Origin: Thermoplasmatota archaeon
GTDB lineage: Archaea; Thermoplasmatota; Thermoplasmata; Halarchaeoplasmatales; Halarchaeoplasmataceae
DNA: 46,153 nt
NCBI GenBank assembly: GCA_036626005.1
Contig: JAZKSP010000002.1
Coordinates: forward strand, 1-46,153
Direction of reading: 5' to 3'
The notes under the pieces are model-generated. The model worked only from the letters and a program-made list of their open reading frames with translations, was not told where the DNA came from and ran no database searches. Position 1 is the stretch's first letter. Every line of letters starts with the position of its first letter. The translations under genes were made by a program, and so were the position numbers. Below, piece by piece: positions 1 to 46,153 of this stretch.

Positions 1-244
1 CATCTATCTTTACTCCAGCATTCCTCCTTGTAGGACCGTCTATCCTGATAACCCCAGTATTCCTATCTGTTTCATCTCCCGACCATATTTTTGCGGCGGT
101 CATATTATCCCCCTGGATAAGAATAATATCTCCACTCTTAAGACCTAATTTTTCTTTGACTTCAGGATCGATCCTAGCTAGCCCTCTTCCTACATCACTT
201 GATTTGGCCTCTGCGACCTTTAGTACCTTTTCATTCCCCTTCAT
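1..244 (-). CDS. CDC48/VAT-type AAA+ ATPase, N-terminal fragment (gene runs off the left edge)
   Basis: Own minus-strand translation from ATG at 242-244: MKGNEKVLKVAEAKSSDVGRGLARIDPEVKEKLGLKSGDIILIQGDNMTAAKIW..GVIRIDGPTRRNAGVKID. This is the typical Cdc48/VAT N-domain signature. It is absent from the ORF track because it is truncated. Confidence 0.75.
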   Translation of the reverse strand, partial: MKGNEKVLKVAEAKSSDVGRGLARIDPEVKEKLGLKSGDIILIQGDNMTAAKIWSGDETDRNTGVIRIDGPTRRNAGVKID

Positions 245-393
245 GTTTCTCACCAATAAACTATACAAAGATATGTTGTTATATTCTCGTTGTAAAGATA
301 TGTTTCAGATGTATTTAAACCTTTTGACTAGGTTTTCAGGTGAAATTAGGTAATCAAAAAAACTAAACTCCTATCGACTTATTATCCAAATGC

Positions 394-1674
394 ATGGTAA
401 TCTCACCACAACCTATCGATATTATTTCTTTCCTATTGGCTCTCTTTATCGGCCTGATGGTCGGCTTAGAGAGAACAGGCATATCTGTTAAGGAAGATGA
501 GGCCAAAGGAGCCGGGGTACGGACTTTTGCTTTAGTCGCTGTGATGGGTTTCTTGATGACGTTTTTCTTTAAAAATGATGGAGCATTATTGATTATCAAC
601 GTTCTAATATTTTCTATTCTTTTCATCTCCCTCCCGATTTTCCGTAGACCAAAAGGCTCCGTGGGACTAACAACTTCAAGTGCATTGATGTTAATCTTTT
701 TAATAGGGATGCTCTTTGGACTCGGTCGACCTATATTAGGAAGCATAAGCGGATTACTTTTGTTGGCTCTAACTTCTTCAAAAAGGATACTGCACAGCTT
801 TGCTGAAGTTCTATCAAGAGAGGATCTATGGAGTGCCGTGCGTTTTTTGATCGTTGCCATGATTTTGGTACCGATCACCTATAGTGTTGGCCCGATACAT
901 CCCCTTGTCGGGTCTGGTAGGGTATTTGATCCGCTTCAGGCTCTTATGATGGTCCTGTTTGTTTCAAGTATATCTTTTTTGAGCTACGTAGTGATGAAAG
1001 TATATGGTGCCAGAAGAGGGTTAAAAATATCGGCATTCATCGGTGGATTAGTGAGTTCTGCTGCGGCAACAGCCTCGGTGTCAGAGAAATCTAAGAAAAT
1101 TACTGAGAGTTTGAACACTTCTGTTGTTAGTATCCTACTTTCTAACACATCGATGTTTATAAAAGATTATATCATCATCTTCACAGTAGCAGGATATGTT
1201 TTAGCTAGGGAATTTTTGTTGCCGATCGTTCTGTTTTTGTTTCTAACGGGGGTGTTCCTAACATACTTCATGAAAAAAGGAGGACGGAAGACAAAGGATT
1301 TAAATTCCGTAGAAATAGACCTTGGAACACCATTTGCCTTAAAACCCGCCGCTAAATTTGCTGTACTTTTCAGTCTGATATGGATCTCGAGTTATCTACT
1401 ACAGAATTATGTCGGCGGAAGTGGAGTTTATATTGTAGCTATCGGTGGCCTGATTTCAACCACATCAGTTTCTGCTTCAATCTCCTCTCTATATATGGCA
1501 GGAGAAATAGGAAGCCTAACAGCAGTATCCACTATACTTCTTGCCTTTGGACTCGGATCTATCTCAAAAATATTGATCGCTAGAGCCTATGATAAAAGAT
1601 TGGCAAAAGATGTCTCTTTGCCGATGTTTGTCTTAGCAACCACATCATTTATATTGGTGCTCCTCTTGAACTAA
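394..1674 (+). CDS. MgtC/SapB-family membrane protein with C-terminal DUF4010-like polytopic region
   Basis: N-terminus GLMVGLERTG..GAGVRTFALVAVMG matches the MgtC signature. 426 aa, strongly hydrophobic throughout. Confidence 0.7.
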   Translation: MVISPQPIDIISFLLALFIGLMVGLERTGISVKEDEAKGAGVRTFALVAVMGFLMTFFFKNDGALLIINVLIFSILFISLPIFRRPKGSVGLTTSSALMLIFLIGMLFGLGRPILGSISGLLLLALTSSKRILHSFAEVLSREDLWSAVRFLIVAMILVPITYSVGPIHPLVGSGRVFDPLQALMMVLFVSSISFLSYVVMKVYGARRGLKISAFIGGLVSSAAATASVSEKSKKITESLNTSVVSILLSNTSMFIKDYIIIFTVAGYVLAREFLLPIVLFLFLTGVFLTYFMKKGGRKTKDLNSVEIDLGTPFALKPAAKFAVLFSLIWISSYLLQNYVGGSGVYIVAIGGLISTTSVSASISSLYMAGEIGSLTAVSTILLAFGLGSISKILIARAYDKRLAKDVSLPMFVLATTSFILVLLLN

Positions 1675-1720
1675 TTAGCAGAAAAATGAACGTTAAATTA
1701 GTACAGGGAAGTGTTGTCGG

Positions 1721-3286
1721 ATGATAAGTTCTGGATTCCTCTTGGCGCTGATACTGATCGTTGGCTTTATAGCAGGAATATTCATATTAGACAGATTCGA
1801 TTTGTTGGAACCTTTTGGTTTGGAAATGTCGGGCCCTCTCTTGATGTGGAAGACTAAAAAAGGTCGGGACTTGATAGACAGGATAGCCCAAAAAAAGCGT
1901 TTCTGGGAGATTTATGGTAATATAGGCCTGGTAGTAGTCGGCATAGCCATGGTCATCATTTTTTTAATGGTGGCCTTCAACGCATACATGGCTACAGCTA
2001 TTCCAGCTGAGCAGGCCCCAGATGCAAACGAGATCCTGGTGATACCTGGTGTGAATCCCTTCATACCTGTGGGCTACGGTATCTTAAGCCTTGCCGTGGG
2101 CATAATAGTACACGAATTCTCCCACGGTATACTTTCAAGGGCCGCCGACGTTGATATCAAATCCCTCGGGCTTATTTTTCTAGTGGTTCCCCTCGGGGCG
2201 TTCGTTGAACCTGATGAAGATCAGATAGAAGAAACGGAGAGGATCAAGAGGGACAGGATGTTCGCCGCCGGTGTGACCTCGAACATCGTTCTTGCAATAA
2301 TTCTTGTACTCGTATTTTCTACGGTATTCATGGGTTCAGTCTCCGCAGAAGAAGACGGCGTGATGATAAGAGGTGTCTATGAAGATACCCCTGCTGCCGA
2401 AGCGGAGATGCAGTCTTACGACCAGATATTGGAGATCGACGGAAAAGAGATCACAGGAACCAAAGATTTGGGATCACTGAATATAAACCTTACAGAAACG
2501 AATGAAGAGACCTTAAGAGAGGTCGATGTGAGTGTGAGGAAAGGGAAAGACTACCGAACTTATAAAAATGTGACAGTAGGACTGGTGGTCATTGGAATAC
2601 TGGAGGATTCTCCGGCTCACGATGCAGGATTAGAACCCGGGGCTATTCTATATCAGATCAACGAAACGACCATACATAATAGAAATGATCTAAGTGATGC
2701 ATTAAAAGGGAAGGACAAAATAAGCTTGAAGTACTGGCAGAAAAATAATTCAGAAGATGCTGAGTACAAAATAGAACAGGAAAACTTGACACTAGAAGAC
2801 GGACTTATGGGAATAAATATGGGATATTTTGGTCTAACGTATGAAGATGCTGATTGGTTACCTAAATTGCTTTCTAACCCTCTATCGGCGGGAAAAACGG
2901 GTCTACAACCGTTGAGGTTTTATTTCCAGAACGCAGCGACATATATAGCCCTTCCTTTACTTGGACTGTCCCCTGTACCTGAACAGCTTACCGGACTTTA
3001 CGAGATAAGCGGTCCGTTGTCAGCATTACCTACAAATGGGTTTTGGATCTTGGCTAATTCTATTTATTGGGTCTTCTGGTTGAATATACTCTTAGGTCTT
3101 TTCAATGCTTTACCTGCGATACCTCTAGATGGAGGTTATCTTTTCCAGGATGGTATCGAGGATTTATCCGAGAGATTAGGACTAAACGAGGATACTGGAG
3201 AAAAGTTATCTTCTGGAATGACCTACGCGCTAGCTCTCCTGGTTCTGTTCCTACTGATGTGGTCCATGATAGGTCCTAGAATATAA
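1721..3286 (+). CDS. Site-2 protease (peptidase M50) with internal PDZ domain
   Basis: HEFSHG (HExxH) lies in a TM segment. The C-terminal NALPAIPLDGG motif is present. A PDZ-like GILEDSPAHDAGLEPGAIL segment lies between them. Confidence 0.85.
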   Translation: MISSGFLLALILIVGFIAGIFILDRFDLLEPFGLEMSGPLLMWKTKKGRDLIDRIAQKKRFWEIYGNIGLVVVGIAMVIIFLMVAFNAYMATAIPAEQAPDANEILVIPGVNPFIPVGYGILSLAVGIIVHEFSHGILSRAADVDIKSLGLIFLVVPLGAFVEPDEDQIEETERIKRDRMFAAGVTSNIVLAIILVLVFSTVFMGSVSAEEDGVMIRGVYEDTPAAEAEMQSYDQILEIDGKEITGTKDLGSLNINLTETNEETLREVDVSVRKGKDYRTYKNVTVGLVVIGILEDSPAHDAGLEPGAILYQINETTIHNRNDLSDALKGKDKISLKYWQKNNSEDAEYKIEQENLTLEDGLMGINMGYFGLTYEDADWLPKLLSNPLSAGKTGLQPLRFYFQNAATYIALPLLGLSPVPEQLTGLYEISGPLSALPTNGFWILANSIYWVFWLNILLGLFNALPAIPLDGGYLFQDGIEDLSERLGLNEDTGEKLSSGMTYALALLVLFLLMWSMIGPRI

Positions 3287-3330
3287 CCTCCGAAATTTTT
3301 TATGTTTTAATCCTCCTTAAGTGAATTGCT

Positions 3331-4740
3331 ATGTTACCCTTCGAAGAAGTAGCCGTTATGGATAAGAACGCTGAGTATAGAGGAATTCCTCCTAAAGAAT
3401 TGATGGAAAATGCCGGGAAAAAGTTGGCCGAGGTTATATCCAATAAATTTTCTGAAAGACCGGTGCTTTTCATATGTGGTACCGGAAATAATGGTGGGGA
3501 TGCCTATGTTTCTGGTCGATATCTGAGAAGGCGATGGAAAAGTGCAGATATAATGGTGCATCTGATCAAAAGTAGAGAAAATATCAGGAGTGATATCGCC
3601 GCAGAGAATTTTGAAGAGTTCGAAGGAAAAGTTGTCAAAGAGTTGGAATGGTCCGATATAGACAAAAATACGATAATAGTGGATGCCATGCTTGGAACTG
3701 GAGTTAAAGGTGAGATCAGGGAACCGTATAGGTCAATAATAGAGAAGATAAACGAGTTAGAGAATCCCGTGGTTTCAGTGGACGTTCCTAGCGGTCTTGG
3801 ATCTGATATCCAAGTCCATCCTCAGATCACAGTAACATTTCACGATGCCAAGGAGGGGATGACTTTAGAAAATTCTGGAAGGATAGAGATAAAGGATATC
3901 GGCATACCTGAAAAAGCAGTAGATCACACAGGACCGGGCGAGATGCTCCTCTATCCGAGAGCGAAGAGTGATTCTCATAAAGGCGAGAACGGGAGAGTGC
4001 TAATAGTAGGTGGAGGGCCTTATACTGGGGCACCCGCTTTAGCCGGAAAAGCAGCTTATCGGACAGGTGTAGATCTTGTTCACCTAGCAGTACCTTCCTC
4101 CATAGCGGATACTGTCTCCGGCTATTCTCCGGATTTTTTAGTTCATTCTCTTGAAGGTGATATCTTGGTAGAAGAACACGTGGAAAAGATCAGGTCGATC
4201 TCCGAAGACTGCGATGCAGCGATTATAGGCCCGGGTCTAGGTGACGATGAGAAGACCCTAGAGGCGGTCGAAGACTTGATCGAGAAGATCGATATCCCGA
4301 TGGTCATAGATGCAGACGCTCTGAAGGCCTTTTATGAGGAAATCGAAATAAGTTCCGAAACAGTTCTTACTCCTCATAGAGGAGAGTTCGAGATGCTGAT
4401 CGATGAGGATATTGAAGAAGAACTAGCTGAGAAAGCCGACGAGTTCGCAGCGAGCAATTCTGTCTCAATTTTTTTAAAAGGTAAGAAGGATTACATCACC
4501 GACGGCGAGAGTTACAGGTGGAACGACTTCGGTAACGTGGGGATGACGGTAGGAGGAACAGGAGATACGTTATCGGGAGTGATCGGAGCTATGCTGAGCA
4601 AGGGAACCGATGCATTCAACGCCGGCAGGCTAGGAGCTTACATGACCTGCAGAGCCGGAGACAAAGCTTTCGAAGAGGTAAGATGGGGCCTGATACCTGA
4701 AGATATAATAGAAAGATTGCCTGAGCTTTTCGACGAATGA
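3331..4740 (+). CDS. nnr: Bifunctional NAD(P)H-hydrate repair enzyme (epimerase + ADP-dependent dehydratase)
   Basis: YjeF-N motif CGTGNNGGDAYV. C-terminal carbohydrate-kinase motifs HKGENGRVLIVGG and GGTGDTLSGVIGA. Confidence 0.9.
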   Translation: MLPFEEVAVMDKNAEYRGIPPKELMENAGKKLAEVISNKFSERPVLFICGTGNNGGDAYVSGRYLRRRWKSADIMVHLIKSRENIRSDIAAENFEEFEGKVVKELEWSDIDKNTIIVDAMLGTGVKGEIREPYRSIIEKINELENPVVSVDVPSGLGSDIQVHPQITVTFHDAKEGMTLENSGRIEIKDIGIPEKAVDHTGPGEMLLYPRAKSDSHKGENGRVLIVGGGPYTGAPALAGKAAYRTGVDLVHLAVPSSIADTVSGYSPDFLVHSLEGDILVEEHVEKIRSISEDCDAAIIGPGLGDDEKTLEAVEDLIEKIDIPMVIDADALKAFYEEIEISSETVLTPHRGEFEMLIDEDIEEELAEKADEFAASNSVSIFLKGKKDYITDGESYRWNDFGNVGMTVGGTGDTLSGVIGAMLSKGTDAFNAGRLGAYMTCRAGDKAFEEVRWGLIPEDIIERLPELFDE

Positions 4741-4829
4741 GTTGTTTAGGTAGAGGCCAAAGTTTTTCCTGATGACTAATTTTTTATACTTTTTTCTACT
4801 ATAGCTCAACTGATGGAATTTAGGTGTTT

Positions 4830-6491
4830 ATGATGGTTGATATAAAAGCTCCCCGAGGGACAGAATTGACCTGCAAAGGCTGGAAACAGGAGGCTATGCT
4901 CAGACAGCTGAAGAATAATATGGAGAATGCGGAAGATCCAGATAATCTTATAGTCTACGGGGGTTCGGGAAAAGCCGCTAGGAATTGGGAGTGTTATGAG
5001 GAAATAGTTGAGACTTTGAAAGAATTGGAAAATGACGAAACTTTGATGATCCAGAGCGGTAAGCCGGTTGGTGTTTTTAAAACATTCGAAAGAGCTCCTA
5101 GAGTTATAATAGCAAATTCAAATATCGTACCTAAGTGGTCCACCTGGGACAAATACTACGAGTTGGAAGACCTAGGACTGATGATGTACGGACAGATGAC
5201 CGCGGGTAGCTGGTGTTATATCGGTACGCAGGGTATAATCCAGGGAACATACGAGACCTTTGCTGCTTTAGCCCGAAAACATTTTGACGGCACATTAGAA
5301 GGAAAATTATGCTTGAGCGGTGGTCTAGGAGGCATGGGTGGAGCACAGCCTTTGGCTATCAAGATGAATGGTGGTGTTGCACTTGTTGTTGAGATTAATC
5401 CAGAGATGGCTCAGAAAAGGTTGGATGCCGGTTACTGTGATGTTATCGTGGAAGACCTAGATGAAGCATTAGAACTAGCCTTAGAAGCAAAAGAAAATGG
5501 AGAAGCAAAATCTATCGGATTGATAGGAAATACCGCTGAAACACATCCCGAGATATTAGAAAAAGGGTTAATACCGGATGTGGTGACCGATCAAACCAGT
5601 GCACATGACGCGATGGCTTATTTCCCTAAAGGGCTAACCTACGAAGAAGGTTTAGAATTGAGGGAGAACGATCCTGAGGAATTCAAGAAAAAAGCTATGG
5701 AATCGATGAAGTTACACTGCAAGACTATGGTAAAGATGCAGGAAGAAGGTGCGATAGCCTTCGATTACGGGAACAACCTAAGAGGTCAGGCTAAAGATGC
5801 CGGTTTCGAGAACGCTTTCGCGTATCCGGGTTTCGTCCCTGCTTATATCAGACCGATGTTCTGTGAAGGTAGAGGTCCATTCAGATGGATGGCACTCTCC
5901 GGTGACCCAGAAGACATATTGAAAACTGATGAAGTCGTGAAAGAGTTGTTCCCAGAGAACGAGCAGTTGAAGAATTGGATAGATCTAGCTGAAGAACATC
6001 TTCCATGGGAAGGTTTACCCGCGAGAGTCTGCTGGTTAGGATATGGCGAAAGAGAAAAATTCGCCAAAAAGATAAACGATATGGTAGCCAGCGGAGAGAT
6101 ATCTGCACCGATCTCGATAACTAGAGACCATCTTGATGCAGGCAGCGTGGCAAGTCCAAACAGGGAAACTGAAAGTATGAAGGACGGAAGTGATGCCGTG
6201 GCAGATTGGCCTTTATTGAACGCCATGCTTAACCTGAGTGCAGGAGCTGACAGCGTCTCTATCCACAACGGAGGAGGGGTCGGAATCGGCTTATCTACTC
6301 ATGCTGGTATGGTCGTTGTAGCTGATGGAACAAAAGAGGCTGAGGAGAATATAGAGAGAGTGTTCAAGACAGATCCCGGTTCTGGTGTGGTGAGACACGC
6401 CGATGCTGGATACGAAAAGGCTATAGAATTTGCAAAAGAACATGACATAAAGATGCCGATGCTTGAAAGGCAGAGAAAAAAAGAGGAATAA
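4830..6491 (+). CDS. hutU: Urocanate hydratase (urocanase)
   Basis: Full-length family match: [38 protein letters not shown]. The ORF opens at GTG 4824. An AGGTG Shine-Dalgarno (SD) at 4822-4826 favours ATG 4830 or 4833. Confidence 0.93.
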
Positions 6492-6543
6492 GATCAGATT
6501 ACCGTCCTAGATTTAATGTACCAGTAGACCTGATAGGGTAAAT

Positions 6544-7425
6544 ATGACCGAAGGATTCACCATCAAAAGTATAGATAGAGAAGATAAAGAAGAAGTTTTG
6601 GAGCTGACCGAGGATATCTGGCAGGGACACGACTACATACCCGATGTGATCGATGAGTGGATAGAGAACGGAGGATTTATCAGTGGTAAAGTCGACGGTG
6701 AGATGGTCGCTGTAGCGAAACATACCGAACAAAGAGAGGACGTATACTGGTTGGAAGGTCTGAGAGTCCATCCTGACCATCAGGGTAAAGGGTACGGAAG
6801 AGATATGATGGAGGAGCAGATCGATCTCCTTGAAGAGAAGGGCTACAAAGCTCTGCGCTTTCTAACGAGCCAGGATAAAAGCCCGGTTAAGAAAGTGGTT
6901 TCGGAAAGAGGATTTGAGGTAAAACAGTCCTATCACTTTCTAAGACTTGATGTGGATGGATTAATGGAAAAGAAAGAATCTATAGAAAGGTATCGAGAAA
7001 ATCTAGATGGGATCGTTAAAGAAGATAGAAAAGAGAAGGTTAAAGATTTTGTTTTTTCTTCTGAAGAATATGAAAAATACGAAAAGGAGTTCCTTGCAAG
7101 TTGGACCTGTAAGAAGATAGATGAAGACCTGTTAGAAAAAGAGGTAGAAAAAAGGAACTGCTTCACGATTCATGAAGACGGAGATATCGATGCTCTAGCA
7201 TTTTTCTATCATTACGAACCGTTCGAATCTCTTAGTATTCCTTTTATTTCAGGTTCAAAGGAAGGGATCGAACGATTGATAGATTATGGGTTGGTTAAAA
7301 GTATAGAAGAGAACTTTGCCAGATATTCGATAAAAACAGCTTCTGATAAAATAGCGTCCATAGCGGAGGAAAGAGGGATCGAGAGATCGGATCATGGCAA
7401 GGTACTGCTGTTCGAAAAGAGATGA
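6544..7425 (+). CDS. GNAT-family N-acetyltransferase with ~150-aa C-terminal extension
   Basis: Acetyl-CoA binding motif LRVHPDHQGKGYGRDMM. No substrate can be inferred. Confidence 0.7.
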   Translation: MTEGFTIKSIDREDKEEVLELTEDIWQGHDYIPDVIDEWIENGGFISGKVDGEMVAVAKHTEQREDVYWLEGLRVHPDHQGKGYGRDMMEEQIDLLEEKGYKALRFLTSQDKSPVKKVVSERGFEVKQSYHFLRLDVDGLMEKKESIERYRENLDGIVKEDRKEKVKDFVFSSEEYEKYEKEFLASWTCKKIDEDLLEKEVEKRNCFTIHEDGDIDALAFFYHYEPFESLSIPFISGSKEGIERLIDYGLVKSIEENFARYSIKTASDKIASIAEERGIERSDHGKVLLFEKR

Positions 7426-7492
7426 TTGTATAATAAAAGGCTCTCAAAATATTGATAAGTCAAGAAAATGTTGGAATCTATAGTTGTTAAAT

Positions 7493-8119
7493 ATGGATAA
7501 GGAAATACAGATCATCTCATTCGACATGGACGGAACCTTGATACCAAAAGATTTTGCGGACGATTTTTGGTTGAAAAAGATACCCGAGCTCTATTCTCGA
7601 AAGACTGAGTTATCCAAAGATGAGGCCCAAGAAAAGTTTATAGAAGAGTACGACAAGATGGGCAGAGACGATATCAGGTGGTACAAACCGGACTACTGGT
7701 TCTCAAAATATGAGATAGATCAGGAGCCTAGAGAAGTACTCGAAGAGCTTAGGAAGGAATATGAACTTTATGATGACGCTAAAGAGATAATGAAAGAACT
7801 CCATAAAGAATACAAATTGATAATAATCTCAAACGGAATGAGGATGTTCATAGAAGTGGGGCTTGGAGAATACCAGACCTATTTTACGGCACTCTACTCT
7901 TCAGTATCCAATTTTGAGATGAGTAACAAAACCACCTCCTTATACCAAAGGATCTGTAGTGAGCTGAATGTTGAGATTGAGGAAACGATACATATAGGAG
8001 ATGATCGAGAGAACGATTATAAACCTGCTAAAAAAGCGGGTATGCAGTCTTACCTGTTGAACCGAGACGAGACTAAAGATGGATTGAACGACCTAAGAGA
8101 ACTGCTTGAAATATTGTAA
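7493..8119 (+). CDS. HAD-superfamily hydrolase
   Basis: Motif I FDMDGTL, motif II IISNG, motif IV GDDRENDYKPAKKAGM. ATG 7493 is preferred over the TTG at 7484 in the ORF track. Confidence 0.7.
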   Translation: MDKEIQIISFDMDGTLIPKDFADDFWLKKIPELYSRKTELSKDEAQEKFIEEYDKMGRDDIRWYKPDYWFSKYEIDQEPREVLEELRKEYELYDDAKEIMKELHKEYKLIIISNGMRMFIEVGLGEYQTYFTALYSSVSNFEMSNKTTSLYQRICSELNVEIEETIHIGDDRENDYKPAKKAGMQSYLLNRDETKDGLNDLRELLEIL

Positions 8120-8136
8120 GTATTTCACTAATCGGT

Positions 8137-8994
8137 TCAATTATCTATTAGTTCTATATCTGTTCCCTTCACATGAGCATATTTTCCTCGATTTCCTCCT
8201 CTATAACCAGATACAGAAAAGATCGAAAGGAGCTTTTCATCGAAGTAGTACTTATAGCCTTTTGGATGTACCTCGTGAGCTCTGATGATCTTAGATAGAT
8301 TATTTTCAGTCAAAAATTCATCTACTGCTTTTTCACCGTAGAGATGATAATCTCCTCTTTTGAAATTGGGTTCAAATCTTTTTATATCTTCATTAGGATC
8401 GTTCCAGAATATCTCCTCATATGATTCGTCGTCATGATCTAGCTCTTTTATTCGAGATAAAGAAGTTATTCCTTTAGGGATACCTCCGTGAGCGGCGTAA
8501 TGATCATCTCCCAATACAGAGGCTACAGGTAATTTATCGTAAAGATCAACGATTTTTCGATATAGTGATTCCGAATATCTCATATTGATAACTCTATAGA
8601 AGCCATAACTGTGATTCATCCTCTCGGTCTCGTGATTACCACGCAACAAAATGACTTTTTCAGGTCTTTGAATCTTCAAAGATAGAACATAAGCCAGATT
8701 TTCAAGCTGTTTTTCCCCTCTATCTACGTAATCGCCGAGGTATATTATTGGAACTCCTCTTTTAATGGCCTGTTCTGATGGTCGCTTTGCTGAATTTAGA
8801 TCCCCATGGGTATCTCCCACTAGGAAAAATTCGTTCCAGTTTTTTTCTACTAGATTTTCAGCTTCTAAAATATCATCCGCTCTCCGTATAAGATCAAGGT
8901 ATTCCTCTTCACTGACTTTTGTGATACCCTCCTTCAAAATCTTATCTATGAGTTTCATCAATCCAGTATATAGGAAATTTCTTATTTGTATCAT
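8137..8994 (-). CDS. PPP-family Ser/Thr protein phosphatase (metallophosphoesterase)
   Basis: GDTHGD, GDYVDRG, LRGNHE and AHGG motifs in canonical order. The start may be the internal Met at 8958. Confidence 0.85.
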   Translation of the reverse strand: MIQIRNFLYTGLMKLIDKILKEGITKVSEEEYLDLIRRADDILEAENLVEKNWNEFFLVGDTHGDLNSAKRPSEQAIKRGVPIIYLGDYVDRGEKQLENLAYVLSLKIQRPEKVILLRGNHETERMNHSYGFYRVINMRYSESLYRKIVDLYDKLPVASVLGDDHYAAHGGIPKGITSLSRIKELDHDDESYEEIFWNDPNEDIKRFEPNFKRGDYHLYGEKAVDEFLTENNLSKIIRAHEVHPKGYKYYFDEKLLSIFSVSGYRGGNRGKYAHVKGTDIELIDN

Positions 8995-9503
8995 TGGGTT
9001 CTAACCCTTTGCCCGAAAAGTAGATAAAGTAATAATATATATTTTTTTTTAAGTAATTTAAATTGCGATCTTGTGGTGAGCAGGGTTCTTTGATGTTGGT
9101 AATCTTTATATCGTATTTTTATCTATATTTACTACGGTTTTCGTGATGTTATCTTTAAAACACCCTCCGAGTCCATCATCGGATTTAGAGTCTAATATTT
9201 ATAAGTCAAAAAATACTCTAGCCACTTCGGATAGTGGTGAAAGACTTTGACTCTTCGCCTATCTAAAATTAAAATTTAATATTTTTAATCTATAAATTTC
9301 AAGATCCAACAGACTAAATAAACTAATCGAGATTTTTAAATCAGCCTTTCCAATCTTAATTAGTGTCCATAGAATTTTTTGAACTATGAGCATTTATCGG
9401 ATTACAGAATACGAGCACATAATATTCCCATGGATTACGCTCAGTTATCAAAGTGTTAGCTGGAAAATTAAATAACTTCCCTCTCTTTTTCATTATCCGG
9501 AAA

Positions 9504-9728
9504 ATGAGAAGAAGAACCCTAGAGATAAGATGTAAAGAATGTGGAAAAAAGATCTTCAAATATATCAAATACGGTGACGGTAACTTGATAAACTGTCATA
9601 AAAAACGAATAATCGAGGACAACAGCGTTAAAGAAAACAAAGAAGTGAAGTGCACCTGTGGAAATTTGATAGGTATAGACAGATCGACTAGAATAAAGAT
9701 GAAACAACATTCTTTTGAAAAAAACTGA
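9504..9728 (+). CDS. Small basic zinc-ribbon-like protein (hypothetical)
   Basis: 74 aa from the internal ATG: MRRRTLEIRCKECGKKIF...EVKCTCGNLIG (CxxC ... CxC). No SD was seen. It sits in an AT-rich, gene-poor stretch. Confidence 0.35.
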   Translation: MRRRTLEIRCKECGKKIFKYIKYGDGNLINCHKKRIIEDNSVKENKEVKCTCGNLIGIDRSTRIKMKQHSFEKN

Positions 9729-9781
9729 ACTTAGTTCTCAATTAGAAAGTTGAATGATAAAGAATAGAAGCTGAGAAAGTT

Positions 9782-10132
9782 CTACACCTGGAAAGATAAC
9801 AAGCTAGAATTCAAAGAGATGACGGTAGTCGGACCTACACCACCTTCGAACATATCTATAGGGAAATGAAAGGGATTATCCCAAGCCAATACACATAAAC
9901 CGGAAAATCTATTCTTGGTCTCGTCTATCAGGAGCTCAATCAACTTTTTCTCATTTTTATGATGAACACTTTTTTCCGCATCATCTATTAAAGACCAGTG
10001 AAAACACATCATAACTGCGGTCCCTGAGGCTTCTATAGGGTATGGAGCATCTTCAGCCGGCATGTATTCTAAAAAACCTCTCGATACACCATCTTTATAG
10101 ACTATGTAGCCTTCCATCCCCTTATCGAACAT
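9782..10132 (-). CDS. YoaP-like/GNAT-related domain protein, possibly the 3' part of a frameshifted gene
   Basis: GYIVYKDGVSRGFLEYMPAEDAPYPIEA..MMCFHW resembles the YoaP-like acetyltransferase-associated family. An upstream open frame (10122..10232) abuts it in another frame. Confidence 0.5.
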   Translation of the reverse strand: MFDKGMEGYIVYKDGVSRGFLEYMPAEDAPYPIEASGTAVMMCFHWSLIDDAEKSVHHKNEKKLIELLIDETKNRFSGLCVLAWDNPFHFPIDMFEGGVGPTTVISLNSSLLSFQV

Positions 10133-10323
10133 TTCTTTTCTCCAATCCTCCCAGACAGTACATTATCTCTTTAAGATTTTGTACGTTCAAAGGTACGACA
10201 TTTCCTTCTATTTCATATCCTGCTTCCCTCATATCGATCTCAATAACCCATTTGAGGATATCGATAAAAATATTTCTATGGATGATAGAAAAAATAGCAA
10301 GTATTAGAAAAAAGTATTTTTCC

Positions 10324-12165
10324 TTACTCGAATTCGAAATTTTCCTCGGCCTTTTCTATGACCTTCTCTTTCTTCTCACTCGCTTCTTTCTTCAGTTCCT
10401 CACATCTATCTAAGATATCCTCTATGAACTCTTCGTCGTGGACATCCTTGAGATTGATCTTGACGTTAGCTATACCTCCGACAACTCCTGAATAGGCCAT
10501 CTGAGCTGAAACCAAAGCGTCGGTAATAGCGTCCTCTTTACCGTATTCAACCACTTCTTCAGCTAAATCCAAGACTTCGGCAGAAGTTTCGGCCGTATCC
10601 ATCGGGACTTTACAAGCGTGTTTAAGGCCCTCTTCCATCGCCTGTCTTCTCTTGTCTCTCTCCTCTTCGGTGGACTTCGGCATGTTTTTGGCTTCGATAT
10701 ATTTTTCGTAAGCATTGGTATCCTCGTCTACAACTCTTAATAGCTCGTCCTTTAATTCCTGTGCCTCTTCTGCTACCGGCATCAAAACAGAATCGATATC
10801 AGCGGTACCTCTTCCACCTGTACTGAGATTAGAAACCATCGAGGAAAGAGCAGCACCTATAGATCCAGAAAGGGCAGCAATGCTTCCACCTCCTGGAGTT
10901 GATGAATCCCGTGATACTTCATCGACGAATTCCTCGATATCCATATCGACAAGAGCCTCTTCAGGTTTCATAGGTCCACCGATCAACTTCTCATCCGGAT
11001 CGAATTCCGCCACGTCTCTGAGACCGAGAGACTGTATTGCTGTCTCTATTATATCCTCTCGAGGTATGCCCTTAGACTGATTCATCTTTTCTAGATAATA
11101 TTTTCCTGTTCTTAGCAGAGCTTCGTAAGGAGCAAGTCCTACAATCTCGCTCCCCGTTACTCTAACACCCATCTTTCTTGCCCTATCTTTAGCAAATTCG
11201 TAGACATCATGAAGGCTAGTCTTTTTGAAGTTGGTCAGGTTGATGGAGACTTGAGCCCGTTCGTATTCATCGACATACCAACCTATAGCTTTGCAGTGAT
11301 CGAATTCACCTCTCTTCTTCACAGCTTTTCCATCTAAATTATCTATGTCGTAATCGTATTCCTTCTCTAGGAACTCTTTGAGATCATAATCATGTTCTTC
11401 CTCCGTGTGTTCCCTCACCTCTTTAAAGGAATCTCCGATGAAATCGCATTCTCCACATGGGAATTCATCCCCGCTGTAACGATCTATCTCCCCTTTCCAA
11501 TAATGTTGGTCGGGGCTATTGACTCTTTTAGCCCTTCCTCTTTTTCTCATCTGTAGTGCTATATCCCAAGCGACCTTCTTGTTCTTAGTGTTTAGATTTA
11601 TGTTATAGGCTATTAGGAATTCTCGAGCACCTATCACAGTCGCTCCAGTTCTTTTGACTCTCTGGTTCCACTCCGCCGGTCCGTAATCGGGCTTCCAGTC
11701 TGGATCGATGAGTTTTTCATCTAGTCCTTCATACTCTCCGCTCCTTATGGTGGCGAGATTTTCTCTTTTTGGTTCTGTAGCGGCTTCTTCGTACAAATAA
11801 ACGGGGATCTCCAATTTTTCTCCGACTTTCCTTCCCAGTTCTTCCGCTAACTCCACGCAGTCTTCCATGGTTGTACCTTTCACTGGAACGAAAGGACAGA
11901 CGTCGGTTGCGCCCATCCGGGGATGGCTTCCCTCGTGTTGACTCATATCTATAAGTTCTGAGGCTTTCTTTATGGCGTTGAATGCAGCATCTTTCACACT
12001 TTCTAGAGGACCCACAAAGGTCACTACGGTCCTGTTAGTGTCTTCCCCCATATCTACATCCTTGACTTCTACACCCTCAAAGCTCTCGATCTCGCCAGTT
12101 ATCTCATCTATAACGCTCTCATCCCGCCCTTCTGAGAAATTAGGTACACATTCTACAAGTTCCAT
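10324..12165 (-). CDS. ftcD: Glutamate formimidoyltransferase / formimidoyltetrahydrofolate cyclodeaminase (fused FTCD)
   Basis: N-terminus MELVECVPNFSEGRD and HPRMGATDV are formiminotransferase motifs. C-terminal GGGSIAALSGSIGAALSSMV is the cyclodeaminase motif. Start set at ATG 12165, which has GGTGG 5 nt upstream. The ORF-track start 12270 adds 35 implausible residues. Confidence 0.9.
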   Translation of the reverse strand: MELVECVPNFSEGRDESVIDEITGEIESFEGVEVKDVDMGEDTNRTVVTFVGPLESVKDAAFNAIKKASELIDMSQHEGSHPRMGATDVCPFVPVKGTTMEDCVELAEELGRKVGEKLEIPVYLYEEAATEPKRENLATIRSGEYEGLDEKLIDPDWKPDYGPAEWNQRVKRTGATVIGAREFLIAYNINLNTKNKKVAWDIALQMRKRGRAKRVNSPDQHYWKGEIDRYSGDEFPCGECDFIGDSFKEVREHTEEEHDYDLKEFLEKEYDYDIDNLDGKAVKKRGEFDHCKAIGWYVDEYERAQVSINLTNFKKTSLHDVYEFAKDRARKMGVRVTGSEIVGLAPYEALLRTGKYYLEKMNQSKGIPREDIIETAIQSLGLRDVAEFDPDEKLIGGPMKPEEALVDMDIEEFVDEVSRDSSTPGGGSIAALSGSIGAALSSMVSNLSTGGRGTADIDSVLMPVAEEAQELKDELLRVVDEDTNAYEKYIEAKNMPKSTEEERDKRRQAMEEGLKHACKVPMDTAETSAEVLDLAEEVVEYGKEDAITDALVSAQMAYSGVVGGIANVKINLKDVHDEEFIEDILDRCEELKKEASEKKEKVIEKAEENFEFE

Positions 12166-12170
12166 ATTAT

Positions 12171-12175
12171 CCACC
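12171..12175 (-). promoter_or_regulatory. Shine-Dalgarno-like GGTGG for ftcD
   Basis: The minus strand reads GGTGG-ATAAT-ATG. Confidence 0.45.
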
Positions 12176-12548
12176 GATATTAAAATAGAGAAATATATGG
12201 AAGATAAAAAGATTTTGGAGGATGTTCGATAGATATTTTCTTTTACCTCCAAACGATTTCCTTCCCTCATATCATAAAATTATCCTAAAAGTTATGATCA
12301 TTTTAAAGTTGATAAAAGAAATAAAAACGCTAGTACTATACTCTTCGATAAGAAAACACAAATAACATTAATCCCTAAAATTCATATAAACAATCCCTAC
12401 AAAGTTATTAATGATTCTCTTTCATAAACCGCGTATCGGAAAGTTAAAATGAGAAAAAACAATAAACCTTATTCCTATAGTATGAATTAAGAGCAAAGCG
12501 AGGATATATATGAAACAGAAAATTAACCAGAAAATCACCAATATCAGG

Positions 12549-12553
12549 GGTGG
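12549..12553 (+). promoter_or_regulatory. Shine-Dalgarno-like GGTGG for the giant repeat gene
   Basis: GGTGG-AAGAA-GTG(12559). The spacing is the same as at ftcD. This argues for the GTG 12559 start rather than 12550 or ATG 12601. Confidence 0.4.
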
Positions 12554-12558
12554 AAGAA

Positions 12559-15500
12559 GTGTCCGGTAAATACCTCAAAGCTAGACAACTAGCAAAGGAG
12601 ATGGAGGAAAAAGCGAAGAAAACCGCCGAAAAGAAAAAGGAAGCTAAAAATAAAAAAGAGCAAGCTGAAGAATCACTTGAAATTATCAAATCCCTGAACA
12701 TAGATATAGAGTTGGAGGATCTACAGGAGAAATTCGAAAAGGGAGAAGAAGATTTAGATGATAAGGATTTTGAAAAGTCTTATGAAGTTTTTAGAAAGAT
12801 TATAGAAGAGATAAAAAGTAGAAGTTCAACGAGACATGATGAGATACTTAACCCGATCGAGGAGCTGGTCCAACAGGCCGGTGATGATTTAGAGTTTGAA
12901 TCGCTCCAAGAAAAGATAGATGAAAGCAGGGGTCTCTTCCAAGATAGAGAACTGGAAGAAGCTTTTCATAAAGCTTTTGAGCTCAAGGATGAATCAGACA
13001 AGGTGATAAATGATAGATTGAATGAAGAATTAGACAACTTAAAGTCGATTTTAGAATTGATAGATGAAGCTGATGAGGTAAAAGAAAAGATTAGTAAGTT
13101 TATTTCTAAAGCAGAATATTCACTCGAAGCTGACGATTATAGTAGAACCTTATCGCTTATAAAAAAGACAAAAGAAACATTTGGAGAGGAAGTAAAATAT
13201 AGTTTGAACAAGACGATAGAGAGGTTAAGGAAAAGAAAAGAAGGATTAGAAGAACAAGAAATCAACGTCCAAAATTCGGAGGAATTACTAGGGAGCGCTA
13301 GATCAAAACTAGAGGAAGGTAAATTCATAAAAGCATTCTCCTTAATCGAAAAAAGTAAAGATAAAATAAACCCGCTATTTGGAGAGGAAATACTGAGAGA
13401 CAAATTCAATAAATTGAATTATAAAATCAATGAAGCAGAAGATATTGGAGCCGAGACAGAGTCAATTAAAAAAATTAGAGAAGAAGCGAAAGAACTACAA
13501 GAAGAGAACAAAATAGAAAAAGCAGAAAGTCGATTGGAAGACGCTTTTGAAGAGATCGAAGAAGCAAAATTTGATAAGGTACTGAACACCATCGCAGAAT
13601 CTAGGGAGGATTTTATAAAAGCTAAAGAGATGGGGGCAAATATAGAAAAACCTATGCAATTATTGAAAAAGGCTAGAAATTCCTTAAGAGAGGATGATCA
13701 TAAAGAAGCCCTTGATTGGGCTAGAAAAGGGAGAGAAGAAGTCCAGAGTCTCACGAAAAAATTGGAAGAAGCTAAAAAAGATGTAGTAGAAAAGCGGGAA
13801 GTAGTGAACGGATTAAAAGAGGTCTTAGATGAAGACCTTTCAGATCTTGAAAATCTAATCGATAAGGCAGAGGAGGATCTAGAAGATAAAAAAACTAATG
13901 AGGCTATATCCAAACTAAAAAAAGTAAATGATAAGTTAGACGGCGAGGTTCGTGACAAAATTTTGAACTCTGTTGATGAATTTGACAGACTGAACAAGGT
14001 TGCTGAAGAATTCGGTATCGATATAAATAAATTTTCTAAACAAAAAGAAGAATCTAAGGCAAAGATCGATTCTTCCGAATATATTGAGGGATGTAAAATT
14101 GTCCAAGAAGGAAAAAACAAAGTCAAACAAAAGATAGAAGATGAATTGGATGAAAAGATACCAGAGTTAGAAAAAAGTTTGAGTGAATTCAAAGGACTCG
14201 ATAACGAGGTTAAAGAAGATATCGATGAGCTAATAGAAGAGAGTGAGGAAAAAATAAACGAGGGTTCCTATATATCTGGAGTAGAGAAGTTCAAAGAAGC
14301 AGAGGATATGTTTGAAGTGGCTAAAATAGAGACTGTTGAGGATCTCATAGAAAAAACTTCACAAGTTTTATCCGAGATTGAGGAAATGGATAAAGATTCA
14401 ATAGAACTAGGATCCTCTGAAGAAAATATTTTACTGGCAGGGATCGAGGAAGCTAAAAGTTCTATGAAAGAAGAGATGTATTCTGACGCTTTAGATACTT
14501 TAAATAACTATCTCTTAGAGTTTTCTGAGAAAATTCATACGAAATCCAAAAATGAGACTCAAAAAGCAGAAAAAACAGGAGTAGAAGTGGAACAACTGAA
14601 AAAAGAGCTAAAAAAATCTGCAGATAAAAGAGAAGAAGGATCCTACACTGAATCTATCCAGATATCAATAAAAGTGATGAAGAAAGCTGAAGAAAAACGG
14701 AAATTGAGAAAAGAAGCCTATGAAAGAATATACGATGGAAGTTCTAAGATATCTGAATTGAAAGAGAAAAACAAGCTTGAGGAAGGGGGGTCGATAAAAG
14801 AACTCTTAGAAAAAGCTAAAAAAGAATTTAAACAGAATAATTATTCAAGAGCCACCGAAAAGGCAGAGGAAGCCATAGATTCACTAGAAGATCGGGATCA
14901 GTTCTTCGATAGAAAAAAGGAGTTAGAGGATAAATTTGTAAAAGCAAAAAACATGGACATAGTGGATGGAGGTATAAAAAACTTTGATCCTGAAATCGAT
15001 AAGATAAATGAGATGAGCGAAGATATAGGGATGGCAGGTGCACTAGATAAATTAGAAGAGAAACATGAGGAATTGGAAGAACTTTTAGTGGAAATTTTAA
15101 ACGATAAGATAGAGGAAGTTGAAGAATTTATAAAAAATTCTGAGATGATGGGTTTTGAAGTAGAGGATTACAAAGACCAACTTGATAAAATAAGATTCTT
15201 GATGGATAGGGAAAAATCATTAGATGCACTGATATTTCTTGAAAAAATCGAAAAGGAAATGAAGGATATAGGGGGAAAGGAAGAGATCGCAAAAGAAAAA
15301 ATCGAAGAAGTGATGGTATTATTAAGAAAGGCAGAAGTTATGGGGGTGAACAGGAGCGGTTTAGAAAAACTCTTACACGAGGCTCAGAAAAAAATTGAAG
15401 AAGACAAATATGAAAAAAGTCTCCAAAAAGCTAGATCTGCAGAGAACAAGATAAGAAAAGCTCAAAAGAAAAGAGTTGAGAGTGTTTTAGAAAATTTTAA

Positions 15501-16917
15501 CCAGAAGATAGAAAAATTGAACGATAGAGATGTAGATACTACTCTCGCCGAAGATAAAATACAGAAGGCAAAAAAGGCTAAAGAAAAAGGGGACTATACA
15601 GAGGGAATAATATATGCTATGCAGAGCGAGGGGGAACTTGAGAAAATAAATAATCAGAAAATAATTGCGGGGAATATAATCTCTAGAACAAAAAAATTCC
15701 TAGAAGAGGTCGAAGATAAAGGGATATTTATTGATGAAGCTAAAGAGGATTTCCAAGAATGTGAGCAAGCTTATGAAAGTGGTTTTTATCCGAAAGCAGT
15801 TAAAAATTCCTTGATAACGGCAGAGAATTTAAGCAAAACCTTCCAAACCTATAATCGTCTAGATTCATTTTTAAAAAGTATAGATTTTTTAATCGATGAA
15901 TTCAAAAAAGCGAACAAAGATATACCTAAATTTTTAGAAGAAAAGGAAAAGATAGAAAAGAATTACCACGATGGAAAATACCAGCAAGCCGCAGAGCATA
16001 TGGAAAATTTAGAAGGAATACTTAGAGATCATGAAGATTATTTGAAAGATATTATTTCCCATGTTGAGAATGAAGTTGAGGAAGAGGGAATAAAAAATGA
16101 GCCAGAGGCGATGAAAAAACTAGAAAAAGCAAAATTTTTAATAGACTTGAAAAACCCAGTTAATAGTCTAAAAAATATCGAAGAAGCTAAAGAATTATCA
16201 GGATTAAAAAAGCTGAAGAGATATGATTCTCTGATGGAGCAAGTACACGAATCACTAGAAAATGCTAAAAAATTTGGAGCCTCTGTTGAAAGAGTAGAAA
16301 AAAGAATTAGAGAAGCAAAAGAGAAACAAAATACTGGAGATGTCGATAGAGCATATGAAAAGGTCGAACAGGCTAACGATATGGTTGAAGAAATTCTAGA
16401 GAGTCATAGTCCAAAACTTCGAGTGGAAGTTCCAGATACACTTACTATAAACGAATGGAACCCTGTTACTATTCAAATGATAAACCACGGAGAAGCCTTG
16501 GGGGAGAACCTACAGATAGAGCTTAGAGGAGGTGAATTAAGAAATTTCACCCCGGGAGAAAAATTAAAGGCTGGAGAAGAAAGAAATATCAACGTCAAGA
16601 TCAAGCCTGAAAAAGAAAATGCACTTCTAATCGCAAGAGTTCTTCGGATCTTCGATGATGAAGTATTTAAGGATGAACAAAAGTTGCAAGTAAGCATGGG
16701 ATCAAAGCTAAAGAAATTAGATGAAGAAGGAATCTGTGATCATTGTGGAGATAAAATCAAAAAGGGAGAAAAGATAATCCAATGTAGCTGCGGGAAAATA
16801 TATGAAATCTCCTGCGGAGAAGAGATAGGAGAGTGTAAAAATTGCGGAACTCGACTCAAAACCGAAGAGGAAAAAAGAAAAGAGAAAGAGAAAAAACGAG
16901 TTTCTCTTGATATATAG
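12559..16917 (+). CDS. Giant Glu/Lys-rich helical-repeat protein with C-terminal beta-sandwich-like segment and multi-Cys zinc ribbon (function unknown)
   Basis: 4.36-kb uninterrupted ORF with about 20 repeats of ~62 aa. I found no TM segment, signal peptide or Walker A motif. C-terminus: CDHC..CSC..SC..CKNC. Start is ambiguous (12550, 12559 or 12601). Confidence 0.85.
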   Translation: MSGKYLKARQLAKEMEEKAKKTAEKKKEAKNKKEQAEESLEIIKSLNIDIELEDLQEKFEKGEEDLDDKDFEKSYEVFRKIIEEIKSRSSTRHDEILNPIEELVQQAGDDLEFESLQEKIDESRGLFQDRELEEAFHKAFELKDESDKVINDRLNEELDNLKSILELIDEADEVKEKISKFISKAEYSLEADDYSRTLSLIKKTKETFGEEVKYSLNKTIERLRKRKEGLEEQEINVQNSEELLGSARSKLEEGKFIKAFSLIEKSKDKINPLFGEEILRDKFNKLNYKINEAEDIGAETESIKKIREEAKELQEENKIEKAESRLEDAFEEIEEAKFDKVLNTIAESREDFIKAKEMGANIEKPMQLLKKARNSLREDDHKEALDWARKGREEVQSLTKKLEEAKKDVVEKREVVNGLKEVLDEDLSDLENLIDKAEEDLEDKKTNEAISKLKKVNDKLDGEVRDKILNSVDEFDRLNKVAEEFGIDINKFSKQKEESKAKIDSSEYIEGCKIVQEGKNKVKQKIEDELDEKIPELEKSLSEFKGLDNEVKEDIDELIEESEEKINEGSYISGVEKFKEAEDMFEVAKIETVEDLIEKTSQVLSEIEEMDKDSIELGSSEENILLAGIEEAKSSMKEEMYSDALDTLNNYLLEFSEKIHTKSKNETQKAEKTGVEVEQLKKELKKSADKREEGSYTESIQISIKVMKKAEEKRKLRKEAYERIYDGSSKISELKEKNKLEEGGSIKELLEKAKKEFKQNNYSRATEKAEEAIDSLEDRDQFFDRKKELEDKFVKAKNMDIVDGGIKNFDPEIDKINEMSEDIGMAGALDKLEEKHEELEELLVEILNDKIEEVEEFIKNSEMMGFEVEDYKDQLDKIRFLMDREKSLDALIFLEKIEKEMKDIGGKEEIAKEKIEEVMVLLRKAEVMGVNRSGLEKLLHEAQKKIEEDKYEKSLQKARSAENKIRKAQKKRVESVLENFNQKIEKLNDRDVDTTLAEDKIQKAKKAKEKGDYTEGIIYAMQSEGELEKINNQKIIAGNIISRTKKFLEEVEDKGIFIDEAKEDFQECEQAYESGFYPKAVKNSLITAENLSKTFQTYNRLDSFLKSIDFLIDEFKKANKDIPKFLEEKEKIEKNYHDGKYQQAAEHMENLEGILRDHEDYLKDIISHVENEVEEEGIKNEPEAMKKLEKAKFLIDLKNPVNSLKNIEEAKELSGLKKLKRYDSLMEQVHESLENAKKFGASVERVEKRIREAKEKQNTGDVDRAYEKVEQANDMVEEILESHSPKLRVEVPDTLTINEWNPVTIQMINHGEALGENLQIELRGGELRNFTPGEKLKAGEERNINVKIKPEKENALLIARVLRIFDDEVFKDEQKLQVSMGSKLKKLDEEGICDHCGDKIKKGEKIIQCSCGKIYEISCGEEIGECKNCGTRLKTEEEKRKEKEKKRVSLDI

Positions 16918-16923
16918 GGAGGG
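16917..16923 (+). promoter_or_regulatory. Shine-Dalgarno GGGAGGG for queH, overlapping the stop codon of the giant gene
   Basis: TAG(16915-17)GGAGGG, then 8 nt, then TTG 16932. Confidence 0.45.
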
Positions 16924-16931
16924 AAAATCCG

Positions 16932-17468
16932 TTGAAGTTATTATTGCATACATGTTGCGCACCCTGTCTGACTTATTCAGCCAAGGTGTTTAAAGAGAGA
17001 TATAAGAAGGTCACAGCTCTCTGGTTCAATCCGAATATACATCCTTTTAAAGAATATGAAAGACGCTATAAGGCCCTAGAAAATTTCGAAAATAAAAATG
17101 GCATGGGAATCATCTACTTGGATGATTACAGGTTAGAATCGTTTATAGAAGGAGCGATGGATACTGAACCTCGGTGCGAATTCTGTTATGAACTAAGATT
17201 GGGTAAAACAGCAGAAGTTGCAGCAGAACGAGGTTTCGATCATTTTTCTACAACATTGACCCTCTCTCCTTATCAGGACCATGAATTGATAAAGAGAGTG
17301 GGAGAAAAAATGGGTGAAAAAAATGGAGTCAAATTCATTTATGAAGATATGAGAGATGGGTTCTCAGAACATCACAAATTGGCCAATGAGATGGATCTTT
17401 ACAAACAGGGATATTGTGGATGCATATTTAGTGAAAAAGAGAGATATCAAAAAGAGTTATCTGAGTAA
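16932..17468 (+). CDS. queH: Epoxyqueuosine reductase QueH (DUF208 family)
   Basis: LLLHTCCAPC, NPNIHP..EY, CEFCYELRL, TTLTLSPYQ and YKQGYCGCIFSE all match conserved QueH blocks. TTG start with SD. Confidence 0.88.
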   Translation: MKLLLHTCCAPCLTYSAKVFKERYKKVTALWFNPNIHPFKEYERRYKALENFENKNGMGIIYLDDYRLESFIEGAMDTEPRCEFCYELRLGKTAEVAAERGFDHFSTTLTLSPYQDHELIKRVGEKMGEKNGVKFIYEDMRDGFSEHHKLANEMDLYKQGYCGCIFSEKERYQKELSE

Positions 17469-17481
17469 ATCCAATATCCTT

Positions 17482-18270
17482 TTATTCTTTTCTGTAATAT
17501 TCGCCATTCCCACCGAGGTTTTCGATTTTGTCTACAGCATCCTTAGCCTGGTCTTCGAAGACTTCCTCAGCCCTTTTATAATCCTCAGATTGGACCTCAA
17601 CTTTGTATTTAGGAGCAGCGAGATAGCTAATCTCAATTTGAGAATCCTCAGTATCCTCGAAGGCAGATAAGGATTCTTTTATATCTTCGACTCCGTCGGG
17701 ATTCGTAGAGGAAATTTCTACAAATCCGGTGATGCTAACATAAGGTGGAGATATATTTTCCTCGGCTACATCTACGAAATGGTCTATCCATTCTCCTTTA
17801 AAGCCCCTTTCCTCCAAAATATTTGAATTTAGAGAAACTTCTTCAAAGGCCTTATACAAACTTCCAAATTTATCACTCAATTCAAAACCGAATTCCTCAT
17901 AGCATTCTTCAAGATCTTTTCCATATCTTTCAGAAACGATTTTTAGGAGTTTATCCGCTTTTTTCTGATTTTTCCAAGCTTGAAGTTTTTCTCTTTTCTG
18001 ATGATCATTGACTTGTTTGAGCGAAAGATCGATATGGCCCTTTCCTTCATCAACTCTTAGGACCTTGCAAACTCTTTTTTCGCCTTCCTGGATATGATCC
18101 TCTATCCTCTTTACCCATCCCGAGGAAATTTCAGAGATATGTACGAAGCCTTCCTTACCAGCGTATTCTTCAGGTTCAAGAAACGCACCGAAATCCTTGA
18201 CAGTCTTGACATTACATATAACGAGTTCTCCTTCACTTGGCCACTCATATTGTTCGCTTTCCGCCATCAT
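17482..18270 (-). CDS. eif2a: Translation initiation factor 2 subunit alpha (aIF2-alpha)
   Basis: S1 domain GELVICNVKTVKDFGAFLEPEEYAGKEGFVHISEISSGWV, 262 aa. It overlaps the rps27e stop by 4 nt. Confidence 0.92.
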   Translation of the reverse strand: MMAESEQYEWPSEGELVICNVKTVKDFGAFLEPEEYAGKEGFVHISEISSGWVKRIEDHIQEGEKRVCKVLRVDEGKGHIDLSLKQVNDHQKREKLQAWKNQKKADKLLKIVSERYGKDLEECYEEFGFELSDKFGSLYKAFEEVSLNSNILEERGFKGEWIDHFVDVAEENISPPYVSITGFVEISSTNPDGVEDIKESLSAFEDTEDSQIEISYLAAPKYKVEVQSEDYKRAEEVFEDQAKDAVDKIENLGGNGEYYRKE

Positions 18271-18476
18271 TCACCCTCGTCAGAGGTGCTTAATTCTTCA
18301 ACTATCTCTCCATTGAATTCAGAGTAGCCTCCGGTTGGTTTCACTAGAGGGGCTCCACAGACCATACACTCAACTTCAGAAGAGGTATGTGTGAAAGTCA
18401 CTTGTTCATTTTCACAATCCGAACATTTTATCTTTACAAATTTCTTTTCTTCCGTCATTATATCAGCTCTGTTCAC
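18267..18476 (-). CDS. rps27e: 30S ribosomal protein S27e
   Basis: Zinc ribbon VKIKCSDCENEQVTF...VECMVCGAPLVKPTGG. ATGA overlap with rpl44e. Confidence 0.9.
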   Translation of the reverse strand: MNRADIMTEEKKFVKIKCSDCENEQVTFTHTSSEVECMVCGAPLVKPTGGYSEFNGEIVEELSTSDEGE

Positions 18477-18751
18477 TCTTCAAATTCAAATCTTCCAGCT
18501 CTCTGACATTTTTTCTGCCAGGTTTTACCGCACTCTGTACAGGTATATTTCAAATAAACTCGCTTCACCGGCTTTCCGGCTCCAGACGGTTTCGACCATG
18601 GGAATCCGCCGTACCCGGACGTCACCCTTCTAAATCTTCGCTGACCCTTCCTGAGTTCACTACCTGGTCTATTCTTACCTCTAGTTACCTCCATCTCTGT
18701 ATGCGTGTCACAGGACGGACAGTAATCCTTGATTTTACGGGGTTTCTTCAT
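18473..18751 (-). CDS. rpl44e: 50S ribosomal protein L44e
   Basis: MKKPRKIKDYCPSCDTHTEMEV...KYTCTECGK, 92 aa, basic. Confidence 0.9.
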   Translation of the reverse strand: MKKPRKIKDYCPSCDTHTEMEVTRGKNRPGSELRKGQRRFRRVTSGYGGFPWSKPSGAGKPVKRVYLKYTCTECGKTWQKKCQRAGRFEFEE

Positions 18752-18866
18752 AGTGGTTCAGTTCATAATATCTCCCCTATTAAAAACTTACCCACCCGAA
18801 GCCCATCTCTTAAGAGATTCAAAGCACCTTCAACATCTTCCTCTTTTCCACGAAGATGAGGATTGA

Positions 18867-18876
18867 ATTTATATAT
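18867..18876 (+). promoter_or_regulatory. TATA box (ATTTATATAT) for the SRP RNA gene
   Basis: Centred ~27 nt upstream of the predicted RNA 5' end at 18899, which is the canonical archaeal spacing. Confidence 0.4.
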
Positions 18877-18898
18877 CACATCCTTGTAACTAGTCTTT

Positions 18899-19208
18899 GC
18901 TAGGTCTAACCGGGGCGTTCGGCGTGCCCTTATACACCGAAAACGCCGATACGCGGGGGTGACCGCTGGGGGCGGTGTAATCAGCCCACCGTTGAGCCAG
19001 GTTCAGACGATGAGACTTCGTCCCTCGGGATCGAAGGTGCTTTGGAGGCAACCGGAGGGTTGTTCTCCTCTGTCTTAGCCAGGTTGATCAGGCCAGGCCC
19101 GGAAGGGAGCAGCCGATACCTGGACTACCGATGCTCGAGGGGTAGCGAGGTCGAGGATGAAACTGGGTTCCTCAATGGTGAGCTGAGCACCAACCCCGGT
19201 GACCTAGC
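18899..19208 (+). ncRNA. Signal recognition particle RNA (archaeal 7S RNA)
   Basis: Conserved helix-8 motif CAGGCCCGGAAGGGAGCAGCC at ~19093. 5' GCTAGGTC..CCGGGG pairs with 3' CCCCGG..GACCTAGC. A ~310-nt GC-rich island in AT-rich DNA. Ends are approximate (+/-5 nt). Confidence 0.85.
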
Positions 19209-19210
19209 AC

Positions 19211-20098
19211 CTACTTATATTTTGTACACAAATAGATACCAAAAAGAGTTATGACTCCACCCAAAATACTCAACCTAGGAGGGACCTCATCTAGTATGAA
19301 AAACGCAAGTAGTGAAGAGCCAATCGGCTCTCCCAGTAGGCTGATAGAGACCAATCTTGCCCTGACGTATTTTAAAGCCCAATTGTAAACAGTGTGGCCG
19401 AACATCGTCGGGATTAAAGCGAGTGCGATAAAGATGATGTATTCTCTTATCGGATATATTGTAAAAGGTGTAGAGAAACCGAAGGAAAAAAATCCGAGGA
19501 AAATCGTGCTGGTTAGATAGACTAAAAATGCATAAGTGATCAAAGAGATATCCTGTCTGACCTTTCTTCCCCTGAGTATGTATCCCGCCATCGCTAACAT
19601 CCCCAATATCGCTAATAAATCACCGAAAAAGGCCCACTCGCTGATAGAGTAATCCGAATATGCAATCAGGGAGACTCCACTCAAGGCGATCACTATCCCT
19701 ACATAGACTTTCATAGGGGTTTTTTCTCCCAAATACCACCCTCCTATCCATGCTACGATAAGAGGATGAGCTGAGACCAAGATCACTGAGGAAGCTACTG
19801 TGGTATATTCTAAAGAAGAGATCCAAGCGGCAAAATGAACCGCAAGGAAAAAACCGGTAGTGATTATTATTATCCAATCTTTTTTGGATAAATTCTTGAT
19901 CTCTGGTATATAAGAGGGGATGAAAAACAACAATACAAGGCTCGAAAATAACATCCTATAGAACGCAACTGAGATAGGATGTACATCGGAAAATCTGATA
20001 AATATCGCTGCAAATGACGCTGCAAAGATCGCTAAAGGAAGGGAGAGATGGGCTAGTTTGTCTTTTTTAAGACCTAGATAATGTGCCTTATCTCTCAT
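19211..20098 (-). CDS. EamA/DMT-family transporter
   Basis: 295 aa, about 10 TM helices in a two-fold EamA-like arrangement. Confidence 0.8.
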   Translation of the reverse strand: MRDKAHYLGLKKDKLAHLSLPLAIFAASFAAIFIRFSDVHPISVAFYRMLFSSLVLLFFIPSYIPEIKNLSKKDWIIIITTGFFLAVHFAAWISSLEYTTVASSVILVSAHPLIVAWIGGWYLGEKTPMKVYVGIVIALSGVSLIAYSDYSISEWAFFGDLLAILGMLAMAGYILRGRKVRQDISLITYAFLVYLTSTIFLGFFSFGFSTPFTIYPIREYIIFIALALIPTMFGHTVYNWALKYVRARLVSISLLGEPIGSSLLAFFILDEVPPRLSILGGVITLFGIYLCTKYK

Positions 20099-20292
20099 AG
20101 GCTCTTCTGGTTAATAAATTAGTGATTAAAATATATTCCTGTAAAATAACGAGTGAGAGGACAAATTATTTATTTCGCGAAGAGATTTGAATTGGTATTC
20201 GATATTTGGCCCTTAAAGTGGGAAGTTGATAATATATAAACCATAAAAATCAAAGGACCTAATTTATATCATTAGGATAAAACCAAAGGGAT

Positions 20293-23200
20293 ATGAGTAT
20301 GGAAGGAGAATTAGGGGAAAGTGAGAAAAGTCTATTATCTCTAATCAAAAATGTACCCGGCATCGTTTACCGGTGTGAATTCGACAAAGATTGGACCATG
20401 AGATATTTGAGTGAGAGTTGCTCAGATATCACTGGTTACGAACCTTCTGAATTGATAGATAATAAAGAATTCACATGGGGAGAAATAATCCATTCTGAAG
20501 ATAGAGACAGAGTATGGGAAGAGATAAGTGAATCAGTGGAAAAGGACGAACAATATCAGGTAACTTACCGGATCAACACTAAGGGAGGAGAAGAAAAATG
20601 GGTGTATGAACAAGGCAACGCTATCAAAGACCAGGGAGGGAACATAGAGGAACTACAGGGCTTTATCACTGACATCACAGAAAAAATAAGAGAGCAAAAA
20701 AAATTAGAAGAGAGAGAGAAAAAAACAAAAGAGCTCTATGAGGCGAGTACTAAATTAGCAAACTGCAGGACAAAACAAGATGTTTATAAACTCGCTGTAG
20801 AATCCGCTGAAAAGATATTAGATTTTTATAGTAGTGCCCTTTTTATCGAGAAAAACGGAATATTAGAAGTTAAATATTCCCACAATCAAAGTTCTTTCGA
20901 AAAAGGAGATACACGTGCTGTGGAAAAAGAACGTTTAATGGCCCGCTCTTTTAAAAATAAAGAAGGCATTCTAGTCGATGATTTTGAAAGTAGAGAAGGG
21001 GTAGGAGTAACTCAAGAGGGCTTAAAGTCGGGTATTTCTGTTCCCATAGGTGATATTGGGCTGTTAGTAGCACCTTCTAAGAAAAAAAACTATTTTGATG
21101 ATTTCGACCTAGAGATGGCAAAAATTTTGGCTTCTCATATTAAAGAAGCTATTGAGCGTATAGAGTCCGAGAAGAAACTGGAAGATCTCTATAGGGCAAG
21201 TACTGAATTGGAAGAATGTAGGACAAAACAAGAAGTTTATGAAAAAGCCCTGCAGTATGCTAAGGATATATTAGATTTCTACGCTAGCGGCGTTTTTATT
21301 AAAGAAAATGATTACCTAGTAGGAAAGAAATTTACTGAAAAGAGCACAGGAACAAAAGGAAATCGCTATCCTATAACCGAGGGGATAAAAGGACTCAGTT
21401 TTAGAAATAAAGAGGCTATTTTAATTAGAGATCAAGAGAATTGGGATGAAATTGCCGCTTACCAGGAAGGATTGAAATCAGGTTTAAGTGTGCCGATCGG
21501 AGATAAGGGTGTTTTCCAAACCGTTTCAAAGGAAGTAAACTATTATGACGAGTTTGATCTCGAAATGGCAAAAATTTTGGCTTCTCATATATATGAATCT
21601 ATAGAGCGGATAGAGTCTGAAAAGGAAAAGTCACTCATTCTCGAGACTGCAGAAGAACACATATTGTATCTAGATACCGATTTAAATATAGAGTGGGCTA
21701 ATCAAGGTCTTAAAGAATATAGCGAATACGACAAAGATGTACTAATAGGTGAGAAATGCCATGAAGTTGTGAAAGACAGGTCTAAAAAGTGTGAAGATTG
21801 TCCTGTTGTCAAAGCTATCAATTCAGGAAAACGGGAAGAAGGGATACAGAAAGACGAAGACGGGAGATACTGGTTGATCAGAGCGACCCCTCGATTGGAT
21901 GAAGACGGTGAGGTCGAAGGAGTAGTTGAGATAGCTCTAGATATAACTAAAAGAAAGCGATCTGAAAAAAAGTTGAAAGAGAACAAGGAAAAGATAGAAG
22001 GTCTTTTAGAATCTACATCTCAATTAGAAAGACAACATGAAATCGACGATATCTACAAAGTAGCGATAGATGCGATAGAAAATATCCTAAAGATAGATTT
22101 TGGGGCAATATTTGTTTTAGAAGACGATGAATTTGTTCTAAAAGCCGAAACTTCTAGTACTCCTTCTCACGATTTTCAGGTTAGAGATAAAGATGACGGT
22201 GTACTAGGTAAAACATTTAGAACTAAGGAACCCGATATAACCGATGACATCCATAGCTCTCAAAAAGCTAAGCACCATTTTGAAGCATACAAATCAGGTA
22301 TTTCTGTTCCCATAGGAGACTTTGGAGTCTTCCAAGCTATGTCAAAAGAAGAGGGTCACTTTGATGAAGATGACCTAAACATGTTAGAATTGCTTTCTAA
22401 TCATATAAGTGAGGCAAGAAAAAGAGTCAAATTGCACGAAGAGCTCGAAAGAAGTGAAAAAAGATACAGAAGTTTATTTGAAGAATCGCCCATCTCCATA
22501 TGGGAGGAGGACTTCTCTGAAGTAAAGAGAAATATAGAAGATCTAAAGGAATCTGGAGTTGAAGACTTCGAAACATATTTCTCTGAAAATCCTAATGAAG
22601 TCAAGAAATTTACAGAGATGGTAGATATCAAAGATGTGAATAAAACAACTTTAGAGGTTTTTGGAGCTGAGAGTAAAGAAGAACTCTATGAAAATTTTGA
22701 CAAAATATTGAGAGAAGAAGGTCAAGAAGGGTTAATAAATGAACTTGTTGCAATAGCAAATGGTGAACAAACTTTCCAAACGAGTGAATTTGTAAACTAT
22801 ACTTTAGATGGAGAAAAAAGATATTTCTACTTGAAATGGGCGGTTACAAGTGAAGAGGAAGGAGATTATTCTGAAGTTATCGTGTCGCTAGTTGATATAA
22901 CTAGATTGAAAAAGACTCAGAAGAAGCTTGAAAAATCGGAAAAGAAATATCGTTCGATATTTGAAAACACGGGCACAGCGATGGTGATGATAGACGAAGA
23001 CAAAACGATTTCTTTAGTTAATGAGGAATTCGCACAAATAATGGGTTATTCTAAAGAGGAAATCGAAGGCAATATTAAGTGGCCCAAATTCGTTGCGGAG
23101 AAGGACAGAGATAGAATGATAAATTATCACCATAAAAGAAGAGAATCTCCTGGTAAAGTACCTTCAAATTATGAATTTACTATTATAAACAGATTTGGCG

Positions 23201-23658
23201 ATATAAAACACGTGGTTATTGAGGTCGGTTTGATCCCGGAAGCTGGAAAGACTGTTGCTTCTTTAATGGATATCACTGAGTATAAGAAAACTTTCGGAGC
23301 GCTAAGAGAAAGTCAAGAAGCCTTTAGACTTCTATTCGAAAATATAGATGATCCAGTAATATTAATAGATAAAGACCGACAGATAAAAGATGTGAATAAC
23401 TCGTTTCGAGATATGTTAGAATCCGAGGAAGAAGACATCATCGATAAATCTTATGAAGAGTTCCTAAGTGGTAAAACTGGGATGGACTTTGGTGAAAAAT
23501 TAGAAAAGATATTTTCGGGAAAAGAAGATGAATTCAAAAGCGATGTTCTTTTCATAACTGGAGAGAAAACCGAACTTCCGATGAATATCCAATGTGAACT
23601 AGTTAAAGATCACGAAGAAACCCCACTCTATGTTATAGGAATACTTCGACCTGCATAG
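20293..23658 (+). CDS. Multi-domain PAS/GAF sensor protein without recognisable output domain
   Basis: By eye: PAS(1-135), GAF, GAF (150-aa tandem), PAS with CxnCxxCP, GAF, then three PAS modules (YRSLFEESP, YRSIFENTG, FRLLFENIDDP). No HisKA H-box or HATPase N/G boxes were seen. Confidence 0.85.
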   Translation: MSMEGELGESEKSLLSLIKNVPGIVYRCEFDKDWTMRYLSESCSDITGYEPSELIDNKEFTWGEIIHSEDRDRVWEEISESVEKDEQYQVTYRINTKGGEEKWVYEQGNAIKDQGGNIEELQGFITDITEKIREQKKLEEREKKTKELYEASTKLANCRTKQDVYKLAVESAEKILDFYSSALFIEKNGILEVKYSHNQSSFEKGDTRAVEKERLMARSFKNKEGILVDDFESREGVGVTQEGLKSGISVPIGDIGLLVAPSKKKNYFDDFDLEMAKILASHIKEAIERIESEKKLEDLYRASTELEECRTKQEVYEKALQYAKDILDFYASGVFIKENDYLVGKKFTEKSTGTKGNRYPITEGIKGLSFRNKEAILIRDQENWDEIAAYQEGLKSGLSVPIGDKGVFQTVSKEVNYYDEFDLEMAKILASHIYESIERIESEKEKSLILETAEEHILYLDTDLNIEWANQGLKEYSEYDKDVLIGEKCHEVVKDRSKKCEDCPVVKAINSGKREEGIQKDEDGRYWLIRATPRLDEDGEVEGVVEIALDITKRKRSEKKLKENKEKIEGLLESTSQLERQHEIDDIYKVAIDAIENILKIDFGAIFVLEDDEFVLKAETSSTPSHDFQVRDKDDGVLGKTFRTKEPDITDDIHSSQKAKHHFEAYKSGISVPIGDFGVFQAMSKEEGHFDEDDLNMLELLSNHISEARKRVKLHEELERSEKRYRSLFEESPISIWEEDFSEVKRNIEDLKESGVEDFETYFSENPNEVKKFTEMVDIKDVNKTTLEVFGAESKEELYENFDKILREEGQEGLINELVAIANGEQTFQTSEFVNYTLDGEKRYFYLKWAVTSEEEGDYSEVIVSLVDITRLKKTQKKLEKSEKKYRSIFENTGTAMVMIDEDKTISLVNEEFAQIMGYSKEEIEGNIKWPKFVAEKDRDRMINYHHKRRESPGKVPSNYEFTIINRFGDIKHVVIEVGLIPEAGKTVASLMDITEYKKTFGALRESQEAFRLLFENIDDPVILIDKDRQIKDVNNSFRDMLESEEEDIIDKSYEEFLSGKTGMDFGEKLEKIFSGKEDEFKSDVLFITGEKTELPMNIQCELVKDHEETPLYVIGILRPA
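21031..21050 (+). repeat. 20-nt perfect direct repeat, copy 1 (copy 2 at 22297..22316)
   Basis: GGTATTTCTGTTCCCATAGG is shared by GAF1 and GAF3 (encodes GISVPIG). Confidence 0.9.
21115..21140 (+). repeat. 26-nt perfect direct repeat, copy 1 (copy 2 at 21565..21590)
   Basis: ATGGCAAAAATTTTGGCTTCTCATAT occurs twice, exactly 450 nt apart and in frame (encodes MAKILASHI in GAF1 and GAF2). Confidence 0.9.
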
Positions 23659-23737
23659 GAGAAGAACATCCAAAATCTTTATAACCAAAAAATATCTACT
23701 CTTCTTCCCCGAGAAAGAATTGCTAACATGATTTCAT

Positions 23738-23810
23738 GCGGGTTTGGTGTAGTTTGGTATCACCTAGCCTTGCCAAGGCTATAACTGGGGTTCAAATCCC
23801 CGAACCCGCA
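23738..23810 (+). tRNA. tRNA-Gly (GCC)
   Basis: Hand-folded cloverleaf: acceptor GCGGGTT/AACCCGC, anticodon stem TAGCC/GGCTA with loop TTGCCAA, T-arm TGGGG-TTCAAAT-CCCCG. CCA is not encoded. Confidence 0.9.
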
Positions 23811-23887
23811 TTTTGGTAAAGAAAACTTATTTCCCTTATTTTACCCACTATTCGATAATGTTTTTGTAACAGTAACTCAATATTTAT

Positions 23888-25180
23888 ATGATAAAAGTGA
23901 CCAAATCTAATTGTGGTAACTGGATTCGTAGTCCTTCCACATCCAACATAATAAGAATTATCGCTGTTATCCTTCTGATCCTAACGATCATTTTAACATC
24001 ATTTCAAATTCCGACTGCAGCTCAGGAAAATACCGTCTATTCTATAACCATAGATGGTGATATTGATGGGGGTACTTCTCATTACGTGGAAAGAGCGATC
24101 TCAAGAGCCGAGGAAGATGGAAGTCCTTTGATCATAAAGATAGATACACCTGGAGGTTTACTCAACCCCACTAAAGATATAGTGAATGAGATCCTTGGCT
24201 CCGATATTCAGGTGGTCACCTGGATCACTCCAAGAGGAGCTTGGGGTTATTCTGCTGGAGCTTTCATCACCTTGGCAGGGGACGTCGCATTTATGGATAA
24301 CGGTACGAGCATAGGTTCGGCGGAACCTAGACCCTCAGACAATAAAACCATCCAGGCAATGGCGAGCTGGATACAGGAGATAGCGGAGGAAAATGATAGG
24401 CCTGGTGATGTCGCTAGGAAATTCGTTACAGAAAATAAGAATATCGGAGCAGATGAGGCAGTTGAGATCGGCTTGGTAAATGAGACCGCCGAAAATGAGA
24501 GTGAAGTACTCGAAGCGATAGGAAGATCGGATTCAAATATAGAAGAGATCGAAAAGGGTCTCACCGATCAGTTACTGAGTCTGCTGACGAACCCGACTAT
24601 AGCTTTTCTTTTACTATTGTTAGGCGTATTAGGTCTGGTAACTGAGATCACCACTGGAGGTGTAGGTGTTCCAGGTATAGGCGGAGGCATAGCTTTGATC
24701 TTGGCGTTCATCGGCCTCATGATTCTAGAACTGAGCACTGTAGGGACCCTTTTGATCATCCTAGGTGTGGTACTTCTGACCGCCGAATATTTCGAACCGG
24801 GGTTCGGTGTTTTCGGTATCGGAGGGGCTATAGCTCTATTTTTAGGTATACTGTTCGTGGGAGACGAACCATATTTTGAGATCTCCACTAATATACTCAT
24901 GGGGTTAGTTGTCGTAATCATTGGAATCTCATTCTTCGTGATATGGGCCGTCAGAAGAGCTCAAACGAAAGAAGTGGAGACAGGGATGGAAACTATGAAG
25001 GGAACAGAGGGAAAAGTTACCAAACCGTTAGATAAAGACGGAGTAGTAAAGGTCAGAGGTGAAAGATGGGTAGCGACTTCGGATGAGACTATCGAAGAAG
25101 GAGAAAAGATAGTAGTAAAGGATATCATCGAAAAAGACGGTCAAACTACACTCCTAGTAGAAAAAGCCAAGGAGAAGTGA
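23888..25180 (+). CDS. NfeD-family membrane-bound ClpP-class serine protease (stomatin-specific protease type)
   Basis: Signal/TM segment, then a ClpP-like domain (IDTPGG, GYSAGAFI), then 4-5 TM helices, then a C-terminal NfeD OB-fold (GVVKVRGERWVATSDE). Confidence 0.85.
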   Translation: MIKVTKSNCGNWIRSPSTSNIIRIIAVILLILTIILTSFQIPTAAQENTVYSITIDGDIDGGTSHYVERAISRAEEDGSPLIIKIDTPGGLLNPTKDIVNEILGSDIQVVTWITPRGAWGYSAGAFITLAGDVAFMDNGTSIGSAEPRPSDNKTIQAMASWIQEIAEENDRPGDVARKFVTENKNIGADEAVEIGLVNETAENESEVLEAIGRSDSNIEEIEKGLTDQLLSLLTNPTIAFLLLLLGVLGLVTEITTGGVGVPGIGGGIALILAFIGLMILELSTVGTLLIILGVVLLTAEYFEPGFGVFGIGGAIALFLGILFVGDEPYFEISTNILMGLVVVIIGISFFVIWAVRRAQTKEVETGMETMKGTEGKVTKPLDKDGVVKVRGERWVATSDETIEEGEKIVVKDIIEKDGQTTLLVEKAKEK

Positions 25181-25185
25181 CGTCT

Positions 25186-25992
25186 TTACTCCTCCTCTTC
25201 GATTTCACTCTTCTTATTATGTTCTTCCAGTGCAGTGGTCAATCCAGCCACATTCCCTAGATCAGAACCGAGATTTGACGGGGTGACAACAACCAAATTC
25301 TGTTCCGTCGCTATCTCCACTAGAGTTTGCAACTCTCTGAGCCGCATCGCACCCTCTCTTTCTCCGTATATCTCTGCTGCATCGGCCATCTTTTTAGCTG
25401 CTTCTTCCTCACCTTGGGCTTTCTTGACCCTAGCTCGACGATTCCTTTCGGCCTCTGCCTGGCTAGCTATCGCTCTCACCATGTCCTTGGGTAGATTTAC
25501 GTTCCTGATCGTCATGTTGGTCACTTTCACACCCCAGGCGTCGGTCTCTTCGTCTATTATCTGTCTTATGTCTTCTGCTAATTCTTCTCTCCTACTCAAA
25601 AGTTCGTCTAGTTCCACTTTTCCCAGCACGTCTCTCAAGGTCGTCTGAGCCAATCTGCTTGTCGCTCTATAATGATCTTTGACTTCAAGGGTCGCTTTCT
25701 TCGGATCGAAGACCTTCATGTAAGCTACAGCATCTACATTGGCGCTGACATTATCTTTAGTGATTATGTTCTGTTCAGAGACATCCATATCTCTCACTCG
25801 AAGATCTTTCCACTCCAAGTCATCTATGAAAGGTATAATAAGAACAACACCAGGACCTTTAACACCTATGAAACGGCCGAATCTGAAATGAGAGACTCTC
25901 TTGTATTCCGGAACTTTATTCACCGCTCTAGTTAACAAGAGGATAAAGATCAATGCGAGAATTATTATGAGGACTATCATCCATGTAGGCAT
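25186..25992 (-). CDS. SPFH/stomatin-family (slipin) protein
   Basis: N-terminal TM, then VPEYKRVSHFRFGRFIGVKGPGVVLIIPFID, then a C-terminal coiled coil AQAEAERNRRARV. Confidence 0.9.
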   Translation of the reverse strand: MPTWMIVLIIILALIFILLLTRAVNKVPEYKRVSHFRFGRFIGVKGPGVVLIIPFIDDLEWKDLRVRDMDVSEQNIITKDNVSANVDAVAYMKVFDPKKATLEVKDHYRATSRLAQTTLRDVLGKVELDELLSRREELAEDIRQIIDEETDAWGVKVTNMTIRNVNLPKDMVRAIASQAEAERNRRARVKKAQGEEEAAKKMADAAEIYGEREGAMRLRELQTLVEIATEQNLVVVTPSNLGSDLGNVAGLTTALEEHNKKSEIEEEE

Positions 25993-26144
25993 TTTGTCAC
26001 CTTACAACAAATATTGTGTCTAGCTTTTATACATGTTTCGATTGGTGGGAGATATCACTTCGATCGAGTTCATAAAATGATGTCTTCATCGTCTTCAAAA
26101 TAAATACCACAAGCTTTTTACACGTATTCTTTTATCTTTCATAT

Positions 26145-26828
26145 ATGAACCAAGAATTGGAAAAGTTCCTGCAGAGTGATGACGAATCAGAAGATAATAG
26201 TCCATTTGTTGATCCTACCGCAAGGACCGTTGGAGAGGTGATGTTGGGAGAAAATACCTTTTTGTTCCCCGGTTCGATCATAGAAGGAGATGAATCTGAA
26301 GTGGATGTGGGTGAGGACAGCATAATAATGAATAAAGCTTCTGTAAAGGGGACCAAACAACACTCGACTTCTGTAGGTAAGAACGCTTTCATATCACCTG
26401 GGGCAAACTTGAGAGGGTGTAACATCGGTGATGGAGCGATGGTCGGGATAGACGCAGTAGTATTGGAAGGAGCCGAGATAGGTGAAAAAGCGATCGTAGG
26501 CACCAACGCTATAGTTCCTGAGGGTATGGAAATTCCAGATAAGAAATTAGTGCTCGGTCAGCCCGCCGAGATAGTTAGAGACGTCTCGGACGAAGAATTG
26601 AAAAAGATCGACGAGATACGTTCTGATCTGGTGTGGAAGAGAAAAGAGTTCAAGATGATAGAAAAAAGAGCGGAAAAGTTTGACGTAGACAAGACTCCCA
26701 AGCGTCCCGAAGAGATGATGAAGGAGAAGAAACCGGATAATCCGGATATGGATGAAAAGGACGTTCCAGATCTGGATGATATCAGAGATAAATTAAAGGA
26801 AGGTTCAGAAAACGAACATATTTTTTAA
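26145..26828 (+). CDS. Left-handed beta-helix protein, gamma-carbonic-anhydrase-like but lacking zinc ligands, with charged C-terminal tail
   Basis: Hexapeptide repeats NIGDGAMVGIDAVVLEGAEIGEKAIVGTNAIV. The positions of the three Zn-binding His residues are K68, P85 and R90. Confidence 0.75.
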   Translation: MNQELEKFLQSDDESEDNSPFVDPTARTVGEVMLGENTFLFPGSIIEGDESEVDVGEDSIIMNKASVKGTKQHSTSVGKNAFISPGANLRGCNIGDGAMVGIDAVVLEGAEIGEKAIVGTNAIVPEGMEIPDKKLVLGQPAEIVRDVSDEELKKIDEIRSDLVWKRKEFKMIEKRAEKFDVDKTPKRPEEMMKEKKPDNPDMDEKDVPDLDDIRDKLKEGSENEHIF

Positions 26829-26837
26829 AAAGATAAA

Positions 26838-26915
26838 TGGTGGGGCCGCCGAAATTTGAATTCGGGTGTCGGACTCCCAAAGCCCGAAGGATCGACCAGG
26901 CTACCCCACGGCCCC
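26838..26915 (-). tRNA. tRNA-Pro (UGG), CCA encoded
   Basis: The reverse complement folds: acceptor GGGGCCG/CGGCCCC, anticodon stem CGGGC/GTCCG with loop TTTGGGA, T-arm CCGAA-TTCAAAT-TTCGG, 3' ACCA. Confidence 0.9.
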
Positions 26916-27037
26916 TTAGAGTTGCTTAAGCAAAAATAAGATTACAAATAAATACTTTCTCCCTCTTTAGATTGGTTATAGAGGTTTATACGGAAAATAT
27001 TTTTAGACCGAGTCTATAGGCTAACCTGGAGATAAAC

Positions 27038-27865
27038 TTGAAGCGGGAAGATATCAAAGCTGGTGTACTCAGGATAGAAGGCACGAATTGCGAAGAAGAA
27101 TCACACCTAGCTTTCAAACGATTAGGAGCCCAAGCTGAAAAAGTGCACCTCAAACAGTTGATAAAGAAGGATGTAGATTCAGAAGAAGAGAGAGAAGTAG
27201 AAGATTACGATATCTTGATGATACCAGGTGGCTTTTCAGCTGGAGACTATATCCGTGCGGGAGCTATCTTCGGAGCGAGGATTAAAAGTAGACTAGGTAA
27301 GAAGTTAAAGGCCTTTGTAAAAACTGGAAAACCTATCCTAGGAGTATGCAACGGTTTTCAAATCCTTGTAGAGATCGGTCTTCTTCCCGCAGTTAACGAA
27401 GTGATGAGTGAAGTTCCTAGAGCCGCTCTCGAAACCAATGACAGCAACAGATTCGAGTGTAGACCTTCGCTTCTCAGAGTTGAAGAAAATTCGAACTGTG
27501 TTTTTACCACAAGATATGAAGAGCATGAAACAGTGCTTTACCCTTCCGCTCATAAAGAGGGAAAATTCGTCCTTGACAAAAAGTTAGCAGTCGACGATCT
27601 TGAAAACAATGATCAGGTCGTTTTCCGGTATACCACTCCCGATAGGGGTGAACCCGACTATCCGTGGAATCCCAACGGTTCGCTCGATCATATAGCCGGT
27701 ATCTGCAATCCGAAGGGGAACGTCCTAGGATTGATGCCACATCCAGAAAGGGTATTCACCGAGCATACGAAGCCCGATTGGACAAGAGATGGAATGACCA
27801 GAAACAGGGGAGATGGAAGACCTTTATTTGAATCGGCTCTCCAATATCTCGAAGAGAACTTCTAA
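27038..27865 (+). CDS. purQ: Phosphoribosylformylglycinamidine synthase subunit PurQ (glutaminase)
   Basis: GVCNGFQIL (nucleophile Cys) and MPHPER motifs. TTG start with GGAG 6 nt upstream. Confidence 0.9.
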   Translation: MKREDIKAGVLRIEGTNCEEESHLAFKRLGAQAEKVHLKQLIKKDVDSEEEREVEDYDILMIPGGFSAGDYIRAGAIFGARIKSRLGKKLKAFVKTGKPILGVCNGFQILVEIGLLPAVNEVMSEVPRAALETNDSNRFECRPSLLRVEENSNCVFTTRYEEHETVLYPSAHKEGKFVLDKKLAVDDLENNDQVVFRYTTPDRGEPDYPWNPNGSLDHIAGICNPKGNVLGLMPHPERVFTEHTKPDWTRDGMTRNRGDGRPLFESALQYLEENF

Positions 27866-27871
27866 AAAATA

Positions 27872-28666
27872 TCAAGGAATATTAACTAAGATTTGCACTT
27901 CGTCTCCGTCTTCTAATCCAATTTCTTCTCTCAACTTCTCCTCAGCTACTATCTCGGCCTGTTCTTCATACCTCGTCTTCTCTGGCATTATCAAAATCGA
28001 ATATACACCGTTTATCTTAGAAGGAAAACATTCCACATTTCCAAAACGCTTTCCCTTTTCCACAAAGCCATCGATAAATATACCTTCTTTTTCCTTCAAC
28101 TCTTTGTATTTTTTTAAGGCATCCCCTTGCAGTTTGATATTGAGAGTGCCTTCGAAAGGCTGGAAACCGAAGTTCTCTCTAAAACGCTTTTTGTAACCTT
28201 CCAAAGCGAGAAAATATCTTGCTTCACCCGCACCCGATACCACTTCTCCCTCAAGTTCGATAGTTTCCTTTTCCGGGTCATCCTGCCCTCTAGAGAGTAA
28301 AAGATCCTCACCGATCAATTCCAGGTGTGACCTAGAGCGGAGAAAAGCTACCGGATTGTTTTGTTTCAATGCTCTCTCTTTAAGTTCCTTGTCATTGGTA
28401 ACTACAACACCATCAAGTTTTCTAGCCGCTTCCAAAACCCCCTCATCTCCATCCTTTTCCACTTCTATTTTACGGTACTTTTCACTTAGTTCTAAAGGTG
28501 CTTTCTGATCCAAAGCCTTCAGCTCATCGACCACTGAAGAAGGGACAAATACCTGGGCATTGCCGACCAATCTTCTGATCTCTTGGTCCAAGTTTAGTGA
28601 AAATTGGAAGGGCATCAATAGAATGTTAGTGTCTAGAATTACTCTAGTCATGATTTGTAAACCCAT
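27872..28666 (-). CDS. ribK: Fusion protein: N-terminal Fcf1-like PIN domain + C-terminal CTP-dependent riboflavin kinase domain
   Basis: N-terminal VILDTNILLMPFQF, VVDELKAL and VVTNDKELK carry the PIN acidic residues. C-terminal GAGEARYFLALEGYKKRFRENFGFQPFEGTLNIKL matches the archaeal RibK (MJ0056-type) family. Confidence 0.75.
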   Translation of the reverse strand: MGLQIMTRVILDTNILLMPFQFSLNLDQEIRRLVGNAQVFVPSSVVDELKALDQKAPLELSEKYRKIEVEKDGDEGVLEAARKLDGVVVTNDKELKERALKQNNPVAFLRSRSHLELIGEDLLLSRGQDDPEKETIELEGEVVSGAGEARYFLALEGYKKRFRENFGFQPFEGTLNIKLQGDALKKYKELKEKEGIFIDGFVEKGKRFGNVECFPSKINGVYSILIMPEKTRYEEQAEIVAEEKLREEIGLEDGDEVQILVNIP

Positions 28667-28695
28667 AATAAAAAGACGGTCTAATATCTTTTGCC

Positions 28696-29268
28696 TTATC
28701 CCTTCGATTCAAGTATATTCTTTATTTCCTCCTGGGCCTCATCGATAGGTCTCGAAGTATCGATCACGTGCCATTCGTCAACGATAGAAAGGGCTCTTTT
28801 CCTGATCTTTTCTAGATCCTCCTTGTTTTCAAATATTTGCCTTTCTTCTCTCTCATCCAACCTTTCGATAGCCTCTTCGGGGTCAACATCCAAAAAGAAC
28901 ATGAATGAAGACGTGGGAAAAAGACTCGACAAAAGTTTATAAGATTTTCCGACAAGAGGTCTCGGTAGATAAGCCACGCTGCACAGATATCTCACTAATA
29001 TCAAAGTATCTACGTTTTTGTCAACTCTCAAAAACGAATTGATAACATCGAGGGTGAAATAGAAGGTAGCTTTTAATCGATCGTACTTCCCCCTGCCCCG
29101 CAGAGCTTTTTCTGCTTTAGCCCCGAACAAACTATCAGAACAAGGATGTGAACGTAAGACCACTTCTTCTCCGTCGTTGGAATATCTCTCTTTTAATAGG
29201 TGTGCGTGTGTATCCTTTCCAGCAGCGTCGAGACCGTCTATAACTATCAGCCGCATCGATTTATTCAT
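28696..29268 (-). CDS. Thymidylate-kinase-like P-loop kinase family protein
   Basis: LIVIDGLDAAGKDTHAHLL has the Tmk-like fold pattern, but Walker A reads GKD rather than GK[ST]. Substrate unknown. Confidence 0.55.
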   Translation of the reverse strand: MNKSMRLIVIDGLDAAGKDTHAHLLKERYSNDGEEVVLRSHPCSDSLFGAKAEKALRGRGKYDRLKATFYFTLDVINSFLRVDKNVDTLILVRYLCSVAYLPRPLVGKSYKLLSSLFPTSSFMFFLDVDPEEAIERLDEREERQIFENKEDLEKIRKRALSIVDEWHVIDTSRPIDEAQEEIKNILESKG

Positions 29269-29921
29269 AAATAAAGCAAGATATAATAACTTATTGAAGT
29301 CGTTAACGCGACCAATAGATTATCTAGACCCTTTACAGAAAAGATCTCAACCAGAGTAGCTATCAGCATTATCAGAGGAAGAATAAGTATATTTTCGGGC
29401 ACTGAACCGAGATACACAAATACTATGATGGCCATCCCAAGTGAAGTAAAGAACATAGCCGCCGAGCCTTCAAGGGTTTTTTTATCGATGGCAAAATTGA
29501 GGCGATGTTTACCAAACCTCCTTCCTATCAGGGATGCTATCCCGTCGCCATATGACATGCAGATTATACCGACAGCTATTATCTCAAGGTTCTCAAAAAA
29601 CAAAAGAGCTAGTATGGTCCAACTTATAGAATAGTAAAATAGTCCTAGACCGTGTCCTGTGTTAGAGGTCACACTGTTTGGACCTATCGAAGACTTCGGG
29701 CTTATCAAGAAGGTAAGGAAGATAAAGGGTGCTGCTGCAAGTCCCGCCATCGCCCACCGGGTGTCGAAAAGTGGAAGTATGAAAACTATATTTCCGACCA
29801 ATATATGGATGAGTTTTCTTCTAAGGAATAAGTCTCTCTTCGAATTGAACTCAAATATGAATAACAAAAGACCAACATAAAGATAGACGATAAGAACTCC
29901 TACGATATCTCCCGAGGACAT
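29265..29921 (-). CDS. Dolichol/phytol-kinase-like CTP-dependent polyprenol kinase (CdsA superfamily)
   Basis: 218 aa, polytopic. SYGDGIASLIGRRFGKH is the family motif. 4-nt overlap with the downstream gene. Confidence 0.65.
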   Translation of the reverse strand: MSSGDIVGVLIVYLYVGLLLFIFEFNSKRDLFLRRKLIHILVGNIVFILPLFDTRWAMAGLAAAPFIFLTFLISPKSSIGPNSVTSNTGHGLGLFYYSISWTILALLFFENLEIIAVGIICMSYGDGIASLIGRRFGKHRLNFAIDKKTLEGSAAMFFTSLGMAIIVFVYLGSVPENILILPLIMLIATLVEIFSVKGLDNLLVALTTSISYYILLYL

Positions 29922-30014
29922 CGATCACATATATGGTCGATCTATATATAATATTATCTTTTCTAGAGAAGGGCTACGGATAAATAACCCCGCCTTTAAT
30001 AGGAAGATGGATCT

Positions 30015-30728
30015 ATGCAGCCTCTATGGAATGAAAGGATACTGAAATTCGATAGCACGCTCGTGATAGCGGACCTTCACATAGGTTACGAGAGAGAGCT
30101 TGAGGAGAAAGGGATAAATATTCCAGAGCAGAGCAGGAAGATGATCGATAAGGTTCTTGACGTTTTAAAGAAAGAAGACTTTGAAAGACTGGTGATAAAC
30201 GGTGATTTCAAACATAACATACCTAAAGCGAGTTGGCAGGAGTATCAAGATATACCTAAAGCGATCGACACCTGGCTGAAAGTGGTAGAGGAAATCCATC
30301 TTTTACCCGGCAACCATGATGGAGGGATCGAAGAATATCTCCCATCTGATGTAAAAATCCACAGTTCAAGCGGAGCGGTTATAGATGACGTCGGATTCTT
30401 CCACGGCCATGCTAATCCTAGGGAAGAGGTGCTTTCTACCGGTTCCGTTGTGATCGGTCACTCTCATCCAGCTGTTACTTTAAGAGATTCTTTAGATAAC
30501 AAGGAAAAAAAGGAATGCTGGGTGAAGCTGCGTTATAAATGGGAGGGACTAGAAGGGAAAGCCATCCTCATGCCTCAACTGAATCACCTATTAGGTGGTA
30601 TAAGTATAAATGAAGAGGGTTATCTTGGGTCCTTTTTGAAAAATTCTAAGTTAAATGATGAAAAAGTCTATCTTCTAGACGGAACCTATCTTGGTTCAAG
30701 AAAAGACCTTTCTGATCACCACTCGTGA
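30015..30728 (+). CDS. ICC-like metallophosphoesterase (MJ0037-type)
   Basis: IADLHIGYE, INGDFKHN, PGNHD and GHSHP motifs. Confidence 0.75.
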   Translation: MQPLWNERILKFDSTLVIADLHIGYERELEEKGINIPEQSRKMIDKVLDVLKKEDFERLVINGDFKHNIPKASWQEYQDIPKAIDTWLKVVEEIHLLPGNHDGGIEEYLPSDVKIHSSSGAVIDDVGFFHGHANPREEVLSTGSVVIGHSHPAVTLRDSLDNKEKKECWVKLRYKWEGLEGKAILMPQLNHLLGGISINEEGYLGSFLKNSKLNDEKVYLLDGTYLGSRKDLSDHHS

Positions 30729-31255
30729 TGATAATCCTTATCCGATATCACGTGTATCGGCACAGCTAAGCAGACCCGTGAATCCATCAATCCTAGGTTC
30801 TTAGCGGCTAGACCTCCTTTGATAGAGATTTGATAGTCGATATTATGGGTCTCGGCCGTGTTCAGGGCGTTTCCGATCGATATCCCAAGATCCAAAAGCC
30901 TGAAAACACAGTTAGGTCCTTCAAATATTTGTTCTGTCTGGTCTGCCTCGGAAAAATCTTCACAACTCTCGTAACCGCAAGCTTTGCAATCTATACCTAG
31001 GGAGGGATGATCTTCCAATCCGATTATAAGCAGTTCATCAGATGAATTTATAAGATCTCCTTCTTCACTGTAGGTTTCATCCTGAAATTCTTCAGAGAGC
31101 TGATATAACTCTTCTGCTAACATCTCTTTTTCTGCATCATCTAAAACCATCGTTTCCAAATAGTTACCCGACGATTTTAGGGAGGTCTGCGCTGATATAT
31201 CCATCAGGTCGATCACGGTCTCAGTTATCTTTCTTTTTTCCAATTGGCCCACCAA
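30716..31255 (-). CDS. DUF2148-like ferredoxin-domain protein
   Basis: Central CKACGYESCEDF and NCVFRLLDLGI segments resemble DUF2148. 13-nt convergent overlap with 30015..30728. Confidence 0.6.
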   Translation of the reverse strand: MVGQLEKRKITETVIDLMDISAQTSLKSSGNYLETMVLDDAEKEMLAEELYQLSEEFQDETYSEEGDLINSSDELLIIGLEDHPSLGIDCKACGYESCEDFSEADQTEQIFEGPNCVFRLLDLGISIGNALNTAETHNIDYQISIKGGLAAKNLGLMDSRVCLAVPIHVISDKDYHHEW

Positions 31256-31291
31256 CTGAAGATGGAGATGGTGAGTTATTAATCTTCCTGT

Positions 31292-31684
31292 TCATAGATC
31301 GAAACTGCTGTCCATCGTAGAAAGAAAAGCGAGAGCAGCACCTATAATACCTACAAGACCCGCTAGGCCTCCAACGATCCCTCCTAGTCCGATCAATATG
31401 AGGGAAAAAATACCGCCCAGTATCGCCCATCTTTTCATATCAGAATCTAGTCTATAATAGGACAGCAACAGCATAAACCCAAAGATGAGATTTATAAATA
31501 GTTGGAAGATATTTATGGCTTCAAATTGCTCTATGATTGTGAGGAGAAAATGTAAAGGTCCTATACCAATAGATATATATCCCGATAAAACCAAAAGTAT
31601 AGAGTGAAGAGAAAGATCCTCTAGTGCCTCTATGGATTTAGGACTGTCTTTCCAGATATCTTCGATAAGTTTTGTATCCATCAC
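31292..31684 (-). CDS. Hypothetical small membrane protein (3-4 TM)
   Basis: Hydrophobic profile, Gly-rich last helix GGIVGGLAGLVGIIGAALAF. No recognisable family. Confidence 0.5.
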   Translation of the reverse strand: MMDTKLIEDIWKDSPKSIEALEDLSLHSILLVLSGYISIGIGPLHFLLTIIEQFEAINIFQLFINLIFGFMLLLSYYRLDSDMKRWAILGGIFSLILIGLGGIVGGLAGLVGIIGAALAFLSTMDSSFDL

Positions 31685-31768
31685 TTTACTTATAACTTTT
31701 CGATATATAATTCTTTTTTGAATTCTGATGACAAAAATTATATCAACTCTCCTTGACTAACTGCAGAC

Positions 31769-32617
31769 ATGACAGACAAGAGATTGATCGTCTCATCTAT
31801 ACAGGACGAAGCGAGCCAGAACATACTATCTAAACTACTCGAGTCGGACTGGAACGAATGTGATCGGTGGAATGAAAATCCGATCTATGAGAGAGGAGAC
31901 GATCTTATAGTAACTATAGATGAACGCCACATCTACTTCGATGATATAGATAGGAAGATAGAAAGATATCTAGGAGTGGAAGTTGACGAGGTAGTTTATA
32001 TCTCAAAGCATTCTTCTGAAGCCGGTGTTGATTCACTGACAGTACATCCCATTGGTAATTACGGTGAAGCTAAATACGGTGGGAAGGAAGGAAAATTGGT
32101 ACCGGCTTCACCTCACAGCATGACCCATGCGTTACATATCCTGCGAGAGAAAGCAGAAATGGAAGGTATCAAAAACGAATACAAGATCTCATTCGAAGCT
32201 ACTCATCACGGACCTTTCTTGGAAACACCGACTTATTACATCGAGATTGGGAGTGATCTAGATTCATGGAAAGACGAGAGTGCGGGGAAGGTTATAGCGG
32301 ATACGGTGCTAGAAGTTAAAGATAGAAGTAAAACAGATGAGCCCGTGGTTATCTGTATAGGTGGAGGACATTACACACCTAGATTCACCGATCTAGCTAA
32401 GAGTCGTAGGGTGGCTTTGGGACATATTGTGCCTGGATGGGGTATGAGATACCTCAATAAGAAGAGCTTCTCAGAAGCGGTGGAAAAAACGCCTGAGGTT
32501 GACTACATATACTTCGACAGGAGCAGTACCTCAGGAAAGGAAAGGGAAAAAGTTAGAAGTTGGACTGACAAACACTGTCTTGAGATCATACGTTCGAGCG
32601 ATCTAGAAAAAAGGTGA
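31769..32617 (+). CDS. dtdA: D-aminoacyl-tRNA deacylase, archaeal type
   Basis: N-terminal IVSSIQDEASQNI, HSSEAGVDSLTVHPIGN and FEATHHGP match the DtdA family pattern. Confidence 0.8.
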   Translation: MTDKRLIVSSIQDEASQNILSKLLESDWNECDRWNENPIYERGDDLIVTIDERHIYFDDIDRKIERYLGVEVDEVVYISKHSSEAGVDSLTVHPIGNYGEAKYGGKEGKLVPASPHSMTHALHILREKAEMEGIKNEYKISFEATHHGPFLETPTYYIEIGSDLDSWKDESAGKVIADTVLEVKDRSKTDEPVVICIGGGHYTPRFTDLAKSRRVALGHIVPGWGMRYLNKKSFSEAVEKTPEVDYIYFDRSSTSGKEREKVRSWTDKHCLEIIRSSDLEKR

Positions 32618-32620
32618 GAG

Positions 32621-33928
32621 TCATTTCTTTTCCCATTTACCCAATTCCATAACCACGGAGAGCGTCCTCCCCTCTTTTATCTCTTGTCTCACTCTGTTTT
32701 CTTTCTCCATCACATCTAGAGAGCGATTCGCTATCTGAACAGCTTCTTCTTTCGGGACGACCATGACTCCACTGTCATCTCCCACTATCCAATCTCCAGT
32801 TCTAACTTTTCTTCCACCACAGACGATATCGTCTTTTAAGGCACCGTATCCCTTTGGTTCGCCGGCATTAGAGGCTCTATACCTCGCAAATACCGGAAAG
32901 TCGATCTCTCTTATGTCTCCTACGTCTCTTACCGCTCCGTCGATCACAACGCCTTGGATACCTTTCTGCTGACATGACCATGAGGCGAGTTCTCCCCAAA
33001 CAGCGGTCTTTCCGGCGTCAGCATCTATAACTATTATCTGATCCTCGGTAGCTTCATCGATCGCTTCGACCGGTTTTGCCCAATCGCCATCTACAGTCTT
33101 AACCGTCAGTGCTTTACCGACTATCTTCTTTCCGGTCGTGGTCAAAGATTTTATTCCTTTCATACAGGGTTCCCTGTGCATAGCATCGGAAATATTGGGA
33201 GTTGAAACATCTCGAAATACTTCCCTTATTTCAGCTGGGCCGCGTTTTTTCTTAACTTCGGATTCGATAGAAACATCTTCTTGGATGGCTTTTTTTACAT
33301 TTTCCGCCGACTTTTTGACATCCTTAGCCTTTACTATCGCACCACCCACTATGATTATATCAGCACCTCTTTTCACTATCTCTGGTGCCGTCTCAGAGTT
33401 CAACCCACCCGCTGCAGCAACGGGTAAAGACGTGGCTTCAGATACCTTTTCTACCAGTTCTCCCGGTTCTTCCCCCTTCATCTGCGCGTCTATACCGATA
33501 TGAACGCCGATGTAATCCATTCCCAAGTCGGTCACTTCCTCGGCCCTTTTAACCTGGTCTTCAACACGAATCAAGTCAGCAAATATTTTAGAATCGTAAT
33601 TTCGAGCCGCTCTAAGACCTTCCTTCAAGGTCTCATCGTCCGCAGCCCCTAGAACGCCTATGATGTCCGCACCGGCTTTAGCTGCCATCTCTACTTCTAC
33701 ACCGCCGACGTCCATCGTCTTCATGTCAGCTATCAACTTCTTCTCAGGGAACTCTTCCCTGAGTTTTCTGATGGCATCCATTCCTTCAGACTTTATCAAA
33801 GGAGTCCCAACTTCGATCCAATCCACACCACCCTCTACTGCATCCTTAGCTATACGAACAGCCCTCTTCAGATTCATCAGATCCAACGCGACCTGTAATT
33901 TTGGAAAATCTTCATCCATCATTTTCAC
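32621..33928 (-). CDS. Bifunctional 3-hexulose-6-phosphate synthase / RraA-like domain protein
   Basis: N-terminal LQVALDLMNL..WIEVGTPLIKSEGMDAIRKL..ADMKTMD (HPS, OMP-decarboxylase fold). C-terminal ISDAMHR..AVWGELASWSCQQKGIQGVVIDGAVRD (RraA-like). Confidence 0.85.
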   Translation of the reverse strand: MKMMDEDFPKLQVALDLMNLKRAVRIAKDAVEGGVDWIEVGTPLIKSEGMDAIRKLREEFPEKKLIADMKTMDVGGVEVEMAAKAGADIIGVLGAADDETLKEGLRAARNYDSKIFADLIRVEDQVKRAEEVTDLGMDYIGVHIGIDAQMKGEEPGELVEKVSEATSLPVAAAGGLNSETAPEIVKRGADIIIVGGAIVKAKDVKKSAENVKKAIQEDVSIESEVKKKRGPAEIREVFRDVSTPNISDAMHREPCMKGIKSLTTTGKKIVGKALTVKTVDGDWAKPVEAIDEATEDQIIVIDADAGKTAVWGELASWSCQQKGIQGVVIDGAVRDVGDIREIDFPVFARYRASNAGEPKGYGALKDDIVCGGRKVRTGDWIVGDDSGVMVVPKEEAVQIANRSLDVMEKENRVRQEIKEGRTLSVVMELGKWEKK

Positions 33929-34093
33929 CTTGTAAGTAAATCATAGATGTAACTGAGAGATAAAAAATTTTAGGTGCGGGTTGATCGATTCTTTTTTATC
34001 ATCATATCAAACTGTCTGAAACTCGACCCCAATACCTTTTTATATCATCTACGTTTCAAATCATTGTGAATTTGGGTCCAAGAAAAGATAAAC

Positions 34094-35191
34094 ATGGCTG
34101 AAGATATAGAAGATGAGATAAAAAACATCGAAGAGGAGATCAGGAATACTCCTTACAACAAATCAACGGAACAGCATATAGGCCGTTTGAAAGCAAAGAT
34201 AGCGAAATTAAAAGAGAAAAAAGAAAAGAGAGAGAAAGGTAAATCAGAAGGAGGAGGTTACGACATAAAAAAAGAGGGTGACGCTACTGTCGCGCTGGTA
34301 GGACTTCCTAGCGTGGGTAAAAGCACCCTTCTAAACAAATTGACTAACGCTGAAAGCGAAGTGGCAAATTATCACTTCACCACTCTCGACGTGATACCCG
34401 GGATCATGGAACACAACGGTGCCGAAATACAGCTTTTGGATCTCCCGGGATTGGTCGAAGGAGCCTCTAATGGCAAAGGCAGGGGTAGGGAGATCTTATC
34501 GGTGATCAGGAATGTCGATCTTATAATCATAATAGGAGATATTTATAGGAGCGATATCAAGAAGATCATTGAAGAGTTACGATCACACGGCATCAGACTC
34601 AATCAAGAAGCTCCGGATATCAAGATAAAGGAAAAGGAAAAAGACGGAATAAAGATCAACACTACGATGGAACTGAATGAAATCAAGAAAGAGACCGTGA
34701 TGGACATCCTCAGGGAATTCGGTTATGCTAATGCGAACGTGGTTATAAGAAGTGATATCGACGACCAGGAACTGATAGACTTTTTAAGCAGAAACAGGGT
34801 TTATCTCCCGGCCTTCCCGATAATAAACAAGATAGATCTGGTTGATGAAGAGAGAAGAGAAAGACTCCGCAACGAACTTGAAGAGCATGATCCACTATTC
34901 ATCTCCGCCGAGGAAGGAGAGGGGATTCAAAAGGTAAAACAGAGAATCTTCGACGAACTGAACTTCATAAGGATATTTTTGAGACCACAGGGAGAAAAAG
35001 CGGACGACGAGCCCATGGTACTGAAAAGGGGGAGTACGGTAGAGGACGTGTGTAAAAAACTGCACAGCGACTTTATAGAAAACTTCAGATATGCTAGAGT
35101 TTGGGGGCCGACGGCTAAGTTCCCAAAGCAGAAGGTCGGGATGGATCACGAACTCGCGGAAGGGGACACTATCAGGATCATCACCAAATAA
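34094..35191 (+). CDS. DRG/Rbg1-type Obg-family GTPase with TGS domain
   Basis: G1 GLPSVGKSTLLN, G3 DLPG, G4 NKID. C-terminal TGS-like segment PMVLKRGSTVEDVCKKLH. Confidence 0.88.
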   Translation: MAEDIEDEIKNIEEEIRNTPYNKSTEQHIGRLKAKIAKLKEKKEKREKGKSEGGGYDIKKEGDATVALVGLPSVGKSTLLNKLTNAESEVANYHFTTLDVIPGIMEHNGAEIQLLDLPGLVEGASNGKGRGREILSVIRNVDLIIIIGDIYRSDIKKIIEELRSHGIRLNQEAPDIKIKEKEKDGIKINTTMELNEIKKETVMDILREFGYANANVVIRSDIDDQELIDFLSRNRVYLPAFPIINKIDLVDEERRERLRNELEEHDPLFISAEEGEGIQKVKQRIFDELNFIRIFLRPQGEKADDEPMVLKRGSTVEDVCKKLHSDFIENFRYARVWGPTAKFPKQKVGMDHELAEGDTIRIITK

Positions 35192-35226
35192 GTTAAATCA
35201 TACCTTTTCTGTAAGTTAATCTATCT

Positions 35227-35769
35227 ATGAAAGAAATTATCTCAAAAGCGATGAGTTCGGGATTGGACTTTTCTCAGAAGGGGGTCTTGAAGTCATTCCT
35301 TTACAAGATGGATATCGACGAAGAAACCTACGATAGGGTGTATGTAGCTATCAAAAATAATGCTATGGAAGATAAAGTCTCTAGGGTCCATTTTGAAGAT
35401 AGGATGGTGATGGTGCCCCAGTGTTTGAGACATCCCCAAGAATGCGAGTCTGAACTGGGAGAGTGGGGCCATGAATGTAATCACTGTGGTAAATGTGATA
35501 TCGATGATTTAATCTCGATAGCCGATAAGTTGGGCTATGGGGCATTTTACACGATCCCAGGCTCTAGTATGGCCAAGAAGCTACTTAAACAAAAAGATCA
35601 TAAGGCTGTCATCGCGGTAGCCTGTCACTCCGAGCTGGTTGAAGGATTCGAGGCCGCCCATGTCTTCGATGTTCCTGTCCAGGGGATCCCCTTGGAAAAA
35701 GAGGGGTGTCTAGATACCGAAGTCGATATAGAGAAGGTCGAAGAGAAATTGAGGATGCAAAAGGAGTGA
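35227..35769 (+). CDS. DUF116-like Cys-rich protein
   Basis: PQCLRHPQECES..GHECNHCGKCDI..VIAVACHSELVEG. Seven Cys in the pattern I associate with DUF116 (COG1852). Confidence 0.55.
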   Translation: MKEIISKAMSSGLDFSQKGVLKSFLYKMDIDEETYDRVYVAIKNNAMEDKVSRVHFEDRMVMVPQCLRHPQECESELGEWGHECNHCGKCDIDDLISIADKLGYGAFYTIPGSSMAKKLLKQKDHKAVIAVACHSELVEGFEAAHVFDVPVQGIPLEKEGCLDTEVDIEKVEEKLRMQKE

Positions 35770-35779
35770 CTCTGATACT

Positions 35780-36490
35780 ATGAAAGGAAAGATTCCTAGG
35801 TTCGGAGTTGTTGGGAAGTCCGAATCCGGGAAGACCGATCTTATCTGTAGTTTGATCAAAAAATTGAAAGAAAGAAATTACAGTGTAGCATCCATAAAAC
35901 ACACTAGAGGAGACTTCAGTATCGATTCCAAAGGGAAAGATACTTGGAGACACTCGAAAGCTGGCTCTGAATTGGTAGTTTTCTCGACTCTAGAAGAATC
36001 CGATTTTTTGTTAAAAGAAAGTCTAGACTTGGAAGAATTGACTTCCAAGATGGACTCAATTGGTGATTACGACATCCTGCTGATAGAAGGGATGAAAGAA
36101 GAAAAATTACCAAAGATAGAGGTTGATGGAAAAAATCGGAAAGGTACTTTTATCCAGTATAAAGATAATCTTAGAGAAATAGTCGACTCGGTAGAAGAAT
36201 GGACGCATATTTATGAACAACTACCTAGATTGGATTGTGGTAAGTGCGGATTTGAGACCTGTGATGAGATGACAGAAGCGATTTATGAGGGAAAGAAAGA
36301 GATCAAAGATTGCCGGGTGAAAAATGCCGTAAGAGGCGTAAAGTTGCTTGTGGATGGGGAAAAAATAAAGCTAGATAATTTCCCTGCCGAGCTGATAGAA
36401 AAAACCATCAGAGGTATGCTCAGTTCTCTAAAAGGCATAGAAGGGGAAGAGAAAGATATAGAGATAGAGATTTCTAAGAGGAATAAATGA
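35780..36490 (+). CDS. mobB: Molybdopterin-guanine dinucleotide biosynthesis protein MobB fused to a putative Fe-S cluster domain
   Basis: P-loop GKSESGKTD and SIKHT (MobB). C-terminal LDCGKCGFETCDEMTEAI..DCRV is a CxxCxxxxC..C Fe-S-type domain. Confidence 0.75.
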   Translation: MKGKIPRFGVVGKSESGKTDLICSLIKKLKERNYSVASIKHTRGDFSIDSKGKDTWRHSKAGSELVVFSTLEESDFLLKESLDLEELTSKMDSIGDYDILLIEGMKEEKLPKIEVDGKNRKGTFIQYKDNLREIVDSVEEWTHIYEQLPRLDCGKCGFETCDEMTEAIYEGKKEIKDCRVKNAVRGVKLLVDGEKIKLDNFPAELIEKTIRGMLSSLKGIEGEEKDIEIEISKRNK

Positions 36491-36963
36491 TGTACGTGAT
36501 AGGAGCGAGGATTAAAGAAGAAAAAGATTCGGAAGAAATACTAGAGAGGGTCGAATCTTACAGAAAAGAAGAGGGGGTGTTTCTCCAACTTTTCGATCAG
36601 TCCAAGGTGATCGGAAAAGAACATCTTTTGTGGGCATATCAAAAGGCAGAAGAGAGCTTTAAACACGGTAGCAATAGAGCCGATGACTTAGAGATCGAAA
36701 CTCTTCTATGGGCCTCTGCAGAGTGGCAGATCAAAGATGCTCTCAAAAAGATGGGGGTCGTAGACGGAGCGGAAAAAGTAGCAATAATGATTGAGGAAGA
36801 TCCTGAATGTTTCCTAGATTTTATGAGATGGACCCAGGACGATTCGGTTCTAGAACCGAGTATGAAAAAACTAAAAACTTTTGATATAGGCGAAGATGAA
36901 ATCAGCTCCGTAGACTCTCCCTATGACCTCGTGTTCGAAAAGATGGCTACATCTATTCTTTGA
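36487..36963 (+). CDS. cgi121: KEOPS complex subunit Cgi121
   Basis: 158 aa. LEIETLLWASAEWQIKDALKKMGV resembles the Cgi121 C-terminal helices. ATGA overlap with mobB. Confidence 0.6.
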   Translation: MMYVIGARIKEEKDSEEILERVESYRKEEGVFLQLFDQSKVIGKEHLLWAYQKAEESFKHGSNRADDLEIETLLWASAEWQIKDALKKMGVVDGAEKVAIMIEEDPECFLDFMRWTQDDSVLEPSMKKLKTFDIGEDEISSVDSPYDLVFEKMATSIL

Positions 36964-37011
36964 ATATACGCTGATGTTTAATCCTCTCTGTAAAATTGAT
37001 AGATATCACTC

Positions 37012-37020
37012 TTTTTTTTT
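37012..37020 (+). terminator. Oligo-T (T9) tract, candidate archaeal terminator after cgi121
   Basis: The T9 run begins 49 nt after the stop codon. There is no downstream same-strand gene for ~180 nt. Confidence 0.3.
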
Positions 37021-37184
37021 AATCAATTTATTGTATAATATCTTATAAAAATATGATAGAAAAAAATAATTATGCATCAAGTTAAAAGTAAAACACCGAA
37101 CATATAAATATTTGAAATGAGATAGGCATAATGAAAATGAATAAAATGACAGAAGGTATGAGGGCCTGGGAAAATAATTATCTT

Positions 37185-37190
37185 GGAGGT
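37185..37190 (+). promoter_or_regulatory. Shine-Dalgarno GGAGGT for small membrane ORF
   Basis: GGAGGT, then 8 nt, then ATG 37199. Confidence 0.4.
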
Positions 37191-37198
37191 TTCTAGAT

Positions 37199-37432
37199 AT
37201 GCTGGTTGCGATAGTGTTGGGATTATTACTAGCTATACTTGTTTTCCTCACGGTCTTAGCGATTGCAGGAAATCCCGGAGGGTTTTGGATCTTTGGAACA
37301 GTAGGTGTACAGTGTATATTAGCGATATTGGGGATCATAGGTGTTATAGGTATATTAGATATGCTAGGAGGCATAATGATTCTAGGAAGTGCGACTGGAG
37401 CTGGATTGATGGTGATTCCACTTTTGTCTTAG
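37199..37432 (+). CDS. Hypothetical 77-aa Gly-rich hydrophobic membrane peptide
   Basis: MLVAIVLGLLLAILVFLTVLAIAG...GIIGVIGILDMLGGIMILG, about 3 TM. A good SD is present. The competing frames (37183 +, 37006 -) look non-coding. Confidence 0.45.
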   Translation: MLVAIVLGLLLAILVFLTVLAIAGNPGGFWIFGTVGVQCILAILGIIGVIGILDMLGGIMILGSATGAGLMVIPLLS

Positions 37433-37595
37433 GGATTTTACAGTAAGTTTAAAAGAGAAATAGAGAAGGACCTTAAAGGTCTTAAACTACTATCGAGTGA
37501 CGATTAGCATCCTTGACTTACGATTTTTTCTTTACCCTAGACTAAACGTTATTTCGATTTGAGAAAAACTAAGAGATATGAGAGAAAATACTTTG

Positions 37596-37612
37596 AAAAG
37601 AAAAAAAGAAAG
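37596..37612 (-). terminator. T-rich tract (CTTTCTTTTTTTCTTTTC) after the fbp stop
   Basis: The minus strand reads TAAAAAACCTTTCTTTTTTTCTTTTC directly downstream of the stop codon at 37618-37620. Confidence 0.3.
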
Positions 37613-37617
37613 GTTTT

Positions 37618-38727
37618 TTACTCTTCGACTTCTTCGAACCTGTTTTCCAGCTCATCCATCACATTCGGTAGAGTAGTATATTCCATCTCTTCTAGAGGTA
37701 GTCTATGAGGTTCGAAGGGTCCGTGTCTTCTCATGTAATCTGCTATGTTAGCGGATTTTTCTCTGACTGTATCGAAAGCGGGGTCATCAAATAAGTCCGC
37801 CGGCTCATCGAATTCACCGTTCTTCACTTGAGTACCAAGAGCCATGACTCTAGGTGGTCCGTCGAACCTAGTACACTGGGAATCTTTCTCTCCCACTGGC
37901 ATTATCGGTCCGTTGTGACTGCCTCTCATCCAGCCGGAAACCAGATATGGGTTGGAAAACGGTTCCAACACTTCTCCTAGTGCCGGAAGCCCAGACTGTG
38001 CCCTAACCACAGCTACTGGATCATCTTTACCTACATATTCTCCTGCGACCTGATACAGTTTTTCAGTACTGACTGAAGCTACAGGCTCATCTTCAGGAAG
38101 CTTACTCTCTTTTTTGGGATAAACTTTCTTTATCACGAATCTTCCCTTAGCGCCCAAGAGTGCGAGGATATCATAAAGCTCCTCAGGAGTCTCCATCATT
38201 ATCTTCTTGTTCTTTTTTATGTCCCATATCTCAAATCTAAAGCCTATATGGAGTGAAGGATCGATCACGAGTCCAGCTGTATTGAAGGGATCCGCGAACA
38301 TCTTGAATATCGGATAGTTGAAAGCCCCAGGTTCAGTTTTATCCATAAGGAAAGCTACGACCGGTTCGGCCTTCCTCTCAGTGAATTCCATTTCAGCTAT
38401 GCCGGGTCCCATCCCTCGTACGTTTCCGGAGAAAGCGTCTGATAAAATATCCTGTCCCGCGCCGTACAGACCAAGTTCTTCTGCCTTCTCTGTGGCCTCT
38501 TGGAAGGTATCCCATGCAAGTGAGTGGACTTTTTCTGAATCCTCACCCTCTCTATGAGTCATCAGCAGCTCAAGATCATCTCCGCAGTGCGTAACATAAT
38601 AGTCTTCAAGTACATCTGCATCCGCCAATTTCTCTTCTGCCACTTCCATCAGTCCGTCATGTACCCTGGAATGACCAGGATATCCTCCGACATCCGCCTT
38701 TATGATGCTAAACGTTATCTTGCTCAT
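37618..38727 (-). CDS. fbp: Fructose-1,6-bisphosphate aldolase/phosphatase (class V FBPase)
   Basis: N-terminus ITFSIIKADVGGYPGHSRVH plus full-length (369 aa) family resemblance. Confidence 0.93.
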   Translation of the reverse strand: MSKITFSIIKADVGGYPGHSRVHDGLMEVAEEKLADADVLEDYYVTHCGDDLELLMTHREGEDSEKVHSLAWDTFQEATEKAEELGLYGAGQDILSDAFSGNVRGMGPGIAEMEFTERKAEPVVAFLMDKTEPGAFNYPIFKMFADPFNTAGLVIDPSLHIGFRFEIWDIKKNKKIMMETPEELYDILALLGAKGRFVIKKVYPKKESKLPEDEPVASVSTEKLYQVAGEYVGKDDPVAVVRAQSGLPALGEVLEPFSNPYLVSGWMRGSHNGPIMPVGEKDSQCTRFDGPPRVMALGTQVKNGEFDEPADLFDDPAFDTVREKSANIADYMRRHGPFEPHRLPLEEMEYTTLPNVMDELENRFEEVEE

Positions 38728-38832
38728 ATCTTACACCTTGTTTTCCTCTATAAGGACACTAAATAAAAGATTATCGATTTAGGAAGACCAAAAGTGAAAA
38801 TATTTTTAGGGAAAAGCGAGATTATAATACAA

Positions 38833-39177
38833 ATGGTCTCAAATTTCATAGAAGATTACTCTTTCGGCAAAATCGTCATCGATGGAGAACGTTACACCGA
38901 TGATGTTATACTCCTCGGAGAGAAGATCATAGATGGATGGTGGAGGAAAAAAGGGCACAGAGTCGTAAAGGGGGATCTTAAGAAGGTTTTAGAATATAGT
39001 CCAGATATACTGATAATAGGAACTGGAAATTCAGGTCGGATGAGGGTACCATCTGAACTTCCTAATAAGCTGAAGTTTGAAGTGGAATCATATTCCACTC
39101 AAAAGGCCTGTGATAGATACAATAAGTTGGTCGAAGGCGATAAGAAGATAGCGGGAGGATTCCATCTGACATGTTGA
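38833..39177 (+). CDS. Mth938-like (DUF498) domain protein, paralogue 1
   Basis: FGKIVIDGERYTDDVILL...ILIIGTGNSG...HLTC. The ORF opens at GTG 38794; ATG 38833 is preferred. Confidence 0.65.
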   Translation: MVSNFIEDYSFGKIVIDGERYTDDVILLGEKIIDGWWRKKGHRVVKGDLKKVLEYSPDILIIGTGNSGRMRVPSELPNKLKFEVESYSTQKACDRYNKLVEGDKKIAGGFHLTC

Positions 39178-39542
39178 AGATAGAGGAGACCGACTTTGGA
39201 GAGATCACTCTGAACGGAGAAACCTACGATCACGATATAGTTATCTTCCCAAACGAAATAATCGAGAGGAAGAAATGGATAACGAAAGAGAAGCACGGCA
39301 CTAGTCATAAGTTCACTAGAGATGAGATGGAAGAGTATCTAAACGAAGTCGACAAATCAAATATAGATAGAGTAGTTATCGGCACCGGGCAGTACGGAAA
39401 ACTCGGTCTTCTATCCGAGTCGAAGGAACACTTGGATCAACATGATATCGAATACAGTGAGCGAAAGACTTCTGATCTGGTCGGACAAATCGAAGATCAT
39501 TTTAGGAACCGTACCGTATTCATAATCCACGTGACCTGTTAA
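39171..39542 (+). CDS. Mth938-like (DUF498) domain protein, paralogue 2
   Basis: FGEITLNGETYDHDIVIF...VVIGTGQYG...HVTC has the same architecture as the upstream gene. 7-nt overlap. Confidence 0.6.
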   Translation: MLKIEETDFGEITLNGETYDHDIVIFPNEIIERKKWITKEKHGTSHKFTRDEMEEYLNEVDKSNIDRVVIGTGQYGKLGLLSESKEHLDQHDIEYSERKTSDLVGQIEDHFRNRTVFIIHVTC

Positions 39543-39551
39543 GAGTAGAGA

Positions 39552-41021
39552 TCACTTGAACCCATTGTTCTTCACTCCTTTCTCGATCTTTTCTAGGAAT
39601 TTTTCAGTATGTTCTGGGGGTTCGGTCATATAGCTTATACCTACATACAGAGTCACCGTTACTATCAAGCCCCAGACTGAAGGCCACCATCCGAATGGAT
39701 ACCATCCGGTGATGTAAAGAGAGGCGGTCAATAAGCCACCTATACCCATGCTCGTTATTGCACCTTCGGCGGTCGATCGCTTCCAGAAGAAGGTTCCGAC
39801 TATAGTTGGAGCCATCACCAATAATCCTCCCGAGGCCATGCTGGAGAGCACAGCGATCAGATCCAATCTAAGATTGGCGAAGATCACACACACCACTATT
39901 ATACCGACGATCAATAATTTTCCATACAGGAGCTCTTTACTTTCGGAAATATCCCTGTTTAGATTTTTGATCAGATCCCGAGACCCTATCGAGCTGAGGG
40001 TCAAAATTATAGAGCCTAGGGTAGAAGTCGCAGCGGCGAATATACTAACGAAAACCACCAATCCCAATGCTACTGGTATATTGGAAAGTAGAGCGGCAAT
40101 CGCTTGATCCGGAGCTCCAAAGGAGAGACCTCCGATATTTGCTATAGATAGGCCTAACAGCGTCGTTATCAGGGTGTAGATGAATCCAAATATCGAAAAG
40201 TAGATGATCATACGCTTCAAACTCAAAGAGGAGTCGGAAACGAACATCCTCTGAGAGACCTGTGGATTGGTAACTGCAAAAAACGCCCACGGGAGAGATA
40301 ATCCTACGAACATCTTGAAATCCCAGTTTAGCTTAAGCAGTCCGGGTGTTTCACTACTCACAGTGGAAACAAAAAGCGCTGGAGAACCAAAAAAGTGATA
40401 GAACACGAATAAGAGCAGTGCAATGCTCGCAAACAGCATTGTCAAAGCTTGGAAAGCGTCGGTCCAAGAAACCGATTTCATCCCCGCAACCAAAGAAGCT
40501 ATAGTGCTGAATGAAGCCGCCAACAGTACACCGATGAGATACATATTGGAGAAAGAACTAGGCGTCAAGCCAGATAAGAGATATCCTATACCCATCAATT
40601 GAACGGACGCGTAGGGTATAAGCATGACTAGGCAAATAATCGAAGCTATTACGCCGACCCATTTGCTTTGATATCTCCCGGCTAACAGTTCCGGAGGGGT
40701 TATGTAATCGAACTCTTTACCGGCGACCCAGAACCGTGGAGCGAATATCAACAGCAAAATTATAGTGTACATCAGGTAGGTCATCTCGAAACCCACGGCT
40801 CCGACTCCCTTGATATAAGTCAAACCGACGAGGCCTACCATCATGAAAGCGCTGTAAGTGGTAGCACTGTAAGTCATACCGGATATAAACCCGCTCAATT
40901 TTCTATTTGCGAGGAAAAAGTCGGGCATCCCTTCTCCCAATCTCTGTCTTGCAAGATATGCTATAACAACGCCGAAAAGGAACCACAAACCTAGAGCGAG
41001 GAAGACGTACCAAGGATTCAT
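39552..41021 (-). CDS. Sodium:solute symporter (SSS) family transporter
   Basis: 489 aa, about 13 TM, N-terminal FFLANRKLSGF and a typical SSS hydrophobic pattern. Confidence 0.88.
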   Translation of the reverse strand: MNPWYVFLALGLWFLFGVVIAYLARQRLGEGMPDFFLANRKLSGFISGMTYSATTYSAFMMVGLVGLTYIKGVGAVGFEMTYLMYTIILLLIFAPRFWVAGKEFDYITPPELLAGRYQSKWVGVIASIICLVMLIPYASVQLMGIGYLLSGLTPSSFSNMYLIGVLLAASFSTIASLVAGMKSVSWTDAFQALTMLFASIALLLFVFYHFFGSPALFVSTVSSETPGLLKLNWDFKMFVGLSLPWAFFAVTNPQVSQRMFVSDSSLSLKRMIIYFSIFGFIYTLITTLLGLSIANIGGLSFGAPDQAIAALLSNIPVALGLVVFVSIFAAATSTLGSIILTLSSIGSRDLIKNLNRDISESKELLYGKLLIVGIIVVCVIFANLRLDLIAVLSSMASGGLLVMAPTIVGTFFWKRSTAEGAITSMGIGGLLTASLYITGWYPFGWWPSVWGLIVTVTLYVGISYMTEPPEHTEKFLEKIEKGVKNNGFK

Positions 41022-41200
41022 CTCTGATCACCCCATTTTCTCACGTTCCAGATGCCGAAAAATATAACCAAAAAAGTCAAACCTGTCCAAAATAAGTAAC
41101 TACCCATAAAACTCGCCGTATCTTTCAGTACGAGATAGGGAACTCCAAGGTTAACTACAGCCAAAAGCACTGCCAAAATTCCGATATATTTCTCCTTCAT
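41018..41200 (-). CDS. Small 2-TM protein coupled to the SSS transporter (DUF3311-like)
   Basis: 60 aa, two TM helices, 4-nt overlap with the transporter start. This is a common arrangement for SSS accessory subunits. Confidence 0.55.
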   Translation of the reverse strand: MKEKYIGILAVLLAVVNLGVPYLVLKDTASFMGSYLFWTGLTFLVIFFGIWNVRKWGDQR

Positions 41201-41215
41201 CTTATCCCCTTAGGA

Positions 41216-41944
41216 CTATTTTTCGAATCGATTGACCAAGCTTCCTATACCCTCTATAGTTATCCTAACTTCATCTCCATCCTCTATCGGTCCTACACCT
41301 GACGGGGTACCGGTAGAGATTATATCTCCTCTCTCAAGGGTGAGGTAATTACTAATCTCCTCGATCAACTCAGGGATAGAAAAAGCTAGTTGATCTATCG
41401 TAGATCTTTGTTTTACTTCTCCGTTCACTTCCGCTTTGATCTCCGCGGCTTTGGGTACTTGATCGAGAGATGCGATCGACGGTCCTATAGGAGCGGCGTT
41501 ATCGAAGGCTTTTCCTCTCACCCAGTTCTGTTCCTGCCTCTGGTCTTCTCGGTTAGAAAGATCGTTTACACAGGTGAAACCCATGACATGATCCATCGCA
41601 TTTTCCTTCAAGACGTTTTTGCACTGTTTCCCTATCACCACTCCCAGCTCGGCTTCATGATCTATCCTCTCTTTGTCTGGAAAAAGATGTATTGTGTCCC
41701 TATGGCCCGCTAACGTGTTAGGTGGTTTCAGGAAAAGTTTAGGTCTATCCGGTATATCTTTTCCTGTCTCTTCCGCATGATCTCTATAGTTCAGTCCTAT
41801 GCAAACCAACTTTGTCGGTTTCACCGGCGGCAGTATATCGATTTCCTCAAAACTGTAAGTCTCACTACAGGAGTCAATTCCCTCTTCCTTCCATTCTCCG
41901 ATCCTTATAGATCCGGCTTGATCTTTAAACCTCACTCTTCGCAT
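41216..41944 (-). CDS. Fumarylacetoacetate hydrolase (FAH) family protein
   Basis: KLVCIGLNYRDHAEE, IDHEAELGVVIG and GDIISTGTPSGVGP motifs. Confidence 0.88.
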   Translation of the reverse strand: MRRVRFKDQAGSIRIGEWKEEGIDSCSETYSFEEIDILPPVKPTKLVCIGLNYRDHAEETGKDIPDRPKLFLKPPNTLAGHRDTIHLFPDKERIDHEAELGVVIGKQCKNVLKENAMDHVMGFTCVNDLSNREDQRQEQNWVRGKAFDNAAPIGPSIASLDQVPKAAEIKAEVNGEVKQRSTIDQLAFSIPELIEEISNYLTLERGDIISTGTPSGVGPIEDGDEVRITIEGIGSLVNRFEK

Positions 41945-42000
41945 GTTTTACTGTATGTAATTATAAATATAAACCTTTGTGATTTCACGGAAAATATTCA

Positions 42001-42621
42001 TCATTTAGGTTTTTGAGCTATGACATAATTGTTTCCCTTCGAATGAAAACTTTTCACTATATGCAACTCGCTTTTTCGAACATCCTCTTCCAATTCTTCT
42101 AGACGATACAGATGATAAAATCTATCCACCACTTCACCGTCCGCTCTGTGCCATGGAACTATCACGTCTCGCTCTTCCTCCTCAAGATCCCACCTATCGA
42201 GTTCTCTAGCCCACCCTGAAACAAGCATTCTACCATCATCTTTTAGGACTCTTTTGGCCTCCTTTAAACTTTTAATCCGACCTCGTTTCAGATGATGGAT
42301 GGTTGCGATGTAAATTATATTGTCAAAAGATTCTTCTTCAAAAGGAAGAGACTTCACATCCGCTCTAACCAATCCTACTTTTCCTTTTACCTTTTCTTTA
42401 CAGATACGGAGAAGTTCTAAAGAAGCGTCTACACCGTAAACTTCTAGACCTATCTCCAACGCTTCTGTGAGATGACGACCGTTACCGCATCCCATGTCGA
42501 GAAGAGCACCTTCACAATCATCTAAAAATTTCACAACTTCTTCCCATGGATGGTTTCTAGTTTTATCGAAATGTTCGGCTATCGCATCGAACGTGTTAGA
42601 AGCTCTTCTCGCATCCTTCAT
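42001..42621 (-). CDS. Class I SAM-dependent methyltransferase (Trm9-like tail)
   Basis: Motif I LLDMGCGNGRH. The C-terminal VDRFYHLYRLEELE resembles Trm9/ALKBH8-type methyltransferases. Substrate is not assignable. Confidence 0.8.
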   Translation of the reverse strand: MKDARRASNTFDAIAEHFDKTRNHPWEEVVKFLDDCEGALLDMGCGNGRHLTEALEIGLEVYGVDASLELLRICKEKVKGKVGLVRADVKSLPFEEESFDNIIYIATIHHLKRGRIKSLKEAKRVLKDDGRMLVSGWARELDRWDLEEEERDVIVPWHRADGEVVDRFYHLYRLEELEEDVRKSELHIVKSFHSKGNNYVIAQKPK

Positions 42622-42677
42622 GGTAAGCTAAACAGAAAACATAAGTTTTATATCCTGCGGAAGTTTTTTTTATTCAA

Positions 42678-43430
42678 ATGGTTGTTTTCAGAATCGGTCT
42701 AATATTTATCATCTGTTCCGCCCTCGGCTTCATTACCTATCTCAAGGGACTTTTGAACGCCGATGGCTCATTAACGGCTTTTTTCATAGGTCTTTTTATC
42801 GCACTTCAGGGAGGATTGGCTTTGATCACAATCTTGGTAGTCTTCTTAGCAAGTGCTTTTATCGCTACTAGATACAAGTTCACCTATAAAAAGGAGAGAG
42901 GTATGCAAGAGGGTTTTAAAGGGGAAAGAGGGTGGACCAATGTATTAGCTAACGGAATAGTACCGGTCATCGTGCTTTTGCTCTACAATTCTGGTGATTT
43001 GATAAGTTTCGGTTTTTTGAACTCAAAGTTTGCTATCCCACTCTTCGTTTTGGCTATCGCCGCCGCAGCTTCGGATACACTCGCCTCCGAAATAGGTATG
43101 GCTTCAAAAAAAGTCTACCTTATCACCAATTTCAAGAGAGTTAAACCCGGTACCGATGGAGGTATATCCGCTTATGGAGAGCTTTGGGCTATGATCGGCT
43201 CAGTTTATACTTTTCTTATTGCTCAATTCATATTTTATTTTACCGATATGACAATCTTCTCACCTAGAATCCTGTTATTCGGATCATTTATAGGATTTTT
43301 GAGCTGTCAGATAGACAGCCTTTTGGGAGCTTCTTTGGAAAGAAAAGGGATACTCACCAAATCACTTGTCAATCTTCTCGCAATCTCTATATCAGTAACG
43401 ATATTTGGAGGTGTAATGTATGTCTGGTAA
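42678..43430 (+). CDS. DUF92/TMEM19-family integral membrane protein (VTE6-like polyprenyl-phosphate kinase family)
   Basis: GERGWTNVLANG and AAAASDTLASEIG motifs, 250 aa, polytopic. Confidence 0.75.
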   Translation: MVVFRIGLIFIICSALGFITYLKGLLNADGSLTAFFIGLFIALQGGLALITILVVFLASAFIATRYKFTYKKERGMQEGFKGERGWTNVLANGIVPVIVLLLYNSGDLISFGFLNSKFAIPLFVLAIAAAASDTLASEIGMASKKVYLITNFKRVKPGTDGGISAYGELWAMIGSVYTFLIAQFIFYFTDMTIFSPRILLFGSFIGFLSCQIDSLLGASLERKGILTKSLVNLLAISISVTIFGGVMYVW

Positions 43431-44640
43431 GATGTTGATGTTGATATTGGACGGCGTTGGGGATAGATCAGTCGAAGAATTGGGAGGAAAAACTCCGCTT
43501 GAAGCCGCCGAAACCCCCAATCTAGACAGATTTGCAAAAGAGGGACAGAACGGTCTGATGGATACGATCGCACCGGGTATAAGACCGGGGAGCGATACCG
43601 GCCATCTCTCACTGTTAGGTTATGATCCCTACGAAGTGTACAGAGGGAGAGGTCCTTTCGAAGCAGCCGGGATAGGGATGGAACTCGAGCCAGAAGATGT
43701 AGCTTTCAGATGCAACTTTGCAAATGTAGAAGAAGGGAAGATAGTTGATAGAAGGGCGGGAAGAATCAAAGAAAAAACTGAAGAATTAGCGGAGGCTATC
43801 CAAACTATTGACCTCGATGTAGATTTCGAATTTGAAAAAGCCGTTGAACACAGATCCGTTCTAGTGCTCAAAGGGAAAGATCTAGGTGGCGAAGTGAGCG
43901 ATATAGATCCACATGAAACCGAAACCGAATTCCACAAAGCTGAGCCTATCAAAAGTTCGAAGAAGAATAAGAAAACCGCGGATATACTGAATGATTTCGT
44001 GAAAAAATCCATAGAGGTCCTATCAGATCATCCTGTCAACCTTGAGAGAGAAAAAAATGGCGATCTTCCGGCGAATATCATCCTTCCTAGAGGGGGTGGA
44101 AAAGTTCCAGATCTAGAAAACGTAGAATCCAAACACGGTCTGAACTCGGGTGCGATCTCAGGGATACCCTTAGTCAGAGGCGTGTGCACACTAGCGGGTA
44201 TGGATATCTTGCAGGTAAAGGAAGCCACTGGTGGTATAGATACGGATCTAAAAGCTATAATCGATGCAACCGTAAAAGCGTTGGAGGAACACGATTTTAT
44301 GCTCGTGAATATCAAAGGCTGCGATCTTTCCGGTCACGACGGCTTACATGAAGAAAAGATTGATTTCATAGAAAAGATAGATTCTTTCCTGGAGCCGTTG
44401 GGTGAATTGGAGGAAACCTACATCGCTATCACAGGAGATCACTCAACGCCTGTGACTATCAAGGAACACAGCGGCGATCCGCTCCCTCTAACGATCTGGG
44501 GCGAAGACATTAGAACCGACGATATCGATGAATTTAGTGAAAGAGAGTGCAGCAAAGGAGGGATCAACAGAGTGAAAGGAGGAGATCTTTTGAATATCCT
44601 GAAGGACCTTGCCGATCGGACCGAAAAGTTCGGCGCTTAA
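43420..44640 (+). CDS. apgM: 2,3-bisphosphoglycerate-independent phosphoglycerate mutase, archaeal type
   Basis: [51 protein letters not shown]-terminal TGDHSTP. Confidence 0.9.
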
Positions 44641-45119
44641 CGTTTGTAACCGATTTGCTGTAAGAATTCCTTTCTCTGTTCTTTATCTTCTTCACTTTCA
44701 ACCCCTACGGTAGGTTCACCATCTATGACCCCCATGATACCCCTACCACTTTCCGCATCGGCTACTATTACTTCTAACGGATTAGCTGTTGCGCAGTAAA
44801 TCCTGCATACTTCAGGAACATCCTTCAAAGAGTGCATCACATTTATTGGGAAGGCATCTTCCATCAACAGAACGAAGAAATGCCCAGCATTTATCTTCTC
44901 GGCGTTCTTCACCGCTAGATCTTCAAGTTCTTCATCCGTTCCGTCGTACCTGATTAATCTATCTCCAGAGGCTTCGCAAAAGGCAAGACCGAAATTTATA
45001 TCAGGTACTGAAGTCACCATCGCCTCGTAGATATCCTCCACTGTCTTAATAAAATGACTCTGACCTATGATCACGTTCATCTCTTCTTCTTTATCCACCT
45101 TCACTCTCTCCAATTCCAT
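44637..45119 (-). CDS. Adenosine-specific kinase family protein (PF04008-like)
   Basis: 160 aa. IIGQSHFIKTVEDIYEAMV..FGLAFCEASG..VCRIYCATANPLEV matches my recollection of this family. Confidence 0.65.
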   Translation of the reverse strand: MELERVKVDKEEEMNVIIGQSHFIKTVEDIYEAMVTSVPDINFGLAFCEASGDRLIRYDGTDEELEDLAVKNAEKINAGHFFVLLMEDAFPINVMHSLKDVPEVCRIYCATANPLEVIVADAESGRGIMGVIDGEPTVGVESEEDKEQRKEFLQQIGYKR

Positions 45120-45187
45120 ATTTCATCAACTCCTATCTTATATCTAAAAATCATCTAATAGATTTAATTTTTTCTACAACTTAATCT

Positions 45188-46138
45188 TTAATCCGGCTCC
45201 CCGTCTTCGCTGTACATCTCATCCTCAGGTTCTTTTATCCATCCACACCTGTCACACTCTTTTTTACCTTCCAAAAGATGGCCGCATTCAGGGCAATGAT
45301 CCTCTAGTTCTTCTTCCTTCTCTTCCAATCCCTCAGTACTTGCGGTGACGCTTTTATCCATACGTTTCTTCAGCCATAGAAGGCCCACACCTAGTAAGAA
45401 AATAATAGAAGTTGAAAAACTCTGCTGTAGAGTAATCATCCCCAAAGCGTTTCTTCTTTTTAGTGTTATAGGACCAAAGCCCAAAGAAGTTCTTTCCCAT
45501 GAATAATCTTCTTCTCCAACACCCACTTCTTCTTTTTTTAATGAGAAATAATGATTAAAAAGACGCTCTTCATCTATTTCTATTTCCGCCTCATATTCAA
45601 TCCAATCGTTTTCTACCTGAGAATCATTCACTCTTGTCATATTGTATCCCTGATGGTCTTCTCCGCCGAATCCAATAGTCCCAGTTAAGGAAATATTGGC
45701 ATAAAGAGTGTAATTTGATGATCGGGCAAAGGTCTTATTCAATTCGATCGTCAAGTGGAATTCGGTATCGGTGTCACCATAGATCGGTTCGATAGTCCCA
45801 TTTTTAAGATTTCTACCCTCGGATCGAATTTGTCTAGATGGCTGATCATAGATAATAAAAGTATGATAAAAGGCCATCGTAAATGCGAGAAGTAGTATCG
45901 CTACGACTCCTACGACCAGCAATTTCTTTAAATTATTCTCATCGTAGAACTTGAAAGGTATTAGAAGAGATAAAATAGGGAGCAACACATTCATCAAACA
46001 TGGGTTGATAAATATTAGCCAAATTGAAGCTAAAAATACAGTCAATATATATATCGGGATAGAAAAACGAGATTTTCTAACTTTCCTCGTCTTTTCGTTT
46101 ATAGTTTTCAGTATATGTTTTATCCCGTTCTCTGCCAT
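45188..46138 (-). CDS. Hypothetical membrane protein: sequon-rich extracytoplasmic loop and C-terminal CxxC-x9-CxxC zinc ribbon
   Basis: 3 N-terminal TM helices, a ~140-aa loop with six N-x-S/T sequons, a fourth TM helix, then an acidic tail with CPECGHLLEGKKECDRCGW. Confidence 0.6.
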   Translation of the reverse strand: MAENGIKHILKTINEKTRKVRKSRFSIPIYILTVFLASIWLIFINPCLMNVLLPILSLLIPFKFYDENNLKKLLVVGVVAILLLAFTMAFYHTFIIYDQPSRQIRSEGRNLKNGTIEPIYGDTDTEFHLTIELNKTFARSSNYTLYANISLTGTIGFGGEDHQGYNMTRVNDSQVENDWIEYEAEIEIDEERLFNHYFSLKKEEVGVGEEDYSWERTSLGFGPITLKRRNALGMITLQQSFSTSIIFLLGVGLLWLKKRMDKSVTASTEGLEEKEEELEDHCPECGHLLEGKKECDRCGWIKEPEDEMYSEDGEPD

Positions 46139-46153
46139 GTTTCAGACCAACTC

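Follow-up and report, generated by a model that had tools for sequence, protein, structure and literature searches.

The window (the whole stretch of DNA that was analysed, 46,153 nucleotides) carries a giant gene followed by queH on the same strand (Table 1). The mechanical open reading frame, 12550..16917 (+), opens 9 nt before the GTG at 12559, and an alignment of homologues places the real start at this GTG. The product, P0001, is strongly acidic and contains 18% Glu and 15% Lys. It has no transmembrane segment (maximal Kyte–Doolittle 19-residue average 0.46), as the first-pass annotation had stated, and inspection of its N-terminus revealed no hydrophobic signal-like stretch. Together with seven invariant Cys residues in a zinc-finger pattern, this suggests that the giant protein is cytoplasmic. 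A search of P0001 against Pfam and NCBIfam gave no match above cut-off. Housekeeping genes surround the giant gene at every locus. The queH neighbourhood, which it had been proposed to check, is conserved in the window's clade: about 40 loci have queH next to the giant gene, and the median gap between the two is 11 bp. The two genes are probably co-transcribed; queH is listed here as a neighbour, and any functional link with the rod is hypothetical.

Table 1. Position of the giant gene, its parts and queH in the window
Feature	Residues	Position	Strand	Evidence or remark
Giant gene	1-1452	12559..16917	+	1452-aa protein (168 kDa, pI 4.9) and TAG stop
Basic N-terminal segment, (M)SGKYLKARQLAKEMEEKAKKTAEKKK	1-27	12559..12639	+	Conserved
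Array, 20 tandem units of ~63 aa	28-1283	12640..16407	+	Unit HMM, autocorrelation, AF2 secondary structure
Starts of units 1-10		12640, 12832, 13015, 13201, 13390, 13576, 13768, 13957, 14143, 14332	+	
Starts of units 11-20		14521, 14713, 14902, 15094, 15286, 15472, 15664, 15856, 16039, 16219	+	
Unit 6	340-403	13576..13767	+	Best-conserved unit; candidate partner-binding site
Unit 16	972-1035	15472..15663	+	Second conservation hot spot
CARDB-like beta-sandwich	1284-1385	16408..16713	+	AF2, Foldseek, Pfam in orthologues
RING-like cross-brace zinc finger	1386-1432	16714..16854	+	Cys pattern, Prok-RING_1, RING-H2
K/E-rich helix and basic C-terminal tail, ...KKRVSLDI-COOH	1433-1452	16855..16914	+	AF2 helix; conserved tail
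queH, epoxyqueuosine reductase family		16932..17468	+	Pfam QueH, E 1.7e-58; 14 nt downstream of the giant gene

The repeat array and its unit

The first-pass annotation had described about 20 tandem units of ~62 residues. Autocorrelation of the array (BLOSUM) gave peaks at lag 62 (z 4.2) and lag 125 (z 3.4), as well as a strong heptad signal at lag 7 (z 6). Using an iterated unit HMM, we detected 19 units, and one weak unit fits a double-length gap, which brings the count to 20 units of ~63 aa. An HMM built solely from the 20%-identical homologue P0045 already detected 8 units in P0001. In 200 shuffled sequences the mean was 0.00–0.01 units, and the reversed sequence had 0. The 20 anchor residues listed earlier map one-to-one onto the 20 units, 40–49 residues in (18 of them at 40–43), at or near HMM position 42, which is the conserved Tyr/Phe of the unit; the four quoted example strings are all present in the translation. 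The regular expression given for the repeat matches literally in 2 units, yet in 0 of 1000 shuffles, so that it serves as a loose description and not as a true motif. Since the units of P0001 are merely ~13% identical to one another, the array is ancient. Tandem Repeats Finder found no ~186 bp DNA period in the gene, which indicates that the unit copies have diverged at the DNA level, as had been proposed. The array is real, ancient and under selection, as had been inferred.

In each unit, a G-x-D loop links helix A to helix B and a G-D turn links helix B to helix C, which opens with Y-x-x-A. The unit profile contains three amphipathic stretches with hydrophobic or Ala positions at a spacing of 3–4 (2, 6, 9, 13, 16; 23, 26, 30, 33, 37; 42, 45, 46, 49, 52), and between them lie the conserved G20-x-D22 loop and G40-D41 turn. 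In both AF2 models (aa 1–1200, pLDDT 82, pTM 0.39; aa 1100–1452, pLDDT 90.7), long helices of ~38–43 aa strictly alternate with short helices of 13–19 aa, and the separators in the array are a 3–7-residue loop and a 3-residue turn. This secondary-structure pattern suggests that each ~63-residue unit packs as a small three-helix bundle. The predicted pattern would fit serial bundles that have a continuous helix in common, like those of spectrin, EzrA and Ebh/Embp. At ~3–3.75 nm each, 20 bundles may give a stiff rod of roughly 60–75 nm, if length and straightness follow the models and these analogues. The earlier suggestion of a rod or scaffold is in line with the AF2 models.

The earlier view that such a period falls outside the known repeat classes was not borne out: ~62 aa per helix-sharing bundle is the architecture of the Embp/Ebh FG repeat, in which two three-helix bundles with a common helix span 125 aa and about 70 Å (PMC7587433). 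These staphylococcal proteins (FIVAR-GA; PDB 2DGJ, 6GV5) are also rods made of long arrays of small three-helix bundles, with a long central helix common to successive bundles and ~62 aa and ~3.5 nm per bundle, and the helix-length pattern predicted by AF2 for the giant protein is of the Ebh type. However, no similarity in sequence was detected, as PDB profile searches and Foldseek returned neither protein. The true period of Ebh is 125–126 aa with two different bundles, whereas the giant protein repeats a single unit of 63 aa. While Ebh and Embp are bacterial adhesins of about 1 MDa that are secreted and anchored to the wall, the giant protein is archaeal, lacks an export signal and has a zinc finger at its end.

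Spectrin (PF00435) and EzrA (PF06160) likewise consist of serial three-helix bundles with a continuous C-to-A helix and are cytoplasmic elongated scaffolds with a defined repeat number. The spectrin unit, however, has ~106 aa compared to 63 aa, EzrA has a transmembrane anchor, and the giant protein is without an actin-binding or FtsZ-binding module. The spectrin model was unmatched at every threshold used; the EzrA model was weakly matched by 4 of the 104 units (best E 3e-4), and an EzrA match is also on file for homologue P0028. EzrA is described as a bacterial spectrin-like protein with five repeats (PMC4243239). Foldseek with the array model returned no significant solved relative, spectrin, EzrA and Ebh included (best E 0.065), and in a Pfam scan of the 104 units any single family was matched by at most 5. 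A PDB profile search with the unit matched solely its last 18 positions, which resemble a TPR hairpin; a half-TPR helix had rightly been noticed before. Probably, the fold class is already known and the sequence family is new: the unit belongs to none of the Pfam, NCBIfam or PDB families searched, as had been supposed, and the family is undescribed.

Homologues and conservation along the protein

The search gave more than 190 homologues, and ~130 loci in species-level genomes. Relatives had been singled out as a check on spread and copy number. Every named homologue comes from a Thermoplasmatota MAG, all carriers are uncultured, and each genome bin yielded at most one complete copy. It turned out that about 190 homologues, down to 20% identity, still have 20 or 21 units and are 1440–1510 aa long. 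Unit spacing in the orthologues has a mode of 63 aa, and ~70% of 985 spacings fall within 61–65 aa. Orthologous units resemble each other more closely than non-orthologous ones do (mean BLOSUM 1.19 vs 0.00, P0024). Other Thermoplasmatota proteins, the longest reaching 7,686 aa, are built from the same ~63-aa unit. A few unrelated proteins with this unit (P0142, P0163, P0153) have signal-peptide-like starts.

Three parts clearly exceed the rest of the rod in conservation: the N-terminus, unit 6 and unit 16. Identity in the N-terminal segment is 96, 83, 86 and 35% in four groups of homologues (close, mid, far, very far); aa 1–30 carry a net charge of +6, and AF2 predicts that the segment protrudes freely as a continuation of the first long helix (H3-45). 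Unit 6 has near-invariant columns (consensus ...KVLxTIAESRExFIKAKEIGADIxEPMxLLNKARxSLKxGDYKxALxWAxKGREKV) and reaches 87, 68, 59 and 31% identity in the same four groups; the remaining units reach 51–72, 25–53, 17–45 and 10–35%. The motif of unit 16 is GVDTALADNLI...GxYxEAINLAMQSEGELEKIELQQ, and its conservation runs on into unit 17 (GFYVKAFD).

Beyond the array, the first-pass annotation saw no Walker A or enzymatic motif, and it missed that the C-terminal 170 aa comprise a beta-sandwich followed by a zinc finger with eight ligands. These are the sole parts of P0001 with recognisable relatives. The sandwich is attached to the last unit via a conserved (Y)SP motif, and in AF2 it has about 10 strands with pLDDT above 90. 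Foldseek returned Ig-like and beta-sandwich domains exclusively, with CARDB 3idu among them (E 2.9e-3) and MSP/VAP, TRAP-beta and complement MG sandwiches ranking equal to or above it. Pfam CARDB was matched at E<=0.01 by 28 of the 64 orthologues; P0047 scores 25.4 bits and P0053 40.2 bits (cut-off 22.7), and the sandwich of P0001 itself had zero Pfam matches. The zinc-finger ligands are C1393-x2-C-x12-C-x-C-x4-[E1416, His in most relatives]-x2-C-x6-C-x2-C1429. The 7 Cys are invariant in every homologue having the finger, and the His ligand is swapped for E/D/Q in the window's clade. Several orthologues are without the finger; thus, some family members can do without this end. The tail motif [KR][KR](V/L)x(L/M)x(I/L/F) is C-terminal throughout clade A and also in some distant relatives.

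Possible role of the rod

The observed repeat architecture, conservation, domain composition and absence of transmembrane segments, taken with the predicted helix pattern, lead us to infer, with slightly better than even confidence, that this cytoplasmic acidic 168-kDa rod of 20 three-helix units is a scaffold, spacer or tether of fixed length. In this stiff rod of 20 bundles, the third helix of each unit would run unbroken into the following unit and be its first helix. The conserved basic N-terminal helix, units 6 and 16, and the sandwich, finger and tail at the C-terminus would serve as interaction sites. Partners at both ends and at defined internal units would then be held a set distance apart, and the rod may self-associate via its ends.

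A narrower form of the scaffold idea, which we consider unlikely, is that the rod is a partner of the SMC-ScpAB chromosome-organising complex and tethers or spaces SMC-bound DNA, with the envelope or the division site as possible points of attachment. The predicted rod length is of the same order as that of the SMC coiled-coil arm, given as about 50 nm (PMC4255302). In one large clade, formed by Methanomassiliicoccales and other Thermoplasmata MAGs, smc, scpA, scpB and the giant gene follow each other on one strand wherever upstream DNA is available; this order was seen in ~20 loci and then in about 40 more. Among 41 loci, ScpA and ScpB were present in all and SMC in 40. The scpB and giant genes overlap by 4 nt at two loci, and smc lies ~9.7 kb upstream of the giant gene at the clade-A locus L014. 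However, unrelated neighbours are almost equally conserved at the same 41 loci (hutH in 41, a lactamase-B-fold gene in 34, SAM synthetase in 32). Therefore the link is weak and looks like synteny by descent. The gap after scpB, usually 83–178 bp with a median of 132, is long enough to hold a separate promoter. FTCD, not scpB, lies upstream of the giant gene in the window's clade and in a third clade, and smc is absent within the 46-kb window.

It is rather improbable that the protein is a RING-type E3-like ligase, in which a charged conjugating enzyme, E2-like or SAMP/ubiquitin-like, would be recruited by the finger while the rod presents substrates. The finger shows the complete cross-brace spacing of eight ligands (C4-H-C3) known from Prok-RING_1 (PF14446) and of RING-H2 and RING-CH domains. 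Prok-RING_1 was matched at E<=0.01 in 53 of the 64 orthologues, the relative P0054 scores 54.8 bits (cut-off 29.1), and the family finger profile matches RING-H2 E3 ligases (RNF165/Arkadia) across the whole RING with E 7e-6. But the finger of P0001, at 12.7–16.3 bits, does not reach the cut-off, and Glu replaces its His ligand. Only 6 residues separate ligands 6 and 7, a very short loop, and the HMMER alignment gaps 4 residues at the WLAM of RNF165; in eukaryotic RINGs this region is the E2-contacting helix. Some orthologues lack the finger altogether. Pfam annotation of the window and of the examined loci showed none of the genes for E1, E2, ubiquitin-like or JAB proteins. We know of no earlier description of a finger of this kind joined to a beta-sandwich and a rod of 20 units.

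We give still less credence to a TPR-like alpha-solenoid, an adaptor or co-chaperone in which hairpins stack to a superhelix with a peptide-binding groove. Unit positions 37–55 (xxGDYxxAxxxAxxA) do align with the consensus TPR helix-A/turn/helix-B motif, the second hairpin of the unit (helix B end, G-D turn, Y-x-x-A) fitting xxGDYxxAIxxYxxALE; there are weak sub-threshold matches to ANAPC3, TPR_2 and TPR_16, and three homologues are named TPR proteins by JGI. However, a TPR solenoid has a 34-aa period of two short helices of 12–15 residues, whereas the giant protein has three helices per 63 aa, one of them continuous across units (38–43 residues in AF2). The alignment covers 18 of 60 profile positions at 7–11 bits per stretch. 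All TPR matches on P0001 and its units lie under the curated cut-offs, and no TPR model reached its Pfam cut-off on P0001.

A secreted or envelope fibre or adhesin, like the CARDB archaeal proteins or the Ebh/Embp and SbsC rods, is very improbable. CARDB domains (PF07705; PDB 3IDU), which the ~100-aa sandwich immediately after the array resembles, are usually extracellular, the nearest architectural analogues, Ebh/Embp and SbsC, are surface proteins, and the signal-peptide-like starts of the unrelated same-unit proteins point the same way. Yet the giant family itself is without signal peptide, export signal, transmembrane segment or anchor, and has a Cys-rich finger and a conserved charged N-terminal helix. 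Finally, the view that there is no real repeat, only an artefact of the eye in low-complexity, Glu/Lys-rich coiled-coil sequence with its heptad signal, is ruled out by the shuffled and reversed controls (0 units vs 19 real), the P0045 model and the period and count kept in orthologues.

As for the scaffold of fixed length, the constant copy number is also compatible with a multi-site adaptor whose length is irrelevant. A constant number of units and a constant length are what would be expected if the length of the rod, or the identity of each position along it, matters.

Gene and repeat array

The open reading frame at 12550..16917 (+), proposed in the first-pass annotation as a giant repeat protein, is a genuine gene. 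Since all 50 aligned homologues open with M-x-G-K-Y-L-K, we placed its start at the GTG at 12559, which gives a product of 1452 aa (P0001). Residues are numbered on this product, and the numbers are those of the first-pass annotation minus 3. The protein has a mass of 168 kDa and a pI of 4.9, with Glu making up 18% and Lys 15% of its residues. Averaged over 19 residues, its hydropathy never exceeds 0.46, and it therefore has no membrane segment, in agreement with the earlier view.

In a BLOSUM autocorrelation, the array gives peaks at lags of 62 (z 4.2), 125 (z 3.4) and 7 (z 6). To delimit the units, we used an HMM seeded with the 12 obvious units of P0045, a homologue with 20% identity, and iterated it across the family. 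It found 19 units in the window protein and one weak unit inside a double-length gap, giving 20 in all. A model trained on P0045 alone still found 8 units in the window protein. Neither 200 shuffles of the array nor the reversed sequence yielded any unit. The 20 anchor residues noted earlier sit 40–49 residues into the 20 units (18 of them at 40–43), which places them on or close to the Tyr/Phe that is conserved at HMM position 42 of the unit model. The regular expression drawn up with them is matched literally by only 2 units, whereas the anchors themselves map to all 20. No tandem repeat was found across the array at the DNA level, and the units are 13% identical to each other (maximum 29%), so the copies have indeed diverged in their DNA as claimed. 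Together with the empty shuffle and reverse controls, this confirms that the array is real and ancient, and neither a product of slippage nor low complexity.

Searching with the whole protein yielded 54 homologues, and P0045 as a second query yielded 140. They are nearly always 1440–1510 aa long and align over 98–100% of their length at identities down to ~20%. In databases they are called "hypothetical protein", "RING finger protein" or "TPR repeat protein", and those with an organism name come from Thermoplasmatota MAGs. In species-representative genomes, two scans gave ~130 loci; the scan of the distant clade used a narrowed alignment. The carriers belong to Thermoplasmata, Methanomassiliicoccales and the halo(alkali)philic Natronoplasma, Saliniplasma, Halarchaeoplasma and Haladaptatiplasma, and some loci bear older or broader archaeal labels (Methanobacteriota, Euryarchaeota). 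The two genome-collection scans and two protein searches gave only MAGs and no cultured carrier. A few family contigs have odd phylum labels (loci L016, Aenigmatarchaeota, and L120, Actinobacteria; proteins P0194 and P0198, Planctomycetota), which are most likely binning errors and not horizontal transfer. So far the family is confined to Thermoplasmatota.

Members of the window's clade have 20 units, and those of more distant clades have 21. The modal unit is 63 aa, and ~70% of 985 unit spacings are 61–65 aa. Thus, the period holds in orthologues, where its absence had been named as the sign of a low-complexity artefact. Orthologous units are closer to each other than to other units. Conservation along the protein is very uneven. 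The zinc finger is among the best-conserved parts, as are the N-terminal residues and units 6 and 16 (see the table), and most of the remaining units are 17–34% identical in the far group of homologues.

Features of the giant gene, its product, its relatives and its loci (identities are for the close/mid/far/very far groups of homologues)
Feature	Position	Strand	Details
Unit starts 1–10	aa 28, 92, 153, 215, 278, 340, 404, 467, 529, 592		unit HMM
Unit starts 11–20	aa 655, 719, 782, 846, 910, 972, 1036, 1100, 1161, 1221		unit HMM
N-terminal 27 residues			96/83/86/35% identity
Unit 6	aa 340–403		87/68/59/31% identity
Unit 16	aa 972–1035		72/53/45/35% identity
Amphipathic stretch 1	unit positions 2, 6, 9, 13, 16		unit profile
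Amphipathic stretch 2	unit positions 23, 26, 30, 33, 37		unit profile
Amphipathic stretch 3	unit positions 42, 45, 46, 49, 52		unit profile
C-terminal tail motif	window 16894–16914		[KR][KR](V/L)x(L/M/F)x(I/L/V/F)(G)-COOH
queH (epoxyqueuosine reductase family)	window 16932–17468	+	14 nt past the giant gene
Context class A (window's clade)			~40 loci; giant gene > queH > < aIF2alpha < S27e < L44e; FTCD often upstream
Context class B			~60 loci; smc > scpA > scpB > giant gene > < hutH
Context class C			~17 loci; FTCD > giant gene; hutH 3.6 kb downstream
~2,300-aa class, example P0053	L005:8001–14840		2,279 aa
~2,300-aa class, representatives			P0089, P0102, P0116, P0124, P0128, P0129, P0140, P0185

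Predicted fold of the unit and its relation to known rods

The unit consensus is KAEEKIEEAEELIEEAKEIGIDVEEAEELLEEAKEALEEGDYEEALELAEEAEEE. The unit profile contains three amphipathic stretches with hydrophobic or Ala positions spaced 3–4 residues apart, and between them lie a conserved G20-x-D22 loop and a G40-D41 turn. Using an alignment of 50 sequences, we obtained two AlphaFold2 models, of aa 1100–1452 (pLDDT 90.7, pTM 0.73) and of aa 1–1200 (pLDDT 82.3, pTM 0.39). Both show, in strict order, a helix of 38–43 residues, a loop of 3–7 residues, a helix of 13–19 residues and a 3-residue turn. Because long and short helices alternate strictly, each helix C is predicted to form one continuous helix with helix A of the following unit. 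From the models we infer that helices A, B and C pack into a bundle and the bundles into a straight rod, with the global shape not fixed by the model because of the low pTM of aa 1–1200. By helix lengths, the rod would be an estimated 60–75 nm long. In Embp, the FG repeat has two three-helix bundles with a common helix in 125 aa and measures ~70 Å (PMC7587433). On this scale, a 63-aa unit would take up about 3.5 nm and 20 units about 70 nm.

Pfam and NCBIfam gave nothing above cut-off for the whole window protein. When 104 single units were compared with Pfam, the matches were scattered over 122 families, none of which was matched by more than 5 units: DUF5667, DUF4398, YfdX and DUF4363 by 5 each, EzrA by 4 and the SbsC spectrin-like repeat by 3. 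Against all PDB sequences, the unit profile matched only TPR, PPR and designed helical proteins, and only over positions 37–55. The TPR matches are confined to the GDYxxAxxxAxxA hairpin, which bears out the earlier impression of a half-TPR. In the PDB, the full-length profile matched RING fingers and de novo helical bundles and nothing else. Foldseek with the 1200-aa model gave nothing in the PDB below E 0.06 (vinculin and catenin had TM <0.1), and with the C-terminal model the beta-sandwich dominates, so this search is uninformative on the units. PF26154 (DUF8042), which the scanned Pfam version did not include, has only faint precomputed matches in ~15 homologues, and we found no literature on it.

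Spectrin (PF00435) had no match on the window protein (E≤1) or on six homologues (E≤0.1), was absent from the top 25 families of the 104 single units, and has a unit of ~106 residues against the modal 63 aa here. EzrA (PF06160) and the SbsC repeat (PF22360) did not match the whole window protein; their best E values with single units were 3e-4 and 0.015. The Ebh/Embp structures 2DGJ and 6GV5 are absent among the listed PDB profile matches and from the Foldseek matches, all-helical repeats being hard queries for Foldseek. Foldseek gave no spectrin match either. The alternation of ~40-aa and ~15-aa helices in the models is consistent with a shared helix of the spectrin type. As in spectrin, EzrA and the Ebh/Embp FG repeat, helix C is predicted to run into the next helix A. 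The unit length and the modelled helix-length pattern agree with Ebh/Embp, where a bundle takes ~62 aa and a long helix is common to neighbours. In its predicted architecture, the family differs from these rods by its single-bundle 63-aa period, its strictly kept count of 20/21 units and its unique ending with a beta-sandwich and a RING.

Judged by sequence, the family lies outside every curated family searched and has no characterised member. The earlier statement that the unit fits no repeat class thus stands for the sequence family, which is undescribed in the resources searched, but not for the fold class, which is probably a known one with spectrin/EzrA/Ebh connectivity. The predicted architecture is a variant of the three-helix-bundle rods of this kind, new in its period, unit count and ending.

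The same unit builds other proteins. An exhaustive search of 1.84 billion cluster representatives with the unit profile gave 3,489 matches at E≤1e-3 and 301 at E≤1e-30, and all those with an organism name are from Thermoplasmatota. In a word-indexed set of 5.8 billion proteins, the unit profile gave no matches. The largest proteins are P0056 (7,686 aa) and P0060 (7,274 aa; MDP6154826.1, from a Candidatus Thermoplasmatota archaeon), with ~80–90 units each and a C-terminal CPxC...K...V/I zinc-ribbon-like tail. Together with P0055 (3,904 aa) they span ~50–90 copies, and all three are annotated as hypothetical. A second architecture of ~2,300 aa has an N-terminal CxxC...CxxC zinc ribbon, ~17–20 units, two copies of a module of CARDB and a ~120-aa domain, and a C-terminal DUF5915 (E 8e-12). 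By eye the ~120-aa domain, which has no Pfam match, looks like roadblock/LC7. In locus L005, the gene of this class adjoins transketolase/transaldolase genes and FEN1. A few unit-bearing proteins open with signal-peptide-like N-termini. Wherever a protein found with the unit profile bears a name, it is "hypothetical", except for some automatic JGI labels (RpoP, FliS).

C-terminal beta-sandwich, RING-like finger and tail

The first-pass annotation passed over the C-terminus, which holds a beta-sandwich and a RING-like finger. A conserved (Y)SP junction joins the array to the sandwich (aa 1284–1385), which is modelled with ~10 strands at pLDDT >90 over ~100 residues. Foldseek placed it among Ig-like sandwiches, CARDB 3idu being one of many, so that both the model and this search give it the Ig-like fold of CARDB. 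The CARDB model (PF07705, cut-off 22.7 bits) does not match the window protein itself. It matches the relatives P0047 (25.4 bits) and P0053 (40.2 bits), and 28/64 orthologues at E≤0.01.

The finger (aa 1386–1432) follows the eight-ligand pattern C-x2-C-x12-C-x-C-x4-H-x2-C-x6-C-x2-C. Prok-RING_1 (PF14446) is matched by 53/64 orthologues (E≤0.01, best E 1e-9), with 54.8 bits for P0054, and on these grounds the family is likely homologous to Prok-RING_1. The window copy would be a divergent member, scoring 12.7 bits as a whole protein and 16.3 bits as a C-terminal fragment against a gathering threshold of 29.1. The prokaryotic RING families were reportedly defined by Burroughs, Iyer and Aravind in 2011; we found no literature on Prok-RING in archaea. 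Among the orthologues, 34/64 also match zf-RING_2, and the family profile aligns across the whole cross-brace of RING-H2 E3 ligases (RNF165, E 7e-6), with a shorter loop where RNF165 holds its WLAM stretch. The seven Cys are invariant. The fifth zinc ligand is His in 34/50 and 50/64 relatives, and all members of the window's sub-clade (P0001–P0015) carry Glu, Asp or Gln there, the protein in the window having Glu1416 (codon 16801–16803). With this replacement the second zinc site may have been lost or altered, or Glu1416 could itself serve as a ligand. In five clade-B orthologues (loci L054, L058, L069, L073 and L074) the finger is missing entirely and the protein ends with the beta-sandwich, ...WEQVFQIKVK...

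A conserved tail, ...KKRVSLDI, ends the proteins of clade A and some distant relatives. Variants of this motif follow the zinc finger in many, not all, lineages (KRVSLDI, KRVALKI, KKLALKIG, RRLDMGIG), and from its sequence it looks like a short linear docking motif.

Genomic neighbourhood and possible role

The window is ordinary archaeal chromosome with hut genes, queH, aIF2-alpha, L44e, a PAS/GAF sensor, an NfeD/stomatin pair, a class V FBPase and DTD2. The queH neighbourhood, whose conservation had been proposed as a check, is kept in ~40 Thermoplasmatota loci. The median gap is 11 bp, so co-transcription with the giant gene is likely. Queuosine synthesis is not known from archaea. Across the phylum and in each of the three context classes, the giant gene has histidine-utilisation genes in its neighbourhood (L004, L006, L007 and many other loci): in the window, urocanase and formiminotransferase-cyclodeaminase at 4824–6491 (+) and 10324–12270 (−), and in other clades, histidine ammonia-lyase. 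This is an unusually persistent synteny of functionally unrelated genes.

The second large ORF in a likewise low-GC stretch, at 20293–23658 (+), is unrelated to the giant gene. It encodes a PAS/GAF sensor of 1,121 aa with only PAS (at least 4) and GAF (1–3) domains, and the Pfam scan found no output domain; in homologous loci (L001), histidine kinase and response-regulator genes directly follow it. Genes for an NfeD-type membrane protease and an SPFH/stomatin (Band 7) protein, a common prokaryotic pairing, adjoin on opposite strands at 23888–25180 (+) and 25186–25992 (−). The stretch 1721–3286 encodes an M50 protease of the S2P type that carries two PDZ domains.

That the giant protein is built as a 20-unit rod is highly probable. 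Taking architecture and role together, we lean, on balance, towards a cytoplasmic rod of fixed length that would serve as a scaffold, spacer or tether and be bound specifically at either end and at units 6 and 16.

A more specific form of the scaffold idea, a tether associated with SMC, seems rather unlikely. Its striking point is that smc, scpA and scpB lie directly upstream in class B. However, in 41 class-B loci the unrelated flanking genes are almost equally conserved (hutH 41/41, a lactamase-B-fold gene 34/41, SAM synthetase 32/41), and the gap from scpB to the giant gene is usually 83–178 bp; we therefore down-weighted this neighbourhood as functional evidence. A RING-type E3-like ligase, which the finger would suggest by sequence, is improbable: the finger is degenerate in the window copy and absent from some orthologues, and no E1, E2 or ubiquitin-like conjugation genes were found in the annotated neighbourhoods. 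A TPR-like solenoid adaptor is quite improbable too, and it is contradicted by the long helices and by the period of 62–63 aa, against the 34-residue helix-turn-helix of TPR. Lag 34 is not among the top autocorrelation lags of the array. TPR families gave no match on the window protein at E≤1, and TPR_2 and TPR_16 were matched by 4/104 and 2/104 units, all sub-threshold. A surface fibre is very improbable, as the protein has a zinc finger and no export signal. The reading of the repeat regularity as an artefact is refuted, and its probability is negligible.

Serial three-helix-bundle rods organise membranes and division machinery, for example spectrin and dystrophin in eukaryotes and EzrA in bacteria. 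To our knowledge, no comparable rod family has been described in archaea, and we found no literature on an archaeal rod family of this sort or on spectrin-like proteins in Thermoplasmata. Many Thermoplasmatota lineages reportedly lack a rigid cell wall. It is conceivable, if rather unlikely, that the 63-residue three-helix unit underlies a spectrin-like cytoskeleton in Thermoplasmatota. The 20/21-unit protein would then be a strut with a fixed length of ~70 nm, self-assembling or bridging through the conserved N-terminal helix and the C-terminal beta-sandwich/RING module. In this way it would link the membrane and/or the SMC-organised chromosome, and the relatives of 2,000–7,700 aa with 25–90 units would be longer members of the skeleton. 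If true, this would be a previously unrecognised class of archaeal cytoskeletal proteins.

Protein engineering could draw on the 63-aa unit as a new natural repeat scaffold. The fused and widespread RING-like finger gives a handle on the role of RING in organisms without a recognised ubiquitin system. With 20–21 units kept over deep divergence, the protein is a concrete candidate, open to testing, for a ruler, scaffold or skeleton protein of archaea.
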